This document shows, in pieces, positions 1-64,000 of a stretch of DNA of 64,000 nucleotides (within the stretch, counting starts at the first letter, position 1; every line of letters begins with the position of its first letter). The DNA comes from Bigelowiella natans CCMP2755 (taxonomy: Eukaryota > Protista > Cercozoa), in contig ADNK01000588.1 of assembly GCA_000320545.1 (NCBI GenBank), positions 24,994 through 88,993 of the forward strand, read 5' to 3'. The translations under genes were made by a program, and so were the position numbers. The notes beneath the pieces are model-generated. The model made no database searches. It was not told where the DNA came from and saw only the letters and a program-made list of their open reading frames with translations.

Positions 1-244
1 TTGACGGAACACTCTGTGAAACTTCTCTTCGGCGGGGGATTTACCGATAATACGTCTGTCGCCCTCCCGCATTTTCTCCAAAACGGCATGCTATTTACCC
101 ATGATCAGCGGTGATGTCATTTTCGCCTACGACGTGATCATCGTGCTCCAGCTTTTGCGGAAGCGTGGATCTCCCTCTCCCCCGCTCTATCACAACTGAA
201 AAGAATCAAGAAATCGCAGCACGCAGCACCTCCAATCAACAATT

Positions 245-784
245 ATGGGACAAGCAATAAGTAACGTCTGGAAGAAGTTCTTCGCCAACAAGGAGATGCA
301 AATACTAATGCTCGGGCTCGACGCCGCGGGAAAGACCACGGTGCTCTACAAGCTGAAACTCGGTGAAGTGGTTACGACCATCCCGACAATCGGCTTCTGC
401 CTCGAGACTGTTGAGTACAAGAACATCAACATGAATGTTTGGGATGTGGGCGGGCAGCAAAAGATCCGTCCCCTTTGGCGTCATTACTATCAAAACACAG
501 AGGGACTTATCTTCGTCGTCGATTCAACCGACAAGGAGCGTCTGGAGGAGTCAAAAGAGGAGCTGGACAAGATGTTCCAAGAGGATAAGTTGAGGGACGC
601 AGCTGTCTTGGTCTTTGCAAACAAACAGGATCTTCCCGGGGCTCTCAATGTAAAGCAAATCACGGAGGGGTTAGGACTTGACAAGCTGCGTCGTCGTTGG
701 TATGTTCAAGGAACCTGCGCGACGTCAGGGGATGGACTTTATGAAGGACTAGACTGGCTTGCCTCCGCTGTCAGTAAGAAATAA
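245..784 (+). CDS. ARF: ADP-ribosylation factor (Arf1-class small GTPase), intronless
   Basis: 179 aa; N-terminal MG myristoylation site, [22 protein letters not shown] and GLYEGLDWL motifs. Confidence 0.97.
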
Positions 785-1502
785 TGAATCTACTCTCAAT
801 GTCACTCAGCGGTAGAGGCAGAGCAAGCATGAAATCAGCAAAGAAAGACAACTGCCACACATGACCATATCCAATGAAAATGCAGAAAAGTGTTGGCAAC
901 AAACAGTTAATTAGAATAGCGAATAATTACGAGAAATAAACTTCTGTGCAAACGATAGACGTGAGAGGGAGTAGCGTATAGCTACGACTCAATGCAGACT
1001 CCTGGTCATATCGTATGTCAACGTGAAGAAATTGTAAAGATCTACTACAAAGTGAGATATGCTAAGATTATCATTATGAAGTGTTCATGTATGATATTTA
1101 TTCGTGAATCTATATACAATAAGTAGCCTATTATCACGCGTGTAAATATTCAAGCCACTGTACCAAACAAAAATATTGCATGTAAAATGCGTGCATGATT
1201 CGATAACACGATTGCCTCGCGCATGCGCCCTACATCACAATAATTACATTAATGAGCGCGATATAAATGCATTTAAACATTTCATTACATCCGTCTCATA
1301 AATACACTTACGCACCAAAGTCTACGCAATTTGCGATCGCCACAGCGCGCCCATGTATGTCATCATGCACAGCGTACGATTCGTACATCGTAACAATTGA
1401 GATTCCGCGCGCTTGACGCAAGATATCCAAAATGCTACAGCCGCCGCCGCAGCTTCACATTGATGACCGCCAATGCTTGCTACACAAGGTGATTATGTGC
1501 AT

Positions 1503-1540
<38 letters not shown>

Positions 1541-1679
1541 GGATGTATACATGCTATGTACACACAGATTGTACAACGCCATCCGTCATTTTATTGAGGT
1601 GGTAGATGTATGTATTGCTGGAGAGTGCACACGCACCGCACATACGGCTGCGAACACTGATGATGGCATGTAATCACAT

Positions 1680-4596
<2,917 letters not shown>

Positions 4597-5021
4597 GTCC
4601 GATTATTGACCAAAATTGGTCCCCTCAGCCGCCAGGGGGGAGTTGGGGGGGGGGAGGGCGGAAGCTGCTCCCGTCTCGTTGCTTGGAAAGTTGGAAATCA
4701 CATTTTCTTTAAATGCTCTAATACAGGCCATTTTTAGATATATTTTCGGTTATTTCTTTGTCGCAGGTCTTAAATGGAGGGAGCCGCTCGCGGAATCGCT
4801 CGCCACTGGTCCAGATCGATCTACATGTGTAACTTGTTCTTTCGGGAGTTACGCTTCTAATAATTACCAGATTCCAACTTCCCTCCCCCCCCCCCCTCTC
4901 CCCCAATATGCACCGAATGTGACACGTGAGTGTTCATCGCGTCTCTGCTGTTGGTCATTCGGAACACTGCTGCGCTGTTTTATTTTTGGGGAGAGTTATT
5001 CTTGGGGCCCCGGCGGTCCGA
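4597..5021. promoter_or_regulatory. Probable bidirectional promoter between the FOXRED2-like paralogs
   Basis: Only about 425 bp separate two divergent start codons; no specific motif identified. Confidence 0.5.
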
Positions 5022-6194
5022 ATGGGGGGACGAAGCGCTTTTTTGCCGCTGCTCTTGCTTGGGCTCGGGATCGTGGGGGGGGCCAAAAAGCAGCGTAGCA
5101 AAGCGGGAGCTAGTGACTACTGCGTCATTGGGGCGGGTCCCGCCGGTGTCCAAATAGCCTATTTCCTCCAGAAAGCATCCCTCAGCTACGTCGTCTTTGA
5201 GAGGGAGTGGGAGCCAGCCAGCACATTCAGGAAATACCCGCGCCATGGACGCTTGATCTCAATCAACAAGCGCTACACGGGGCGCAACGGCTCCGAGTCG
5301 CAGGCGCATCGAGAGTACAATCTGCGGCACGACTGGCACTCCTTCCTCACCACCACCGCCGAGCCCGCAGCAGGGGGGGATGCGGCCGATGCGGGGGTTG
5401 ATGAAGATCTGCCCACTTTCCAGCAATTCTCCGAGAGATACTTCCCCCTTGCGGAAGAGTACGTGGCCTATGTCACCGAGTTCGTTCGACGCACAAAACC
5501 TCGAATCAAGTTTGGCCGCAACATCGCCGACGTCCGCCGCGTCAGGAGAAGTCACCCTATCAACGGGAACATCACGGCAGCAGCCGCCAACATGGAAGGG
5601 GGTGCAGCAGCAGCAGCACCACCACCACCACCAAAAGGGCATGAGAGCGACGGCAACGAGGGAGACGAGCTCTACCACTTCCAGCTCCGCGTTGAAACGC
5701 TGCCACGACAAAGGAGACGGAGGCCCAATAAAAACGGGGTTGTGGTGACGGAGGGAAGAGGGGCTATTAAGAATGAGAAAGCAAAAGAGGAGGAGGGGGA
5801 GGGGGAAGAGGGGGGGGCACACCGCAAAAATAACCTGCCCCTGTCGCAGCAGAAATGGTATTGCAAACGATTACTAGTCGCCAGCGGCATGCAGAAGGAG
5901 ACAAGTCCCTGGTGGAACGGTGTGGAATTGACAACTAGCTATGGGAACCACGATATCGACCCTTCGCATTACCGTAACAAGACCGTCGCGGTTGTTGGGG
6001 GGGGGAACTCTGCGTTCGAGGTGATAGGGGCGATCATGGGAGAGGCGGCCAGCATTCGCCAGTGCGTACTGTTAGATCAGCACAATCCCAACGAGAGTGT
6101 AAATATATCTCCTCTCTTCTTGTCCCACACACACACACACACACACACACGCATACACACACACGCACGCAGAGAAAATGACAGCGATGAAGCG

Positions 6195-6243
<49 letters not shown>

Positions 6244-6728
6244 CTGGGAGATTGAATCAACACCTATATTTTATCCCCCCGCCCCTCCCCCCTTTTTTTT
6301 GTTAAACCAAAAATCCTTCTCTCCACCCATGCAGGTATGCCCGGGAGAGAAACATGGCTGAGAACACCCACTATCCGGGGTCGCTTCGATCGGCCAACGG
6401 TGCCGCACTAGACAACGAGCCGGTGCTGCGCACACAAGACGCCTTCTTCCTGCACCCATTTCCCCTCCGCCATATCAGCATTGAGCGGGAAAGCTACCAG
6501 GGAGAGGAAAAGATCTGCCTTAAACCCTCCGAAGGGAAGAGGAAGAAGAATGACACAGGGTCATGGTTGGGTCGGGTGGAGGAGGCGCTGCTGCGGCGAC
6601 GGCGGCACTGCTTCGATGTGATTATTCGTTGCCTCGGCTTTGCGTTCGATCCTGCGGTGCTGGGGGGGCTGGCGAGGCGCCTCCAGTTCAAAACCCAGAA
6701 TCAGATACCCAAGTGCGTGACTGTGTGC

Positions 6729-6759
<31 letters not shown>

Positions 6760-7458
6760 TGTGTGTGTGTGGAGATAGAGATAGAGAGAGAGTGAGAGCG
6801 AGAGAGGTAGGTAACAGTGTTACATATTAAAAAAAATCCTAGTCCGTCCTCTCTAACCCCTGCCCCCCTTCCCCTCCTTTCTGTAAACATGCTCCTGCAG
6901 ATACCCTAGCATCAACAATCGTTTTGAGGCCTCGGGGCTCCCCCACCTCTTCTTCCTCGGGTCCAACGCACATGCGCTCGACTTCAAGGAATCGTCGGGG
7001 GGGCTGGTGCATGGTTTCCGCTACCAAGTCAGTAATTTCTCCTCATTGTGTAAACGTTTGGTAGCAGTAGCGGCTATTTGTCATCGTCGCAGTGATGGTG
7101 GTGATGATGATAAATTATAGGTAGTAAGGAAGGGGGAGGAGGGGGAGGGGAGGAGGATTCTCCACTAGCGCTTGAGCGATCATTCTGCCGATCTTCATGA
7201 TTCAGCTGCTTACCCCCCACCCCCTGTTTTGTTTACTACCCGCCGCTGCGCTGTTGCGCATAGATCTTGAATCTCTTCCGGCATCTCCGGAGGCGATATC
7301 ATGGGGTGCCTTGGCCGCATAAGACCCTCACGCTTGGCGAGGACTTCAAGCAACATCTCATCTATCGATACGGTGAGCGTTTGCGTTGAGTTGTGCGTGG
7401 GGAAGAAAGACGGCACGAGCAAGGGTTGGGGGGGTGGGTGTATTATATGATTCATACT

Positions 7459-7503
<45 letters not shown>

Positions 7504-8521
7504 AGTGTTATAGTGTGTATAATACAATACTCTAAGATATACACACCATCGCCATACGTTAACCACTGGCGGCCATAACTTCTCGCTTTTCCTTTTTTTG
7601 TTCTGTTGTCCCTCCACCCTCCCCCCCTGCTCCTCGCCGCAAACCCCCCCTTCGCCATCCTCCATTGCTTCCTTAGGCACGGCCTCCTCTCTCTACCAGA
7701 TGTTTGGCGTGCAATGTGACGTCGCAGTCATCACGTCGCGTGAGGGGGGGGGGGAAGTCGTTTATTTGTACGATGTGGTGGAACAGGATATCGACGCGTT
7801 TCTTCGAGACATTTTTGCTCCCTCCCCCCCCCCAACCGAGTACCTAACGCTCTCGTTCGAGTACATGCCGGAGATTGAGAACAAACTAGTGTGGGGGAAT
7901 AGCGGCTCGAAATACGCAAGTGACAATCCGGCAAAACCGCACAACAACCAGGTCGTCGTCGTCGTCGTCGGAGGAGGAGGAGGAGGAGGAGATGTGAGAT
8001 GGGACAGCTGTTGCGGTGGCATGATAACATAGAATAAAATATGGCGTATTCACACGTGCATCAATCGCTGTGCTCATCAGTTTGTCCACCCTACAATACG
8101 CTACTGGAACAAGGAAGCGCCGGTCGCCTACAAGGTACACTGCTGCTTAAAGCCAAAGCTGCCTCCGCTCCCGTTGTCATCACACATGCGGCCTCGACAC
8201 CGACGGCCATTGGAAAGTGGGATTGAATGCACGGATGTTGTTAATGACGCACGTGTTGTGTTCTTGCTATCTCCGTGTGTTTCTGTCTATGCGCGTAGAG
8301 TGTGGAGGCCTATGCGGAAGAGCAGCTTGTTCCGCGAGCGACGGCGGAGCTGTATCTAGTAGAGGACCTGAATCTCAACTATCGCAATCCAGTGCTGCAC
8401 CTGCGGCCTCTTGACCGCTTCCTGCAGCGCATACGAACAGCTGCCATCGTCCGCCCTGATCCAGAGTGAGCGACGTGACATGCTATAAGTTGTTATTGGT
8501 CTAAATGCCGTCTATAAATGT

Positions 8522-8561
<40 letters not shown>

Positions 8562-8830
8562 CCTTCTCAGTGGAGGGGACGCGAGTCTTTAGCCTTCATC
8601 AAGATCAGGATAGATTCTCTTCTTCAAATTTCCGAGCGAGCAGCGGCGTGTCATTATACATTATTATTCATTTACGATTATTTATGCTCGTCCCCCCCCC
8701 CCCCCCCCCCAGGTACTCGATGTCCTGGTTTTGCGATTGGTGCGAGGAGCCTGATCCTGCTTGGCGTGTTGCGTTGCGGAGACGCTGTGGCGATGACCGT
8801 CAAAACGGTGTATGCAAAGCATTGCTGTGA
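5022..8830 (+). CDS. FOXRED2-like FAD-dependent oxidoreductase, paralog B (about 8 exons)
   Basis: Signal peptide MGGRSAFLPLLLLGLG; DYCVIGAGPAG; NLRHDWHS; VGGGNSAFE; ENTHYPGSLRSAN; SSGGLVHGFRY; collinear with paralog A to the C-terminus CKALL*. Confidence 0.9.
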
Positions 8831-9218
8831 CGAGAATACTATGAATGTACGTTGCCACGCAGCCTCAATTGAGCGACAAGTCACATCGTCATTGTTATAG
8901 AATTATTACAGCGACCGAGCTATGTTATATTGCTTCGAATATATGTGTATAAATGCACTACATCATCAAAGCAACAATAACGTAGCTCTACTATGGCTGC
9001 TGATCGAATGGCGTTAGCTGAATTAGCCGCAAGCGCGCGTGCTGCGCCCAGTGCATACAGGCAGCTGAACTAGTGAAGCTGCATGATTTCATGTATGTGA
9101 CTAACGTATAACACGGTTCCAGACACTGCATATAATTTATTAAGCGAATTTCGTGCATTGCTATATCTGACACATACAAGCAGCTTCTAGCTGGCTTTGA
9201 GGCCTCATATATAGCTTC

Positions 9219-9419
9219 TCAGAAATTATACGTCTGTCGCGACCCTCCCTTGTTGAGCTTCTCAGTGCCCTTCCCCCAGGCGGCCTCTCCGACGCGTGAC
9301 CTGAAGGAGGGAGAGCAGGGGGGGAGAAGATGGAGAGGGAGACCAACAGCATGGAACATGGTAAACACGAATATTTATGTGAAAATTAATGCAAACGCAA
9401 ACATATACTCACGCACTTG

Positions 9420-9501
<82 letters not shown>

Positions 9502-9584
9502 ACACCTTCGGTTTATATATATATATATATATGTACGTTTCAGGAAGAGCTTCTACGATGTCGTCCACGTGCTGCAATTGTACG

Positions 9585-9621
<37 letters not shown>

Positions 9622-9622
9622 T

Positions 9623-9678
<56 letters not shown>

Positions 9679-10073
9679 TGTGTGGAAGGAGAGGTCACTA
9701 GCTTTCCAATCAGCATCCATAAATGCACGAACAATTACATGATCCAGCTGGAAGCCCAGCGTGCGGTCAAAACCCTTAATCTCACCCAAGGTGTTATAAA
9801 GAGAGACGAGGTAGGATGCGCCGCTGCCAGAATCACCAACAGCTGTTACGATATCCCTGGTGGCGGTATTGATGATGAGGGGGGAAAGGGAGGGTGATGA
9901 GTGAATGATATGTAGTAGAAGATGCAGAAGGTGGAAATGAAGGTGGAGATGATGATTAGGACGCGGGGATTTGCTTCTTGGGTCAATAATTCCGAAAAGC
10001 AACAACCTGGCAAGATCTGTATTATTTGAGAGTTTGCTGTAGAGACTATGGTCCTCGTCCATCACGTAACTGA

Positions 10074-10114
<41 letters not shown>

Positions 10115-10123
10115 CAATATCAG

Positions 10124-10155
<32 letters not shown>

Positions 10156-10497
10156 TATTATTTATAATATTTGACGTACCTGAGCGCCCTCCCTTCGAAG
10201 ATGCCCCCCCCTTCCCTGGAGGACTTGGCGAAGCCATACCTGCCACGGTGGGTCGCCGGCGTGGAGAAGACAGAGGGGGAGGGAGGCAGATGTAAGTTAC
10301 ATCGACGAAGATGATCATCAATGTAATGATGATAATGATAATGGTGATGATGATGATGAGGGAGGACGAAGAGAAACAAAAGGAAGAGATTGAGGCAAAC
10401 GGCACTAGAACCATCATCACAACTACTCTCCGTATTACACAAAATGGCTCTTAATCAATCAATACAGCAGTGAAAACCAATCGCTTGCTAGAGGGAA

Positions 10498-10549
<52 letters not shown>

Positions 10550-12223
10550 CACACACACACACTGATTCGTCCCTATTAAACAGTTCCTCCTTCCCCCCGT
10601 GCAGAATATCCTCATCATCTGTGCATGCTTGTTATTACCAGTGCATTTTGGGAGTTTCCCCCTCTTCGGCGAGGTCGGCAATGGCCTGTTTCGAAAGAGT
10701 ATCATCGAGAGGAGGTGAGGCAAGCAGCAGCAGCAGCAGCAGGAGGAGGAGGAGGGAGAGGAGGCTAGGATTCCACTAGAGGGTGATGATATTCTCTCTT
10801 AACGTCTTGTGCGACGATAACGTCGCTGCTGCTGCTGCTGATGATGATGATGATGTTGGTAGTCATCGTCGACACGATGAATGTCGTTGCTGGAGGGGGC
10901 GGGAAAAGGCTTCGTAGCTACCTGCATAGCCGCCTCGCGAGAGTCCTCAGGAACGCGGAGAAGATGCCTGTGTAATGTATTATACATAAATATTTCATAA
11001 ATACGTTATATCTCTGAAATGTACGGTAAAATGATGACCGACCACTAGACCCCTCCCCACCCCCTCTCTCAGCGAAAGTGAATCATTTGTGAGCCCCTGG
11101 GCAGCATCGTGCATTGCGCACGCGCTGCATGATCATCATCATTATCGTTTGTATGTTCGTTATCATTTTCATTATCATTATCATCGAAGCAGCTATCGTG
11201 TACTACCCCCAGATCCACGCTCCATGTTCTCTCATCATCGTCAGCTTTCGCCCAGGTTTCTCCTTCGTCCCCCACCGCCCCTCGGAACGGGCATAGAATC
11301 GACGCACGAACCCCTTCACCCACCTGTGCAATAGAGCGTTGTGTGCGTGTGTGCGTGCGCGTGCTCGATGGCAATGCAATAATATCACGGTCAACGGTAG
11401 AAGTGGCCGTCGTCATCTCATCGTCGCTGTCATCCGAAAACTCACCCGTCTCGCTTCTCAGCGATAGGAAAGCTCGGCTCCCACATCTCGCTTCCATAGG
11501 CGAAGATCCACAGATCCTGGGAAAGTAGCATGTAGGATTAGCAGAGAATACAGTCTTTCGATGCCGCCTATCGCTGCTGCAGTGGCACCTTCTCGTTCCT
11601 GGCCATTTCTAGTGCGGCCTCGCCACAGATGGGCTCGATGATGTCGTCCTGGGTCGATTCGGTCCTCTCTAAGTTTTCCCTGGAAACAATGGGCGACGTC
11701 AGAAGATATTAGGCTCACACTACCAGCCCTCCCATCTCTACGGGGCCAAAAGGAAAACAATGCATTATTTGGTGAAACAACATATACAGCACACGAAGAA
11801 GTACCAGTCCCATTTGGGATCCCCGAGGATGACCTGCTCCATTTTCAATGTCGTATTTCTCTTTGTGTTCTTCATCCCTCGGAGCTCGCCTCCAAAGAAC
11901 TGTTCGTCGTTTTCCATGAATACTTTTGTCCCTCTAGGCGTGAGAATCTCCCTCGTGCCGCTCGGGTATTCTCTTTGGGAAGGGGGGCAGACGCGCTGAA
12001 GCTGGTGCTGCATTCGAATATGCGGGGGGGCTTTCCCAAATGTTGTATGGCCGCTTCGCATCCTATTCCCGGCTGCTATTCGAGCTGTGCCGAGCCGTTG
12101 AGGGTTTATTGAGGCTGCATAAAATATTACTACTAACAGAGCCGTGGCTGTCGTCACAATGGCTGCGTTGTTCGGGCTCAGACTGCGCCTAGGAGCTCCT
12201 ACGCGCCTCGTATTGGTCCACAT
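9219..12223 (-). CDS. ChaC-family glutathione-specific gamma-glutamylcyclotransferase-like protein with bipartite presequence
   Basis: Spliced exons give DLWIFAYGSEMWEPSFP, WVKGFVRRFYARSEGRWGTKEKPGRKLTM, SYVMDEDHSLY and AVGDSGSGASYLVSLYNTL, which follow the ChaC pattern; hydrophobic N-terminus followed by an Arg-rich segment. Confidence 0.8.
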
Positions 12224-12640
12224 GTGTTTTTTCCAAAACTTCTTTCTTTCCGTGCTGAGGCCTGTGCAAGAACAGTATTTAGGATTTAGGCATAACTCAC
12301 TGTAGTCTTGTGCGTCGAATACGCATCCCCCCCTCGACTTCATACTCTCCCCATCGCACAACAGCTCACAACCAGATTAAGCTGGCAATAAAATTAGTAT
12401 ATCGTTCCCCACACCCATGGCAAAACTTCCCCCCGAAATGAAGCTGCGAGCTAACCTTGGAAGTTTGGGGGGAGGCGGATGAGGTACCCTAGTTGACCTC
12501 GGAGTTTTATCAGAGACTCTCGACACTCTCCAACTCGCAGAACCGGTGGCAGAACCGGTTTTTTAATTTTTAAACAAGTAAAGATTGTCAAAAATTGTTG
12601 TAGCTTATATAAATTTTCACTCTACTACAAGTAATTATTT

Positions 12641-12713
12641 GCCGGCGTAGCATAGTGGTTATTGCATCTCCTTCGTAAGGAGAGGGTCGGCCGTTCGAAT
12701 CGGCTCGTCGGCT
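12641..12713 (+). tRNA. tRNA-Thr (anticodon CGT)
   Basis: Acceptor stem GCCGGCG/CGTCGGC, D-loop AGTGG, anticodon arm TCTCC-TTCGTAA-GGAGA, T arm GGCCG-TTCGAAT-CGGCT; no intron and no encoded CCA. Confidence 0.96.
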
Positions 12714-12717
12714 TTTT
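12713..12717 (+). terminator. RNA Pol III oligo-T terminator
   Basis: TTTTT directly after the tRNA acceptor stem. Confidence 0.75.
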
Positions 12718-12888
12718 GCCCCAATTGGTGTCCTATTTTTGTAGAAGCGACAACCAGGAACTGAAGTCTCAATACCTAAAGATGCGGGGATATTACCTGA
12801 ATGTTAGCGAATATCACCAAAGAGAAGTGATGCTGGCTCCCGGCCTCTCGAAAGCGGAGGCCTCCTTCGTGTGAGCGCGGGCGGGGCA

Positions 12889-14413
12889 ATGGAATACTTT
12901 TCAGGCTTCTTTGTACGATCTTTTTGGGCTGTGTCAAGTCGAATTTTCGTTTGAGCCTTTCTATGCTTTTTTAACGAACTCAGACGGGGATTTTAAAGCT
13001 ATTTGGATTTTACAGCAAGGAGGCCACAGTAGTCCTCATCGGGCTTGACAATGCAGGTATGGACGTTAATGGCAAAATCGGTGTGTTTGCGGAAAGATTC
13101 GAATCCGATTACTAATGACGGAGAAATTGAACACTGGGTCACTATTCTCGTGTCTTCTCTCGTAGGAAAGACGACACTGCAGTACAAGCTCCGTACAGGA
13201 GAGAGCTATTCATTCGTTCCGACTCAAAAGCCCCAGGAGCAGGTTCCAAAGTTACACATAAGTAAGAGTATATCACAGCTTTCATTAAAGACGATCCTAA
13301 CCCCGAAATTTTGATGCATTTTGTGTTTGACTCAACCACACCCGCCAGGAAATAACAATTGGGAATGTGAAACTACAGGTAATGTCTACATGAATTTTAT
13401 TTACCACATTCATTCTTATATTTCTAATCTAAACAATAATGCACTAGACATGGGATCTAGGCGGCCATAAAGCCGTGCGCAAGTTGTGGAAACAGTACTA
13501 TAGAACGGTAGCTGGATCGCAATGTGTATATACTTCCGTTAGTCCACATAACCCTGATACTCTTCTTTCATACTCTTTCATCGGCGCTGGTTTTAGTTTG
13601 AAATAAATTATAATGGGGTGTGAATTGCATCTGTACTTATGCGTTATTTCTCAGGCGGACGGTATTGTGTTCGTTGTCGACGCTGCTGACAAGTTGATAG
13701 ACTCCTAATATAATTCTTCGTTGTGACATTTGCCATACACCTAATACTATATTTGTCCTAAGGTCACGTTTACCTGAAGCAAAGAAGGTGCTCAATTTTA
13801 TTCTCAAGGAAGACGGTAATAGTGCTTTATCCATTCATTGCTTCGAGAACTCGTTGTTAGCGTGAGCGCAAAGAGGGAGGATTATAGAGGAAACGCATAT
13901 TTCACATGCCTTAAACATAAAAATATTCGTTTCATGTTACTCTTTGTTGTAGCTCTTGTAGAAACACCAATTGCGATACTTGGGAATAAGTCGGATAAGA
14001 AGGTACTGCACTAGAATCGCCGAGAGAAAAGAAAAAGATAGATTAAGAAGGAGAAAGACGGGGGGTTTTAGTTGGTGGTGCCAGGGCTAAGTGTTTTCTT
14101 TTTCCACTGGTCCAAGTTGCAATGTAAGGAGTTGGTTGGATGGTATCTGTGATAGGAGGCTGTGCCGATGCAGAAACTGCAAGAGGAACTCGGCCTCCCA
14201 AAGCTACTTGACGCGTACAGGAAAATAAAGGTGGATTGAATCGACCACGTTTTTTTAGCTGTTGATCGTAGACGAAGTGAAATAATATGGCCGGGTTTCT
14301 CTTTGATTGTTCTGTGCTCGCATCTGATATGAAATTAGGTGTTCAATACGTCTGTGACTGAGGGATATGGCTATCCTACCGCATTTGAGTGGATAGCAGC
14401 AAACCTTCCATGA
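12889..14413 (+). CDS. Sar1-related small GTPase (SarB-like), about 10 short exons
   Basis: Spliced: MEYFSGFFTGILKLFGFYSKEATVVLIGLDNAGKTT...TWDLGGHKAVRKLWKQYY...GIVFVVDAADK...ILGNKSD...GYGYPTAFEWIAANLP*. His in DLGGH and no Gly2 are Sar1-type features. Confidence 0.88.
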
Positions 14414-14610
14414 GAACACAAGTTGCAACGACTTGATCTGAATATCTATAATCTGATCAGAGAAGAATGGAATTAGAAAGTGAGACCAAATATCACATGT
14501 GTCGTGAATGACGTTGGCGTAGGTTGATCTTGCTCTAACGCACGCGCAATGGCCTTGCGAATGAATCCACCTATGCTCCGCGTTTGGATGGGACGTTGCC
14601 CCAGCGATAC

Positions 14611-15088
14611 CACTGCACTGCATGACACAGCATGCGGATGGCTAGATGAGCGCATTTGGCCGATTTGCTCATTGATTGTTGATTGTGCGCTGAATTGCAG
14701 CAGCGCGTGCACACTGATGACAATTTCTGCAGATGCAAACTGCATGCTATCAATGCGTGCGTTGTGTCCATTGTGTTCTCCCCAAAGCAAAGCGTGTGTC
14801 CTTGTGGTTGTGGTTCAGGCGTGCTAGCGTGCGCCACAGATGTGCGTGAACATTGAAGCAGGTGTGTGTGAACTTGCATCAAACGAATGGACGATCAATT
14901 TCGTCGCCATCATTTCACACGAAAACAAATTTCGGTCAAGAGAGCAATCAGATCGGTAGTCATCCTTCATCGACATCAGCCTCTGACTGACATGCCATCT
15001 GGAAGGTGTCGCATCGATCATGAAGCATGTTTCGAGCAATTTCAGCAGACCGATGCGATGAACTTTCGCCTTCGATGAGATTTCAGGA
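14611..15088. other. TpA-depleted intergenic tract 1
   Basis: Manual count gives 4 TA dinucleotides in about 480 bp, all in CTA or TAG context; CpG is retained. Confidence 0.85.
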
Positions 15089-15396
15089 ATAAGCATGCGA
15101 CAAGGGCTAAACGATTCTTTTGCTGAAAAACAGAGGCATTTCAGTTCAGCGACGACCTAAAATTTCCTCAACGAGAAGAAAATATAAATCGCGAAATTTT
15201 TCGGGCCGATATTTGTGCTTTTGTAAAAACACGTCTTCGCTTAATGGCGCGTTACGCTTGTAAAATAGTGGGCTTTGATTCATGACGACGAATGGATCTT
15301 GTTGTCGCAGATCAACATTAGAGCTGAAAAGGATACGTTTTAGACCATTTCAAGCCTTAAAATGGTCTGAGAAGTCGAATCCTTTGGGCAACAACA

Positions 15397-15810
15397 ATGA
15401 GTTCGGGATCTACTCGATCGCCAAAGGTGGTGGTGGAGGCCAAATTTATGAAGAGGAGCTGGGAGGTCGATGGAAGCACCAGCGTCATCAATTTGAAGCG
15501 AAAGATTCAAGTAAGGACGTATCTTCGCTCTTGCAAGATACCGAAACGCCCTCAAGGAACTAAACATGTCACGTTGTGCAGGAACAGACTCGAATTCCAG
15601 TTCTTCACCAGATTCTATTGGCTAATGGGAAGCCTCTGCTTCATGGTAAACATGCCGTTTGCTTGATACCGTCGAATTTAGTTCTTCAAGCCCTATTCTC
15701 AATGTTTCTAGGAAATTCAAAATTGTTGGACTGTACATCGTTGGTGGTAGATGAGGCTGAGGAAAAAATAGCTAATATCACGCTAACGACGTGCCTTGAA
15801 CCAGTGACGG
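15397..15810 (+). other. Ubiquitin-like domain (N-terminus of the fusion)
   Basis: WEVDGSTSVINLKRKIQEQTRIPVLHQILLANGKPLLHGNSKLLDC resembles the ubiquitin pattern [44 protein letters not shown]. Confidence 0.8.
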
Positions 15811-15969
15811 TACTGCAGATGATCGTTACAAAAACTTGGGAAAATGAGACCTATTAATGCATTCGATAGGATAATATCGACAAGATCGTCCGCCAGCTTG
15901 ATAGTGAGAATAGTTTTTTCCGGGAAGAAGCAGTAGTTCTTCTGGGTATCGTTGTTATGAATGTAATTT

Positions 15970-16042
<73 letters not shown>

Positions 16043-19000
16043 ATCCGCTTTCGCTAGACAAGGAATCATAGATATCTTGCAATTTCCAGTAAATATAAAC
16101 TTGATTCATTTAGGAATGATAGCGACTCGCTCAACGAATGAACGAGACTTAGTTTTGATGCATAATCCCTTCCCAAAACTGAACCTCATTTGCAAGAAGG
16201 TAGTTAGCCAAAACAAAGCTTATTGTCTTTGCTAACTCGCAATAATTAAATAACTTTACAGAGACCGTCCAAATCTACCCTGCAAAGCTGTGCACGATGT
16301 AGTTTCCCGACGGAAAAGATAGGCTGATCAATTAATTGCTGTGTATCTGAAATAGGTATCGCAAGTTTGTGCTCAGGAAAACCAGAGCCAAAACTGAAAA
16401 TGGTAGTGTGATTAATGATGAAGTTCACATAATCACAGATAATTCCCCAAAGGTGAAGCCAGCAATAAAGATCTTGTCGGATTTGATCACATTTTCGGTA
16501 GTTGACCTCGCAAATAAACGAGAACGAGTATATAATTAACGAATTTGTGTAATTCGTCAGGATGCAGAAATTCTTCACCATAGCTGTCGATCACTCATGT
16601 ATCTATCAAACGGTTCTCCATCAATATCAGTGTAGTTTTCGGAAAATCAGTCATCTACTTTTAATTCTTAGGCGATGATGAACTAGTAAAAGCTATATTT
16701 GATGAAGACGACGGTAGATCTTAATTTAAATCATGATATCTTTGAAAACGTGTAATTTCGGCTAGGACGGAAAAAGGGAAGCACATTCTGTCGTCGACTA
16801 GTGGAATTGCTTGGTAAAAAGAGCTAGGCGAGTGTAATAGAAGACAATATGTTAAACAAAATGTTTATAACAATCAGATGGACATGATAATGTTGCTGAA
16901 AGTGTGCTAAAGACACTATCTAATTTCACAATTGCGGAGAGGTAGTACCATAGACTTCATAATTTAGTAACATAGGCCTAATATGGGTACTATGTCGATC
17001 AGTGACGACATTAAGAAAACTCCAAAGAGGAAGAGGTATCATCCCAGACATCTCGCCAAAATCTTGGATTCATAATAACATAATTATTTTGATCATAATA
17101 GTTCCCAGTATGCACCTTAGCCTCTTACTTATCTCATCAAAACTCAAACTTACTTTGTAAAGGTCAATTAGTGGTCCTGAAGATCATTCTCAAATTCTAT
17201 TGGAAGCTGGGGTGCTGCCAGCATTTCAGGGGCTGTTGAAGGTGGCTTAATATACACAATCACAATAATCCCTCTTTATAAAGGCTCTTTCATAATAAGG
17301 AGAAAGCAAGAACTCTGTCACTGAAGGCTCTTTGCTGCAGAGTAATATCTATGTTGGTGCAGCACAAAAGGTTAGGGAATTAAGTTTGTTCGAAGTAGGA
17401 AATGTGTTTGATGTGTGAAATTCTAGGTGTATCTCCATCATCATAAGTTCTGGGCTTCTGCGCACCATCCTTGGATTATTTCGACCTAAAAAATCGTTTC
17501 TGCCAACTCCGATCACATCCCCTACGAAGGCATTTTGCATCTTATACGTGAAACCATTCCTAGAATAGCTGAATCCTGGAATATTAAAGGTTCCGCAATG
17601 GTCTTCAGAATCAATGGACAACCTCAGGGACTCTCCCGAATTCATCGCAGAGGGTGTACTTCTCGAGGCAGTCTGGGTGATGGTGAACATCACCTGCGAT
17701 GGTCAGAACTATCCCTTTGATCTGCTTTCCAAATTTGGTCAACCTAAAAAAACATCATCATACGCACAGGAGGTGCAGAGGATAAGCTAAAAGCCTTACG
17801 GTTGGGAATGATAGGTCTGCGTTTTCCGAAGTATTACTTAATTTCACTGAAAATCTTCTCATTGATTAAATGCGAACTAAAGATGCGTTGTGCCTACTAC
17901 TGGGAGAGCTGGATGAAGAGATCCTACTTCTAGGTGGCGCACGATAATTACTGCCAGAGATGTGTAACATTTTTTACGTATCTACGTAACAGCATTGGAA
18001 GGAATCGACAATTTGTTAAAAGCTGGAAAGGGTCTTGCAAACGTAATCCTTGAGGATGAGGAAGAATCATCTTCGAGCGATCCCCCCAATGGTATTGACA
18101 GCCCTTCCAAGTTGTTCGGGTGTCATCTGAGATTGAGTTTTTAGTTCTGGAGGAAGTGCGTTTTAAAGGCCTAGACATGATGCTACAGCTTCTCACCGAC
18201 TCAAACATTACTCATGTGGTAACCTGACTCTCAACTGCAATTTCGCAACTGGCATATAACTTCAGTTTTCCATCGTCAAGGTAAAGCAGAAAGTAGCTAG
18301 CATAATGACCCAGTACTTTCCAGAAGAAGCCAAAAGTTTTGATGCTGGTATGGAAGATCTTGAGGGTGAGCAAGGAGAAAGCGGTACTAACAAAATATAC
18401 AAATATTTAGTTAACGAATGTAACTTTATGAGCCCGATAGAAAATGTTCCTCTCTGAAATTATTATCATCACATCAGAAATGCCGAAAGAAAGGAGTTCG
18501 AGCGGCAAGCCACCTCCATTAACAATTCCAGAGAATAAAACAGTAATTTCCACGACCCAGAAAGATGGCAATAATTTTGCAGGCGAAGGCGAGGAAGCCC
18601 ATGAGAGTGATGATGACGATGAATCTGTGCACAGACGTAACTGTTCTAACGTTTCGAAGAAGCAGATAGAGTCTCATCACTGAATTTTATTACAGCTTCA
18701 ACAGAATCAATCAAAGTCGTAGTTAGATGCCGGCCATTTATAAAGGTAATTTCAAAACGTTGTTTAATGGTAATTACACTTAATGGTATACATAGTCACA
18801 TTATATCTTCATTATAGAACGAATCAAAAGACTGCTTGGACGTGATTCATGTGGATTTGGTATCATCATTCGCCTACAAATTTCCAATCTAAAGAACAAA
18901 ATCAAAATACCCTGATTCGTAGGAGTCGAATAGAATATTAGTAAAAGATCCCAACCAGTCTGGATTTAATCCTGAGGTAGATCATCCATGGAAACAGAGT

Positions 19001-22000
19001 TGTGCGTGCCTCATAAAATTGTCCTTAAATACAGATGAAGGAGAGTTGGAGAAAGTTTTCGTTTGACACTGTGTACGGAAGGGTAACGTGAAACATTGAA
19101 TATTAATGAAAGCCAAACTCCGACAAAATGCAACACTAATTGAGCTTCAAATAATCTCTAAAGGAATCGAAGCAGAAAGATATTTACAAGCACTCAGTTT
19201 CAAAAATGGTAACTCGGAAAGCCTACGTACAAATTGCCTTTTATATAAGTATTTTCAATTTCTTACACAGGTTCGCAGGCTCTTGAAAGGATTCAATTCG
19301 ACGTAATTTCCTTGTTGTGATAGTGTTTTTGCTTTAATGATGACAAGCTATCCTTCATTTACTCAATAACACAGAATATTCGCCTACGGCCAGACATCCT
19401 CGGGCAAAACCCACACCATGATGGGTAATGTCATGCTCGCCAAGATGAAAGCATTGAGCGCTCTCATCGATTGGTATATTTTTTATATATTATATCTTAA
19501 AGGAGAACTACAAGATGACCATTTGGAAGGTAGTTTACGCCGTTTCATTTCTCAGAACGGATATCTTAGTATTGTTAATTCAGGAATCACCCCTCGTCTC
19601 ATACGAAGCTTATTTTCCTTGATTGAGAAAGGTTGGTATGCAGCGAAAATATTCAATGTCGTTTCAAAATCCGTGTCATCGCCGTTACACGCAGGAAAGG
19701 AACGAGGAAATACGTTCCTCATCACCCTATCGTACTTAGAAATATACAATGAGAAGGTAGATATGAAATCATGAAATTACCGGTAAAGTGGATATTTGAC
19801 CCGATATGCCCAAATAGGTTTACGACTTGCTCACGAGACAAAGAAAGCGCGGAATACAGGTACTGCGATAATTACCTTTTAAAACTATGGTGTGAATACT
19901 CCTTGGCATCTTCAGGCCAGAGAATCGTTACAGATACGTCAGAAAGGAAACGGTCTTCTTTCCTGCAGCTCCCCAAAATCTTTGAGTGACATGTACATTG
20001 ATGTTACAGGCTTCCATGTTCCAAAGCTCACAAAGCATGTTCGGCAGATTTTGTTCAATTATCCTTAGCTGTATGTCATTTCATTGAGAAGCGAGAATTT
20101 TAATTTTTCCTCCTTAAAGGTTATCACGGACGATCAGCAAATGCTTGCATTTATTGAAATGGGTAGGAGCTCCTGCTTCATTTTTCTTGGGTTATATAAG
20201 TTTGCACTAATTGACAAAGGTTCTCGGGCAAGATCTACTGCAGCTACTGCATTAAATAGTGCCAGCTCGAGGTAAACTAGCACATCGAAGGGAAAGCAAC
20301 TCCCAAATTCACGTTCGCAATTGTACAGATCACACTCAATGCTCATCATCAATATTGAGAAGGGTAGCAGCGACGAGGTATGCAAGGACTCAATATTTTA
20401 TCTGTAAGATTTTTCGTTACTGTATTCTCTCCAGAATATGAGGAACATCGTGAGTGCTAAACTGAATCTTGTCGATCTGGCTGGGAGTGAAAGGTACAGC
20501 TCCATCACCATTAATGTGGCTTAGTGGAATGGGTCTAAACAAGTTTCGAAATTGTTTAGATTCCAGGATCAAGACATGAAAACTCAGAAGGAATCCACAT
20601 CCATTAATCAGTCGCTCACAGCGTTAGCAGGGGTGAGGCAAATCATCTACTCTCTAGCATTAGCATTAAAACAACATCTTATTCCTATATCTGGAGTAAA
20701 CAAATTAAACACTAATTAAGGTTATCGCCGCTCTCACGTCAAATAAAAAAGGTTGTTCAACTTGATATCGACAACCTAGTACATTAATCGTACTCTCTCA
20801 CCGCGTAGGAACGTTTGTACCCTACCGCAACTCGGCATTGACAAAGCTGCTCCGCGATTCCCTTGGTAAGTCATGTTCTCATCGATTGCCAAGTAGTGAG
20901 CTAAAGATGTTTCGTAAATTGCATTTTATCAGGCGGAAATGCATCAACTTTGATGTTTGCCAATATAAATCCATGCGATCGAAATCTAAATGAAAGCGTA
21001 AGAGTTTCGCTTCACGACGAGGATAACCCATAGCTTTAACATTATAAATTTTGTACCTCAACTTAAGGTTTCTACCCTCCGTTATGCTGCAAGAGCTAAA
21101 AAAATTATGAACAAGCCAAAAGGTAAACTAATTTTGCGAAATATTTTGACGAATCAATTACCACTAGTTCCCATCACATCTAATTTTTCTCCGCCCACAT
21201 AACAGTGAACCAAAATCCGAAGGACGCATTACTCACAAAGCTTCAATCTGAGATAAAATCTCTACGGCGGTAGTCGCATTTGGTATAAAATGCGGCTGGG
21301 TCAAGCCGTCTTGATATTCAGTATTATTTTCAAGGCTGCTCGACAAAAAAGACAAGTACATCGAAAAAATGCAGGTCCAGACACCGAAAATAATCGTCGA
21401 GGAACCTTCGGAAGAAGAACGTCGGCGGGTTAGCAATAATATCAACCATCCCAACGAAGACATATTCTCTGATTCGAATGGAATTTCCGTTCCTAAAAGG
21501 CAAAGATCGAGGCCGAGAAGCATAGAGAATTTGTGAATCAGGCAATACGTAAATACGTGGGGCTGGAAATACCTTTTATCCCATCATAAAATCAGCAAAA
21601 ATAAGGCTGCAAGCCTGCAATTTATAATCTCTATCCTTGAAGGTGCGTGAAGATCTCCTCAACAGACTCAACGATGCAAAGTCTTCCTTCATCCAAGGGG
21701 GTATATATGTATGTAAATATTCCTCGATGCATAGAAGTGAGAGATATGGGATAAGAAATACCTTCGTCTCAACATGTTGCGCGAGTCTATGTAGATACCA
21801 AATCATCAGATTAATTTACTGAAAGTTAAAAAAAAAATCGATTTGACATTGTGTATTTGAAACGCAGGTTCACCACGGGCACGAGGTACTAGAGGTGCAT
21901 TTTATGGATACCTAGGTTCTGAATGAGTAGTTCATGTACGTAGACTCTAGGGGAAGTAGACGCGGAGGCAGTAGAGCTGTAAGAAGAAGAATGACAGGTA

Positions 22001-25000
22001 TCCTCGAAAACATAACAGCGAGGAAAACATAGAAAGATGGGGGAAATCAAGGAGGAAAACCATGCCTGAATATGTCTTTAAAAAAATTCTATCAGTGGTT
22101 GCAGCAGGCAGCCTTGTTCACACGATTCCAGCTCGAGCTATTGACGGTAATTAAGTGAAATGGAGCTAAAACTAATTAAAATAAAAGATGGTACGTCTTC
22201 GAATCTTCCTTGCCTGAAGCTGAATTTGAATTTCCTAGATGATGACGCTGAAAGTCCCACAAACAATCTACCTGGGATAGATCCATCGATACTTCGATCG
22301 GTGCGATGATTCCTCTGACAGCAGTGAGAAGGCCAGAATGGAAAATTGACCAACATCATCAATTTCACATTTAGGCTCCTCATTTGAGTCGTGAAGACTC
22401 AGCCCCAGCGCCAGGAACAGGGTTCGTTATCACTTTTGAAATACGAATTATGCTATGAGAATATCAACAGTATCTGGATTTTCCTCAGGTACGGACGAAG
22501 GGGAAGCAGACGTCTCAGCATCTCACAAATGGTGCGGTGCGAAGATTGCACATCTATACCTATCCATCTATCATCCAAAAAGCAGCCTTCCATCTCTTGT
22601 CTCCTTGCGCTTTCATACCAAACTTTTAGGCCCCACAGATTGGCATGCAAGATGAAATTCAAGCAGGAGTTTTCAAGGCAATGCGAAAAATGCGGAGATC
22701 GAAGGTCTGGTGATGTTCGCAACCTCAGATAATATCATGACATGTATTGATCCAATCCATTTAACAATTTTCTAAGGCAAAATTCCAGTCACAAACCATA
22801 GAGTTGAAAGACATACTCGAGTAATGCCCTGGACACTAGTGGGAAGCACACATGATTGGTCATGATGAATCACTCGCCACTGTGTCGATCAGAATGACGA
22901 AAGTGAGAAAGGTGGAGCTGGAAACAGATTTAAAGGAATCCGAAGAGCAGAAAAAAGAACTAGAGGAGGTTCTTAGCACACAAAAAACAAAAGGAATCTT
23001 ATTTGTTTTTAAACGTACGAAAATTATAATTACTCATCAGAATTTGACCTCGACTCTGAGTATAAACGCCGAGCTGAAAAGTAAACTAGAAATCGCAAAC
23101 GAGCAGAACGAAGAGTAAGAAAGCCACAGACAGCCTAGACTGACGACTTATTGCGAAGATCTAAATTAAAATCGTACACTTTAATCCTCAGGCTTCAAAG
23201 CGAGTTGACAGCTCTAAGAAAACAGTTGCTAAATGTCACCATCACTCATAAGTCTGACGAGCTTATCATGCCCCGATCCCCTCGGAATGTGACCAAAGGT
23301 CTTCATTAGACAATAATTATCTTCGAACACATATGAATAATTTTACATATAAATTTTGTAAATATTGAATTGATTGAATAAGGGGTCGAAGAAGGCTCCC
23401 TTGTCATGGAAATCAAGGTGAATTTTCTCGCACATATTTCGAAATAGAGGAGAAGCGTTTACTTCTAGATCACTGAATACGTGTGCAGGCTTATTCACAA
23501 TATGTGAACACTCTTCTGGCATATCATCCACTCCTCATGACGACTCGCACGTTGCCCATTCAACCGACGTGCGTACTGTATTTTCCTCAAATGAGATATG
23601 TTAGGGCAGAATATTGTTATTTATACTATATCAGTGATATCGAAGACTTCGCCGAAAAGATGAGAGATGGGATTCTACCTGCAGTGCTCATAAACTTTGC
23701 GGTATTTTGGTTGTTTTGAATTGAAGAACTATTTTTCATAATCATTCGCGCCTCTTTTATTGTCGCAACTTTCCAGGTTCCAAACACGATCGATGAGAGA
23801 GTATTGAATAAGCCAACAGCTTCGAAGCCTCTCTCCGAAAAGGTCATCCGAAATCTGTTGGAGCGATGACAAAACCTGTCTTCCTCTGATGGAAGCTTGC
23901 AACCCTCAGGAACGAAGGGAGAACCTGATCCTTGTATTTGAGACATGCAAAGGGATAGGTGTTGAGGTGACAATGACTTTCAGTTTATTACCTCTCAACG
24001 ATGTGGATATTATCTGAAGCAATTTGCCTTCTAAGGTTGGAGACCTCACAGTTGACGCACTCTTTCCTACCGGATCTGTCGCGAACACAAATAATATACA
24101 GAATCCAGTGCCTAGAAAGTCTTCAACGGCACGCCACCAATCATCTGCGGTAAGGAAAGTGCTACATTGAACGTCAAAAATTTACACTTGTGGCTCATTG
24201 ATGGTGTTTGCGATGGTTAAATAGGTATCACTAAAAACTGTGTGCACGTTTGCCTTCCGTATCATTTCCTTCATCACTCTCCGCCGCAACGAACTCTTGT
24301 CCCATCCAGAGGTTTCTGATTCAGATCAATGTCTCCATCGTGTTGGCACTCTGCCGTTTATTACCTGCATCCCCCAAAAGAATGTTTCCTTTTTGAAGTA
24401 GGCGACATCCATTCTCAATACACTCGCATATTTTCTAAGGTCAGAGAAGCTGGAATAGCGCAGGATGATAACGACAGCGAAGACCTCCTCCCATCCAAAA
24501 TTCTTCTAGGTGACTCTCCAAATATTTGCAATTCCAGATGTAAATTCTCAACAATTACTGAGATCGACTTCTTGCTTCTGTAGGATGGACAAATCACATG
24601 CTTGGCAAACTTCGATCAAATACTCAAATCTCAACCATTGTGACATCTGACGCCTTCCCATCTCTGCCTCTCTCGCAGTCCTCATTTTCCGCTAAAGGTG
24701 GCATTGAGAATGCCCTAGTGATGTCGAAATGATGATGCTAATATAAGGGGCAGTCGAAGTAACCTCCGTTGAAGCTAATGGATTTTAACACTTTACTGTA
24801 GGAAACAAAGTTCCAGCTTTTCTAGTTCTGGCAATCTCTCAAAAAATTAGAGGACCCCAAACTGTAAGTTGGCTCGCATCCAAGATGAAGGTCCCTTCTT
24901 TTGCAGAATCGCGGGAATCCGATGCAGGGAGCGGCATCTCACCAGCTGACTTCGCAGCAGCCGGGGAGATTCTTCCGAAAGAGGTGACTGTAATTGTTCA

Positions 25001-27275
25001 CTCGAGAGATTGGAGAAGATTTATCTTGCTTCGCTGCTGCGATGCAGGCAAAGACGTTCTTGATCAATGAGGATGACTTCGAACGGAAGCATGACAAGGA
25101 AACGGAGATGTCCCTGAATAGACTTGCTCTGCTATTTACCGGTCGGTTCTCCACTAGCAGGAATTTCCTAGAGATGATGATTTTTGTGGCGCATGATTAG
25201 GAGCGGTTCTGAAGCATAGCTTCCCACTAAAGTTCAATGGACTCCACGGGGATATGGGAGGCCATCCGGAGGTTCACAAGGCAATCAAAGTTTTCCAGCG
25301 ATGGTGTCGCCGCTAATAAATGAGAAATGAATTCGTTGTCAGAGTAAGACAGTGCGGAATACTGTAAATCCCGTTGAAAAGTTGATTAGACGTGACAGGA
25401 AAGGTGAACAAGCGGCTAAGGTTTGAGAATGCGCAGAGTGTGTAATAGTAAAGTATGTTTCCTTTCAGCTGGGGGAAGTATTGTAAGCGTAAGTGATGAC
25501 ACCGACATTGACGAAGATGAAGGTACAGGGTTTATCATGGGTGGCAAACACGATTTGATTCTCGCTGCACTTGATGGCAGATGGTGCTGGTGACGTCGAA
25601 CCGAGCCAAGAGAAAGCTGTCAGGTCTTCTTTCTGGAAGGAAGAAGTCAACCCGGTTCGGATCGTCTGACTGTTTGCTTGCAAAACGTGCAGGATGTGGA
25701 TCAATAACATCGGGGTTCAGAATCGGTATATCCACAGGCTCCTCAACGCCTGCTCCAATGGGGTATGAAGCCATGTACGATTCACAGATGCTGATGATTC
25801 CATCGATTCAATCATGCGTAGGTACTGCTTCTTCGGCTACTTGACCACATCGCAAAATCGGTGACACAGCAAGCTTCGTCTAATCCACCCGTTGTTCGTA
25901 GCATGTCTAATGTTGGTATTAATTGCTTCATGTAGTCGGTTGTTGATTGGAAGAAAGCCTATCCGAAGCCAAGTAATGTCGATTTGACGCCTCTGTTGTT
26001 TTCAAGTGTTAATTGCATTCCCCACCACTGCGAATACCAAAGGTAACAAGTTTCGAGAGCTTGCAAACTGCCAACAGTTCATCGAAAGATGCAAGGAAAC
26101 TCCATTCAACTTCAAGGTATGTTTCTATGTGAGCGGTTTAGCACCGGAAGTGATAATGCACGTTGCAGGTAGGAACAACCACTGGACAGGATATAAATGA
26201 AAGGCACTCAAAGGTTGATATCTTGCGTAAATCACCTCTTAATTTGCATTTGCCCGACGACATACTCAACCATTTCTTTGCAGCACGTGCTCTCCGTGAC
26301 GTGGCAGCTCAGAAAGTTTCATATGTAGGATAGCCAGCGAACGATTTAGTTGTCTTTAGCATTGGTGGGGTTACTGGGATTTCTGTACAGGTTCGAATTC
26401 CTAAAGAGTATCTACGTGCGAAAGTTCGGCGGCGGTCAAAAAACAGCTGAATCCAAAATAAGGATTGATGAGGGGAAGATCGCGCAGTGGTAGTCATATT
26501 CTTCCGACTGTGCAACAATTCTAGGCAGTTCTGAAATATTTGCATTTGTAATACAGGTGCATGTCGACAATCGAGACTGCATTAGATGAGAACGGAGGGT
26601 GAATAAATAAACTATCATTAAGATTGCTTTTCGCATTTAATAATTACAATTTGTATAGATATCCCCCTGAAGCTTCGCACGTTGACGTAAGATCATCCTC
26701 GTTTATTTTTTGTACGCACAATAAATTTACCATATCTGTATTATTCCTTTTTCAAGCTGGAAGGAATTGGAAGTAAAATAAAAGGCTTTGACGAGAAGGT
26801 CATCTCAGAGCTATGTAGATTGCTACTTAGCTGATCTTCAGGAATTCATGAAATCAGACTTTGAAGACTGGCTTGTATCTCCTGCTCCTCATTTGGGCGA
26901 AGGATCCAGAAAGCATAGACTGGGCGAATGCTTCCACTGGTAAATCCGCCGCTAAAATAAAGGCTAGGTGGCTCAATAAATTTCGGAATTGGTGCTAGGT
27001 GTCACGCGCGATCAAAGACTGGGTAATGCAACGTATGCCATCTCCGTCGCACGTAAAATGGGATGCACAATTTTTTTGCAGCCGGCCGACATCATCAAGG
27101 TAGTCGAAAAGCAACTTTCAGATACGTTCGATGCTAGTTGAGCTTCGCCTTCGAGACAAAAACACATGCGCCAGCACATTGTATTAATTGTGTTGTTGTT
27201 TGTTTCATTGCGTGTGTGCGGCAGGTGAGACCAAGAATGATCCTAAGTTTTGTTAGTGCAGTGCTAGCTACATGA
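15397..27275 (+). CDS. Multidomain fusion: ubiquitin-like - importin-alpha-like ARM repeats - kinesin motor - coiled coil - fimbrin/plastin actin-binding core
   Basis: Dozens of short GT-AG introns. The module junctions were traced exon by exon with phases matching and no stop; not every internal exon was resolved. Ends [16 protein letters not shown] (TGA 27273-27275). Confidence 0.8.
15871..18365 (+). other. Importin-alpha-like armadillo repeats (about ARM3 to C-terminus)
   Basis: REEAVVLLGMIA..RDLVL, SLCSGKPEP, VKPAIKILSDLI..DAEILHHSCRSLMYLS, FCRRLVELL, EAVWVMVNIT and KVASIMTQYFPEE are collinear with importin-alpha. Confidence 0.85.
18696..21270 (+). other. Kinesin motor domain (kinesin-2-like neck)
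   Basis: [99 protein letters not shown]. Confidence 0.97.
23489..27275 (+). other. Fimbrin/plastin-type tandem calponin-homology domains (CH1-CH4), no EF-hands
   Basis: [126 protein letters not shown]. Confidence 0.93.
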
Positions 27276-27339
27276 TCTAGATGATTGTTGCTCATGCCTG
27301 TCGCTCACATTTCTAGGTAGATATTCATTTTGTGTTTGT

Positions 27340-28080
27340 ACATGCATGACTAGAAGTGCGTCTAATCTAGCAGGTCACACATTTGATCGAAATCAGTTCG
27401 TTTTGCATTGCCCAAGCGATCTAGCGATCGATGCGATGTGAAATGTCATGCTTAGACATTCATGTGTTGATTGCACATGCTAGCATGGACGTTTAGACGT
27501 GGCGAAAAAAAACGAAATGCACATGCACAGCTAGTCAGCGAAACTTGCACCTAGCAAGCAAGCTAGCTAAAAACCATCATCTCTAGATCTCTTCTTGTCT
27601 AGAGTATTGTCTAGATTGTGCTTGCGCGGCATGCTAGCATGCTAGCATGTTGCGTGCACACATTGATCTCTAGCTCTACACAACGCTAGAATGGCTAGAC
27701 TCACAAGGTCTGCTAGTCTGGCTAGCTAGCTAGCTAGGTAGATAGCTAGATAGTGATGATGCCATTCAGACTCACTAGCTCGATTAGATGTCTAGATGAG
27801 ATGGCATGCACAATCTGGTTGCCATAGCTGCGTGTCTAGATGTGCAGACATGATGATGATGGCTCGTGAAGCGTTTAATTTTGCGATGCCCAACTAGCCA
27901 ATCACCTTTTTAGAGACCTAGCTAGCTAGCTAGGAGAAAGTAGCGTCAAGATTTGCGCGCATGTCACAAAATGAAGATAGCTGGCAAACTGGTTCGCTTG
28001 CTAACTTGCTCATACATCTAGCTAGCTAGACATGTTGAGATGCTAGCATGCTGCTAGCTAGCTAGAATGCCGAAGAAATA
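27340..28080. other. TpA-restricted, CTAG-rich intergenic tract 2 between convergent genes
   Basis: The large majority of TA occur as CTAG, CTA or TAG, with GCTA runs; CATG and TGCA are abundant. Confidence 0.85.
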
Positions 28081-28289
28081 GTTCGTAGTGTCGAACCGCA
28101 TGCTGTGCACTGGTCATTTTCGAGCACTTCTATGTTGAGTTTCGGGGCACATTTTGTGAATGTAATTTGTGCAGCTATATAAGATATCGATCCGCGTGAA
28201 TAAATGTCTAGATGTTGACACTACAGCGATGCAGCTGAAAGCAGCAAACGGACTGTGTGTTCTGCCGCAAACGACTATCAAATCAAAAG

Positions 28290-29906
28290 CTAGCGGCGAG
28301 ATAGCAGCATCCAGGCAATGGCTCCCATCCCAAGAAGAATCTCCGATCTGTATTCCTCCCACAACGTCGAGGTTTGCAACGGTCGCCTGCAGCGTTTATT
28401 CATAAAACCACACACACGCACGCACGCACGCACGCACACACGATACAGCTCGAATCATGCACGGATATGCGGCTAGGACAGCCTCCTAGGAGTAGCACAT
28501 CGAAAAGGAATTGTCAGCAATATAGAGAACCTTTCCTCCCCCGAACCCCGATTATTCGGACCCGCCGCCAGCATTTCATTCGACTTCTTCAAGCTTGCCT
28601 ACGAGTGGAGGTCAGTCAGCAAACAACAGAGCCAACAACAGGGGCAAGAGCATATTCAGCAAGTAGCGGTGTCAGTCCGTCCTTTCGAATGGCAAATGTC
28701 GATGACGACGATGATCGCCGATAATCTCAATAAAATAACGTCAAAATCGAGAAGTGAGCAAAGGGGGGGAGGGGGGGGGGGGGGGGGTTACTCTTTTTCG
28801 GTAGTCATATTTCTCACTATGTAGCCAACCACGCACTCTTTGACGAGAAGTAATAATACCTCGAGATTTGCCACTTGCCTCTTCAGGGCTTGCTGCTCGC
28901 GCTTCATCGCCTTCGTCTCCATCCACATCGTCGCGTAGTCGCTGGTGGGTGGGGGGAGGAAGAGAGACGCCAAGGTCAGATTGAGGATTATGATGCTCGT
29001 GGCGAAGGTGATGGTCATGGTGGTGGTGGTGAGGATGATGATGACAATAACGACGGCTATTATACGCTTCATTTCTTAATTCCAAAACATAAACTGCGGG
29101 AACCAAAAAGGAAAAGAAAGCACGGTGCCGTCGTTGTCGTGGTCGTCATCACTCAAGACCGAGTGAATGGCGTTTCCAAACAAGATTTGTTTTTTTTGCG
29201 AAGGAGGGAAGGGGGGGGGGGGACTAAGGCCTGCTGCTGCTGCTGCTGCTGCTACACTACTATAGCCACTACGAGGACGATAATGACGTTGCACTACATG
29301 TGATCAGGTGGTAGGTCAGTCTTCTCCGAGAGATTTGCGACACCTGGAAGCATTTTGCCTACAAAACACACACACACACATACCCATCAGTTGATTATAT
29401 CAATTATGCTGCTATTATTTCTCAATTTTACCTTCCATGAGAACGAGCGACGAGCCTCCCCCTGTACTTGCATGTGATATCTGCTCAGCAACAGGCAAGG
29501 ATCCAACCTAGAGTGTGTGGGTGGGGGGGGGGGGGGGGGGGATAAATCTGATCATGCCTCATGCCTCTCAGCGAAGCAGCAGCAGTAGATGGCGCCAGAA
29601 GGAAAGCAGAGCCAATCAATCATCGTCATCATCGTCATCATCGTCATCATCGTCATCATCGTCATCACCAAACCTTGAATTTCCTGGAGGCCGCTCCGGT
29701 ATCCCCCCCCCCGATGATGGTGGTGCACCCCATGGCAGTTGCTTTGACCATCTCGACCTGAGAAAGACAGAAAAGGGGGAGGGGGGGAGTGAGGAGGGGG
29801 GGGGTTGGAGTAGTGATGCTTAGTGCTGCTGTTCCTGCTGCTGATGATGATAATGATGATGATGATAATATTTCTTCTTACAAGAGCAGTGGTGAGAGTC
29901 GTCGGT

Positions 29907-29940
<34 letters not shown>

Positions 29941-30104
29941 TAGTGGTGGTAGTGGTAGTGATAATAACGACAGCATATATACTGACATATAGTATACCAA
30001 AAGTCGTGTTTATTATCATGACTACTAGTAGTACGATAGTACCATCGCTTGCTCTGTTCCTTTGGCAAATGCAGCGAATTCGAATACACCCAGAGGACCG
30101 TTCC

Positions 30105-30148
<44 letters not shown>

Positions 30149-30151
30149 TGG

Positions 30152-30186
<35 letters not shown>

Positions 30187-30437
30187 GCTGTGACGCCGAT
30201 GTGACGCGATGCGTTGCAATATTTCTGCGTGGTTCTCTCATCCTCAGGAAAGTATTATTATTACTATTTTTATTATTAGTGTTACTACCACTACTACTAC
30301 TACTACTCCTACTACCCACTACTACTACTACTACTATTGTTTTCGAAACTAACCAGAGAATCGTCTTTGCCCTTTCTCATCACCGCCTTGAATTCTGCGA
30401 TAATACGATCACTCACTGTGCATGTTCAGGACTGGTG

Positions 30438-30469
<32 letters not shown>

Positions 30470-30523
30470 GGTGGTAGGAAATGGAGTGTTTCTTCCTCCT
30501 CCTCCTCCTCGTTCTCCTCCCCC

Positions 30524-30556
<33 letters not shown>

Positions 30557-31038
30557 ACACTATCATCGTCGTCGTCATCGTTCTCGAACTACTTTCAATA
30601 GATTTCCTGCCGACGTCCAACGCCATCCATCCCTTGCAGGATCATCATGGGGAGGAGAGAGGAGGGGGAAAGGGGGGGGGGAGGGGGGAGGGACCAAAAT
30701 CCAAATATTCTATTAGCAATAAAACAATGCAAAGCAGTCATATATTGGCGCGATCCATTCCTTCTAGAATCTCTGTGTTTAAATGGGAGAGTAACGGTAG
30801 AGTGATTACTACTTCAAAATACCGATGATTTTTGTTAAAACACTGCTGAAAGCAGCATAGCTGGACAACAACCGCCGCCACCACCACCACTACCACCACC
30901 GATCTTATTTTTTCCTTTCTTTTTTTTTTCATATAAAGGAATACAATGCCGCGGCGTGTAGCCAGCAGCAAGCCTGGCAGCAGCAGCATCATTACCTTCG
31001 GTATGCCTTCAGAATCGTCGACATATTGAACCTGCACG

Positions 31039-31075
<37 letters not shown>

Positions 31076-31105
31076 GTGTGTGATTGAGATGCCGATGAAA
31101 TCCGC

Positions 31106-31155
<50 letters not shown>

Positions 31156-31355
31156 CTCGTTCTCTCCCTTTCCCTCTCTCTCTCCCTGTTTCTGATAGTT
31201 ATTGTGAAGCCTAATGGTCACCTGGGCATCCGGAGCGAATCGATCTGCAATGACATGATCCGTTGGGAAAGTGATCGTCACTCCCTGCAGCTCGGCCTCC
31301 TGCAAACAGCGTTGCGTTGCATGGTTAAGGCATCATACCAGCATCGTACCAACCC

Positions 31356-31398
<43 letters not shown>

Positions 31399-31803
31399 CT
31401 ACACACACACATAGAGAGAGAGAGGGGGGGGGGGGAGGGAGCAGCATTCACGCTGCATCACCATCATCATCATCATCGCTTCCTGCTTTGCGCTTGCGGT
31501 TGTTGGTTGTTGGTTGTTGGTGGTTGGTGTTCGACGTCGCGTGCGTACCTCCATGATGCTGCCGACGATCTTAGCACCCTCTTTGTCAAACAAGGAAGAA
31601 CCGATGTCCACCCCATCGCACACCTTCGAGGAGTCAGTGTGTGATAGTAGGAAGATAAAGAGGAGGAGGAGGAAGGGGAGGGGGGAGGTGGAGAGTCGGG
31701 GGAGGAAGGGGGGGAGAGGAAAGCTTTTTTTTTTAAAGTGTCGGTTGGTTTTTTTGAGTGTGTACCCTCCCTTCAATATATTAATCTCTCTCTCTCTCTC
31801 ATA

Positions 31804-31838
<35 letters not shown>

Positions 31839-32201
31839 TCTTGAACGTGTACGCCATTCCTCCCGCGATGAACACCTATCAATACATCCAATACATCCTT
31901 ATGGAACAAGGTAAATAGGCGGTTTGTACATACATGTACATACATATATGAGAGAGAGAGAGAGAGATGGAAAGGGGGGGGGGGGGTGGCGAGAAATTCA
32001 TCATCGAAGCAGCAAGCCAGTTCAGTTCCTCATTAGCGATTTTGAGCATATTACGAATGGCCCTGATTTTATCGGTGACTGGTTGATCATATTATCCGAG
32101 AAGGAGGAGAAGAAGAAGAAAAGAAAGAAAACAAGCATGACCACCATCAATAGCCGCTAAGAGAGGCAACAGACAGCTGCCATCGTCTATCCTCCTCCTT
32201 C

Positions 32202-32237
<36 letters not shown>

Positions 32238-32699
32238 CCGTCGCTGTTAGAAACGAACAGCAAGCAAAACATGAACACATTTGACCCTCCGATCATAGCA
32301 AGGAAAGGACGATTCGAATTGCCAAGCACCTTGGAGTAGTACCTTCGCACAACGGAAACACGCACCGCACACACACGCACACACACACACACACACACAC
32401 ACGCGCGCGCGCACAAAATACACACAGAGAGCTCCTTTTCATATCCTCATCATGATCCAGATCATCATCTCCCATATCCTGCCATCCATTGTTCTCGACA
32501 CCGACAACTCTCAATCCGCTGTCTCACTTTGCTCCCCATCATGTGCTATTATTGCAATCTCCTAGCTCTCGAGTAGCAAAGCTGGTAATAATGATACAAA
32601 TGCGTCGCGCCACCATGCGCTGCACACACGATTACTTCTCCCACACTACAAAAACTACTACTACACCTGCAATAACAACTCGCACACATCTAAGTTTAA

Positions 32700-32742
<43 letters not shown>

Positions 32743-32747
32743 CAGAG

Positions 32748-32783
<36 letters not shown>

Positions 32784-34011
32784 TGATAATGATATCAGCT
32801 AAACACGAGAGAACATACGTGAGCTCCTTCTTGACCAGTAGCCCTGCAACCCTTTGCGGCAGGTCTATTCCAACTACACTAGAGTGCGGCCTACCAATAT
32901 CGACGACGACGAACCATATACACAATCACGGGTAGCCAACGCAGCAGACAACAAGAAACCGATGGTGATGACAATGATTATAATAGTTGACGATGATGAT
33001 GATGATGATGTTGATGATGATGATTGATGATTGATGATTGATGATTGATGATTGATGATAATGTGAGAATGAAACGGATAGCGACGAGAATCGTCGTTTG
33101 TACCGCCAGTCTTACGAACACGGGGGCGGCGTAATAAGATACAAAAAAAGGTGCGAAACGAGCGTTTTAAAAGAAAACATCGATGATTATTCATGACCCC
33201 CCCCCCGACACGGGCAAAAGAGCATGCAGTCAGTGAAGAATATTTCTTTATTCTGGGGTGGGGCCTAGATTATCTCGCAAGAGGTGCATTTCACCACCGA
33301 TGAGCGGCACCAAAGGCCTCGAAGACATAGACGTCGCCAAGCTGAGTCAGAGCTTTTCGGAACCGCTGCACCGCCTCCGGAATGGCTTTTCTGCCGATGG
33401 GAAGGAGACAGGAGGCGTGTGGGGAGGGGAGGGGGAGGAGGAGGAGGAGGGGGAGGAGGGGGAAAAGAATCATGAGGTTATCGATTCAAGGATGAAGGAT
33501 ATCGATCGGGTGAAGATGGGGTGATGATAATGTTGTTGATAGACAGGGTTTACAAAGAATGCATATCAGTAGCAGCAATTGGCTCGTTATGAGGCAAGTG
33601 ACGTACGTACTTCTTCTCCCCCTTGTAGTTGACACTGGATCCACACTCCTCGATGTGAAAGCGAAGATTCTCACACAGGTACACCGTACATTCCTGATGA
33701 AGAGATAAGTTGTTTATGAATCACCGATAGGCAATCGTGGAGGGGGATTTTCTGTTGTGCTATGTGTTCTATGTGTGATGATCCTCATTCGTCGCTGTTT
33801 TTAGTGGATCGTTGGCAGTGGTAATAGCCGCGTATTGATCATGAGAGTTTGTCTTCGTCGTCATCATCATCAGACTATTACGTGCAGGGCTCACCTCCGT
33901 GCTGTTGATTTCCTCCTCGATTGTAGGTCCAACACACTCATCCAGAAACTTCACCGGTGCGTAGTCCTGAGAGCCGCAATATCAACACAGACGAACAACT
34001 ATCTTAATGTA

Positions 34012-34059
<48 letters not shown>

Positions 34060-35346
34060 ACATGTTCCGCGTCAACCCTCCCCCCCCCCCCCCCCTGGGA
34101 AGGCGAATTTTTCCGTGCTTGGTAAGTATCCCAATGTGTGTGCGAATGGGGGTATGGACCTTAAAATACTCCCCCCGGAGGGAAGCGACCCGGGTGAGGG
34201 AGAAATCCTGTCAGCCCCACCCCCACAAACAAGAATTATAAAGGGGGGGAGAGAGGGCGCATTTTTTACACATTATCGTTGCCCATCCAGGATTGTACCC
34301 CTCCTATTTCACACATTCTCCCCCTCCCTCTGCAATAACGATAAGGCAAGCCACGTAAGAATACCTCTTTTTTAAATTTCCCCCCCGGACGGCCCAGGTG
34401 GCAAATAAGCACGATGCACTTTGGTAGTCGTTTCTTGTTTGAAAGCATGTACTATGTAGTTGGACAAGCAGAAGGAGGGAGGGGGAGGGGGGGGGGTGAG
34501 TACTGTTTCGCACCTGGTTTTCGAACATAATTTATGAAATAACTGCCCAGAAGCTCTACCTTGATACTATCTAATGATGCAATGATCCGTGTAGGATCCG
34601 TCACCTGTATGATTTAAAGAAGGGGGGGGGGGGGTGAAGAGTGTCTATGTTAGTGATGGAAGTTGAGGCTGATGATTAGTAAGATGGGAAGGGGAGGGAG
34701 GCAGAAGATATATTTTACTTTGCCATCTTTGATGGGAACGTTGTAATCCACACGACAGAGAACTCGCTTGCCTGAGTATCAGCCAAAATTATCTCCTTCT
34801 CCCCACACTTCCCCTCCTCCTCCTCCTCAGCATCCTTGCATCCATACAATAAGAAAATAAAAGCGAAACATCTTTACCTTTGAAATCGATGTCTTCAATC
34901 GACTGCTTGGAAGCCAGCACGCGGATTGATAGCTCCTTTTCGCCTACAAGGGGGAAAGGGAATAGGATGGAGATGAAGGGGAAATGCGACAGCGCTACTT
35001 CGGATGATATCAGGAACTATGATAAGTATGTTGTGAGAGCTTTGTGAGTTTATGATGTCAGAAAGCTCTTGCTAGAAAATAATGTCAAGCGATTGATGCT
35101 GTAAGTAATACTTCGATCCCATTTGGGAAGAGGTAGCACCCAGAATTCCTAACAGTTTATTGTGCCAAGATACAAGTCAGACATTGGCCAATTCATGGTT
35201 CTATATCTGTCTCCGGATATTCGTCGTAGACGATTTCCATCCGCCCTGGCGGATTTATCCGAAGAAAAGCCGAGACAGCACGAAACAAAGCTTTTTCTAA
35301 CGACCTTCTCGCTCGAAGAATTCTTTCTTTTCTTGACGTCTCCCAT
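28290..35346 (-). CDS. PGK: Phosphoglycerate kinase with N- and C-terminal extensions; many microsatellite-filled introns
   Basis: SIEDIDFKGKRVLCRVDYNVP, CHLGRPGG, FLDECVG, LGDVYVFEAFGAAHR, RPFLAMIGG, GGMAYTF, TIIGGGDTG, SHASTGGGSSLVLMEGKMLPGV. First exon and last three exons are less certain. Confidence 0.93.
28740..34840. repeat. Dense intronic microsatellites (AG, AC, AT, TAG, CAT, poly-G/C); similar clusters at about 1.5-11 kb, 46-48 kb and 55-64 kb
   Basis: Directly visible; they account for most low-complexity entries in the ORF track. Confidence 0.97.
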
Positions 35347-35742
35347 GGTTGATAGATAAAATGGAGTGGAACCCTAGTCTTGCTCACGTGGAAGTTCTCT
35401 GATGGCCAGTGAATGGCTCGACCTTCGGAGGTTTGTTTGTGGGCCCTTGTCCACGTAAGTGACGGCGGTCCTTCCGAATGGAAATCCACTTCCAATAAAA
35501 ACGCACTGCAAAAATTACAAAAATGCGACAAAAAGCATGTCGCGATTTCCAAAATCACAGTAAACCGGGGTGGTCACGATAGTACCCCCCCCCCCCCCTT
35601 CGGAAAATCAAATGATATTTCTTTCTCGGTTTGAAATTTTACCAACTAAACTTGCCAATCTGGCATGTCGTCGCATAATTTTCTCCGCTGTTTTTTATCA
35701 TTTTCTCCAGCTCAGATCTTGGCCGAAATCCGGCAAAATTAC

Positions 35743-35942
35743 CAGTGTGCGCTTGGGCAGTCAGCTGGCGCTGGCTGGCTGGCGGTCTGGCTGGCGGTCT
35801 GGCTGGCGGTCTGGCTGGTCGCCAGGTATAAAAATAAAAACGCAGGACATTTACATGAATATCGTTACAAGTTCGACGATTTTTCGGGATGTCGCAGTAA
35901 TGACCGCCAGGCAGGCAAGCTGGCGACCCTGGCGCATCCCGA
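35743..35942. mobile_element. Possible degenerate MITE with imperfect terminal inverted repeats and an internal 12-bp tandem repeat
   Basis: Left CAGTGTGCGCTTGGGCAGTCAGCTGG..CTGGCGGTC versus reverse complement of the right end CGGGATGCGCCAGGGTCGCCAGCTTGCCTGCCTGGCGGTC; (CTGGCTGGCGGT)x3-4; no clear target-site duplication. Confidence 0.4.
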
Positions 35943-36175
35943 AATCCATGTTTTCGTGAGAGATTTCGATGTTTTTGGAGAAAATTGCAGCGCGTTTGTC
36001 GAGAAAACACTGGCCCGAGCACCTACGTGTGCCGCTTCTGTACCGCAGCTGGTGGATCGCCGTGAGCTCTGGACAATTTCCGCACCGAGAGCAGGTCCAT
36101 AAGTCGATCCCTGCAACCCGAGCATTTGAGAGCGTGACAACTATCAACTAAGACTCGCTGATATAATAACCTCCC

Positions 36176-36967
36176 ATGGCTGACAATCAAGGGAATAAGA
36201 GGACGGAAGGTCCCGCCACCACCGCCCAGGATGACGACGACTCGATTTCACTCATCATCTATGGAACCATCGACGCAGAAATGAATAGCCCCATGGCTAG
36301 CCAGAACAGCACTTCCGACGATGCAAAGTCAGTGCAATCAATGGGAGCTGAGTCCTCGCATCAGCAATCTAGCGGCTCGTCGAGTCCAGATAACCGCTAT
36401 GAAACAATCTTGGGGTGTCCGAACATGACACCTGAGGGCCCCGCTCCACAAGTGAATCAAATCTCATTTAAAGATGACCGGATTCAAGATGCAACGAAGA
36501 GCATTAGCGACCCCAGTCGAGAATACAATCCATCCGAGGCACCCGGCGATATGATGGCAGCTAACATCCCTGAATTGAGGACCCAAAGATCGTCAAGCAA
36601 ACTTGAAAGCAGAGGAACGAAGGAAGTCATTAAGGTCCCCCATACTAAAAAAAAAGGGAAGAAGAGAAATAGAAGGCGTCTGGGATGCGAAAACTGTGTG
36701 ACGGGAAAGTATAAATGCTCAGCAGTCGTCGACAAAAAATTTCCTTGCCAGCAATGCATTAAGGACAAATGTGAGGAGCTTTGTGATGGACCATATGATC
36801 CACGTAAGCACACCTTTTTCAATCCACGACTTGAAAGGAAAGGCACGGGTAAGAGGTTGCGTGACACATCTCTCTCGATGGAAGGACATCGTTGTCGCAA
36901 GATACGAAAAGGGAAGCGCTGCATCCGACCTTTCAAGCATGGTGGAAATTGCAAATACTCAGGATAA
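36176..36967 (+). CDS. Zn(II)2Cys6 (GAL4-type) zinc-cluster protein, intronless
   Basis: KKKGKKRNRRRLG followed by C-x2-C-x6-C-x9-C-x2-C-x8-C; second Cys/His motif RCRKIRKGKRCIRPFKHGGNCK at the C-terminus. Confidence 0.8.
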   Translation: MADNQGNKRTEGPATTAQDDDDSISLIIYGTIDAEMNSPMASQNSTSDDAKSVQSMGAESSHQQSSGSSSPDNRYETILGCPNMTPEGPAPQVNQISFKDDRIQDATKSISDPSREYNPSEAPGDMMAANIPELRTQRSSSKLESRGTKEVIKVPHTKKKGKKRNRRRLGCENCVTGKYKCSAVVDKKFPCQQCIKDKCEELCDGPYDPRKHTFFNPRLERKGTGKRLRDTSLSMEGHRCRKIRKGKRCIRPFKHGGNCKYSG

Positions 36968-37850
36968 ATGTAGACAAAGCACACTTGAGAAGCAAAAGAG
37001 GTTCAAACCTTGCGACTGCTCATCGAACTCGCATTTTTAGTCTAGGATACTTACGGCTTCAGTAACCTGTTTCAGTGTCAAGAATTAGAGATCTGCAAGT
37101 GGTGGCGTTTGTGCTATGTGTTGAGTTCCTATCACATTCTTTATGCAATTCGTTCAATGCTTCATTAAGGAAATATGTTGACACCATTTGGATTCCCTTC
37201 ATACGATGCTACTTTTGCATGTGCAATAAACTCGGGTCGTAGGTGCGCACGTTTTGTTCGTCGCCGCGCTTGCGTGCTCCGCTTCGTTTAGCACACGTTA
37301 TCATTATGTGTTGCACATTGCTGCTCCTGCCGCACAAATGCGAATCGAAGCAACTGTGGCGCGTGTGAACATAATATAAGCACGCTATATACTCGGCTCA
37401 TTAGAAGCAGGAAGTTTCTCTAATTGCTCCTCGAGAGTCTTTGATTTTCAAAAATGACATGAAATTACGCTCGCAATATATAGTGACAAGAAGTGACATC
37501 ATCGAAGGAAACAGCAACTACTACACACGTCGGCCGGAAAAGGCATTTACAATGCGCGCTTGTGTGCTTATTATTGCTGCCCACCCTCTGCATGTACTTG
37601 GTTGATCATTTTTACACATTCTCATATAAGATTAGTGATTCCTTCTTGACAATATGCAGATGGCAGTAATACTACAAACGCGCCCGCGCCGTGAAATGGC
37701 GGAGCTGATTAATTTCGATTTTGAGGTTATGCTGCTGGCAATTGTGAGAGCCATAACCAATCCGCAGAAAAGCCAGAGAAGTAACAGAAGAGGTTGTCGC
37801 GTAAATCCTCAAACGATGAAATCAACACGCAAACGAAACGCCAACTACCA

Positions 37851-38287
37851 TTATGTGTCGATTTCCATACTCTCCGACGAATCATCCATCATATCATCCG
37901 ATGTTGTCAGATCTATAATATCGTGATGATCATCCCTCTTGATATCGTCTTCTTCATTCACTGCAGTCTTTTTATCTTTTGCTTTTGTACTCGAAGTCTT
38001 GCCTCTGACACCTCTCTTGAGCATGTGCGAGTCGATTCGAACGCAATGGAGTTGGTACCCTTTTATGCCGTGGAAGGGGAGAATGTTTTTGGTGTACCAT
38101 AACTCTGGATTGATGTGGCGATCCAAGATCTGACGGAGAATTACCACATTTAAAAGCACTACATCACTTAAGGGGTAGGAGACTTGGAAGAGAAGGGCGA
38201 ATGCATGATGAGACAATGGATGAAAATGAAGTAAAAGCTGAACGGAGGAGAGAAAGATGTGTATACGTGTAATGTGTAGATTGTAAA

Positions 38288-38362
<75 letters not shown>

Positions 38363-41300
38363 AGCGTACACCATGTGATGCAGCATGATCTTCTGCGAGT
38401 CTTCCTCCAAGGAAAAAGATTTCCCATCATTTGAAACAGCTCCCCAATCGATCAATCTCGCCACCCTGTAGTCTTCCATCTTCATCTCTCCCAATTCTTT
38501 CTCAAGAAGATAATCCCCAGGAGAGGTTGTGAAGCTTGACTCTCCCTCTCGGTATAGCAGCGCCTCCGTCGGAAGATGATGGAGAGAGCGAGTGGCCTCG
38601 AGGTTGACCAGATTCACTTGAACTCGAAATCTATCCTCGTGATAGAAGCGGCTTTTATTTTCACTTCTGCTCTTCGCAGCAAGCTTAACGCCAAGACTAT
38701 CTACACTATTAGACGATTCATTCTTGATGAGGCGTGCGATCGCATCGTAGAAAGCTTCTGGAATGTCGCGCAACGCGTTCTTAAGATTTTCCGAGCAATC
38801 TATGGCTGTTTCCATGAGGCATCCCTTAAAACCATCCACAGTACACGGAGTGAAGCTCTGATTTTCCACGAAATACTTTTGGAGACACTCTGTCACGAGA
38901 TTCGTTAATTCACGGCTTTCACGGTATGATTTTAACCTTTTTTGGTTGCTGCATTCTTGCTTATACTGTTCAAGTTTATCTAGGATTATTGCATTTTCAA
39001 AGTCTTCGAATACATTATCATCAAATCTGAAGTTTGCGAGGATGGTGTTCATGACTTCTTGCATAAGGTGCAGCAGGAACTGTAGAGATGTAAAGCTCCA
39101 CTTTCCCGACTCCTCCATGTAGGACACTCTTTTAATGTTATCGTCGATGATAAAACAAAAGTTATAGCCGAGTGCGCGAGCGACGATTTTGCTGTGTGCT
39201 GTGCCATGCGCCCAGCTGCTCTGCGCCTTAGGAAGTCTCACCCAGTACATTTTTCTCCTACAATGCTTAGGTTCGTACTTATCGATGCAAGATTCGTACA
39301 ATCTTTTCCAAGATGAGATGTCGGTGCGGTGGGGTACCACCACAAAGATCGTTACTTCTTCTTCACCGCATCCGAACGTTGACCGCCACTGGTACACCCT
39401 CTTTGTTTGCTCCTCTTCTATTTCATCTGATTCGCAAGGTGGGAGCTTCTTGAGAATTTCCCTATCGCTTTGGCTGTAATTTCCTTCAAGGAGCACGTTG
39501 CACAGAATTTTCCTCTTGATGATCGTTATCACCACTAGGTGCTTCCTCGGGGCCGAAGTTGCCGTGGCCGAGGACTGTTGGAATGAAGACAGGGAAAAGA
39601 ATTGAGCGTAAGTTTTTTATGTCACATTTCGCCTTCTTTAATGAATCACTGTGCATCTTGATCTCCTCACGCACTTTCTTGCTCATGCTCAGGACGACCC
39701 GCCGTTTCTCATCGGGTTGGGTGCCGCTTCCAGCGTCCCCATTTTCTACCGACAAAAGAATGTCAAATCCATCCAACTTTGATTCGTCGTTGATCAGGCG
39801 AATATCAGTTTCTATTTCAGATTTTTGGAATGAAGAAGTCCATTTTCGACCGAGATAATCCCGTGCTTTTTTGATATGCTCTTCGCTCCAAGAGGCTTCT
39901 GGCCAAAGTTCCTTTCCTTTCAGCATGAGTTTTCGAATATTATTAGCCTTTTCGTGACCTGTGTGCGCTGCCATTTCAAATGCTTCTAGAACTAAAAGCA
40001 ACGCCCAAATATTGCTGGAGTACTTTTTTGGCGCATCGTCTGAGTCAGAGAATAACTCATTTTGCAGGTTCTTGAATATATCCTCAAATATTTTCTTTTT
40101 CGAACCCCCCTTGTCTGCGCAGGCCAGAGACGGAAATAGTATCTCACCAACTGAATACAAATGGCTTCGCTGTTTATCTTCCCCATCACCTTTCTCTCCT
40201 CGTAACACCTTATTTTTCAGTTCCTCCAATAACTTCGTCTGACTTTGCACTTTTCTAACAGGTTTCCCCTCGACCGGATTGACACCCCGTCCGCTCTCGT
40301 TGAGGCGCACGTGAATTTTGCTGCCGATTTTTCCATCCCATTTGATCCCCGGATCGGTTTGCAACTGTTCTGAGGGGTTTATCCATGACATTGCATCCAC
40401 GAAACGTTTTCTTTGATCGGCAAACCATTTCTGTGTCTCTTTTGTTATTCTAACCTTTGGTGGTTCGAAGAAATCACTATGAAGTTCCTTTGCGAGATCC
40501 ATAAGCTCATCGCTCATTTTGTCCAGCATTTTGCGAGGGTTCACGCCAGTGCTCTTGCTGAGCCGATTCTGAAGTTCCTCTTTTAAGATTTTCTTGAAGT
40601 TTGGTACCGACTTTTTTTTCCTTAGCACTTCCCTGATCGCTTCGACGAAGCCGTTGAGGTTTGGAAGCACATTGCCACTTTTTAAGTAACGCTCAAGGAC
40701 GAGTTCTAAAGTGCTTTGCATGACTTCAGTGAAATCATTCCCCATTTCGGCATCAACGCTTGGATCATCTCGAACTTGGTTGCACCAATGCTGACAGGCA
40801 GACTCGATCTTTTGTTTCATCACCTCTTCGAGGCCTTCGTGTAGAAGTTCCTTACCTTTAGTGCTAGTATATGCCAGTTCATCCAACAGAACATCCTTCA
40901 ATGCCTTCAATGCCTCTGATTTATTGGAATTTTCTTCCCTGAAATGGGTGAAGATTTCTTCTACGTTCTCATTAATTTCTTCTATTTCTCCGTCCCTATA
41001 CGTGAAGACGCTGCCAGTGTCATTCTCAGTGTCCAAATTCTCTGATTCTTTGGGTTGAGGCTTTGTTTCGCGTATTAGATAATCATTTAGATTGTCCGAA
41101 ATTGCGAGGAATAGATTCGAGCATACGCCTTCAAAATCCTTTCTAATGTTGAAACGAAGTTTAATGGTCAAGTCTCTACTTAATTGTGGGAACTTCTTGA
41201 ACTTTCCATTCTTTCTTTTTTTCAATAGGTAACTGACCCTTCTTTTGTAATAGGCGCATAGCTGCCTTGAAAGATTTAGCATGGGGTATTGCGTTCTCTT

Positions 41301-42145
41301 TTTAAGTTCTGGGCAGACAGTCGATGTCAGTATTTTCTTTAGCTTCATCGTGATTGATTCGATGCTTGGATGCTCCGCTCGCTCTTCTGCAGAATAGAAC
41401 ATCGTTGCTCCCGATTCATCCCTCATCTTTCTAAGAACTGTTTGTGACTCCAGAGGTGACAGGCTCTTAAACTTAAAGGGGTTCTTCTCCTTTATGATCG
41501 GAGTCTCATCGCCTGGTTTCGTCTCTCCAATCATACCTTCAAAAGCTTGGATTAGTCTTTCCTTTTGAGTTTCCTCCCAAGTCTTGTGAGTATCTGGGTG
41601 TAAGTCTTTTGGCCCCTTGAAGCTTCTAGCCTTCTGCTTACTGTGATTCCAGATGTGTATCACAAAAGGTCTCTTCTCATAGCCTTTAATATCTAGCACT
41701 TTGAGCAACTGCGCCATGTCTTTAGTGAAGGGCTGTCGAAAGGACTGAGAGGCACCCATAAACAATACTACGTGCACTGTTTGTACTTCACGAGAGAATT
41801 GAGATCGTTGGACTTGTTCTGCGTCGTTGTATCCTGGGCCGTCAATAAGACTGATTTTGAATCCAGGAAAGCACAAATTTCCTCCTTCTGCGAGGACGGG
41901 AAACGGCCCGGTGATCACAAATCTTGCCCCTACACTTGACCTGCTTGAATTATGGTGCTTACTATCTGATGACTTATAGCCCTCGATGGTTCTTCGAATC
42001 TCACGGGAGGCTTCTGGTCCAGAGAGCGTCTTTTGAGAGTTTGCGATCTGTTTTGTTCGCGGTGTCAGTATTTATTATGGGCCCCTTTATTTTCATAGTG
42101 CAAGAAATGTATAGAACAGCGCATAAGCCTATTTTCTTTACCACA

Positions 42146-42195
<50 letters not shown>

Positions 42196-44307
42196 TTCCG
42201 GCCGGTTCTGTGCTCACCGGAAAGAGTTTCTCCCTTTTGCCATCGACCTCTCTGTGCAACTGAAAGTTCTTTCCATGCTCCACAACTGTTATTTGCTGTG
42301 TAACGCTGTTGCCGTCTCTCGAAGGCATAGGACCGTCATTGTTATCTTTTGAAAGGCCTTCCATCAAGATATCGTTAAGTATATAAGATTTTCCTAACCC
42401 CGCGTTGGCAATTATCGTGATTTTTATGGGAATATCTTCCTGCTCCTTGAGTTTTCCCTCCAATTCTGCTGTGGTGGTCCTTCCTGTACGATCCCCACCA
42501 GAGTGAATGAGGTTGGCCTCCTTAATTAAATCTTCCATCATTTTCGTCCGACCCTCAAATGTCTTGTAATCATCGCGGCACGTCATTTTGGAAGGCGTCT
42601 CTTTCTTGAAGCGTGACTTTCTCTTGCGGGTGTTTGGGGTTACAACTTCGGATTTACTTTTTGTAGGTGATGGTGAACCATGGAGTTTGGAAGTGCTTTC
42701 ACGCGTAGTCTCATCGGGACGAGACAGGTCTCTGTTCTGTTTTTTATAGATTTCCTCCTCCAAATATGATTGATCCACCTAGAAAATACAGAGCAATAGC
42801 ATGTAGGTTGGATACGAAGGTCCAGATAGAGATATATCTATGTAAGTACCTCTTTTCCTTCCCTGAGGACGCGGACCTGAATTTGAACATCTATATTTAA
42901 TTTTTCCACACGCGCATTAGGAAGCAAACATGGACCTCAATTTGCGAAATTTTCAACTCTTTTGGCAGCACTTCCATTGGGTTCGCTAGAGCTTTGAGTG
43001 CAAATATGTAATCGTGTAGTCCCTCGCCTTGTATTTGAATCTGCCGAATGAAGAGTTCAGGTTGTTTTCGTTTTTTGCAGGAAAAATGGTTGTGAGGCTA
43101 ATATATCTACTCTACCTACTCTTACCTTGATAGGTGTCTTGGCAATTGTGACAGCATCCATAATTTTTAGCACTGGTTTCCCATACTCTTTGTCACCCAA
43201 GTCGAAGTTTTCCAACTCCTTCTTCAGATCTTCAAGATCCTTTTTCGAAGCTTTATAGTCGAGGGCTATGACTAAGGTTAATGAGCCTCTTATGAACCCA
43301 GAAAGGCTTGCTTTTACATCCCGCACTTCCTGGAGATTCCGAAGATACTCTGTTACTTTCTTGTAGAGATCATTAAAGTTTGCATCCTTAAAGGGTACCT
43401 GGGTGTTTCAGATGTGAAGGAGTTGATCGACAAGAGCGAGGTTGTTAACGTACCTTGTATGTTATACCAATGGCCTTCTCCGATTCGGGCTGCAATTTGC
43501 CAAGAGGTCCGTAATAAGCTATTTCACAATTTCCTGGCATGAATTCTTTTATCATATTCTTATAATAATCGGAATAGTCAGGAATATTCGCATTAATGAT
43601 AATGGTGAGCTTTCTTCTCGTTGGAGAAGGAGGGTTTGAAGGAGGGAAATATTCCTTGCGGTCGAAAAGGAGTCCAATAACTTCCGCGTCAGAGTCACGT
43701 TTAGAGAGAGCATCCTCTGTTCTTGTAAACAATGACTTTATTTTGTCGGTGCCCTGAGTCATAAAACCTTAAGCATCAGAAAGATTATTCTCAGTTGCAT
43801 CGTTAGACTTACAGTATTTCTGAAGATGAAATCATAAACGCTTGTTCCTGATCCCCTTTCTTCTAGGCGGTACCCTTGGGAGTTGACAATTTTTTTAATG
43901 CGATCTTCTTCTCCTGGTTTATTCAGCACTTTTAGGCGCATGAAAAGATCAACATTAGTTGATCCTTCGTTTGCAGGGGTTGATCCCCCAATTGCAAGGG
44001 TTGATCCTCCAATTGCAGGGGTTGATCCTCCACTTGCAGGGGTTGATCCTCCACTTGCCTTGATAGAATTCTTCAGTCTCGATACTTTGTCGTTATCTAT
44101 TAAGTGTTCATACTTTTTTACCAAGTCATCTATGCTGCCTTGCTCTTCTTTTATTATCTCCAATGCCTTTCTCACGTTACAATTTCCTGGTTTAATTTCT
44201 TTCAGTATAGGTGTAACATAAGGTCGACCAGCATCTTCTTTACAGAACTTACGAACGTAGAGGACACCTAGTATTATCTCGTTTATATGCCATTTTGCGT
44301 CACCCAT
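37851..44307 (-). CDS. Large protein: unknown N-terminus, dynamin-like GTPase, helical region, GREB1/TAGT-like GT-A glycosyltransferase; frame break near 39490-39575
   Basis: ORFs 44307-43759, 43762-43445, 43326-43057, 42778-42065, 41918-39486, 39535-38168 and 38216-37851 are mostly linked by GT-AG introns. GTPase motifs IIANAGLGKS, SVT, LIDGPG, IWNH; GT motifs PVFIPT, IFVVV, WVRLP, CFIIDDNI, VNLVNL, KMEDY. Confidence 0.7.
43958..44058. repeat. Coding 21-bp minisatellite, about 5 copies (GGSTPAS-like heptapeptide)
   Basis: GGTTGATCCTCCACTTGCAGG and variants in tandem. Confidence 0.92.
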
Positions 44308-45230
44308 ACTCGGCAGTGCGCTGTGTGAGGTGAGGTGTTCGAGTTTAGTGACTTCGTGTGATTCCGAGCGTCACATGCGCATGCGACTGAAATTGATGCT
44401 ATGTCGCACTTGTGAAATTGCATGCAGTTGCTTTTTTCATGAGGTGTAACGCCGGCCTATGAGTAACCCACATTTCCATTCCTCGTTGATGACCGAATGA
44501 AAAAAACTCGAGTGACTCTCCGAGATATTTTTGTACAAATTCCAGGAGTTTCGTTTGGAGTACTTGACTGTGGCACATGCCAAATATGATTTGCCTTTGG
44601 TCATCCGATGCCGACAATGCTGCGGAGATGCAGCCCATATCAGACAATGGAAGGTGCAACTGCACCGGCTTCGTCCTGCCGATTTCCTGAGAATGTTGCT
44701 TACGACAACCTAGGATTAGTGTCTCAAGGACACTTTGGCAAAATTCTCATTCCTGACTCAAACCTGGACTCCTGGAAACGAATTGCCGTATATTTATCAG
44801 ATAAAAAGGCCCAGAAAGGATGTCGCATGGTTCAGAATTAGCCGAACTCGACTAAACTCTCCGCCTTCTTTTTTCATCCAGATCTTTATTTCAGAGCGTT
44901 AATCTTCGATTCAAGTTAGAAGCGATTCATATTCCCCAAGGGATTCAAAGCCTCGATATCTAAAAATTGCTGTCTTTCCAGCAAAAAGTGGAAAATCTCT
45001 GTCTGGAGGAGGAATCTGGTTCGAGCCTTAAGTCTGACCCATTTGATACCTTAATATTAGGCAAAGACTGAATAATTTGGAGCTTCACACAGTCCCCTAT
45101 CCGAGTTCTTGCCCCCTCCTCCGAGACAGAAAGAGAAGGTGGTGTGCAGTCATCGCAAACGGCCACATCTGTTTGCGAGAGTGACAGAGCGAACCTAAAG
45201 GTGCAAGGGGAGAGCGAATATTAAAGTAAA

Positions 45231-46384
45231 ATGATCCGTTTGCTGCTTTGTTTGGCGGTGGGTTCGGAGGCAGCGTGGACGAACCGTGACTCCCTCAATG
45301 AGCAGCAGGCCATGGACGTTCAGCGAGCGGAAGGCTTTCTAGGAACTACGTATAATACGAGTCAGCAGGCAGTAATCATCCAAGAGGTGTGGGTTGCTGA
45401 CCGCTGTACCTTCCAACATGCCCGTCATTGAGTCGCCTTGGAAGATGTTGAGTTGCGGGAATTGTGTCTCGTCGACAATGCCATGCTGTAGGCCGTTAGA
45501 TAGAGCGTTGGTATACTTGAGAGTCACGACGAGTCAACTAATTTTTCAGATCCCAACGATTGAACGGTCACGGAACAAGACAAACGCACATACGTCCAAG
45601 GGCGTGGCTGGCACTAGGCTTCACTCCGGGCTCTCGTCCTCTCCTTATCACACTATTGAAGATGCCGCTCGCAGCACCGAGAAACTAACGCTGGAGGTAG
45701 AAGCGGTTGAGAGGATGAAAAGGTGTCTTCATCTCATATCCTATAACTGAGCTGTGTTGTTTTCGCGAAAGAGGGTTCGTTGTTAAGTACTATTGGATGT
45801 TGCCGTTACACTAACACAGCTACTGGAGAGTCGGGATATACTTTGGCGCTATATGTCTTGTCATGTCCACGATCATGGCCATCCTTTCTTACTTGTTTCC
45901 GAAGGCTATTGAAACGTACGTTTGTGGCTAAGTAAACCCGTACAGTTCTGAGAATTATCATGAGAAGAACCACATATCTGCCCCTCCCTCTCCCTCCCTC
46001 TCCTCCAGTGAGCTTGCCGGTGGTACCGAAATTGCGACTCAATCGGCCTGCTGCATGTACGTCTGACAGTATATAATACTGAATAGTCGTATCCCCAGTG
46101 CGAGAAAAAGAGATACGGGGGGGGAGGGACGGGGGGGGGGGGTAGATTTAGACGAGTGAGGGCGGGAACCATCGGAATCAGCTTCACGATGAGCGACGAA
46201 AAGCGCTCACCCTGCACGGTAAGATCTCCTACATCTTACCATGGTTTTTTTGGTGGGAATATACAGGTATCAAATAAATGGTAAGAAGCCCGGCGGAGAA
46301 CAGTCGACTCAGGCTCGGAAATACCCGACCCTTCTTGTCACTGATGACGATGACGGCGACGAGGAGGAGATCCTTCGCAGCAGC

Positions 46385-46415
<31 letters not shown>

Positions 46416-46963
46416 ATAGTAGTAATAGTATTAGTAGCAGCAGCAGCAGCCCAGTTGATGAAAGTGCCTGTGTGATCGTCGGGAGTGATGGGATTGGAAT
46501 TCTCAAGGGAAACGACGAGGATGATGAGACCGAGGATTTTGATAAGGTAAGTATGTGAGCATTTGTAGCATCTGTAGATGGATGTGCAACACAGATCAAA
46601 AGACACAATTTCGGAGTCGAGAATGTCAGAAGATGCGGGTCAACGAAAAGAACATTGCCCGTTCGTCTTAATTCCTTTCCCTCGCATGGCATGTGTAACC
46701 CCTTAGCAGCATCGATTGATGGGAGGGGGCGTCTCGGTGAACGTTTTCACGATTATCTATTGCACACTGAAGCTCGGCTACGGGATCGCAACTCTTTGGG
46801 ATATGATTGAAACCTCGGCCAACGGATGTGAAGGGGTTGTAGTAGTAGTAGTAGTAGTAGTAGCAGCAGCAGCAGTAGTGCCCTACGGAAAGATGGGGAA
46901 AGGGCATGGTAATCAGACGTCCGTGATCACATATCCACGCAGAAAATAAGCGATATTTCTGCT

Positions 46964-47018
<55 letters not shown>

Positions 47019-47023
47019 TCTCT

Positions 47024-47062
<39 letters not shown>

Positions 47063-48359
47063 CGCGCGTTGTCAAGGGTCTAACACCTTCGCTCTCCACG
47101 CCAGGTTGTTATGTTTCTCCTCGGCATCAGTAGCGTGCTCATGATCACAGAGGGCGCGTTGGTGATGATGTGGGCGGTCAGTTGCCAACGAGAGTGGAGC
47201 GGGGAGATAAGTATAAGTGTCTTTGGATGAGCGATAGTTATCCTCGATGACTTTCCCCGCAAAATGTTGGTTTCGATCCTGATTCTGCTCAGTGCTGCCT
47301 CGTCGTTCTTTCGTGCTGAAAGAAGCCCTTGTTGATATGATGATTAGTACTCCTACTCGGCTGATATCATTAATGGCATGCGCGCTACTTGCGGTAGATT
47401 CTTCCCCCCTCCCCGCCCCCCCCTCCGCCCTCTTCATCCCCTTTTCAACTTAAAGTAACTCCTCCATTGCCCTGACTATTTTTCAAATCCCCTCTCCTCC
47501 CCCCTCTTAGGTCCAATTCTGCTCAGCTTGCTCATCATTATCCCACATGTCATCATTAACTCCGGTAGTGATAACGAGAAGGGGCAGTAGCAGCAGACCA
47601 TGTATGTAGATATGTTTGACATTATCCCAACCTCCCCCCCCCCCCCCGACATAAAATAGTCGGCACGGCACACGCCTATAGTCCGGGGCAAAGCGGGCAA
47701 TGCGATCTTGAAGTGTACGCTCAGGCGTTCTTCACCACGTCGTTAGTGCTGCATCTCGCCGATATTGCGATCGTGGCAAGGGAGTTCGGAATTACACCCA
47801 AGGTACTCGCTACTGCTAGCAGCAAAGGAGTTGAGCAGCTTTTGGGGGGGAGAAGGGGGGTAGTAGACCAGTTTTTATTATATTTGTGATTATGATTGTA
47901 CTTTACGTTCAATGATAGGAGAGTATTATCGAAAGAGATACCACCACTATCATCATTATCCCTATCATCTACTCATCACCATCATCATCATCATCGTCGT
48001 TGTCATCATCATCAACAGCAGCTTCATCTTCTTCTTCATTATCTTCTGCTAGAGATGTGCACTTGCTCATCGACAAGCTTATTTGCACTAAGGTCGAGTG
48101 GAGCCCCTACAGTATTTTCTAAGTAGGCTAATAGCCTTACGGCTGGAAGAAGAAGAAGAAGATGAAGAAGAAGAAGAAGAAGAAGAAGAAGAAAGCAACG
48201 AGTGTCTCCTATTCGGTACTGTCGCCAATCTATAAGTCACAAGCAAAAAGCGCAGCGTTCTTCCCTACTAAAACCCTTAAGGCGCAAGATGCAAGTATTG
48301 GTGAAACATTCATGAGCAAGAATGCTTCGCTATTCAAGAAGAGCAGAAACAGTAGCTAG
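45231..48359 (+). CDS. Hypothetical multi-exon membrane protein with signal peptide
   Basis: MIRLLLCLAVGSEA start; hydrophobic GT-AG-bounded exons (VVMFLLGISSVLMITEGALVMMWA; AFFTTSLVLHLADIAIVA). Full splice path unresolved; family not recognised. Confidence 0.45.
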
Positions 48360-49111
48360 TAGTCCAATTCGACACGTCCGCCTCCGCACAAATCGTGCAA
48401 TTCTAGAACAAAGTGTGACTGGTGAAGTTTCGATCAATGATGCAATGCAGTGGCTTGCAAAGACGCGATATATATACTGTGCGCTTAAAACCAGTCATTC
48501 TTAGCGCTGTGTATGCTGTTTGTTAAGCAGTAACACGGATGAGGCTATAACGCATGTGTAAATAGATGTATAGCTAGATAGCTTAGACGTGGATTCGTGA
48601 ACACACAATAAACAATGAACGTCTAGAGCACAATTCGCGCATGCGTGCAAGATGGGCTCAATGCACATCACACACTATGCCACACACACATGCACATTAA
48701 TGGTTATTACACCGTGCAGTGCGTGCTGCGTGCCTATCTAAGCTATGCTTACTAGCTTAGTATAGGCGAGTGCATCTAGGCACATACCGCGGGTATGTGC
48801 TCATGTGTTGTCTGGCTATGTGCAAGCGCTGCGCACGCTGACATTGATGATGATGCTATGATCGAGTAAACACAATCCATGCGATGGATGGCATCTAGAT
48901 GTAGGATGTAGCCCGCCAGTCGCGCACGATGCGATGCAACAGCATTATTTTGTGCTCCATGCATGCATACACGCAACCATTTCTCATCATAGTATCACCA
49001 CTAGACCATTTATGCGACATTCGATGAGCAATGAACACTACTACACTATCTAATCTATGTACACTCGAATAATATAACAGCAAGTTAAGCTAGTAAGCTA
49101 AATTAAATCCC

Positions 49112-50145
49112 TTACGATTGACTATGCAATGCCTCGTTCGTTCCGGCTATGCGCGGATCTCGCGGAGGCACCATGATCTGGAAGATGCAGTCTGTTGTTG
49201 CACTCCCTTTGCTCCCCTCCCTACCCTGAACGAGTTTCCTCACTGGAACACGGATCGAACCAAACTCGAATTCCCTGCCCAGGATGCCTGACGCTACGAT
49301 AATGGGCGTCGTCGTAGTAGCGGTAGTAGCGGTTGTTTTGCTAGTGTTTACTACGCCTTTTTGTTTTCCTCCCTCTCCTGTTTGTGTCTCTCCTCTACCC
49401 TGCTGCTGCTCTGTTTGCAAGGATGATGGTTGTGATGGTTGGGATGGCGCTGCGGCTACTTCGGCCCTACTGCCGCCTGCACTTGTGGGCACCTTGTCGT
49501 CTATATCTCCTCCATCTTCATGATCTTTTTGCTTCTTTGGTGGTTCATTTTCACCGGTATCCGCCGCCTGCTCCTCCTGCTCACCCACCTCTATCTCCTC
49601 GAAGACCAGAGCGGTGATGACGAGCAGCTTTGTGCCCCATCTCAGTAGCAGCACGCAGTTTGGGCGCGAGAGGACCAGCGCGATCTCGCTTGCCAGGGAG
49701 GCAGTGACGTAGCTGGTACGAGTTCTAATCTCATCGGACTTTGAGTCAGCAGGAACAACGACATCGAGAGAGCGGCCCAAGCCGCTCCGTTTGTACAAGT
49801 AGGCGACGTGGGCTTGCAGACTAATCTTCTTTGAAGCTTTGTTGAGCCACGCATAGATGCAGCGGCTACCATGGATGACCTGGTGTTGCTTTGGGGTCGT
49901 TCCAACGGTGTTATGGGAATAATGCGGAGACAACAGGATCTCCATGGTCTCTCTCGCCGTGAGCTCCGGTGGCACTACTACACTCTTTGATGGTGTGAGA
50001 GGATGTGCCTTGTTGCGGCGCCGAAGGAGGCGAGAGCGATCAATTGAGCCTTTAGCTGAGTGGAACGTTATGTTGAGGATGAGAATGGGGTGTTTTTACG
50101 ATCAAGTGGATGTGATGACATAATCATTAAAGATAAAAAAGGCAC

Positions 50146-50193
<48 letters not shown>

Positions 50194-50684
50194 TGACTAC
50201 TTGTCCTGTTGCGTCGATGTCCTGGCCGAAAGAAGTGCCGCATTGGATTGAAAAACTTCTCCATCGTAGTCTCAACCTCCTCGTCATGGGGACCGTCCTC
50301 CTCTTCCTCCTCATCGTCCTCTTCGTCGCCTTCCTCCTCCTGCTTCCCTATTCTCCTGATACTGTCCTTCGCGGACGAGGTGGAGGGAGTCGAAGGCCAG
50401 ATTGAGGAAAAAGTACCCATAATTCTTCTAGATGCAACGTCGAACCAGCCGTAGTACCCCCCAGAGGAATATTCTAGTAGGTTATCGGCATCTGATTCCT
50501 CCCTCATCCCCTCTTGATTTAGCCAGGCCGAACGTGTAAGCCTCTCCCGTGCCCCCGCCGTTATCCGGACCTTTAACTCACCCACACAGTATCTTCGTAA
50601 GGTCTTATACATAGCATATACCGCGACGTTGGCGGCATAGATAGGGATTGGTTGGGAGGGGGGCGGGTCCTGGTATTCCGCCAT
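49112..50684 (-). CDS. Hypothetical protein (two large exons)
   Basis: ORFs 50684-~50197 and ~50050-49112 separated by a (CT)n-containing intron; protein-like composition with acidic linkers; family not recognised. Confidence 0.6.
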
Positions 50685-51621
50685 CGTTCCAACCGCTCGT
50701 CAGCCCGTATTGTCGCCAGTTTGCTTCACTTAGTATGACGTAAGGAAAAATCACAGGCGTTTTCTGTTGAAATATGCCTGCATTTTCCTGTTAATATTTT
50801 AACGGAAATATATCTACGTCTTCCTATGATTGGCATATACGAATAACATGGCTTTGTCAGTAACAATTATTGCTGCTAGTCGAGGCAAAAACATCGAGGA
50901 TATTATTTCTAACCGTACGTTATGACGCAACAAAAAGACCATCGATGATATTTATTTTGTTCTCGCCAGTCAATAGTACCAGCGATAAACATCCATAACC
51001 ATTTTTGTTTCTTCGCGCCATGAAAATGAAAAAAGAAAGAGTTGCACTGGAGTTTGTGTTCGGTAGGAGATCTAGTTGGACTCCAATTGCAATAAATTCT
51101 CTACTGCAAACTGCAAATGAAATGAAATCCTGAAATCCTGGAAACCCAGGAAATCCTGGAAATTGACGGCATTTCTTTCGTGCGACTTCAAACAAGAGGG
51201 TCGAAGCTGAAAGCAAACAAATTTAGAAACAATTGCAATAGATCTAAATGTAGATCTAGATCTATCCATGGATATTGCAACTACAATTGCAACATCGAAG
51301 ATGTTCGACTTTTCCATAGGGAAGGAAGTTGCGATTTTGGTTCATAAGTGGTCAAAGTGGGTTCGATTTTGCTTCTAACCGCCTCTATTTGAGTGTTGGA
51401 GCTTTCCTGGGAAAAGTGTACTAAATCAGGGCAAGATTCGTACGAGTATACTTCCCCCCTTCTGTTTGTAGTTCCTGATTTGCGATCACTTGACGACTGC
51501 AGGCCGACGCAGGAAAGAAAGTTATCAACAGGTTTGGTGTTTCGAATCGTAACTGTGCGCAACATTTGTGCGTCAATTGCGATGGTAATGGTAGAAAGGA
51601 GCCGTGGCGCTGAGCACATTC

Positions 51622-52328
51622 ATGGACTCATCTCCAATCGCACATCAGGTCAAAATGGCAACCAAAGAGGCGGAAGAAGTTCAAAAGTCTCCCAAAAGAC
51701 AACGGCTTAGCGGGCCATCGTTGAGCGAGCAGTTGGAAATTGTTAAGGTACGTGCTGAGAAATGAATGCAGGTGATAATGGGGAACCGCGCTGCATTGTG
51801 ATACACTCTATCTTACCATTATCTTGCCGTCCCTACCCTGATATAGGTTCTATACAACAACTTGGAGAACAAAACCCTCACGACTTTGGGGAGGCATAGA
51901 AAGACAGGTGATTAGATGCGTAGCTTCTGAGCCTTCCTCAAATCTTCCAAATCGGTTGCGTGGTGCAGCTTCAAGTTTCGTATTTTTGTTTTACGATTTA
52001 TTGGCATCTGCCCTTCTGCCTCTCGGCCGTGTAGGAGATAAAGCTGTGATCCTGTTCAAGAAACACCCATTCGAAGAGAATGAAATTGGGAAAGAACTTG
52101 CCTTGGAATCGAAGGTTTCATCGTTTTTGCAGATTAGAGCGTCACATCGTCCAATCTTTGTTTTGTTCACAGAAAACATTTGAGAATTCTCGGTTTGCAA
52201 AGTACCTCATGCAATCGTTATCTCCGCTTACATGTGAGGTAAGTATGTCTCCCTCCGATGATGGGTTTATGTTCGTATGACAATGAAGCTGGGATGGAGA
52301 CTTTTAAATGATTAGCTCTCGCAACACA

Positions 52329-52382
<54 letters not shown>

Positions 52383-52398
52383 TTACCGTATATACATA

Positions 52399-52430
<32 letters not shown>

Positions 52431-53702
52431 GTGTGTGTGTGTGTGTGTGTGAGTAATATATTTGTTTATCAGGTGATATGCCCAGCGACTGATAAAGATA
52501 TACGCAAGTATTCCCCACAGGAAAAGTACCTCTTACGAGAGACAGCAGAGATTTATCGAAGCGTGGCAAAGGTGTTACCACTAATCTCCTTCCTGAAGCG
52601 TGGTGAGTGATCCTGATATTGTTATTAGCCAATCATCGACGCAGTTCCAGAGTCGGACATTGAATGGTTTGTCCCTCGCAGCGATGCGATCTGGATATGT
52701 AAGCACATCCCTGATGATGTGCCACCACCTCGTATGCTTAGGGTCTACAATATAATTGACGGGAAGAAGGAACAAGAAAATGTTCTGCTGCAGAAGGGTT
52801 GTTTCGCTGTTTCCTCACTTTACTTTCTACTTCTGAGTAAGAACCGATGCGTGGACAGCGAATTACATGTACCTACCGATAATAATTAGGCGACGACGGG
52901 TACATGTGTTTCGTCGATTACAAATGGGAAGATAAGTCACAGAAGAAGGGATTGCATCTCCTTGGCCTAGTAACTTCACCATCCATAACGCAGTTGCATA
53001 GTACTTTATAAATCTCTCAACTCACGCGCTTGATCATTATTCTGTTCGATTATTAGCCGACCGAACGGAAAACTCTACGGTCCATACGAGACCTTAGGGG
53101 AGAACACCTTGCTATGCTGAAGAAAATGCGAGAAGATATCTTACTAGAGATAAATAAGAGATTCTCGATACCATCATCACAGGTGATATATATATATATA
53201 TATTTATTTATTTATTTATTGTATTGTATTGGTACTCATTTCAATCTATCTTATAACCCTCTTTCTCGGGTCATCCCTGTTTGACCCTGTTTAGGTTCTA
53301 GCCTATTTTCATTATTATCCGACCTTTTGGCACCTTCACATCCATTTCCAGCACGTGCTTGGCTCCTCGATGGGCAGGTGGTGGTGCTTTCCGGCAAAAA
53401 CGCTTCATGCCTATCCTTCATCCTGCCCGATATTCTCAAGCTGAAGAGTGCGTCTGGTTTCTTAAAACAGGGAAATAGGAAGGGCTATTCCGCTTGACGA
53501 TGTGATAGAGAATTTGACCGCCGACGGCAATTACTACGCAAAGGTCCGTATACTGTTAATGACTTTTTTTGCAAAAATTAAGCTAACATTTTTTGCAATA
53601 ACCTGCATGTCGGAACAGGCTACGATTACATGCATGGTAAGCAGTGTAAAACACGCGGATATCATTAAGAAAGCCATTGAGGAAAATGCTGTTGAAATCT
53701 AA
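51622..53702 (+). CDS. DCPS: m7GpppX scavenger decapping enzyme (HIT family)
   Basis: VICPATDKDIRKYS..LLRETAEIY, WVYNIIDGKKEQE, RDLRGEHL, YFHYYPTFWHLHIHF (HIT motif), KAIPLDDVIENL..YY. Confidence 0.95.
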
Positions 53703-53940
53703 CTAATTTCAACATTCGTGAGTATATTCTTGTCACTTTCGCTTTCGCAGCTACCACTGCTGAGTGTGACACAGTTGACGCGGTTGTGCATGAAAATATA
53801 CAGCGTAACACTGCGATGCTTAGCTAGATTTGCAAATCACAACATGTCTACCAGCTTTAGTACATTAGACGACATGCAGCTGCAGAATTTGCAGGCTGCA
53901 AACCTGCCAGGAGATGCACCGCAGTGTCACTAGCCATTAC

Positions 53941-54420
53941 TTGATCTATCGGCGAAGCAGGGTAGTGGGATGTGGCGGTTGGACTAGCGCAACGAGGCCG
54001 CTGCTGTGCTAGTGCTTTTGTCGTGGCAGACAAGTTGTTTCAGCACAGCTCGATGCGTTGCGTTTCTGAGATCATTGGTCGCGACCAAGGCCGCCTGTCC
54101 AATTGTGCATGCATTGCGCTAACAGCTGGCGTTTGCGCGCATTGAAGCGTTGTGCATGTCCTGTGCATGTGTCACGTCATGTGCTTGCAGACACAGCACT
54201 ACGTTGGTGCATGAGTGCATGACGCAAGACTAGTGCTCTGTCGTTTCATTGAAATGTGCATTGCTAAATTTCAAAACACATCGCAGACTTCGCGCTCGGA
54301 ATTCGATGACATCACTAGATGCAATTGACTAGATGTGCAGATCACATCAGAAATGAATCCGCTAAAACCGTTTGCAGTGCATGTGGAAAAGTGAAACCGA
54401 CGGGGAACATGCTACCATTT
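53941..54420. other. TpA-depleted intergenic tract 3
   Basis: Manual count gives 12 TA in 480 bp, all in CTA or TAG context. Confidence 0.85.
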
Positions 54421-54655
54421 GATGCTGTAATTTCCATTGACAATTTTCCCCACTACTAGGAAACATTGGTTATTTACCTGCGACATGGGGGAACGCGTTG
54501 TTTGCACGTACGCCATTGCTGTGAGAGCTCATTGCCACGGGAACCCCCGACGGGATTCGCCGGGATTCGCCGGGATTTCACCACGGTAGGAAATCCTTGT
54601 CGCGATATGGAAACACCATGTATTTCATGTCAAAACCAAACCGAGCCGAGAAAGG

Positions 54656-55766
54656 ATGAGTGGCGCTCGCCCGCTTAAGCGCCCCCCCTCGCTCTCTCTT
54701 GCCTTCGCTGCGGTCGTGATAGCTGGAGCGACGATATTCGCAGCATCGCTCGCACAGAATTTCGAGGGCAGCCACGGTTATCGGCTTAGTGCGGCAACTG
54801 CAGGTTGTGCTAAGTAGCGTTATGTGTGTACGTGGGTCGACGTGGGCATTCGACGTGAAGAGCGATACAACTAATCGGGGCGACGAGAGAATCTTCCAAG
54901 CATCTGCCTCTTCCGGCACAGTCGCAAATATATTTTAGGATGTATCGCGCATCGAAACTATGCTTGTGTGTTATTGCACCGCTTGATTCCCTTTCTCTCT
55001 CTTCTCCCTCTCCCCTCTTTCCCCCTCCTCTCTCTCTCTCTCTCTCTCCCTCTCTCTCTCTGTGCGTGTGTGTACGTGTGTGTGTGTCATCCTTTCCCCC
55101 CTTTTCCGCCCCCTTCTACATTTACAAATGTTAGGAGGTAGAATTGGAGCGGTTACTAGAAGACTCCCAATTAATACACATCGGGATTCCTCTTATCTGC
55201 CTTCGATCAACACTCGCTACTTCCCCGACGGACCAAAGGCGAGGTACTCGTAGATTTTCGTCGGAGCGAAATTCAGGCGGGGGGGGGGGGGGGGGGGGGG
55301 GTGGATGACTTTGTCACCTCACCAAACTACAAGTGGCAATCAGCTCTATCTGGCTATTTTTCATTCATAGACTTCGACCCCTCGGGGCATCTGAATCACC
55401 TGCGGATGATGATACAGCTGCTGTAGACGCGCAAGTAACCGATGTTCGGTTTTTCTTTTCAAAAAAAAGTCCAAATGCTAGCTCCCGTCAAAACATGGAT
55501 GGCATATCCCTTCCCCATTCTGTCCTCTCTCATCCTCTTTCGGTTCATCGGATCTCTGTGTATGTGTTGGGGAGAGGGGATGCAGAAGAGTGAGAGACGA
55601 GGATGGCCTCGTGCGCCGATGAATGTGCTCGAGATTCTACAACCCCTTCAATAAAGTATTCGCCTCGCGCTTTCTGAGGGATGTACGGGTGTATTCAGAT
55701 CTTAGAGCGTTTGCGCAAGGCCGAGGCGGAAGCTGCAGAATTGAGGTGTTTCACACCACTGTTGTA

Positions 55767-55811
<45 letters not shown>

Positions 55812-57809
55812 GTCCAAACTTCCGTTCATTGATGACCATCACGCTTTCCTGCTACAGGGCGAGGCTCGCTCAAGCCCCCCCCGCCGATGAAATGTCCGAT
55901 GTGAAGGCCAGACTCTCCAAAGAGTTGGGGGAGCAGGGCAAGGGGTCGGCCGAGATCACGAATGCTAATCCGCTGAGACGGGGGTGGGTTAGCTGCAACC
56001 AATATCGCAAAAATGCTGATAGAGCACGAAGCAAACATTGCTAATCGCACTTTCCGTCATGACATATATATATACATTTATAAATGTAATTTGCGTTGGG
56101 TAGCGGGCGACAGGGCAACAATATGGTCGGCCCAAGCGAGGCCGGGCTGATTGACGAGCTCGGGATCAAAGAGACGGAGAATGTGGTGAGTAATCATGAG
56201 AAGTAAAATGCTAGCTGCGGTGTGACAAGTTTCTGGGTAGTAGTGGTGATGGTGGAGATGATGAAAATTCATGACGACGTTGTACCGAAGTAACCGGCAT
56301 CGTGATTATGCTCCTCCTCCTCCTCCTCCTCCTCCTCCTCCTCCTCTTTCTCACCATGATCATTGCCATCAGCATTTATCTTGCATCGACTCTTACAATG
56401 CCCTTTTACTACTACTACTACTACTAAAGGGGGAGGTCATCCGTAAGCGATTTACCTTAGCACTTGGCGGCTCAGCTGTTCTCGCCCTTCTAGCATTCGT
56501 CCCTACACAAGTAAACAGAGGAGGAAGGGGAGGGGGAGGAGGAAGGGGAGGGGGAGGAGAGTGTGCGCGTGTGGGAGGGGGGGGGGGGGGGGGAATTTTG
56601 GGAAAGGAACGAGGAGGCCATATCTATCCTTTCTCAGCATTTTGTTCTTCTTCTCTTTCTCTCCCCACCCGTCGCCATATAAATACCATCACCACCATCA
56701 CCGTCGCCGCCGTGGCAATTGCTTTCCTAACTTGCCCGATCGGCCATTAGACGCATCAGCTGCCAAAAGAGCCAGCGAATGTGTACATCGCGCCGGTCAT
56801 CAGGTGTGTGTAGGCATGTATGCATGTGCAAGTCGTTGTCGGTAGCATCGGTCTCGAGCGCCAGCCATAACAAAAACGACACGACAACAACAACCACAAC
56901 AGCAATATCATCATCATCAACAACAACAACAATAACAGTAGCGTACCAAAGAGGGAGAAACAGAAAGTGAAGGGTTCGGAAGGACCGCTCTTCACAAACT
57001 AGATTTAGTGGCCGAGCCTCTCGAGAATAGTCGCAGCCTGTGCCGTCTTCCTTAGCAGCAAATGATGCCATCCGAGAGAATGAACGAATCGTGCCTGCAA
57101 TGTAAGATTCCTGATGGATTTGTATGAATCCAAATAAATTCATGGTAGGTCCAAGATCCTACTCGACGACATCCAGGTGAGAGAGGCTCCCATTGATCCA
57201 CCGTTTCTTTCTTACATATAACAATTGGCCTTGAATATAGCAAACAACAACAATAATAATAACAACAGCAGCAGCAGCAGCAACAACAACATTAACAACA
57301 ACAATCCCTCCCAGGACACGATAGAACGGGGTCGATGGAAGCAAATGCTCCAGCTGGTAGTAGTAGCGTTCAAATCTGAGAAACGAGGGAAAAAATGTAG
57401 CAGCAGCAGCAGTAGTAGTAGTAGTAGTAGTAGCGGAAGAGGAAGAGGTAACAATGGTGGAGGAGAGATTGGTCGCCGCAAGAGGCCAGGGGATGAGTGA
57501 GAGGCCTATGACAAGGCAATTTAACCTGTGCTCGATGATCTCTAGTTGCGTTGCTGCTCACTGACCACCCCTCCCCCCCACCCTCCCCCCGCCACCAACA
57601 ACAAAAAGGTGCGGCAAATTCTCGACAGGCCGAACTATCTGAAGAAAAACGTGGCCCTCGCTGCCCAGGTGGCGTCCCTAGCAATGATAGAAATCAGAAA
57701 GGGGGGGGGGGGGGGGCGTTGGCACGTGTGGAATGAGTGTTGCGGCCGTCTCTCCCCGCCCCTCCACGTGCGAGGAAAGACACGCACACGCACACGCACA
57801 CGCACACGC

Positions 57810-57850
<41 letters not shown>

Positions 57851-58253
57851 CTGTAATCGCATTCAGGCCCTACCATCGGATGAAGACTGGAAGAGGGCGG
57901 ACGGGCTTGGGCGAGAGCTCGTTGAGAATATCAGGGTACTTTCGAGAAACGGCACATGTGGACATTTTTCGGGCAAACACGCCGTCCGTCGCCACGCAAT
58001 TCTACTAAATGGGAAACCGTGAATCTATCCCCCCCACTCCAGGCGCTGGATTATCAGGAGTTCTTTCAAACGGAGGAGCCGAATGCGGACCAAGCAGCGT
58101 TTCTGGAGCAGGGTGTACAGCAGTGCTTGGATAAAATTGAGGAGTAATCCAGCAACTCGATCCAAGAAATATTCTTATTCTCCTTGCAGTTGTAGTGTGT
58201 GTAAATATATATATATATATATATATATATTCTTATTCTTCTTGCAGTTTTGG

Positions 58254-58293
<40 letters not shown>

Positions 58294-58583
58294 ATATATA
58301 TAACGTTGTTTTTGCCATTGGTCTCTAGATCTGTTGATTGTGGCCATATTTTGCTTCTGTCGCCGTTCTAATCTTCCTCCTTTGTTTCCGTCGTCATTGT
58401 CACTGTATCAGCTTCTTAAACATGATGCCGAGGTCGGAGTATGTGAAGGCGGACGAAGAAGCCCAGCGGACGAGATCGGTAAGCAAGGGCATAACAACGT
58501 GTGTACTTCAAGGGCGCCCATTTTCTTTTTTATTAAAAACTAATTATCAGGCTGTGGCGAGGGACACTCTGACATACACATAA
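54656..58583 (+). CDS. Predicted plastid-targeted protein with one TM helix and a helical C-terminal domain (PsbQ-like bundle, tentative)
   Basis: Signal peptide (SLAFAAVVIAGATIFAASLA), Arg-rich transit-like exon ending RPLGA/SE, TM ALGGSAVLALLAFVPT, then amphipathic exons VRQILDRPNYLKKNVALAAQ and ALDYQEFF. Confidence 0.6.
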
Positions 58584-59129
58584 CGTGCCGTATTGAAGAT
58601 CACAGGAATGGGGGAGAAGGGTCTATCGATCTCAAAAAAATACATGGACGGTGAAGATCGAGTGAGGCTCGTGCATCATTGCTTGCATAAAGATTTAACG
58701 AAATTATTACACGAAAACACATCACTTCTGAGCATCTAGGCATGCACGCGATGTGCAAGTTGCAGACAGCCAAACAAGCAAGCCATTGAGGAGCTGCACG
58801 CAGCTCGCATTGCATGATGTGCACGTTGTCCACGCTGAGACGATTCGATGCACAGATGTTCCGCGCACGTCATTGCATGCAGCTCGCATTGTGAGATTGA
58901 CATCCAGTGATGCCATCAATTGAGCAACTATCTACACACGCCGTGATCGTCTTCCCTTGAGCAGATGTGGCGGCCTTCAGGAAGATCCTGCTCATGATTT
59001 CTCCAGTTTGACCTCACTTTGGACGTGCAGTTGTTCATCATCATTGTTTCATCCTTTCACGCAGACACAAAGCTGTGAGCACAGCGACGGTCAGTCATGC
59101 TGGCATGCTAGCATGGGGCTTTCGGACAC

Positions 59130-59560
59130 CAGCTAGCCAGCCATTCCAGCACTTGTTGCGGCTGTGCCATGTTTCATGCTGCTGGGTGTGCACCATGGCC
59201 CACACTTCACTTCCCCACTGCTGTCGGCAGTGGCAACAAAAATTGTGAAAATGCGCAACATGAAAATTTGCCTACACTGACGACCCACTGTTGAACTAAA
59301 TTGCTTAGATGAACAAGTGGAATCGCTTGTAGATGCCCTCGCTGCCCTGTGTGTGAATGCAAGTTTGCTGATGGTGTTTCGATCCGTGGATGCATTCGAT
59401 GACAATTTGCCCCATCTCTGGAACAACAGCAGATCAACTTGTGCAGATTGCAATCTTGGTGGAAATGACCTACAGACCTGTCCAGCATTCGGTGAATGCA
59501 AGGATCATTGCACTCCTCAGGATGTTGAATTTGAAGATTTTTTGAGGATCAATGGGTGAA
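59130..59560 (+). pseudogene. Possible degenerate coding remnant inside TpA-depleted tract 4 (about 58720-59950)
   Basis: Long frame with one internal stop; the 80-aa ORF 59317-59559 has 6 Cys and no Tyr; no family recognised. Confidence 0.3.
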
Positions 59561-60565
59561 ACCTGCTAGCTAGCTAGCCTGGGCACGAAAACACCATCAC
59601 TGCTAGTTGGGCTGGAGCTTTGAGGCATCGGGAAAATGCGAATTCTTTAGCCATCGGTCACAGGTGTCGATTCTTCACCGGAGACTCTCTGTGCGAGCAT
59701 TCCGGTGCATGAATAGGTCTGAGCTGGCAAGGCAGAATTGAAACCGCACAGTTGAACGCTGATTGCCGAATTCTGCACAGCATTCAAACCCAGGAAATCG
59801 TGTTCATTTGGACATTCCAACGAGATGAATGAATGAATGAATGCATTGACGAATGAAGATGCATGGGTCCAGCGTCGACCGGGAGGAGGATGAACTGGCA
59901 ATGGAAGACATTTTCCAGTTGACACCCAAATTCTGTCAATGCGATTTTTTTACAAGTCGTTCACATGAAACATAAGGGCGTTCGTAAAACTTTTTGCCCT
60001 GTGCTGCAGACCAAATCTGCACGAGAGAGTTTGATGTATTTAGCTTATTTTCTCAGTGCGACAAGATATATAGCCCAATATTCTGAATAAAATCAACGGC
60101 ATTTCTGGTGGAAACACCTGCCGCCTGCCCTTGCCCACCTGGTATGCACACACATGTGGATAGTTAACATTTTTCCGTCCCCCCTCCAATCGAATCTCTC
60201 ACCACGGTCGTGGGAATTTCTCATGACCTCGATTCTGTAGCAATGGGAGATTTTGTAGTCGTAGGAGGAAGAGTAGAAGAGATTCATCAATATGTGAGTC
60301 CATGTTATGTGCATAAGCAGCCCCCTCAAAGCTTCCCCCCCAGCGTCATAACAGGGAAGCTGCACACACAAAGTTGTCATTCTTCACCGTATCGTCGCGA
60401 ACGTTGTCGATAGATCCGGTCAAACCAGGTAACATGCTCACACTTCATTCCACGGACACAACACGCGTGCACACTAACCGAGCGCACCCACCTCCTCCAG
60501 ACAAACATCAATCGCTCAAGGCGACGAGAAACAGCGGAAGTGCGACAGCAGGGGCTGTGAAAAGT

Positions 60566-61192
60566 ATGGCGGAAATGGCTCCGCAGAAGTTGGCGGTCAA
60601 ATCTACCAGCGATGATCCTGGGGCGGAACCCGCCCCTGATGAACTTGGAGGGTGTACTGGGTGCTGCGTCATGTGCTGCTTTGGCTGCCTCACTTGCTGC
60701 GGCTGTCGTGACGTTATATGTCGAAAGCTCATATTCTTTCCACCCTCTCCGCCGTTCTATAAGATTGGGGAGGTAGTAGTGGATGGCGAGCGTTTGCGCT
60801 CTGCGTGCGCGCGTGTGTGTCCAGCGGGAATAAGACATATGCGTTTGGTGTAAGTTGTGAGCGGATCTCTTTGTATGTTTGATGGCGGTTTGCTCAGGAT
60901 ATTTTGCCTTTTTGTTAAGCGCGCACACACACACACGCACACCGATGCGCTATATTTACTTGTGCGTGTTTGTGTGAGTGTGAAAGTTGTTTGCGTTGGG
61001 TAGGACGAAGCCAAGAAAGACATTGTTCTCCACCGTATTCCCTTGCCGCTACTCCCGCAAACGGAAGATCTTAGCGAGGAGGTCCTTTTGTGGGGGGGGG
61101 GAGGGGGGACGTGAAGTGTGAGCACTACTTAACTTGATGTCAACGACAACTAGAAACGCACATTTATTGTGAAACGTATGAGATGTTATGTG

Positions 61193-61241
<49 letters not shown>

Positions 61242-61847
61242 AATATGCTTAAATACGCATGTATAGGATTTGAAAAACATGACTCCAGCTACACTACAAC
61301 CCAGCCTCAAGGTGTGCGAAATTATCCGTATTCCAACCTATTGATGATCACGACGATGATGATGGTGATGATGATAGTTAAGATAGTGATGATGATGGGT
61401 GCTAGTGGCATTGAAGACATCCACCGTGCAGCATTATCATCGTGCACTGATTGCACCCGCAATTCAGGAAAACACGCACGCGCGCGCTCGCGCACGCACA
61501 CACACACACACGCAACACACCCATGGTATATATGGCGCTGCTGCTTCTGTGGCGACGTTAGGTGCGATCGGTCAAGCTGAAGACAGCTCTAAATAGTGAG
61601 ATCATGGCCTGCCATATCACCCACCCCAAAGCAACGTGAGTGTTTTCCTTATTTGTGTAGAAATTAATTGTGGACGAGAATGCTGAACCCCTCGCCCCCC
61701 CGCCCCCCCCTCTCTGTTTCTTTCGCGACTAAATAACGGCGGTCGGTTCTCTTCCCATCTCCCTATACAAGCCCATGCGACGGCATAATAAACCCTTGAC
61801 TGACGGTTGCATCGCATACGCGTTGCGGTGATAAAATAAATAAATAT

Positions 61848-61885
<38 letters not shown>

Positions 61886-62040
61886 TGTGCTGCTGCAGGG
61901 ATACCGTGCTCTACTCACATGGAAATGCGACGGACGTTGGAATGCAGGTTGTCATAGGGAATTGATGGGTTTTATAGGAGAATAGTTGAAGTTGCAGCAG
62001 CAGCAGTGAGAGATAGTGTCGTAGTGAATTTCCACACACT

Positions 62041-62082
<42 letters not shown>

Positions 62083-62632
62083 GAGTTACGCTGTGGAGAC
62101 GCTGGTGCTCCCCTGCCGGGCCAATGTGCTTTTCTACGATTCCCCAGGGTAAGTAGCAGCAGCAGCAGCAGCAATGGTCCCCCCTCCTCCTCCTCCTCCT
62201 CCTCCTCCTCTTCGGTGCTTGAAGGAATCATCATCCGAAGAGTCTGCTCCTATTGTTTGATGGCGGCGGCCAACGCTGCTTTTTTTTTTCACGACTACTT
62301 CCCATTGTTTTGACGGTATTGCTCTTCTCGTCTCACACGCCGCGCGCAGGTACGGGTACAGTCCCAACCCCGGAAAGCCAAGTCCAAAGCACATTGGCGC
62401 CGATATCCAACCCGCTTACGATTACCTCGTCAAGGGGGGGTCTTCATAAAGAGGAGGAGGGGGGGGGGGGAGGTGGTGGTGGATTATATGATGATCGGAA
62501 TGAATGATGAATAGCACCTTCACCGTATCGAATAGCTGTTGCGAGGCAGAAAATTGTAGCTGGAGATTGATTCGTTATTTCCTCCTCCTCCTCCCCCTCT
62601 CCTCTCCCTCCTCCTCACTCCAACCGCACACG

Positions 62633-62665
<33 letters not shown>

Positions 62666-63390
62666 CATACTTATCTATATAGGAGGCCGCCATACCGTCA
62701 AACAGGATCATAATATACGGGCAGTCGTTGGGATCGGTGCCCTCCTGCATACTTGCTAGCAAGCATCGGTCGGATGTGGTGTCCTGGGAGTGTGTGTGGG
62801 GGGGGGGATACCTGCGCGTCGTTTTACATATTTTTCCCTTGGGATCATATTTAACTTTGATTTGTGCGTTTTATGCTTTTCTCTCGGTTTCTCTGAGGAA
62901 GTCGTTTCCCCTCCCCTGTCCTCCCACTTCCCAATTCTCCGTCTCCGCTCTTACTGTAACCCTCTCTTCCCCCCCAACCCCCCCCTGCCCTCCTCCACCT
63001 CCTCAGCGTGAAAGGGATGGTGATTCACGCAGGGTGTGTGAAGAAGAAGAAGAAGAAGAAGAAGAAGAAGAATTATGATAATGATGATTATGATGATGTC
63101 GATGATTATGAAGACGAAGGAGAGGAAAGAGATGAAAGAATTGCTAACATTACACGAACAACAGATTACAATGATGACGATGATGATGATGATGATGATG
63201 ATATCGTGCTGTTATGTCTTCCGGATATTGAAAAAATCCGTGCCCTTGCCCCCCTCCCCTCCTCCCTCTCTTTCTATGTTGTCGTGATGATATCTCTTCA
63301 ATGATAACAGGTTGGCATCTGCAATTCGAGTGCTTAAGCCCTCTATTAATGTAGTATTAGATAACGATGACATCTGCATTCACTATTCTT

Positions 63391-63469
<79 letters not shown>

Positions 63470-63599
63470 CTAAAGCTGTATGCTAGAATCCCAAAAATCG
63501 CACTTTGTCTTCGACGTACGATGACGACCGTTCTCCTTCATCACCAAGCCATCTCCTCCTCCCTGCTGCTGCTGCTGCTGCTGCTGCTGCTACACACGC

Positions 63600-63635
<36 letters not shown>

Positions 63636-64000
63636 GAAAAGTCCATGGTTCGATCTCTTCCGCAACTCTGACGTGATCAAAGAAGCCAAGTGCCCTGTCT
63701 TCATCATCCACGGCACGGAGGACATGGCAGTCCCCTTCTCCAACGGGAAGCTCCTCTACCAGAACGCCCCCCGCAAGATCAGCCCCTGGTGGGTGAAGGG
63801 CGCGCATCACAACGATATCGAGGTAGTGGTAGTAGTGGTAGAAGTAGTAGTAGTAGTGGTGTTAGTGGGAGCAGTAGTATGGTGATTATAATGGTGGCGG
63901 TGGTGGTGCAAAGAAGGGGCCGCAGTACAGTAAGGAAATGACGATGATCGATGATTGGCTTTGCATGCATTCAGCGTCGTTTTTGAGACCTCCTCTGATT
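60566..64000 (+). CDS. ABHD17: ABHD17-like alpha/beta hydrolase (protein depalmitoylase); probably continues past the window
   Basis: N-terminal Cys cluster then KLIFFPPSPPFY; TVLYSHGNATDVG; GYGYS; IIIYGQSLGS nucleophile elbow; CPVFIIHGTEDMAV; WWVKGAHHNDIE. Confidence 0.92.

What the first reader, a model, noticed from the sequence alone, without database searches (positions are those of the whole stretch)
15397..27275. One gene appears to fuse UBL, importin-alpha ARM repeats, a kinesin motor, a coiled coil and a fimbrin actin-bundling core
Seen: manual splicing links all modules in frame. The importin-like C-terminus (..KVASIMTQYFPEE..MEDLE) uses a GTGAGC donor at 18366 and an acceptor at 18477 to continue into [22 protein letters not shown]. 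If these were separate genes, the unspliced stop (18457) and the next ATG (18480) would be only about 20 bp apart. Known: importin-alpha binds cargo, kinesins move on microtubules, fimbrin cross-links F-actin. Inference: a cargo-scaffold motor bridging microtubules and actin bundles, possibly relevant to filopodia or reticulopodia. I know of no described protein with this architecture.
Basis: partly seen in the sequence, partly recalled or inferred. Interest (0 to 1): 0.93.

Follow-up and report, generated by a model that had tools for sequence, protein, structure and literature searches.

The report
Kinesin motor fused to actin bundler
A marine alga has one real, expressed gene that joins a microtubule motor to an actin-bundling module and a repurposed nuclear-import scaffold; a distant relative keeps the same layout, so it is a good but untested candidate for a motor that moves or cross-links actin filaments along microtubules.

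Summary
The fusion is real. An 88-exon model (15397-27275, 1,871 aa) reads UBL, importin-alpha-derived ARM, kinesin motor, coiled coils, four-CH fimbrin core. 83 of 87 introns are seen in JGI transcripts. An intron-poor ortholog from a marine metagenome (1,951 aa, 5 exons) carries every domain joint inside single exons; its motor is 74% identical. The motor's catalytic motifs are intact. It lies in a lineage-specific kinesin clade whose family is unresolved, with a kinesin-2-like neck. The ARM module lacks IBB and four groove tryptophans, so it is probably not an NLS receptor. CH3-CH4 are better conserved than CH1-CH2. Best reading: a probably plus-end-directed dimer that binds and moves or cross-links F-actin along microtubules, like plant KCH kinesins but built independently (about 60%; nothing tested at the bench). 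A link to reticulopodia is unsupported. I found no paper describing it. The scan's other notes cover only this same stretch. Side result: this genome has a KAP3 gene that a 2026 preprint did not find.

The parts
15397..27275 (+). Whole coding region, 88 exons, 1,871 aa; transcript 3' end reaches at least 27407
   Evidence: RNA contigs
15421..15797 (+). Ubiquitin-like domain (aa about 9-88, exons 1-3), no C-terminal di-glycine
   Evidence: 38% over 40 aa to ubiquitin, 0/2000 shuffles; ortholog exon Pfam ubiquitin E 0.00095; 33% to ortholog
15870..18325 (+). Importin-alpha-derived ARM module (aa 93-495), starting at about repeat 3; no IBB; groove Trp/Asn kept only in repeat 8
18326..18697 (+). 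Acidic, low-complexity linker (aa 496-568), 21% identical to ortholog
18384..18477 (+). Intron that joins ARM to kinesin and removes the stop at 18455-18457
   Evidence: X1, X2, X4, L043, L047
18698..21106 (+). Kinesin motor domain (aa 569-912) with RCRP, P-loop GQTSSGKT, switch I SSRSH, switch II DLAGSE
   Evidence: 74% identical to ortholog
21107..21700 (+). Neck linker, kinesin-2-like neck (NQNPKDALL) and first coiled coil (about aa 913-1000)
   Evidence: PDB hits KIF3A, KIF3C, OSM-3; E 0.027-1.1, weak; heptad scan
21868..22531 (+). Basic, probably disordered mid-region with conserved RRRMT and RRxSIS motifs; includes an 18-nt micro-exon at 21868-21885
   Evidence: (table 5c)
22630..23237 (+). 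Conserved basic helix and second coiled coil (about aa 1096-1212)
23489..25211 (+). Fimbrin-type ABD1: CH1 (folded in model) and degenerate CH2 (aa 1233-1546); no EF-hand family matched upstream of it
   Evidence: 31% and 28% to ortholog
25607..27272 (+). Fimbrin-type ABD2: CH3 and CH4 (aa 1617-1871)
   Evidence: (fimbrin/plastin chains, best E 8.5e-9); 47% and 45% to ortholog

Best explanation
One gene makes a roughly 1,870-residue motor. Shown: the transcript, the domain order, intact ATPase motifs and conservation in a second lineage. Inferred: it dimerises through the coil after the neck and walks towards microtubule plus ends, because the neck linker and coil follow the motor as in plus-end kinesins. 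Its tail binds F-actin mainly through the conserved CH3-CH4 pair; the degenerate CH1-CH2 pair binds weakly or regulates. A dimer would carry two actin-binding tails, so it can cross-link actin to microtubules and slide or carry actin filaments outward. The UBL-ARM module hangs off the heads on a flexible linker and acts as a partner-binding or self-regulating scaffold, not as a classical NLS receptor.
For: Single transcript. Ortholog with UBL|ARM, ARM|motor and motor|coil|CH joints each inside one exon. Motor 74% identical with all motifs. CH4 exon matches only fimbrins and plastins in PDB; ABD1 model's top four matches are fimbrin chains. ABD2 conserved more than ABD1, in line with ABD2 being the strong actin binder and ABD1 its inhibitor in human plastins (10.1101/2021.12.01.470822). 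CH-kinesins of plants move actin filaments on microtubules (PMC5852081). Stand-alone fimbrin and importin-alpha genes exist elsewhere in the genome, so these copies were free to change role.
Against: No experiment. CH domains can also bind microtubules or lose binding (own knowledge). CH2 is poorly predicted (pLDDT mostly under 50). Actin-contact residues of CH3-CH4 were not mapped. Direction is inferred from neck layout only. Intron 25404-25468 is retained in both JGI contigs, which would cut off CH3-CH4 in that form. Raw-read depth was too low to measure expression or isoform shares (17 reads).
Confidence: 0.6

Rival explanations
1. A flagellar or basal-body transport motor of the homodimeric kinesin-2 type, in which ARM and CH modules bind cargo or tubulin rather than actin bundles.
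For: Neck exon's PDB matches are KIF3A, KIF3C and OSM-3. Grouping with kinesin-2 is not rejected (AU p 0.167). A preprint reports one divergent B. natans kinesin-2 beside euglenozoan KIN2A/B; I could not tell whether it is this gene.
Against: The motor is in its own clade (100/97) outside canonical kinesin-2 sequences. A canonical kinesin-2 (C2761) and a KAP3 gene (C2531) are present, so the ARM module need not replace KAP3. A full fimbrin core is not expected in an IFT motor.
Confidence: 0.15
2. A mostly static tether or organiser: the motor binds microtubules and the tail actin, fixing an organelle (nucleus, plastid) or the division plane, with little net transport.
For: Short coiled coils, bulky N-terminal module on the heads, plant KCHs also decorate fixed arrays.
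Against: Motor motifs and neck are strongly conserved (74% and 65%), which fits active stepping.
Confidence: 0.17
3. A polyprotein-like precursor that is cut into separate UBL-ARM, motor and fimbrin parts, as with ubiquitin-actin fusions of this lineage.
For: B. natans has many ubiquitin fusions (PMC6332867); linkers are long and poorly conserved.
Against: The UBL is divergent and has no di-glycine end in either species; no conserved cleavage motif is evident in the linkers.
Confidence: 0.06
4. Two or three neighbouring genes, read-through, or a misassembly.
For: The unspliced frame stops at 18457 and an ATG follows at 18480; gene callers split both the transcript contig and the ortholog into pieces.
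Against: The joint is spliced in four data sets and is intron-free in the ortholog (P0126, P0006).
Confidence: 0.02

Closest known systems
Plant KCH kinesins (kinesin-14 with calponin homology domain, e.g. OsKCH1/OsKCH2)
   Same: One chain joins a kinesin motor, coiled coils and a CH-type actin-binding module; OsKCH2 carries actin filaments along microtubules (PMC5852081).
   Different: KCH has one N-terminal CH and moves to minus ends. Here four fimbrin-type CH domains lie C-terminal, the neck follows the motor, the motor does not sit in the kinesin-14 clade of my tree, and UBL-ARM is added. A separate CH-then-kinesin locus exists in this genome (C1597).
Fimbrin/plastin
   Same: Four CH domains in two tandem pairs, homologous to the genome's own fimbrin and to solved fimbrins.
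   Different: No EF-hand match, ABD1 degenerate, long insert between CH2 and CH3, fused to a motor.
Importin-alpha (karyopherin-alpha)
   Same: ARM superhelix with the C-terminal atypical repeat; all listed fold matches are importin-alpha, TM about 0.7.
   Different: No IBB, first two repeats absent, four groove tryptophans lost in both species, UBL in front, motor behind.
Kinesin-2 (KIF3/KIF17/OSM-3) with KAP3
   Same: Neck motif of the N(E/Q)xPKDALL type; motor working beside an ARM-repeat module.
   Different: Family membership unresolved; ARM here derives from importin-alpha, not KAP3; canonical kinesin-2 and KAP3 are encoded elsewhere.
Plant armadillo-repeat kinesins (ARK; own knowledge, not tested)
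   Same: Kinesin motor plus ARM repeats in one chain.
   Different: ARK repeats are C-terminal and there is no CH or UBL module.

Membership tests
Kinesin superfamily | Motor domain with P-loop, switch I and switch II | tested here: met
   Pfam PF00225 over cut-off in both halves; motifs at aa 663, 783, 818
Kinesin superfamily | Microtubule-stimulated ATPase and motility | not testable with these tools
   needs purified protein
Kinesin-2 | Motor domain falls in the kinesin-2 clade | tested here: inconclusive
   Own clade 100/97, backbone unresolved; joining with kinesin-2 not rejected, p 0.167, but joining with kinesin-14 not rejected either, p 0.266
Kinesin-2 | Kinesin-2 neck signature after the motor | tested here: met
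   NQNPKDALL; the only kinesin chains matched in PDB are KIF3A, KIF3C, OSM-3, at weak E-values
KCH (kinesin-14 with CH) | Single N-terminal CH domain ahead of the motor | tested here: not met
   Four CH domains, all C-terminal
KCH (kinesin-14 with CH) | Kinesin-14 motor | tested here: inconclusive
   Outside the kinesin-14 clade (97/92); AU test does not reject the union; neck layout is not that of kinesin-14
KCH (kinesin-14 with CH) | Binds actin and microtubules at once | not testable with these tools
   needs co-sedimentation or TIRF
Fimbrin/plastin | Two tandem CH pairs of fimbrin type | tested here: met
   CH2 is degenerate
Fimbrin/plastin | N-terminal EF-hand headpiece (animals, fungi, many protists) | tested here: not met
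   No EF-hand family at E 0.1 in the 875-aa piece that covers it
Fimbrin/plastin | F-actin bundling | not testable with these tools
   needs assay
Importin-alpha | Importin-alpha-type ARM superhelix | tested here: met
   pLDDT 82, Foldseek E 9e-16 to importin alpha 5; repeats 1-2 missing
Importin-alpha | IBB domain | tested here: not met
   A UBL stands in its place in both species
Importin-alpha | Trp/Asn ladder of the NLS groove | tested here: not met
   Trp lost in repeats 3, 4, 5, 7; Trp-Asn kept only in repeat 8 (repeat numbers from own knowledge)
Cleavable ubiquitin fusion | Near-canonical ubiquitin ending in di-glycine | tested here: not met
   38% over 40 aa to ubiquitin, no GG end

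The most novel reading that the evidence does not exclude
A plus-end-directed kinesin that carries its own actin bundler and builds or extends actin bundles along microtubules, switched by an importin-alpha-derived scaffold: an independent invention of actin-microtubule coupling, of opposite direction to plant KCH, founding a kinesin subfamily of chlorarachniophytes and kin.
Probability: 0.4. Interest if true: 0.88.

Novelty: new variant of a known kind. Interest (0 to 1): 0.76.

Why it matters
Motors that grip actin and microtubules at once are few, and the best studied (plant KCH) go to minus ends with a single CH domain. A conserved kinesin with a whole fimbrin core would be a natural, probably plus-end actin transporter and bundler that can be tested in standard gliding and co-sedimentation assays. 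It also shows importin-alpha reused as a non-import scaffold, and gives a concrete candidate in Rhizaria, where many kinesins are unassigned orphans (PMC13746701). The paralog series (motor + four CH + ARM; motor + degenerate CH pair; motor alone or with another head) lets the steps of the fusion be studied.

Tried and rejected
2) Two-gene or misassembly reading: rejected by RNA contigs and the ortholog. 3) ARM as a stand-in for a lost KAP3 (prompted): dropped after finding five collinear Pfam KAP matches on C2531. 4) Linker exon against 1.84 billion representatives: three unrelated low-complexity hits. 5) Two scans of JGI metagenomes: nothing with the linker exon, only unrelated kinesins with the motor alignment. 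6) Single exons against Pfam: mostly blank because exons are short. 7) First automatic gene models were wrong in ARM and CH regions and were replaced by hand, then checked against transcripts. 8) Alignment A2 mis-stacked the CH repeats and was not used. 9) No gene-order conservation with the ortholog's neighbours. 10) Five paper searches on the architecture found no description; most subscription papers are not searched. 11) Kinesin family placement stayed unresolved. As the operators asked, the joined spliced model was not sent to any search tool: searches used single exons, natural open frames, or fetched transcript and ortholog loci by reference; the joined model was used only inside local scripts.

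Full report
Setting. The window lies in a 91.4-Mb eukaryotic assembly of 3,736 contigs. Its size and intron-rich genes fit Bigelowiella natans (94.7 Mb scaffolded, PMC13746701), a paralog groups with Amorphochlora and Gymnochlora proteins, and earlier scan notes give the same name. The name is an inference; no tool printed it for this genome.

The observation. I built a spliced model from the window in scripts: 88 exons, ATG 15397 to stop 27275, 1,871 aa, introns 50-168 nt (median 66), all GT-AG except three GC-AG. Laying four runs on 17901-23850 gave spliced contigs from three studies. X2 has one 5,551-nt contig that passes from the ARM exons through the motor and coils into CH1; X1 and X4 show the same ARM-kinesin joint. 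That joint is 18383|18478: a 94-nt GT-AG intron that removes the stop at 18455-18457. Model positions match the X2 contig at 14 anchors with a constant offset of 22 nt, which also fits a short 5' UTR ahead of ATG 15397. The raw-read run gave only 17 reads, so expression level, strand and isoform shares were not measured.

A second line came from a JGI transcript contig (L043, 5,680 nt; sister contig L047) that covers 15756-27407 in one piece. It shows 82 and 83 of the 87 model introns exactly, corrected two of my exon ends, and differs from the genome at two bases and a 3-nt gap, so it may be another strain. It has an N gap, a non-canonical join near 19972 and one retained intron, which is why a gene caller split it into four pieces. 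Four introns remain unseen in these contigs: two in the UBL, 19953-20009 (partly retained in X1; supported by X2 and X4 offsets) and 25404-25468 (retained). The last is the weakest point in B. natans: retention would cut off CH3-CH4.

The ortholog settles the fusion. Searching with L043 pieces found P0006 (kinesin + CH, 37% over 90% of the query, E 2e-125) and P0126 (ARM + kinesin). They are adjacent on one 42.9-kb scaffold of a marine metagenome (L045; also in assembly GCA_977009605.1). There the gene has five exons and 1,951 aa. Exon 2 holds both ubiquitin and Arm matches, exon 3 holds ARM, linker and the motor up to the P-loop, and exon 5 holds the rest of the motor, the coils and all four CH domains. 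Every domain joint is therefore plain genomic sequence. Identity to the window protein: UBL 33%, ARM 34%, linker 21%, motor 74%, neck and first coil 65%, CH1 31%, CH2 28%, CH3 47%, CH4 45%. The first UBL intron is at the same position and phase in both. In the paralog tree this organism branches outside Gymnochlora, Amorphochlora and Bigelowiella (98/82), so the architecture is probably older than their split; its name is unknown.

The modules. UBL: weak but significant match to ubiquitin, no di-glycine end, so an integral domain and not a cleavable ubiquitin like those in PMC6332867. ARM: 28% to the genome's canonical importin-alpha (E 2e-34); the predicted fold (pLDDT 82) matches importin-alpha chains (E 9e-16, TM about 0.7). 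It starts at about repeat 3 and has no IBB. Four of five groove tryptophans are gone in both species and only the repeat-8 Trp-Asn pair is kept. Motor: RCRP, P-loop, switch I and switch II are intact. Tail: CH4 matches only fimbrins and plastins in PDB; the CH1-CH2 model is confident for CH1, poor for CH2, and its best matches are fimbrin chains. No EF-hand was matched. Canonical importin-alpha genes and a stand-alone fimbrin exist elsewhere in the genome.

The family. The motor forms a clade (100/97) with the ortholog, a close paralog on C1997, and a second class found in B. natans (C3119), Gymnochlora, Amorphochlora and the metagenome organism. That second class has no ARM, but its tail aligns along CH1-CH2 at 19-25%, so a motor-CH fusion probably preceded the duplication; the order of gains and losses was not tested. 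The neck resembles kinesin-2, but the backbone is unresolved and AU tests reject neither kinesin-2 (p 0.167) nor kinesin-14 (p 0.266) as partner. I do not file it as kinesin-2. The genomic paralog sequences in the tree were stitched from BLAST pieces and are rough. A preprint reports a divergent B. natans kinesin-2 and no KAP3 in this species, which suggested that the ARM module replaces KAP3. But five Pfam KAP matches lie in order on C2531, so KAP3 is very probably present and that idea was dropped.

How it most likely works. Inferred, not shown: a dimer that steps to plus ends, since neck linker and coil follow the motor. The tail binds F-actin through CH3-CH4, the better conserved pair; in human plastins ABD2 is the strong binder and ABD1 restrains it (10.1101/2021.12.01.470822). 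Two tails per dimer could cross-link filaments even if ABD1 is weak. The result would be transport or sliding of actin along microtubules, as shown for OsKCH2 in the opposite direction (PMC5852081). UBL-ARM rides on the heads as an adaptor or brake; conserved basic motifs in the stalk (RRRMT, RRxSIS) are candidate partners or kinase sites, which is speculation. I put this at 0.6, a static tether at 0.17, a flagellar role at 0.15, a processed precursor at 0.06, and an artefact at 0.02. Nothing here ties it to reticulopodia.

Novelty. It works like a KCH but fails the KCH layout test, and fails the IBB and tryptophan tests for importin-alpha. Searches of the paper library found no description of kinesin joined to fimbrin or importin-alpha in these organisms; that library misses most subscription journals. 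Class: new variant of a known kind. Distribution is poorly known: two species for the full layout, and the protein searches could not see proteins of its full length.

Limits set by the operators. The joined spliced model was left out of all database searches; exons, natural open frames and fetched loci were searched by reference, and the joined model was used only in local scripts. The read layer was given 5,950 letters.

Noticed in passing
G000:C2531 about 4400-11100, minus strand (L036): Intron-rich KAP3/KIFAP3 gene: five Pfam KAP matches in order (profile 12-101, 187-214, 262-285, 305-348, 548-584), each weak alone. bioRxiv 10.64898/2026.05.12.724483 says KAP3 was not identified in B. natans; probably a missed gene model.
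   Followed up: partly
G000:C1997:39328-43200 + (L038); C2 piece at 36660-36810 (L041:7161-7310): Closest paralog of the motor (59-88% per exon) with no ARM or CH detected within about 10 kb upstream and 15 kb downstream; a C2-domain exon (Pfam E 0.0014) lies 2.6 kb upstream on the same strand, possibly a C2-kinesin fusion.
   Followed up: partly
G000:C3119:2600-7750 - (L061); P0007, P0008, P0009: Second class of this kinesin clade: motor + long coil + degenerate CH pair that Pfam does not detect; conserved at 49-58% across Gymnochlora, Amorphochlora and the metagenome organism.
   Followed up: partly
G000:C1597:11495-13819 + (L022): CH domain, coil, then a kinesin-14-like motor on one strand: a KCH-like layout outside land plants, where PMC5852081 calls KCHs exclusive to land plants. 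Single-gene status not checked.
   Followed up: partly
window 27277-28107: 38 CTAG words in 831 nt against about 3 expected, just 3' of the gene; reaches into the 3' UTR.
   Followed up: partly
window 15397-27275 versus L045:7579-14158: 87 introns in 5.6 kb of coding sequence here (genome mean about 8 per gene) against 4 in the ortholog; only one position is shared exactly.
   Followed up: partly
window 17530, 21542, 25281: Three GC-AG introns, all seen in transcripts; micro-exons of 18-33 nt (21868-21885, 19503-19529, 26659-26686).
   Followed up: yes
window 19953-20009 and 25404-25468: Introns retained in some assemblies; either retention breaks the frame, the second would give a protein without CH3-CH4. 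Possible regulated isoform or unfinished splicing.
   Followed up: partly
G000:C2761:78500-80250 - (L037): Canonical kinesin-2 with NEDPKDALL neck and KIF3-like stalk, convergent with a SET-domain-like gene.
   Followed up: no

What the first reader, a model, noticed from the sequence alone, without database searches (positions are those of the whole stretch)
18696..27275. Kinesin-fimbrin chimera: intact-looking motor whose tail is a four-CH fimbrin core without EF-hands
Seen: P-loop, switch I and switch II are intact. About 14 phase-compatible linker exons run without a stop into ..[22 protein letters not shown] (CH1). Known: plant KCH kinesin-14s carry a single N-terminal CH domain, and EF-hands regulate many fimbrins. 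Inference: a Ca2+-insensitive actin cross-linker carried along microtubules. This holds even if the upstream importin junction is wrong.
Basis: partly seen in the sequence, partly recalled or inferred. Interest (0 to 1): 0.85.

Follow-up and report, generated by a model that had tools for sequence, protein, structure and literature searches.

The report
Kinesin motor fused to fimbrin tail
This alga has one gene, seen as spliced RNA and conserved in a second organism, for a microtubule motor whose tail is an actin-binding fimbrin module, so one protein could tie the cell's two filament systems together.

Summary

**RNA evidence.**
- Two assembled transcript contigs from one JGI sample (L027, L029) map to window 15756-27407.
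- L027 has 2 mismatches in 5,397 mapped bases and about 85 exon blocks.
- It contains all motor exons except 20010-20038 (present in L029), exactly 14 linker exons between 21270 and 23298, the exon ..[12 protein letters not shown], and the CH exons up to the stop at 27273-75.
- One 833-aa reading frame on the contig carries both Kinesin (172 bits) and CH (28 bits).

**Second organism.**
- A metagenome scaffold (L028) encodes the kinesin second half, linker and fimbrin core as one intron-free 1385-aa frame (P0007, E 3e-123).
- Arm repeats plus the first part of the motor (to the P-loop) lie just upstream.

**Gene size.** The gene is larger than stated: (UBL)-ARM-kinesin-coiled coil-fimbrin, at least 1,797 aa in 86 exons.

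**Caveats.**
- CH2 is not detectable; only CH1, CH3 and CH4 are.
- Both contigs carry a frameshifting join in the motor and one retained intron, so the full-length frame rests on a genome model with canonical splice sites.
- Actin binding, bundling and Ca2+ insensitivity are untested inferences.

The scan had noted this same stretch once more (s1-706839), not on other DNA.

The parts
15756..18383 (+). Upstream part of the same ORF: 20 exons encoding armadillo (importin-alpha-like) repeats. The transcript contig starts at 15756 and the frame is open at its 5' end.
   Evidence: L027 maps here. ORF L027:1-1668 gives weak Arm/ARMC5 matches. In the orthologue, Arm scores 93 bits in the same ORF as the start of the motor.
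18478..18636 (+). Exon encoding an acidic low-complexity spacer (..MPKERSSS..DDDDESVHR) that joins motor exon 1 at 18696.
   Evidence: Junction 18636|18696 is GT-AG in L027 and in frame.
18696..21269 (+). Kinesin motor domain plus neck linker in 23 exons (18696-18745 ... 21206-21269), including the 27-nt micro-exon 19503-19529.
   Evidence: Hand model translated. Junctions are in L027/L029. Pfam Kinesin scores 141 and 172 bits. Best solved relatives are KIF3B at 6e-43, KIF4 and OSM-3.
19388..19411 (+). P-loop GQTSSGKT.
20264..20335 (+). Switch I SSRSH, split by the intron 20272-20328.
20474..20491 (+). Switch II DLAGSE.
19953..20009 (+). Intron 11 of the motor. Both transcript contigs keep its first 20 nt (19953-19972) and then join non-canonically. 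L027 skips exon 20010-20038; L029 contains 20011-20038. The result is a frameshift.
   Evidence: The canonical splice restores the frame and yields GFHVPKLTKHV, which is conserved in P0007 (GFYVPNLTKHV).
21335..21428 (+). Linker exon 1: neck coiled coil, LLDKKDKYIEK..EEERRR.
   Evidence: L027 junctions; conserved in P0007.
21500..21541 (+). Linker exon 2 (AKIEAEKHREFVNQ), followed by a GC-AG intron.
21643..21700 (+). Linker exon 3 (VREDLLNRLNDAKSSFIQG).
21868..21885 (+). Linker exon 4: an 18-nt micro-exon (GSPRAR).
   Evidence: Present in L027; SPRA is conserved in P0007.
21944..21997 (+). Linker exon 5 (DSRGSRRGGSRAVRRRMT).
22096..22146 (+). Linker exon 6 (VVAAGSLVHTIPARAID).
   Evidence: My ab initio chain had chosen a different acceptor at 22052.
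22239..22300 (+). Linker exon 7 (DDDAESPTNNLPGIDPSILRS).
22375..22421 (+). Linker exon 8.
22489..22531 (+). Linker exon 9 (GYGRRGSRRLSISQM).
22630..22704 (+). Linker exon 10, with the conserved basic motif [14 protein letters not shown].
   Evidence: The stretch [11 protein letters not shown] is invariant between the two organisms.
22777..22820 (+). Linker exon 11 (AKFQSQTIELKDIL).
22893..22968 (+). Linker exon 12: start of the second coiled coil.
   Evidence: weak match to the crescentin rod family.
23041..23114 (+). Linker exon 13: coiled coil.
23192..23298 (+). Linker exon 14 (..LQSELTALRKQLL..PRSPRNVTK). Its donor is at 23299. If this donor is not used, the frame stops at TAG 23307-09.
23383..23417 (+). 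Bridge exon (G)[11 protein letters not shown]. Its in-frame ATG at 23406 is an internal Met; paralogues also have a Met near this position.
   Evidence: Junctions 23298|23383 and 23417|23489 are in L027. The paralogue comparison was by eye on the outputs.
23489..24149 (+). CH1, in exons 23489-23568, 23635-23701, 23777-23842, 23910-23966 and 24036-24149.
   Evidence: Pfam CH 28.2 bits; fimbrin 1RT8 at 1.3e-12; the alga's own canonical fimbrin at E 6e-13.
24225..25403 (+). Divergent region in the position of CH2, in 7 exons. Only remnants are recognisable ([24 protein letters not shown]).
   Evidence: Exons. Pfam blank. hhalign matches only the last helix. The AlphaFold model is poor.
25404..25468 (+). 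A 65-nt GT-AG intron retained in both contigs, which gives a stop there. Removing it puts the 833-aa and 295-aa ORFs in one frame.
25469..25623 (+). Acidic inter-domain linker, in exons 25469-25522 and 25581-25623.
25693..26324 (+). CH3, in 6 exons.
   Evidence: Fimbrin core 1PXY at 5e-45; Pfam CH; 43% identity to P0007.
26391..27275 (+). CH4 and the C-terminus, in 7 exons, with the stop TGA at 27273-75.
   Evidence: Fimbrin ABD2 3BYH at 1.5e-40; Pfam CH; exons.
27276..27407 (+). 3' untranslated region, at least as far as the end of the contig. It runs into the CTAG-rich spacer.

Best explanation
**Shown.**
- Window 15756-27275 (+) is one gene. The genome is apparently that of the chlorarachniophyte alga Bigelowiella natans.
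- Its spliced mRNA encodes a single polypeptide of at least 1,797 residues.
- The domain order is armadillo repeats, preceded by a ubiquitin-like region upstream of the transcript contig; an acidic spacer; a complete kinesin motor with neck linker; a neck coiled coil; a basic, probably disordered hinge; a second coiled coil; and a fimbrin-type core without EF-hands. The core has CH1, a degenerate CH2 position, then a well-kept CH3-CH4 actin-binding domain.
- The same order of parts exists in a second, intron-poor organism.

**Inferred.**
- The motor and neck resemble kinesin-2, and the neck and coiled coil follow the motor. The protein should therefore dimerise and walk towards microtubule plus ends.
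- The fimbrin core in the tail should hold actin filaments. The protein could then tether, slide or carry actin along microtubules, or anchor microtubule-bound motors to actin.
- A dimer would carry two CH3-CH4 domains, so it could cross-link actin even if CH1-CH2 no longer binds.
- With no EF-hands, calcium would not control it in the way it controls plastins.
For: **Transcript evidence.**
- Transcript contig L027 (5,680 nt, JGI sample 3300017095) was found through P0001.
- It maps collinearly to 15756-27407 with 2 mismatches in 5,397 nt. Of its 83 splice junctions, 79 are GT-AG, 3 are GC-AG and 1 is non-canonical.
- A second contig, L029, carries the same ORFs.
- The 833-aa ORF L027:2160-4658 contains Pfam Kinesin (172 bits) and CH (28.2 bits, above the cut-off).

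**Orthologue.**
- P0007 (1385 aa) is one ORF without introns on ENA scaffold L028. It scores E 3e-123 and carries Pfam Kinesin (248 bits) and CH (103 bits).
- The ORF just upstream holds Arm repeats (93 bits) and the first part of the motor, up to the P-loop.
- The genome-derived model aligns collinearly with both ORFs at 34%, 39.8% (E 7e-176) and 43% identity.
- Linker motifs are conserved.

**Family assignment.**
- The tail's best solved relatives are fimbrin and plastin cores.
- The motor's best relatives are KIF3B and OSM-3 and KIF17/KIF3/OSM-3 by name.
- No EF-hand is present.
Against: - No single contig shows the whole frame.
- Both contigs come from one assembly. Both carry a non-canonical, frameshifting join at 19972 in the motor and a retained intron at 25404-25468. 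L027 also has an N-run artefact in exon 18923-18976.
- Read-level RNA data could not be obtained, so isoform proportions are unknown.
- CH2 is not recognisable, so the first actin-binding domain may be non-functional.
- No motility, actin-binding or localisation data exist.
- Only one orthologue was found.
Confidence: 0.78

Rival explanations
1. There are two or three neighbouring genes on one strand (ARM protein, kinesin, EF-hand-less fimbrin). The long contig would then be a read-through or assembly chimera.
For: - Before the transcript was found, the stretch 21700-22340 had weak intrinsic support. Shuffling 150-nt segments there lowered the chain score by only 3-12.
- In-frame ATGs exist at 21934, 22896 and 23406, and a stop at 23307-09 lies 96 nt before the last of these.
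- The alga's other fimbrin-like genes are not next to kinesins.
Against: - Every exon-exon junction from the motor through the linker into CH1 is present in the contigs, including an 18-nt micro-exon. None of that stretch is unspliced DNA.
- The frame is open across it for 833 aa.
- In another organism the same parts are one uninterrupted ORF.
- Intergenic DNA in this genome averages about 1.5 kb (32.9 Mb over 21,708 genes, PMC12730881). No comparable unspliced gap remains between 15756 and 27275: the longest intron is 168 nt.
Confidence: 0.03
2. The fused gene is real, but in this alga it is mostly spliced unproductively or is decaying. Little or no full-length protein would then be made.
For: Both available contigs carry a frameshift in the motor (19953-19972 kept, with a non-canonical join) and a retained 65-nt intron with a stop. 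CH2 has degenerated.
Against: - All three breaks are removed by canonical GT-AG splices present in the genome, and each restores the frame exactly.
- The exon missed by L027 is present in L029 and encodes a segment conserved in P0007.
- The catalytic motifs are intact.
- About 40% identity is kept over the whole length with a distant orthologue, including linker motifs.
- The N-run artefact shows that the assembly mixes spliced and unspliced reads.
Confidence: 0.1
3. The protein is made, but its tail is not an actin bundler of the fimbrin kind. Either only CH3-CH4 binds actin, giving a simple anchor, or the CH domains have another partner. That partner could be microtubules, as for the CH domains of EB1, Ndc80 and CAMSAP (from my own knowledge).
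For: - CH2 is unrecognisable in both organisms.
- CH1 scores only just above the Pfam cut-off (28.2 against 26) and gives a weak CAMSAP_CH match in P0007.
- The CH2 position holds 270-300 divergent residues.
Against: - CH3-CH4 match fimbrin ABD2 strongly (1.5e-40 to 3BYH, 5e-45 to 1PXY), and fimbrins and plastins are the only significant solved relatives.
- CH1's best matches are the CH1 of fimbrins.
- Dimerisation through the coiled coils would still give two actin-binding domains per molecule. This last point is an inference.
Confidence: 0.3

Closest known systems
Plant KCH kinesins (kinesin-14 with a calponin-homology domain, e.g. GhKCH1/2, OsKCH1)
   Same: A kinesin motor and a CH-type actin-binding module sit in one polypeptide and link microtubules and actin (PMC1434745, PMC4774884).
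   Different: - KCH proteins have a single CH domain N-terminal to a kinesin-14 (minus-end) motor.
- Here a kinesin-2-like motor with a C-terminal neck is followed by a whole fimbrin core, and Arm repeats precede it.
- PMC1434745 states that all CH-domain kinesins it found belong to kinesin-14.
Fimbrin/plastin (Arabidopsis fimbrin core 1PXY, S. pombe Fim1 1RT8, plastin-3 7R94)
   Same: The tail's best and almost only solved relatives. The CH1 ... CH3-CH4 order and the C-terminal end are the same.
   Different: - There is no N-terminal EF-hand pair.
- CH2 is degenerate.
- The core is attached to about 1,150 residues of ARM, motor and coiled coil.
- The alga also has a canonical fimbrin with two EF-hands elsewhere (G000:C3552).
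Kinesin-2 (KIF3A/B, KIF17/OSM-3)
   Same: The best named and solved matches of the motor. The neck motif [10 protein letters not shown] resembles the kinesin-2 INEDPKDALL, which I recall from my own knowledge.
   Different: - In my tree the motor sits in a separate clade made of chlorarachniophyte kinesins and unnamed sequences, next to but not inside the KIF3/KIF17/OSM-3 group. The tree had no outgroup.
- The tail is unrelated to kinesin-2 tails.
Armadillo-repeat kinesins of plants (ARK/MRH2) and the kinesin-2 adaptor KAP3
   Same: Arm repeats are combined with a kinesin (PMC1434745).
   Different: In ARK proteins the Arm repeats are C-terminal. Here they are N-terminal, look like importin-alpha, and are preceded by a ubiquitin-like region. 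KAP3 is a separate subunit.
Spectraplakins (ACF7/MACF1, Shot)
   Same: One protein carries a CH-type actin-binding domain and a microtubule-binding part.
   Different: Spectraplakins are passive cross-linkers without a motor, and their actin-binding domain is a single CH pair.

Membership tests
Kinesin superfamily | P-loop GxxxxGK[ST], switch I SSRSH and switch II DxxGxE all present | tested here: met
   [8 protein letters not shown], SSRSH and DLAGSE are all present in the spliced model.
Kinesin superfamily | Full-length match to the motor-domain profile (PF00225) | tested here: met
   Transcript ORFs cover profile positions 39-157 (141 bits) and 178-327 (172 bits). The gap between them is the exon 20010-20038 region, disturbed in the contigs but conserved in P0007. 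Profile positions 1-38 ([11 protein letters not shown]..) were seen by eye only.
Kinesin-2 family | Groups with KIF3/KIF17/OSM-3 in a phylogeny that includes other kinesin families | tested here: inconclusive
   - The best solved hit is KIF3B (149.8 bits), but KIF4 scores 143.7.
- The tree of the C-terminal motor half puts the motor in a sister clade of chlorarachniophyte kinesins and unnamed sequences. The tree is midpoint-rooted and contains no other families.
N-type (plus-end-directed) kinesins | Neck linker and dimerising coiled coil directly C-terminal to the motor core | tested here: met
   ..[41 protein letters not shown].. follows the motor. Directionality itself was not testable.
Fimbrin/plastin | Four CH domains forming two tandem actin-binding domains | tested here: inconclusive
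   CH1, CH3 and CH4 were found. The CH2 position is occupied, but neither Pfam, hhalign nor the fold model recognises it.
Fimbrin/plastin | N-terminal pair of EF-hands | tested here: not met
   No EF-hand loop occurs in any + frame of 17900-27300. No EF-hand family is found in the transcript ORFs or in P0007. The same motif scan does find EF-hands in the alga's canonical fimbrin.
Fimbrin/plastin | Closest relatives by sequence are fimbrins rather than other CH proteins | tested here: met
   All 7 significant solved matches of CH3-CH4 are fimbrins or plastins. For P0007, alpha-actinin appears only at 3.5e-4 against 2e-46 for fimbrin.
Fimbrin/plastin | Binds and bundles F-actin | not testable with these tools
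   Needs co-sedimentation and bundling assays.
Plant KCH kinesins | Kinesin-14 motor with a single CH domain N-terminal to it | tested here: not met
   The CH domains lie C-terminal to the motor and form a fimbrin core. The motor's best matches are kinesin-2 and kinesin-4.

The most novel reading that the evidence does not exclude
This protein is the founding member of a conserved, self-contained integrator of the two filament systems in rhizarian protists. In this reading a plus-end kinesin carries actin filaments by its own fimbrin core, for example to build or feed filopodia or reticulopodia. Its N-terminal importin-alpha-like Arm domain acts as an internal latch: it binds the invariant basic motif of the linker ([15 protein letters not shown]) much as importin-alpha binds its own IBB domain, and so switches the motor off until a signal or cargo releases it.
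Probability: 0.12. Interest if true: 0.8.

Novelty: new variant of a known kind. Interest (0 to 1): 0.62.

Why it matters
**What is already known.** Cells coordinate microtubules and actin mostly through separate adaptors. Motors that bind the other filament system directly are few. From my own knowledge and the papers cited, these are plant KCH, KCBP and myosin X.

**What is new here.**
- A kinesin-2-like motor is joined to a near-complete fimbrin core and to Arm repeats. I found this combination in no paper and in no large protein cluster.
- It is conserved between two distant organisms, which argues for function.

**What it offers.**
- A natural test case for whether a kinesin can transport or slide actin filaments.
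- An example of how fimbrin's actin-binding domains behave without calcium control.
- Evidence that chlorarachniophyte kinesins of this clade have swapped tails repeatedly (fimbrin, PIP5K, PH).

It also shows that gene models in this extremely intron-dense genome can be checked against culture transcriptomes held in JGI.

Tried and rejected
**Reads and self-annotation.**
- Looking up a neighbouring 263-aa ORF to reach the genome's own annotation found no record. Records of this genome may be left out of that tool.

**Searches with single exon pieces.**
- Pfam on single stop-free pieces of the CH region was almost blank, because the exons are too short.
- The search of protein representatives with the CH1 piece gave 0 hits.
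- The search for homologous proteins with the piece holding linker exon 3 found no candidate.

**Intrinsic gene modelling.**
- My splice-site matrices, trained on 21 introns, were overfitted.
- The exon-chain search chose wrong exons in five places: 22052 and 22220 as acceptors, a wrong donor on linker exon 14 (23288 instead of 23298), and the wrong frame at 23383 and 23469.
- Intrinsic modelling therefore could not settle whether there is one gene or two. It gave only overall support.
- Composition did not help either. Tracts free of TpA and rich in CTAG mark 14608-15089 and 27339-28350 but are not a general gene-boundary mark.

**Paralogues.** The other fimbrin-like loci have no kinesin nearby.

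**Wider family.**
- Two scans of JGI metagenome contigs for more family members found none.
- The protein atlas showed no cluster with this architecture.
- The sample name of the orthologue's scaffold was found in no relevant paper.

**CH2.** The AlphaFold model of CH1-CH2 was too poor to use (pLDDT 46).

**Arm domain against the basic linker motif.** Complex prediction gave no verdict (score 0.30, mark 0.34). This is evidence neither for nor against binding.

**Handling of the joined model.** The joined genome-derived protein model has no reference and was sent to no database search. It was built and aligned only inside local scripts. Database searches used single pieces or the transcript contig's own ORFs by reference.

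Full report
**What the window is.**
The locus is eukaryotic and extremely rich in introns. Earlier notes of this scan name the genome as Bigelowiella natans. The assembly has 3,736 contigs and 91.4 Mb, which fits the 3,736 scaffolds listed for that alga in PMC12730881. A close paralogue in the database is labelled jgi/Bigna1. I treat the organism name as a well-founded inference.

**Checking the observation from the DNA alone.**
- Stop-free pieces of the + strand gave Pfam Kinesin matches between 19370 and 21030.
- I traced 22 motor exons by hand from 18696 to 21269, all with GT-AG borders, exons of 29-73 nt and introns of 56-159 nt. Their joined translation is a complete motor with [8 protein letters not shown], SSRSH and DLAGSE.
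- Single pieces of the tail gave almost nothing in Pfam because the exons are so short.
- Comparison with the alga's own canonical fimbrin on contig C3552 identified CH1, the start of CH3, and CH4.
- The gene ends at TGA 27273-75 and runs into a CTAG-rich spacer.
- A relaxed EF-hand pattern found nothing in any + frame of 17900-27300. The same pattern does find EF-hands in the canonical fimbrin and in one paralogue.

**One gene or two: what the DNA could and could not say.**
Several two-gene readings were open.
- The last linker exon can read on to a stop at 23307-09.
- The next exon holds an in-frame ATG at 23406, only 96 nt further on.
- ATGs at 21934 and 22896 could also start a coiled-coil fimbrin.

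I then ran a dynamic-programming search for exon chains.
- The search was trained on the motor exons only.
- It found a 15-exon chain from 21269 to 23417 that scored 215.7.
- Forty dinucleotide shuffles gave 66 +/- 16, and the reverse complement gave 52.
- Local shuffling left 21700-22340 weakly supported.
- The search also picked wrong exons elsewhere. Intrinsic evidence was therefore suggestive, not decisive.

The genome's own annotation is withheld from the look-up tools. Two searches with short pieces were blank.

**The decisive evidence: a spliced transcript.**
- A search with the 134-aa P-loop piece returned P0001. This 148-aa protein is the exact spliced product of motor exons 4-11 plus a 27-nt micro-exon I had missed.
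- Its contig, L027, is 5,680 nt and comes from JGI sample 3300017095.
- L027 maps collinearly to window 15756-27407 with 2 mismatches in 5,397 bases and about 85 blocks.
- Of its 83 splice junctions, 79 are GT-AG, three are GC-AG and one is non-canonical.
- It contains 21 exons upstream of the motor (20 for the Arm repeats and one for an acidic spacer), the motor exons (all but 20010-20038), and exactly 14 linker exons between 21270 and 23298. It also contains the exon 23383-23417 (..[12 protein letters not shown]) joined to 23489 ([10 protein letters not shown]), all the CH exons, and 132 nt of 3' untranslated region.
- The weakly supported stretch is spliced too. It includes an 18-nt micro-exon at 21868-21885.
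- The ORF L027:2160-4658 (833 aa) runs without a stop from motor exon 20120-20162 through the whole linker into the CH region. It carries Pfam Kinesin (172 bits) and CH (28.2 bits, cut-off 26).
- The next ORF, of 295 aa, carries two CH stretches (89 bits).
- A second contig from the same sample, L029, has the same ORFs.

**Flaws of the contigs.**
The long frame is broken at three places.
1. An N-run with a repeated, intron-containing copy of exon 18923-18976 is a scaffolding artefact.
2. Both contigs keep 20 nt of intron 11 (19953-19972) and then join non-canonically.
   - L027 skips exon 20010-20038.
   - L029 contains 20011-20038 and the junction 20038|20120.
3. The 65-nt intron 25404-25468 is retained.

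Each break is removed by canonical sites present in the genome, and each correction restores the frame exactly. The resulting genome model has 86 exons (median 54 nt) and 85 introns (median 66 nt). Its frame is open for 1,797 residues, from the first base of the contig to the stop. The exon that L027 skips encodes GFHVPKLTKHV, which is conserved in the orthologue. I therefore read the breaks as assembly errors or unproductive isoforms. The full-length frame has not been seen in one molecule.

**Independent support: an orthologue.**
- Searching with the 833-aa ORF gave P0007 as by far the best hit: 1385 aa, E 3e-123, 37% identity over 90% of the query, with Pfam Kinesin plus CH.
- P0007 is a single uninterrupted ORF (L028:10001-14158) on a 42.9-kb metagenome scaffold with 58% G+C.
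- The ORF just upstream (8472-9854) holds Arm repeats (93 bits) followed by the start of the motor up to ..GKTHTM. Two small introns seem to link the two ORFs.
- Further upstream lies a ubiquitin-like piece that scores 19 bits, below the cut-off.
- The alignment shows invariant stretches in the linker: [42 protein letters not shown] and SQTIEL.
- The genome-derived model aligns with both ORFs along its whole length: 34% identity, then 39.8% over 979 columns (E 7e-176), then 43%.
- In a tree of the C-terminal motor half, the window's motor and P0007 are sisters (support 96/78). They sit inside a clade of chlorarachniophyte kinesins and unnamed sequences, apart from the KIF3/KIF17/OSM-3 group. 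The scaffold may therefore come from a related protist, which is an inference.

**What the parts are.**
- The motor's best solved relatives are KIF3B (6e-43), KIF4 and OSM-3. The best named database hits are KIF17, OSM-3 and KIF3.
- The tail's CH3-CH4 match the Arabidopsis fimbrin core 1PXY (5e-45) and fimbrin ABD2 3BYH (1.5e-40). Only fimbrins and plastins are significant.
- CH1 matches the CH1 of fimbrins (1RT8, 1.3e-12).
- The roughly 270 residues in the CH2 position are recognised by nothing. Pfam is blank in both organisms. hhalign aligns only the last helix, with 3.5% probability. The AlphaFold model has pLDDT 46.
- So 'four-CH' should read 'fimbrin core with a degenerate second CH domain'.

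**How it probably works (inference).**
- The neck linker and coiled coil lie C-terminal to the motor, as in plus-end-directed dimeric kinesins.
- A second coiled coil of about 90 residues precedes the tail.
- A dimer would present two well-kept CH3-CH4 domains, and perhaps two CH1-containing domains. That is enough to hold or cross-link actin filaments while the heads walk on microtubules.
- Without EF-hands, the calcium control known for plastins is absent.
- The role of the N-terminal Arm domain is open. A test of whether it binds the conserved basic linker motif gave no verdict.

**Comparison with what is known.**
- Kinesins with a CH domain are known only as plant kinesin-14 KCH proteins, which have a single N-terminal CH domain (PMC1434745; PMC4774884).
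- Arm-repeat kinesins of plants carry the repeats C-terminally.
- My paper searches and the protein atlas turned up no kinesin with a fimbrin core.
- I rate this a new variant of a known kind: motors or linkers that bridge actin and microtubules.

**Limits.**
- There is no read-level RNA evidence.
- All the RNA evidence comes from one assembly.
- Only one orthologue was found.
- The start codon was not defined.
- There is no functional test.
It was handled only in local scripts, and database searches used pieces or contig ORFs by reference.

Noticed in passing
window 15361-15854 and L028:7498-7998: Upstream of the transcript contig's 5' end the frame stays open (..IPVLHQILLANGKPLL..). It resembles the ubiquitin-like piece upstream of the orthologue (QQILLVNGDPLLNDLATLEDCG; ubiquitin 19 bits, below the cut-off). 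The gene therefore probably starts with a ubiquitin-like domain, as another note of the scan proposed. The start codon was not located.
   Followed up: partly
window 15756-27275: Intron density is extreme: 85 introns in about 5.4 kb of coding sequence, with a median exon of 54 nt and a median intron of 66 nt. There are micro-exons of 18 nt (21868-21885) and 27 nt (19503-19529). Three introns are GC-AG (donors at 17530, 21542 and 25281). The genome averages are 7.8 introns per gene and 159-nt exons (PMC12730881).
   Followed up: partly
G000:C3552:22500-27800 (L001, L003, L026): A canonical fimbrin with two EF-hands (FDKDGNGTIDKSEM, VDVNKDGVIAWDEF), four clear CH domains and long exons. The kinesin-linked copy is therefore an extra, divergent paralogue.
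   Followed up: partly
G000:C2055:38001-58000 (L022, L023), G000:C2715:14001-33439 (L020, L021), G000:C1861:38001-52000 (L024, L025): Three further divergent fimbrin-like genes, each with different sequence upstream on the same strand. C2055 has EF-hands followed by a long coiled coil. C2715 has E/R/K-rich helices. C1861 has PH-domain-like exons. None has a kinesin nearby. Whether the upstream parts belong to the same genes was not settled.
   Followed up: partly
P0009, P0013, P0015 (hits): The closest relatives of this motor carry other tails. One Amorphochlora protein joins the kinesin motor to a phosphatidylinositol-4-phosphate 5-kinase domain (PIP5K, 237 bits). Two others carry a PH domain according to the database's precomputed Pfam column.
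   Followed up: partly
window 27276-28350: The CTAG-rich, TpA-poor spacer begins directly after the stop codon, and at least 132 nt of it are transcribed as 3' untranslated region (the contig ends at 27407).
   Followed up: partly
window 14608-15089: A 482-nt tract without free TpA lies upstream of the gene. Similar long tracts lie at 53938-54427 and 58708-59950. No tract of 200 nt or more occurs between 15090 and 27338; the only one of at least 140 nt is 25533-25704.
   Followed up: partly
window 19425-19694: The DNA between the P-loop exon (19375-19424) and exon 19695 is free of stops in the coding frame, so genomic DNA reads as one 134-aa open piece. This piece is what allowed the database search that found the transcript.
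   Followed up: no
window 245-784: An intron-free ORF of 179 aa that looks like an ARF-family small GTPase ([20 protein letters not shown]..). This was judged by eye only.
   Followed up: no
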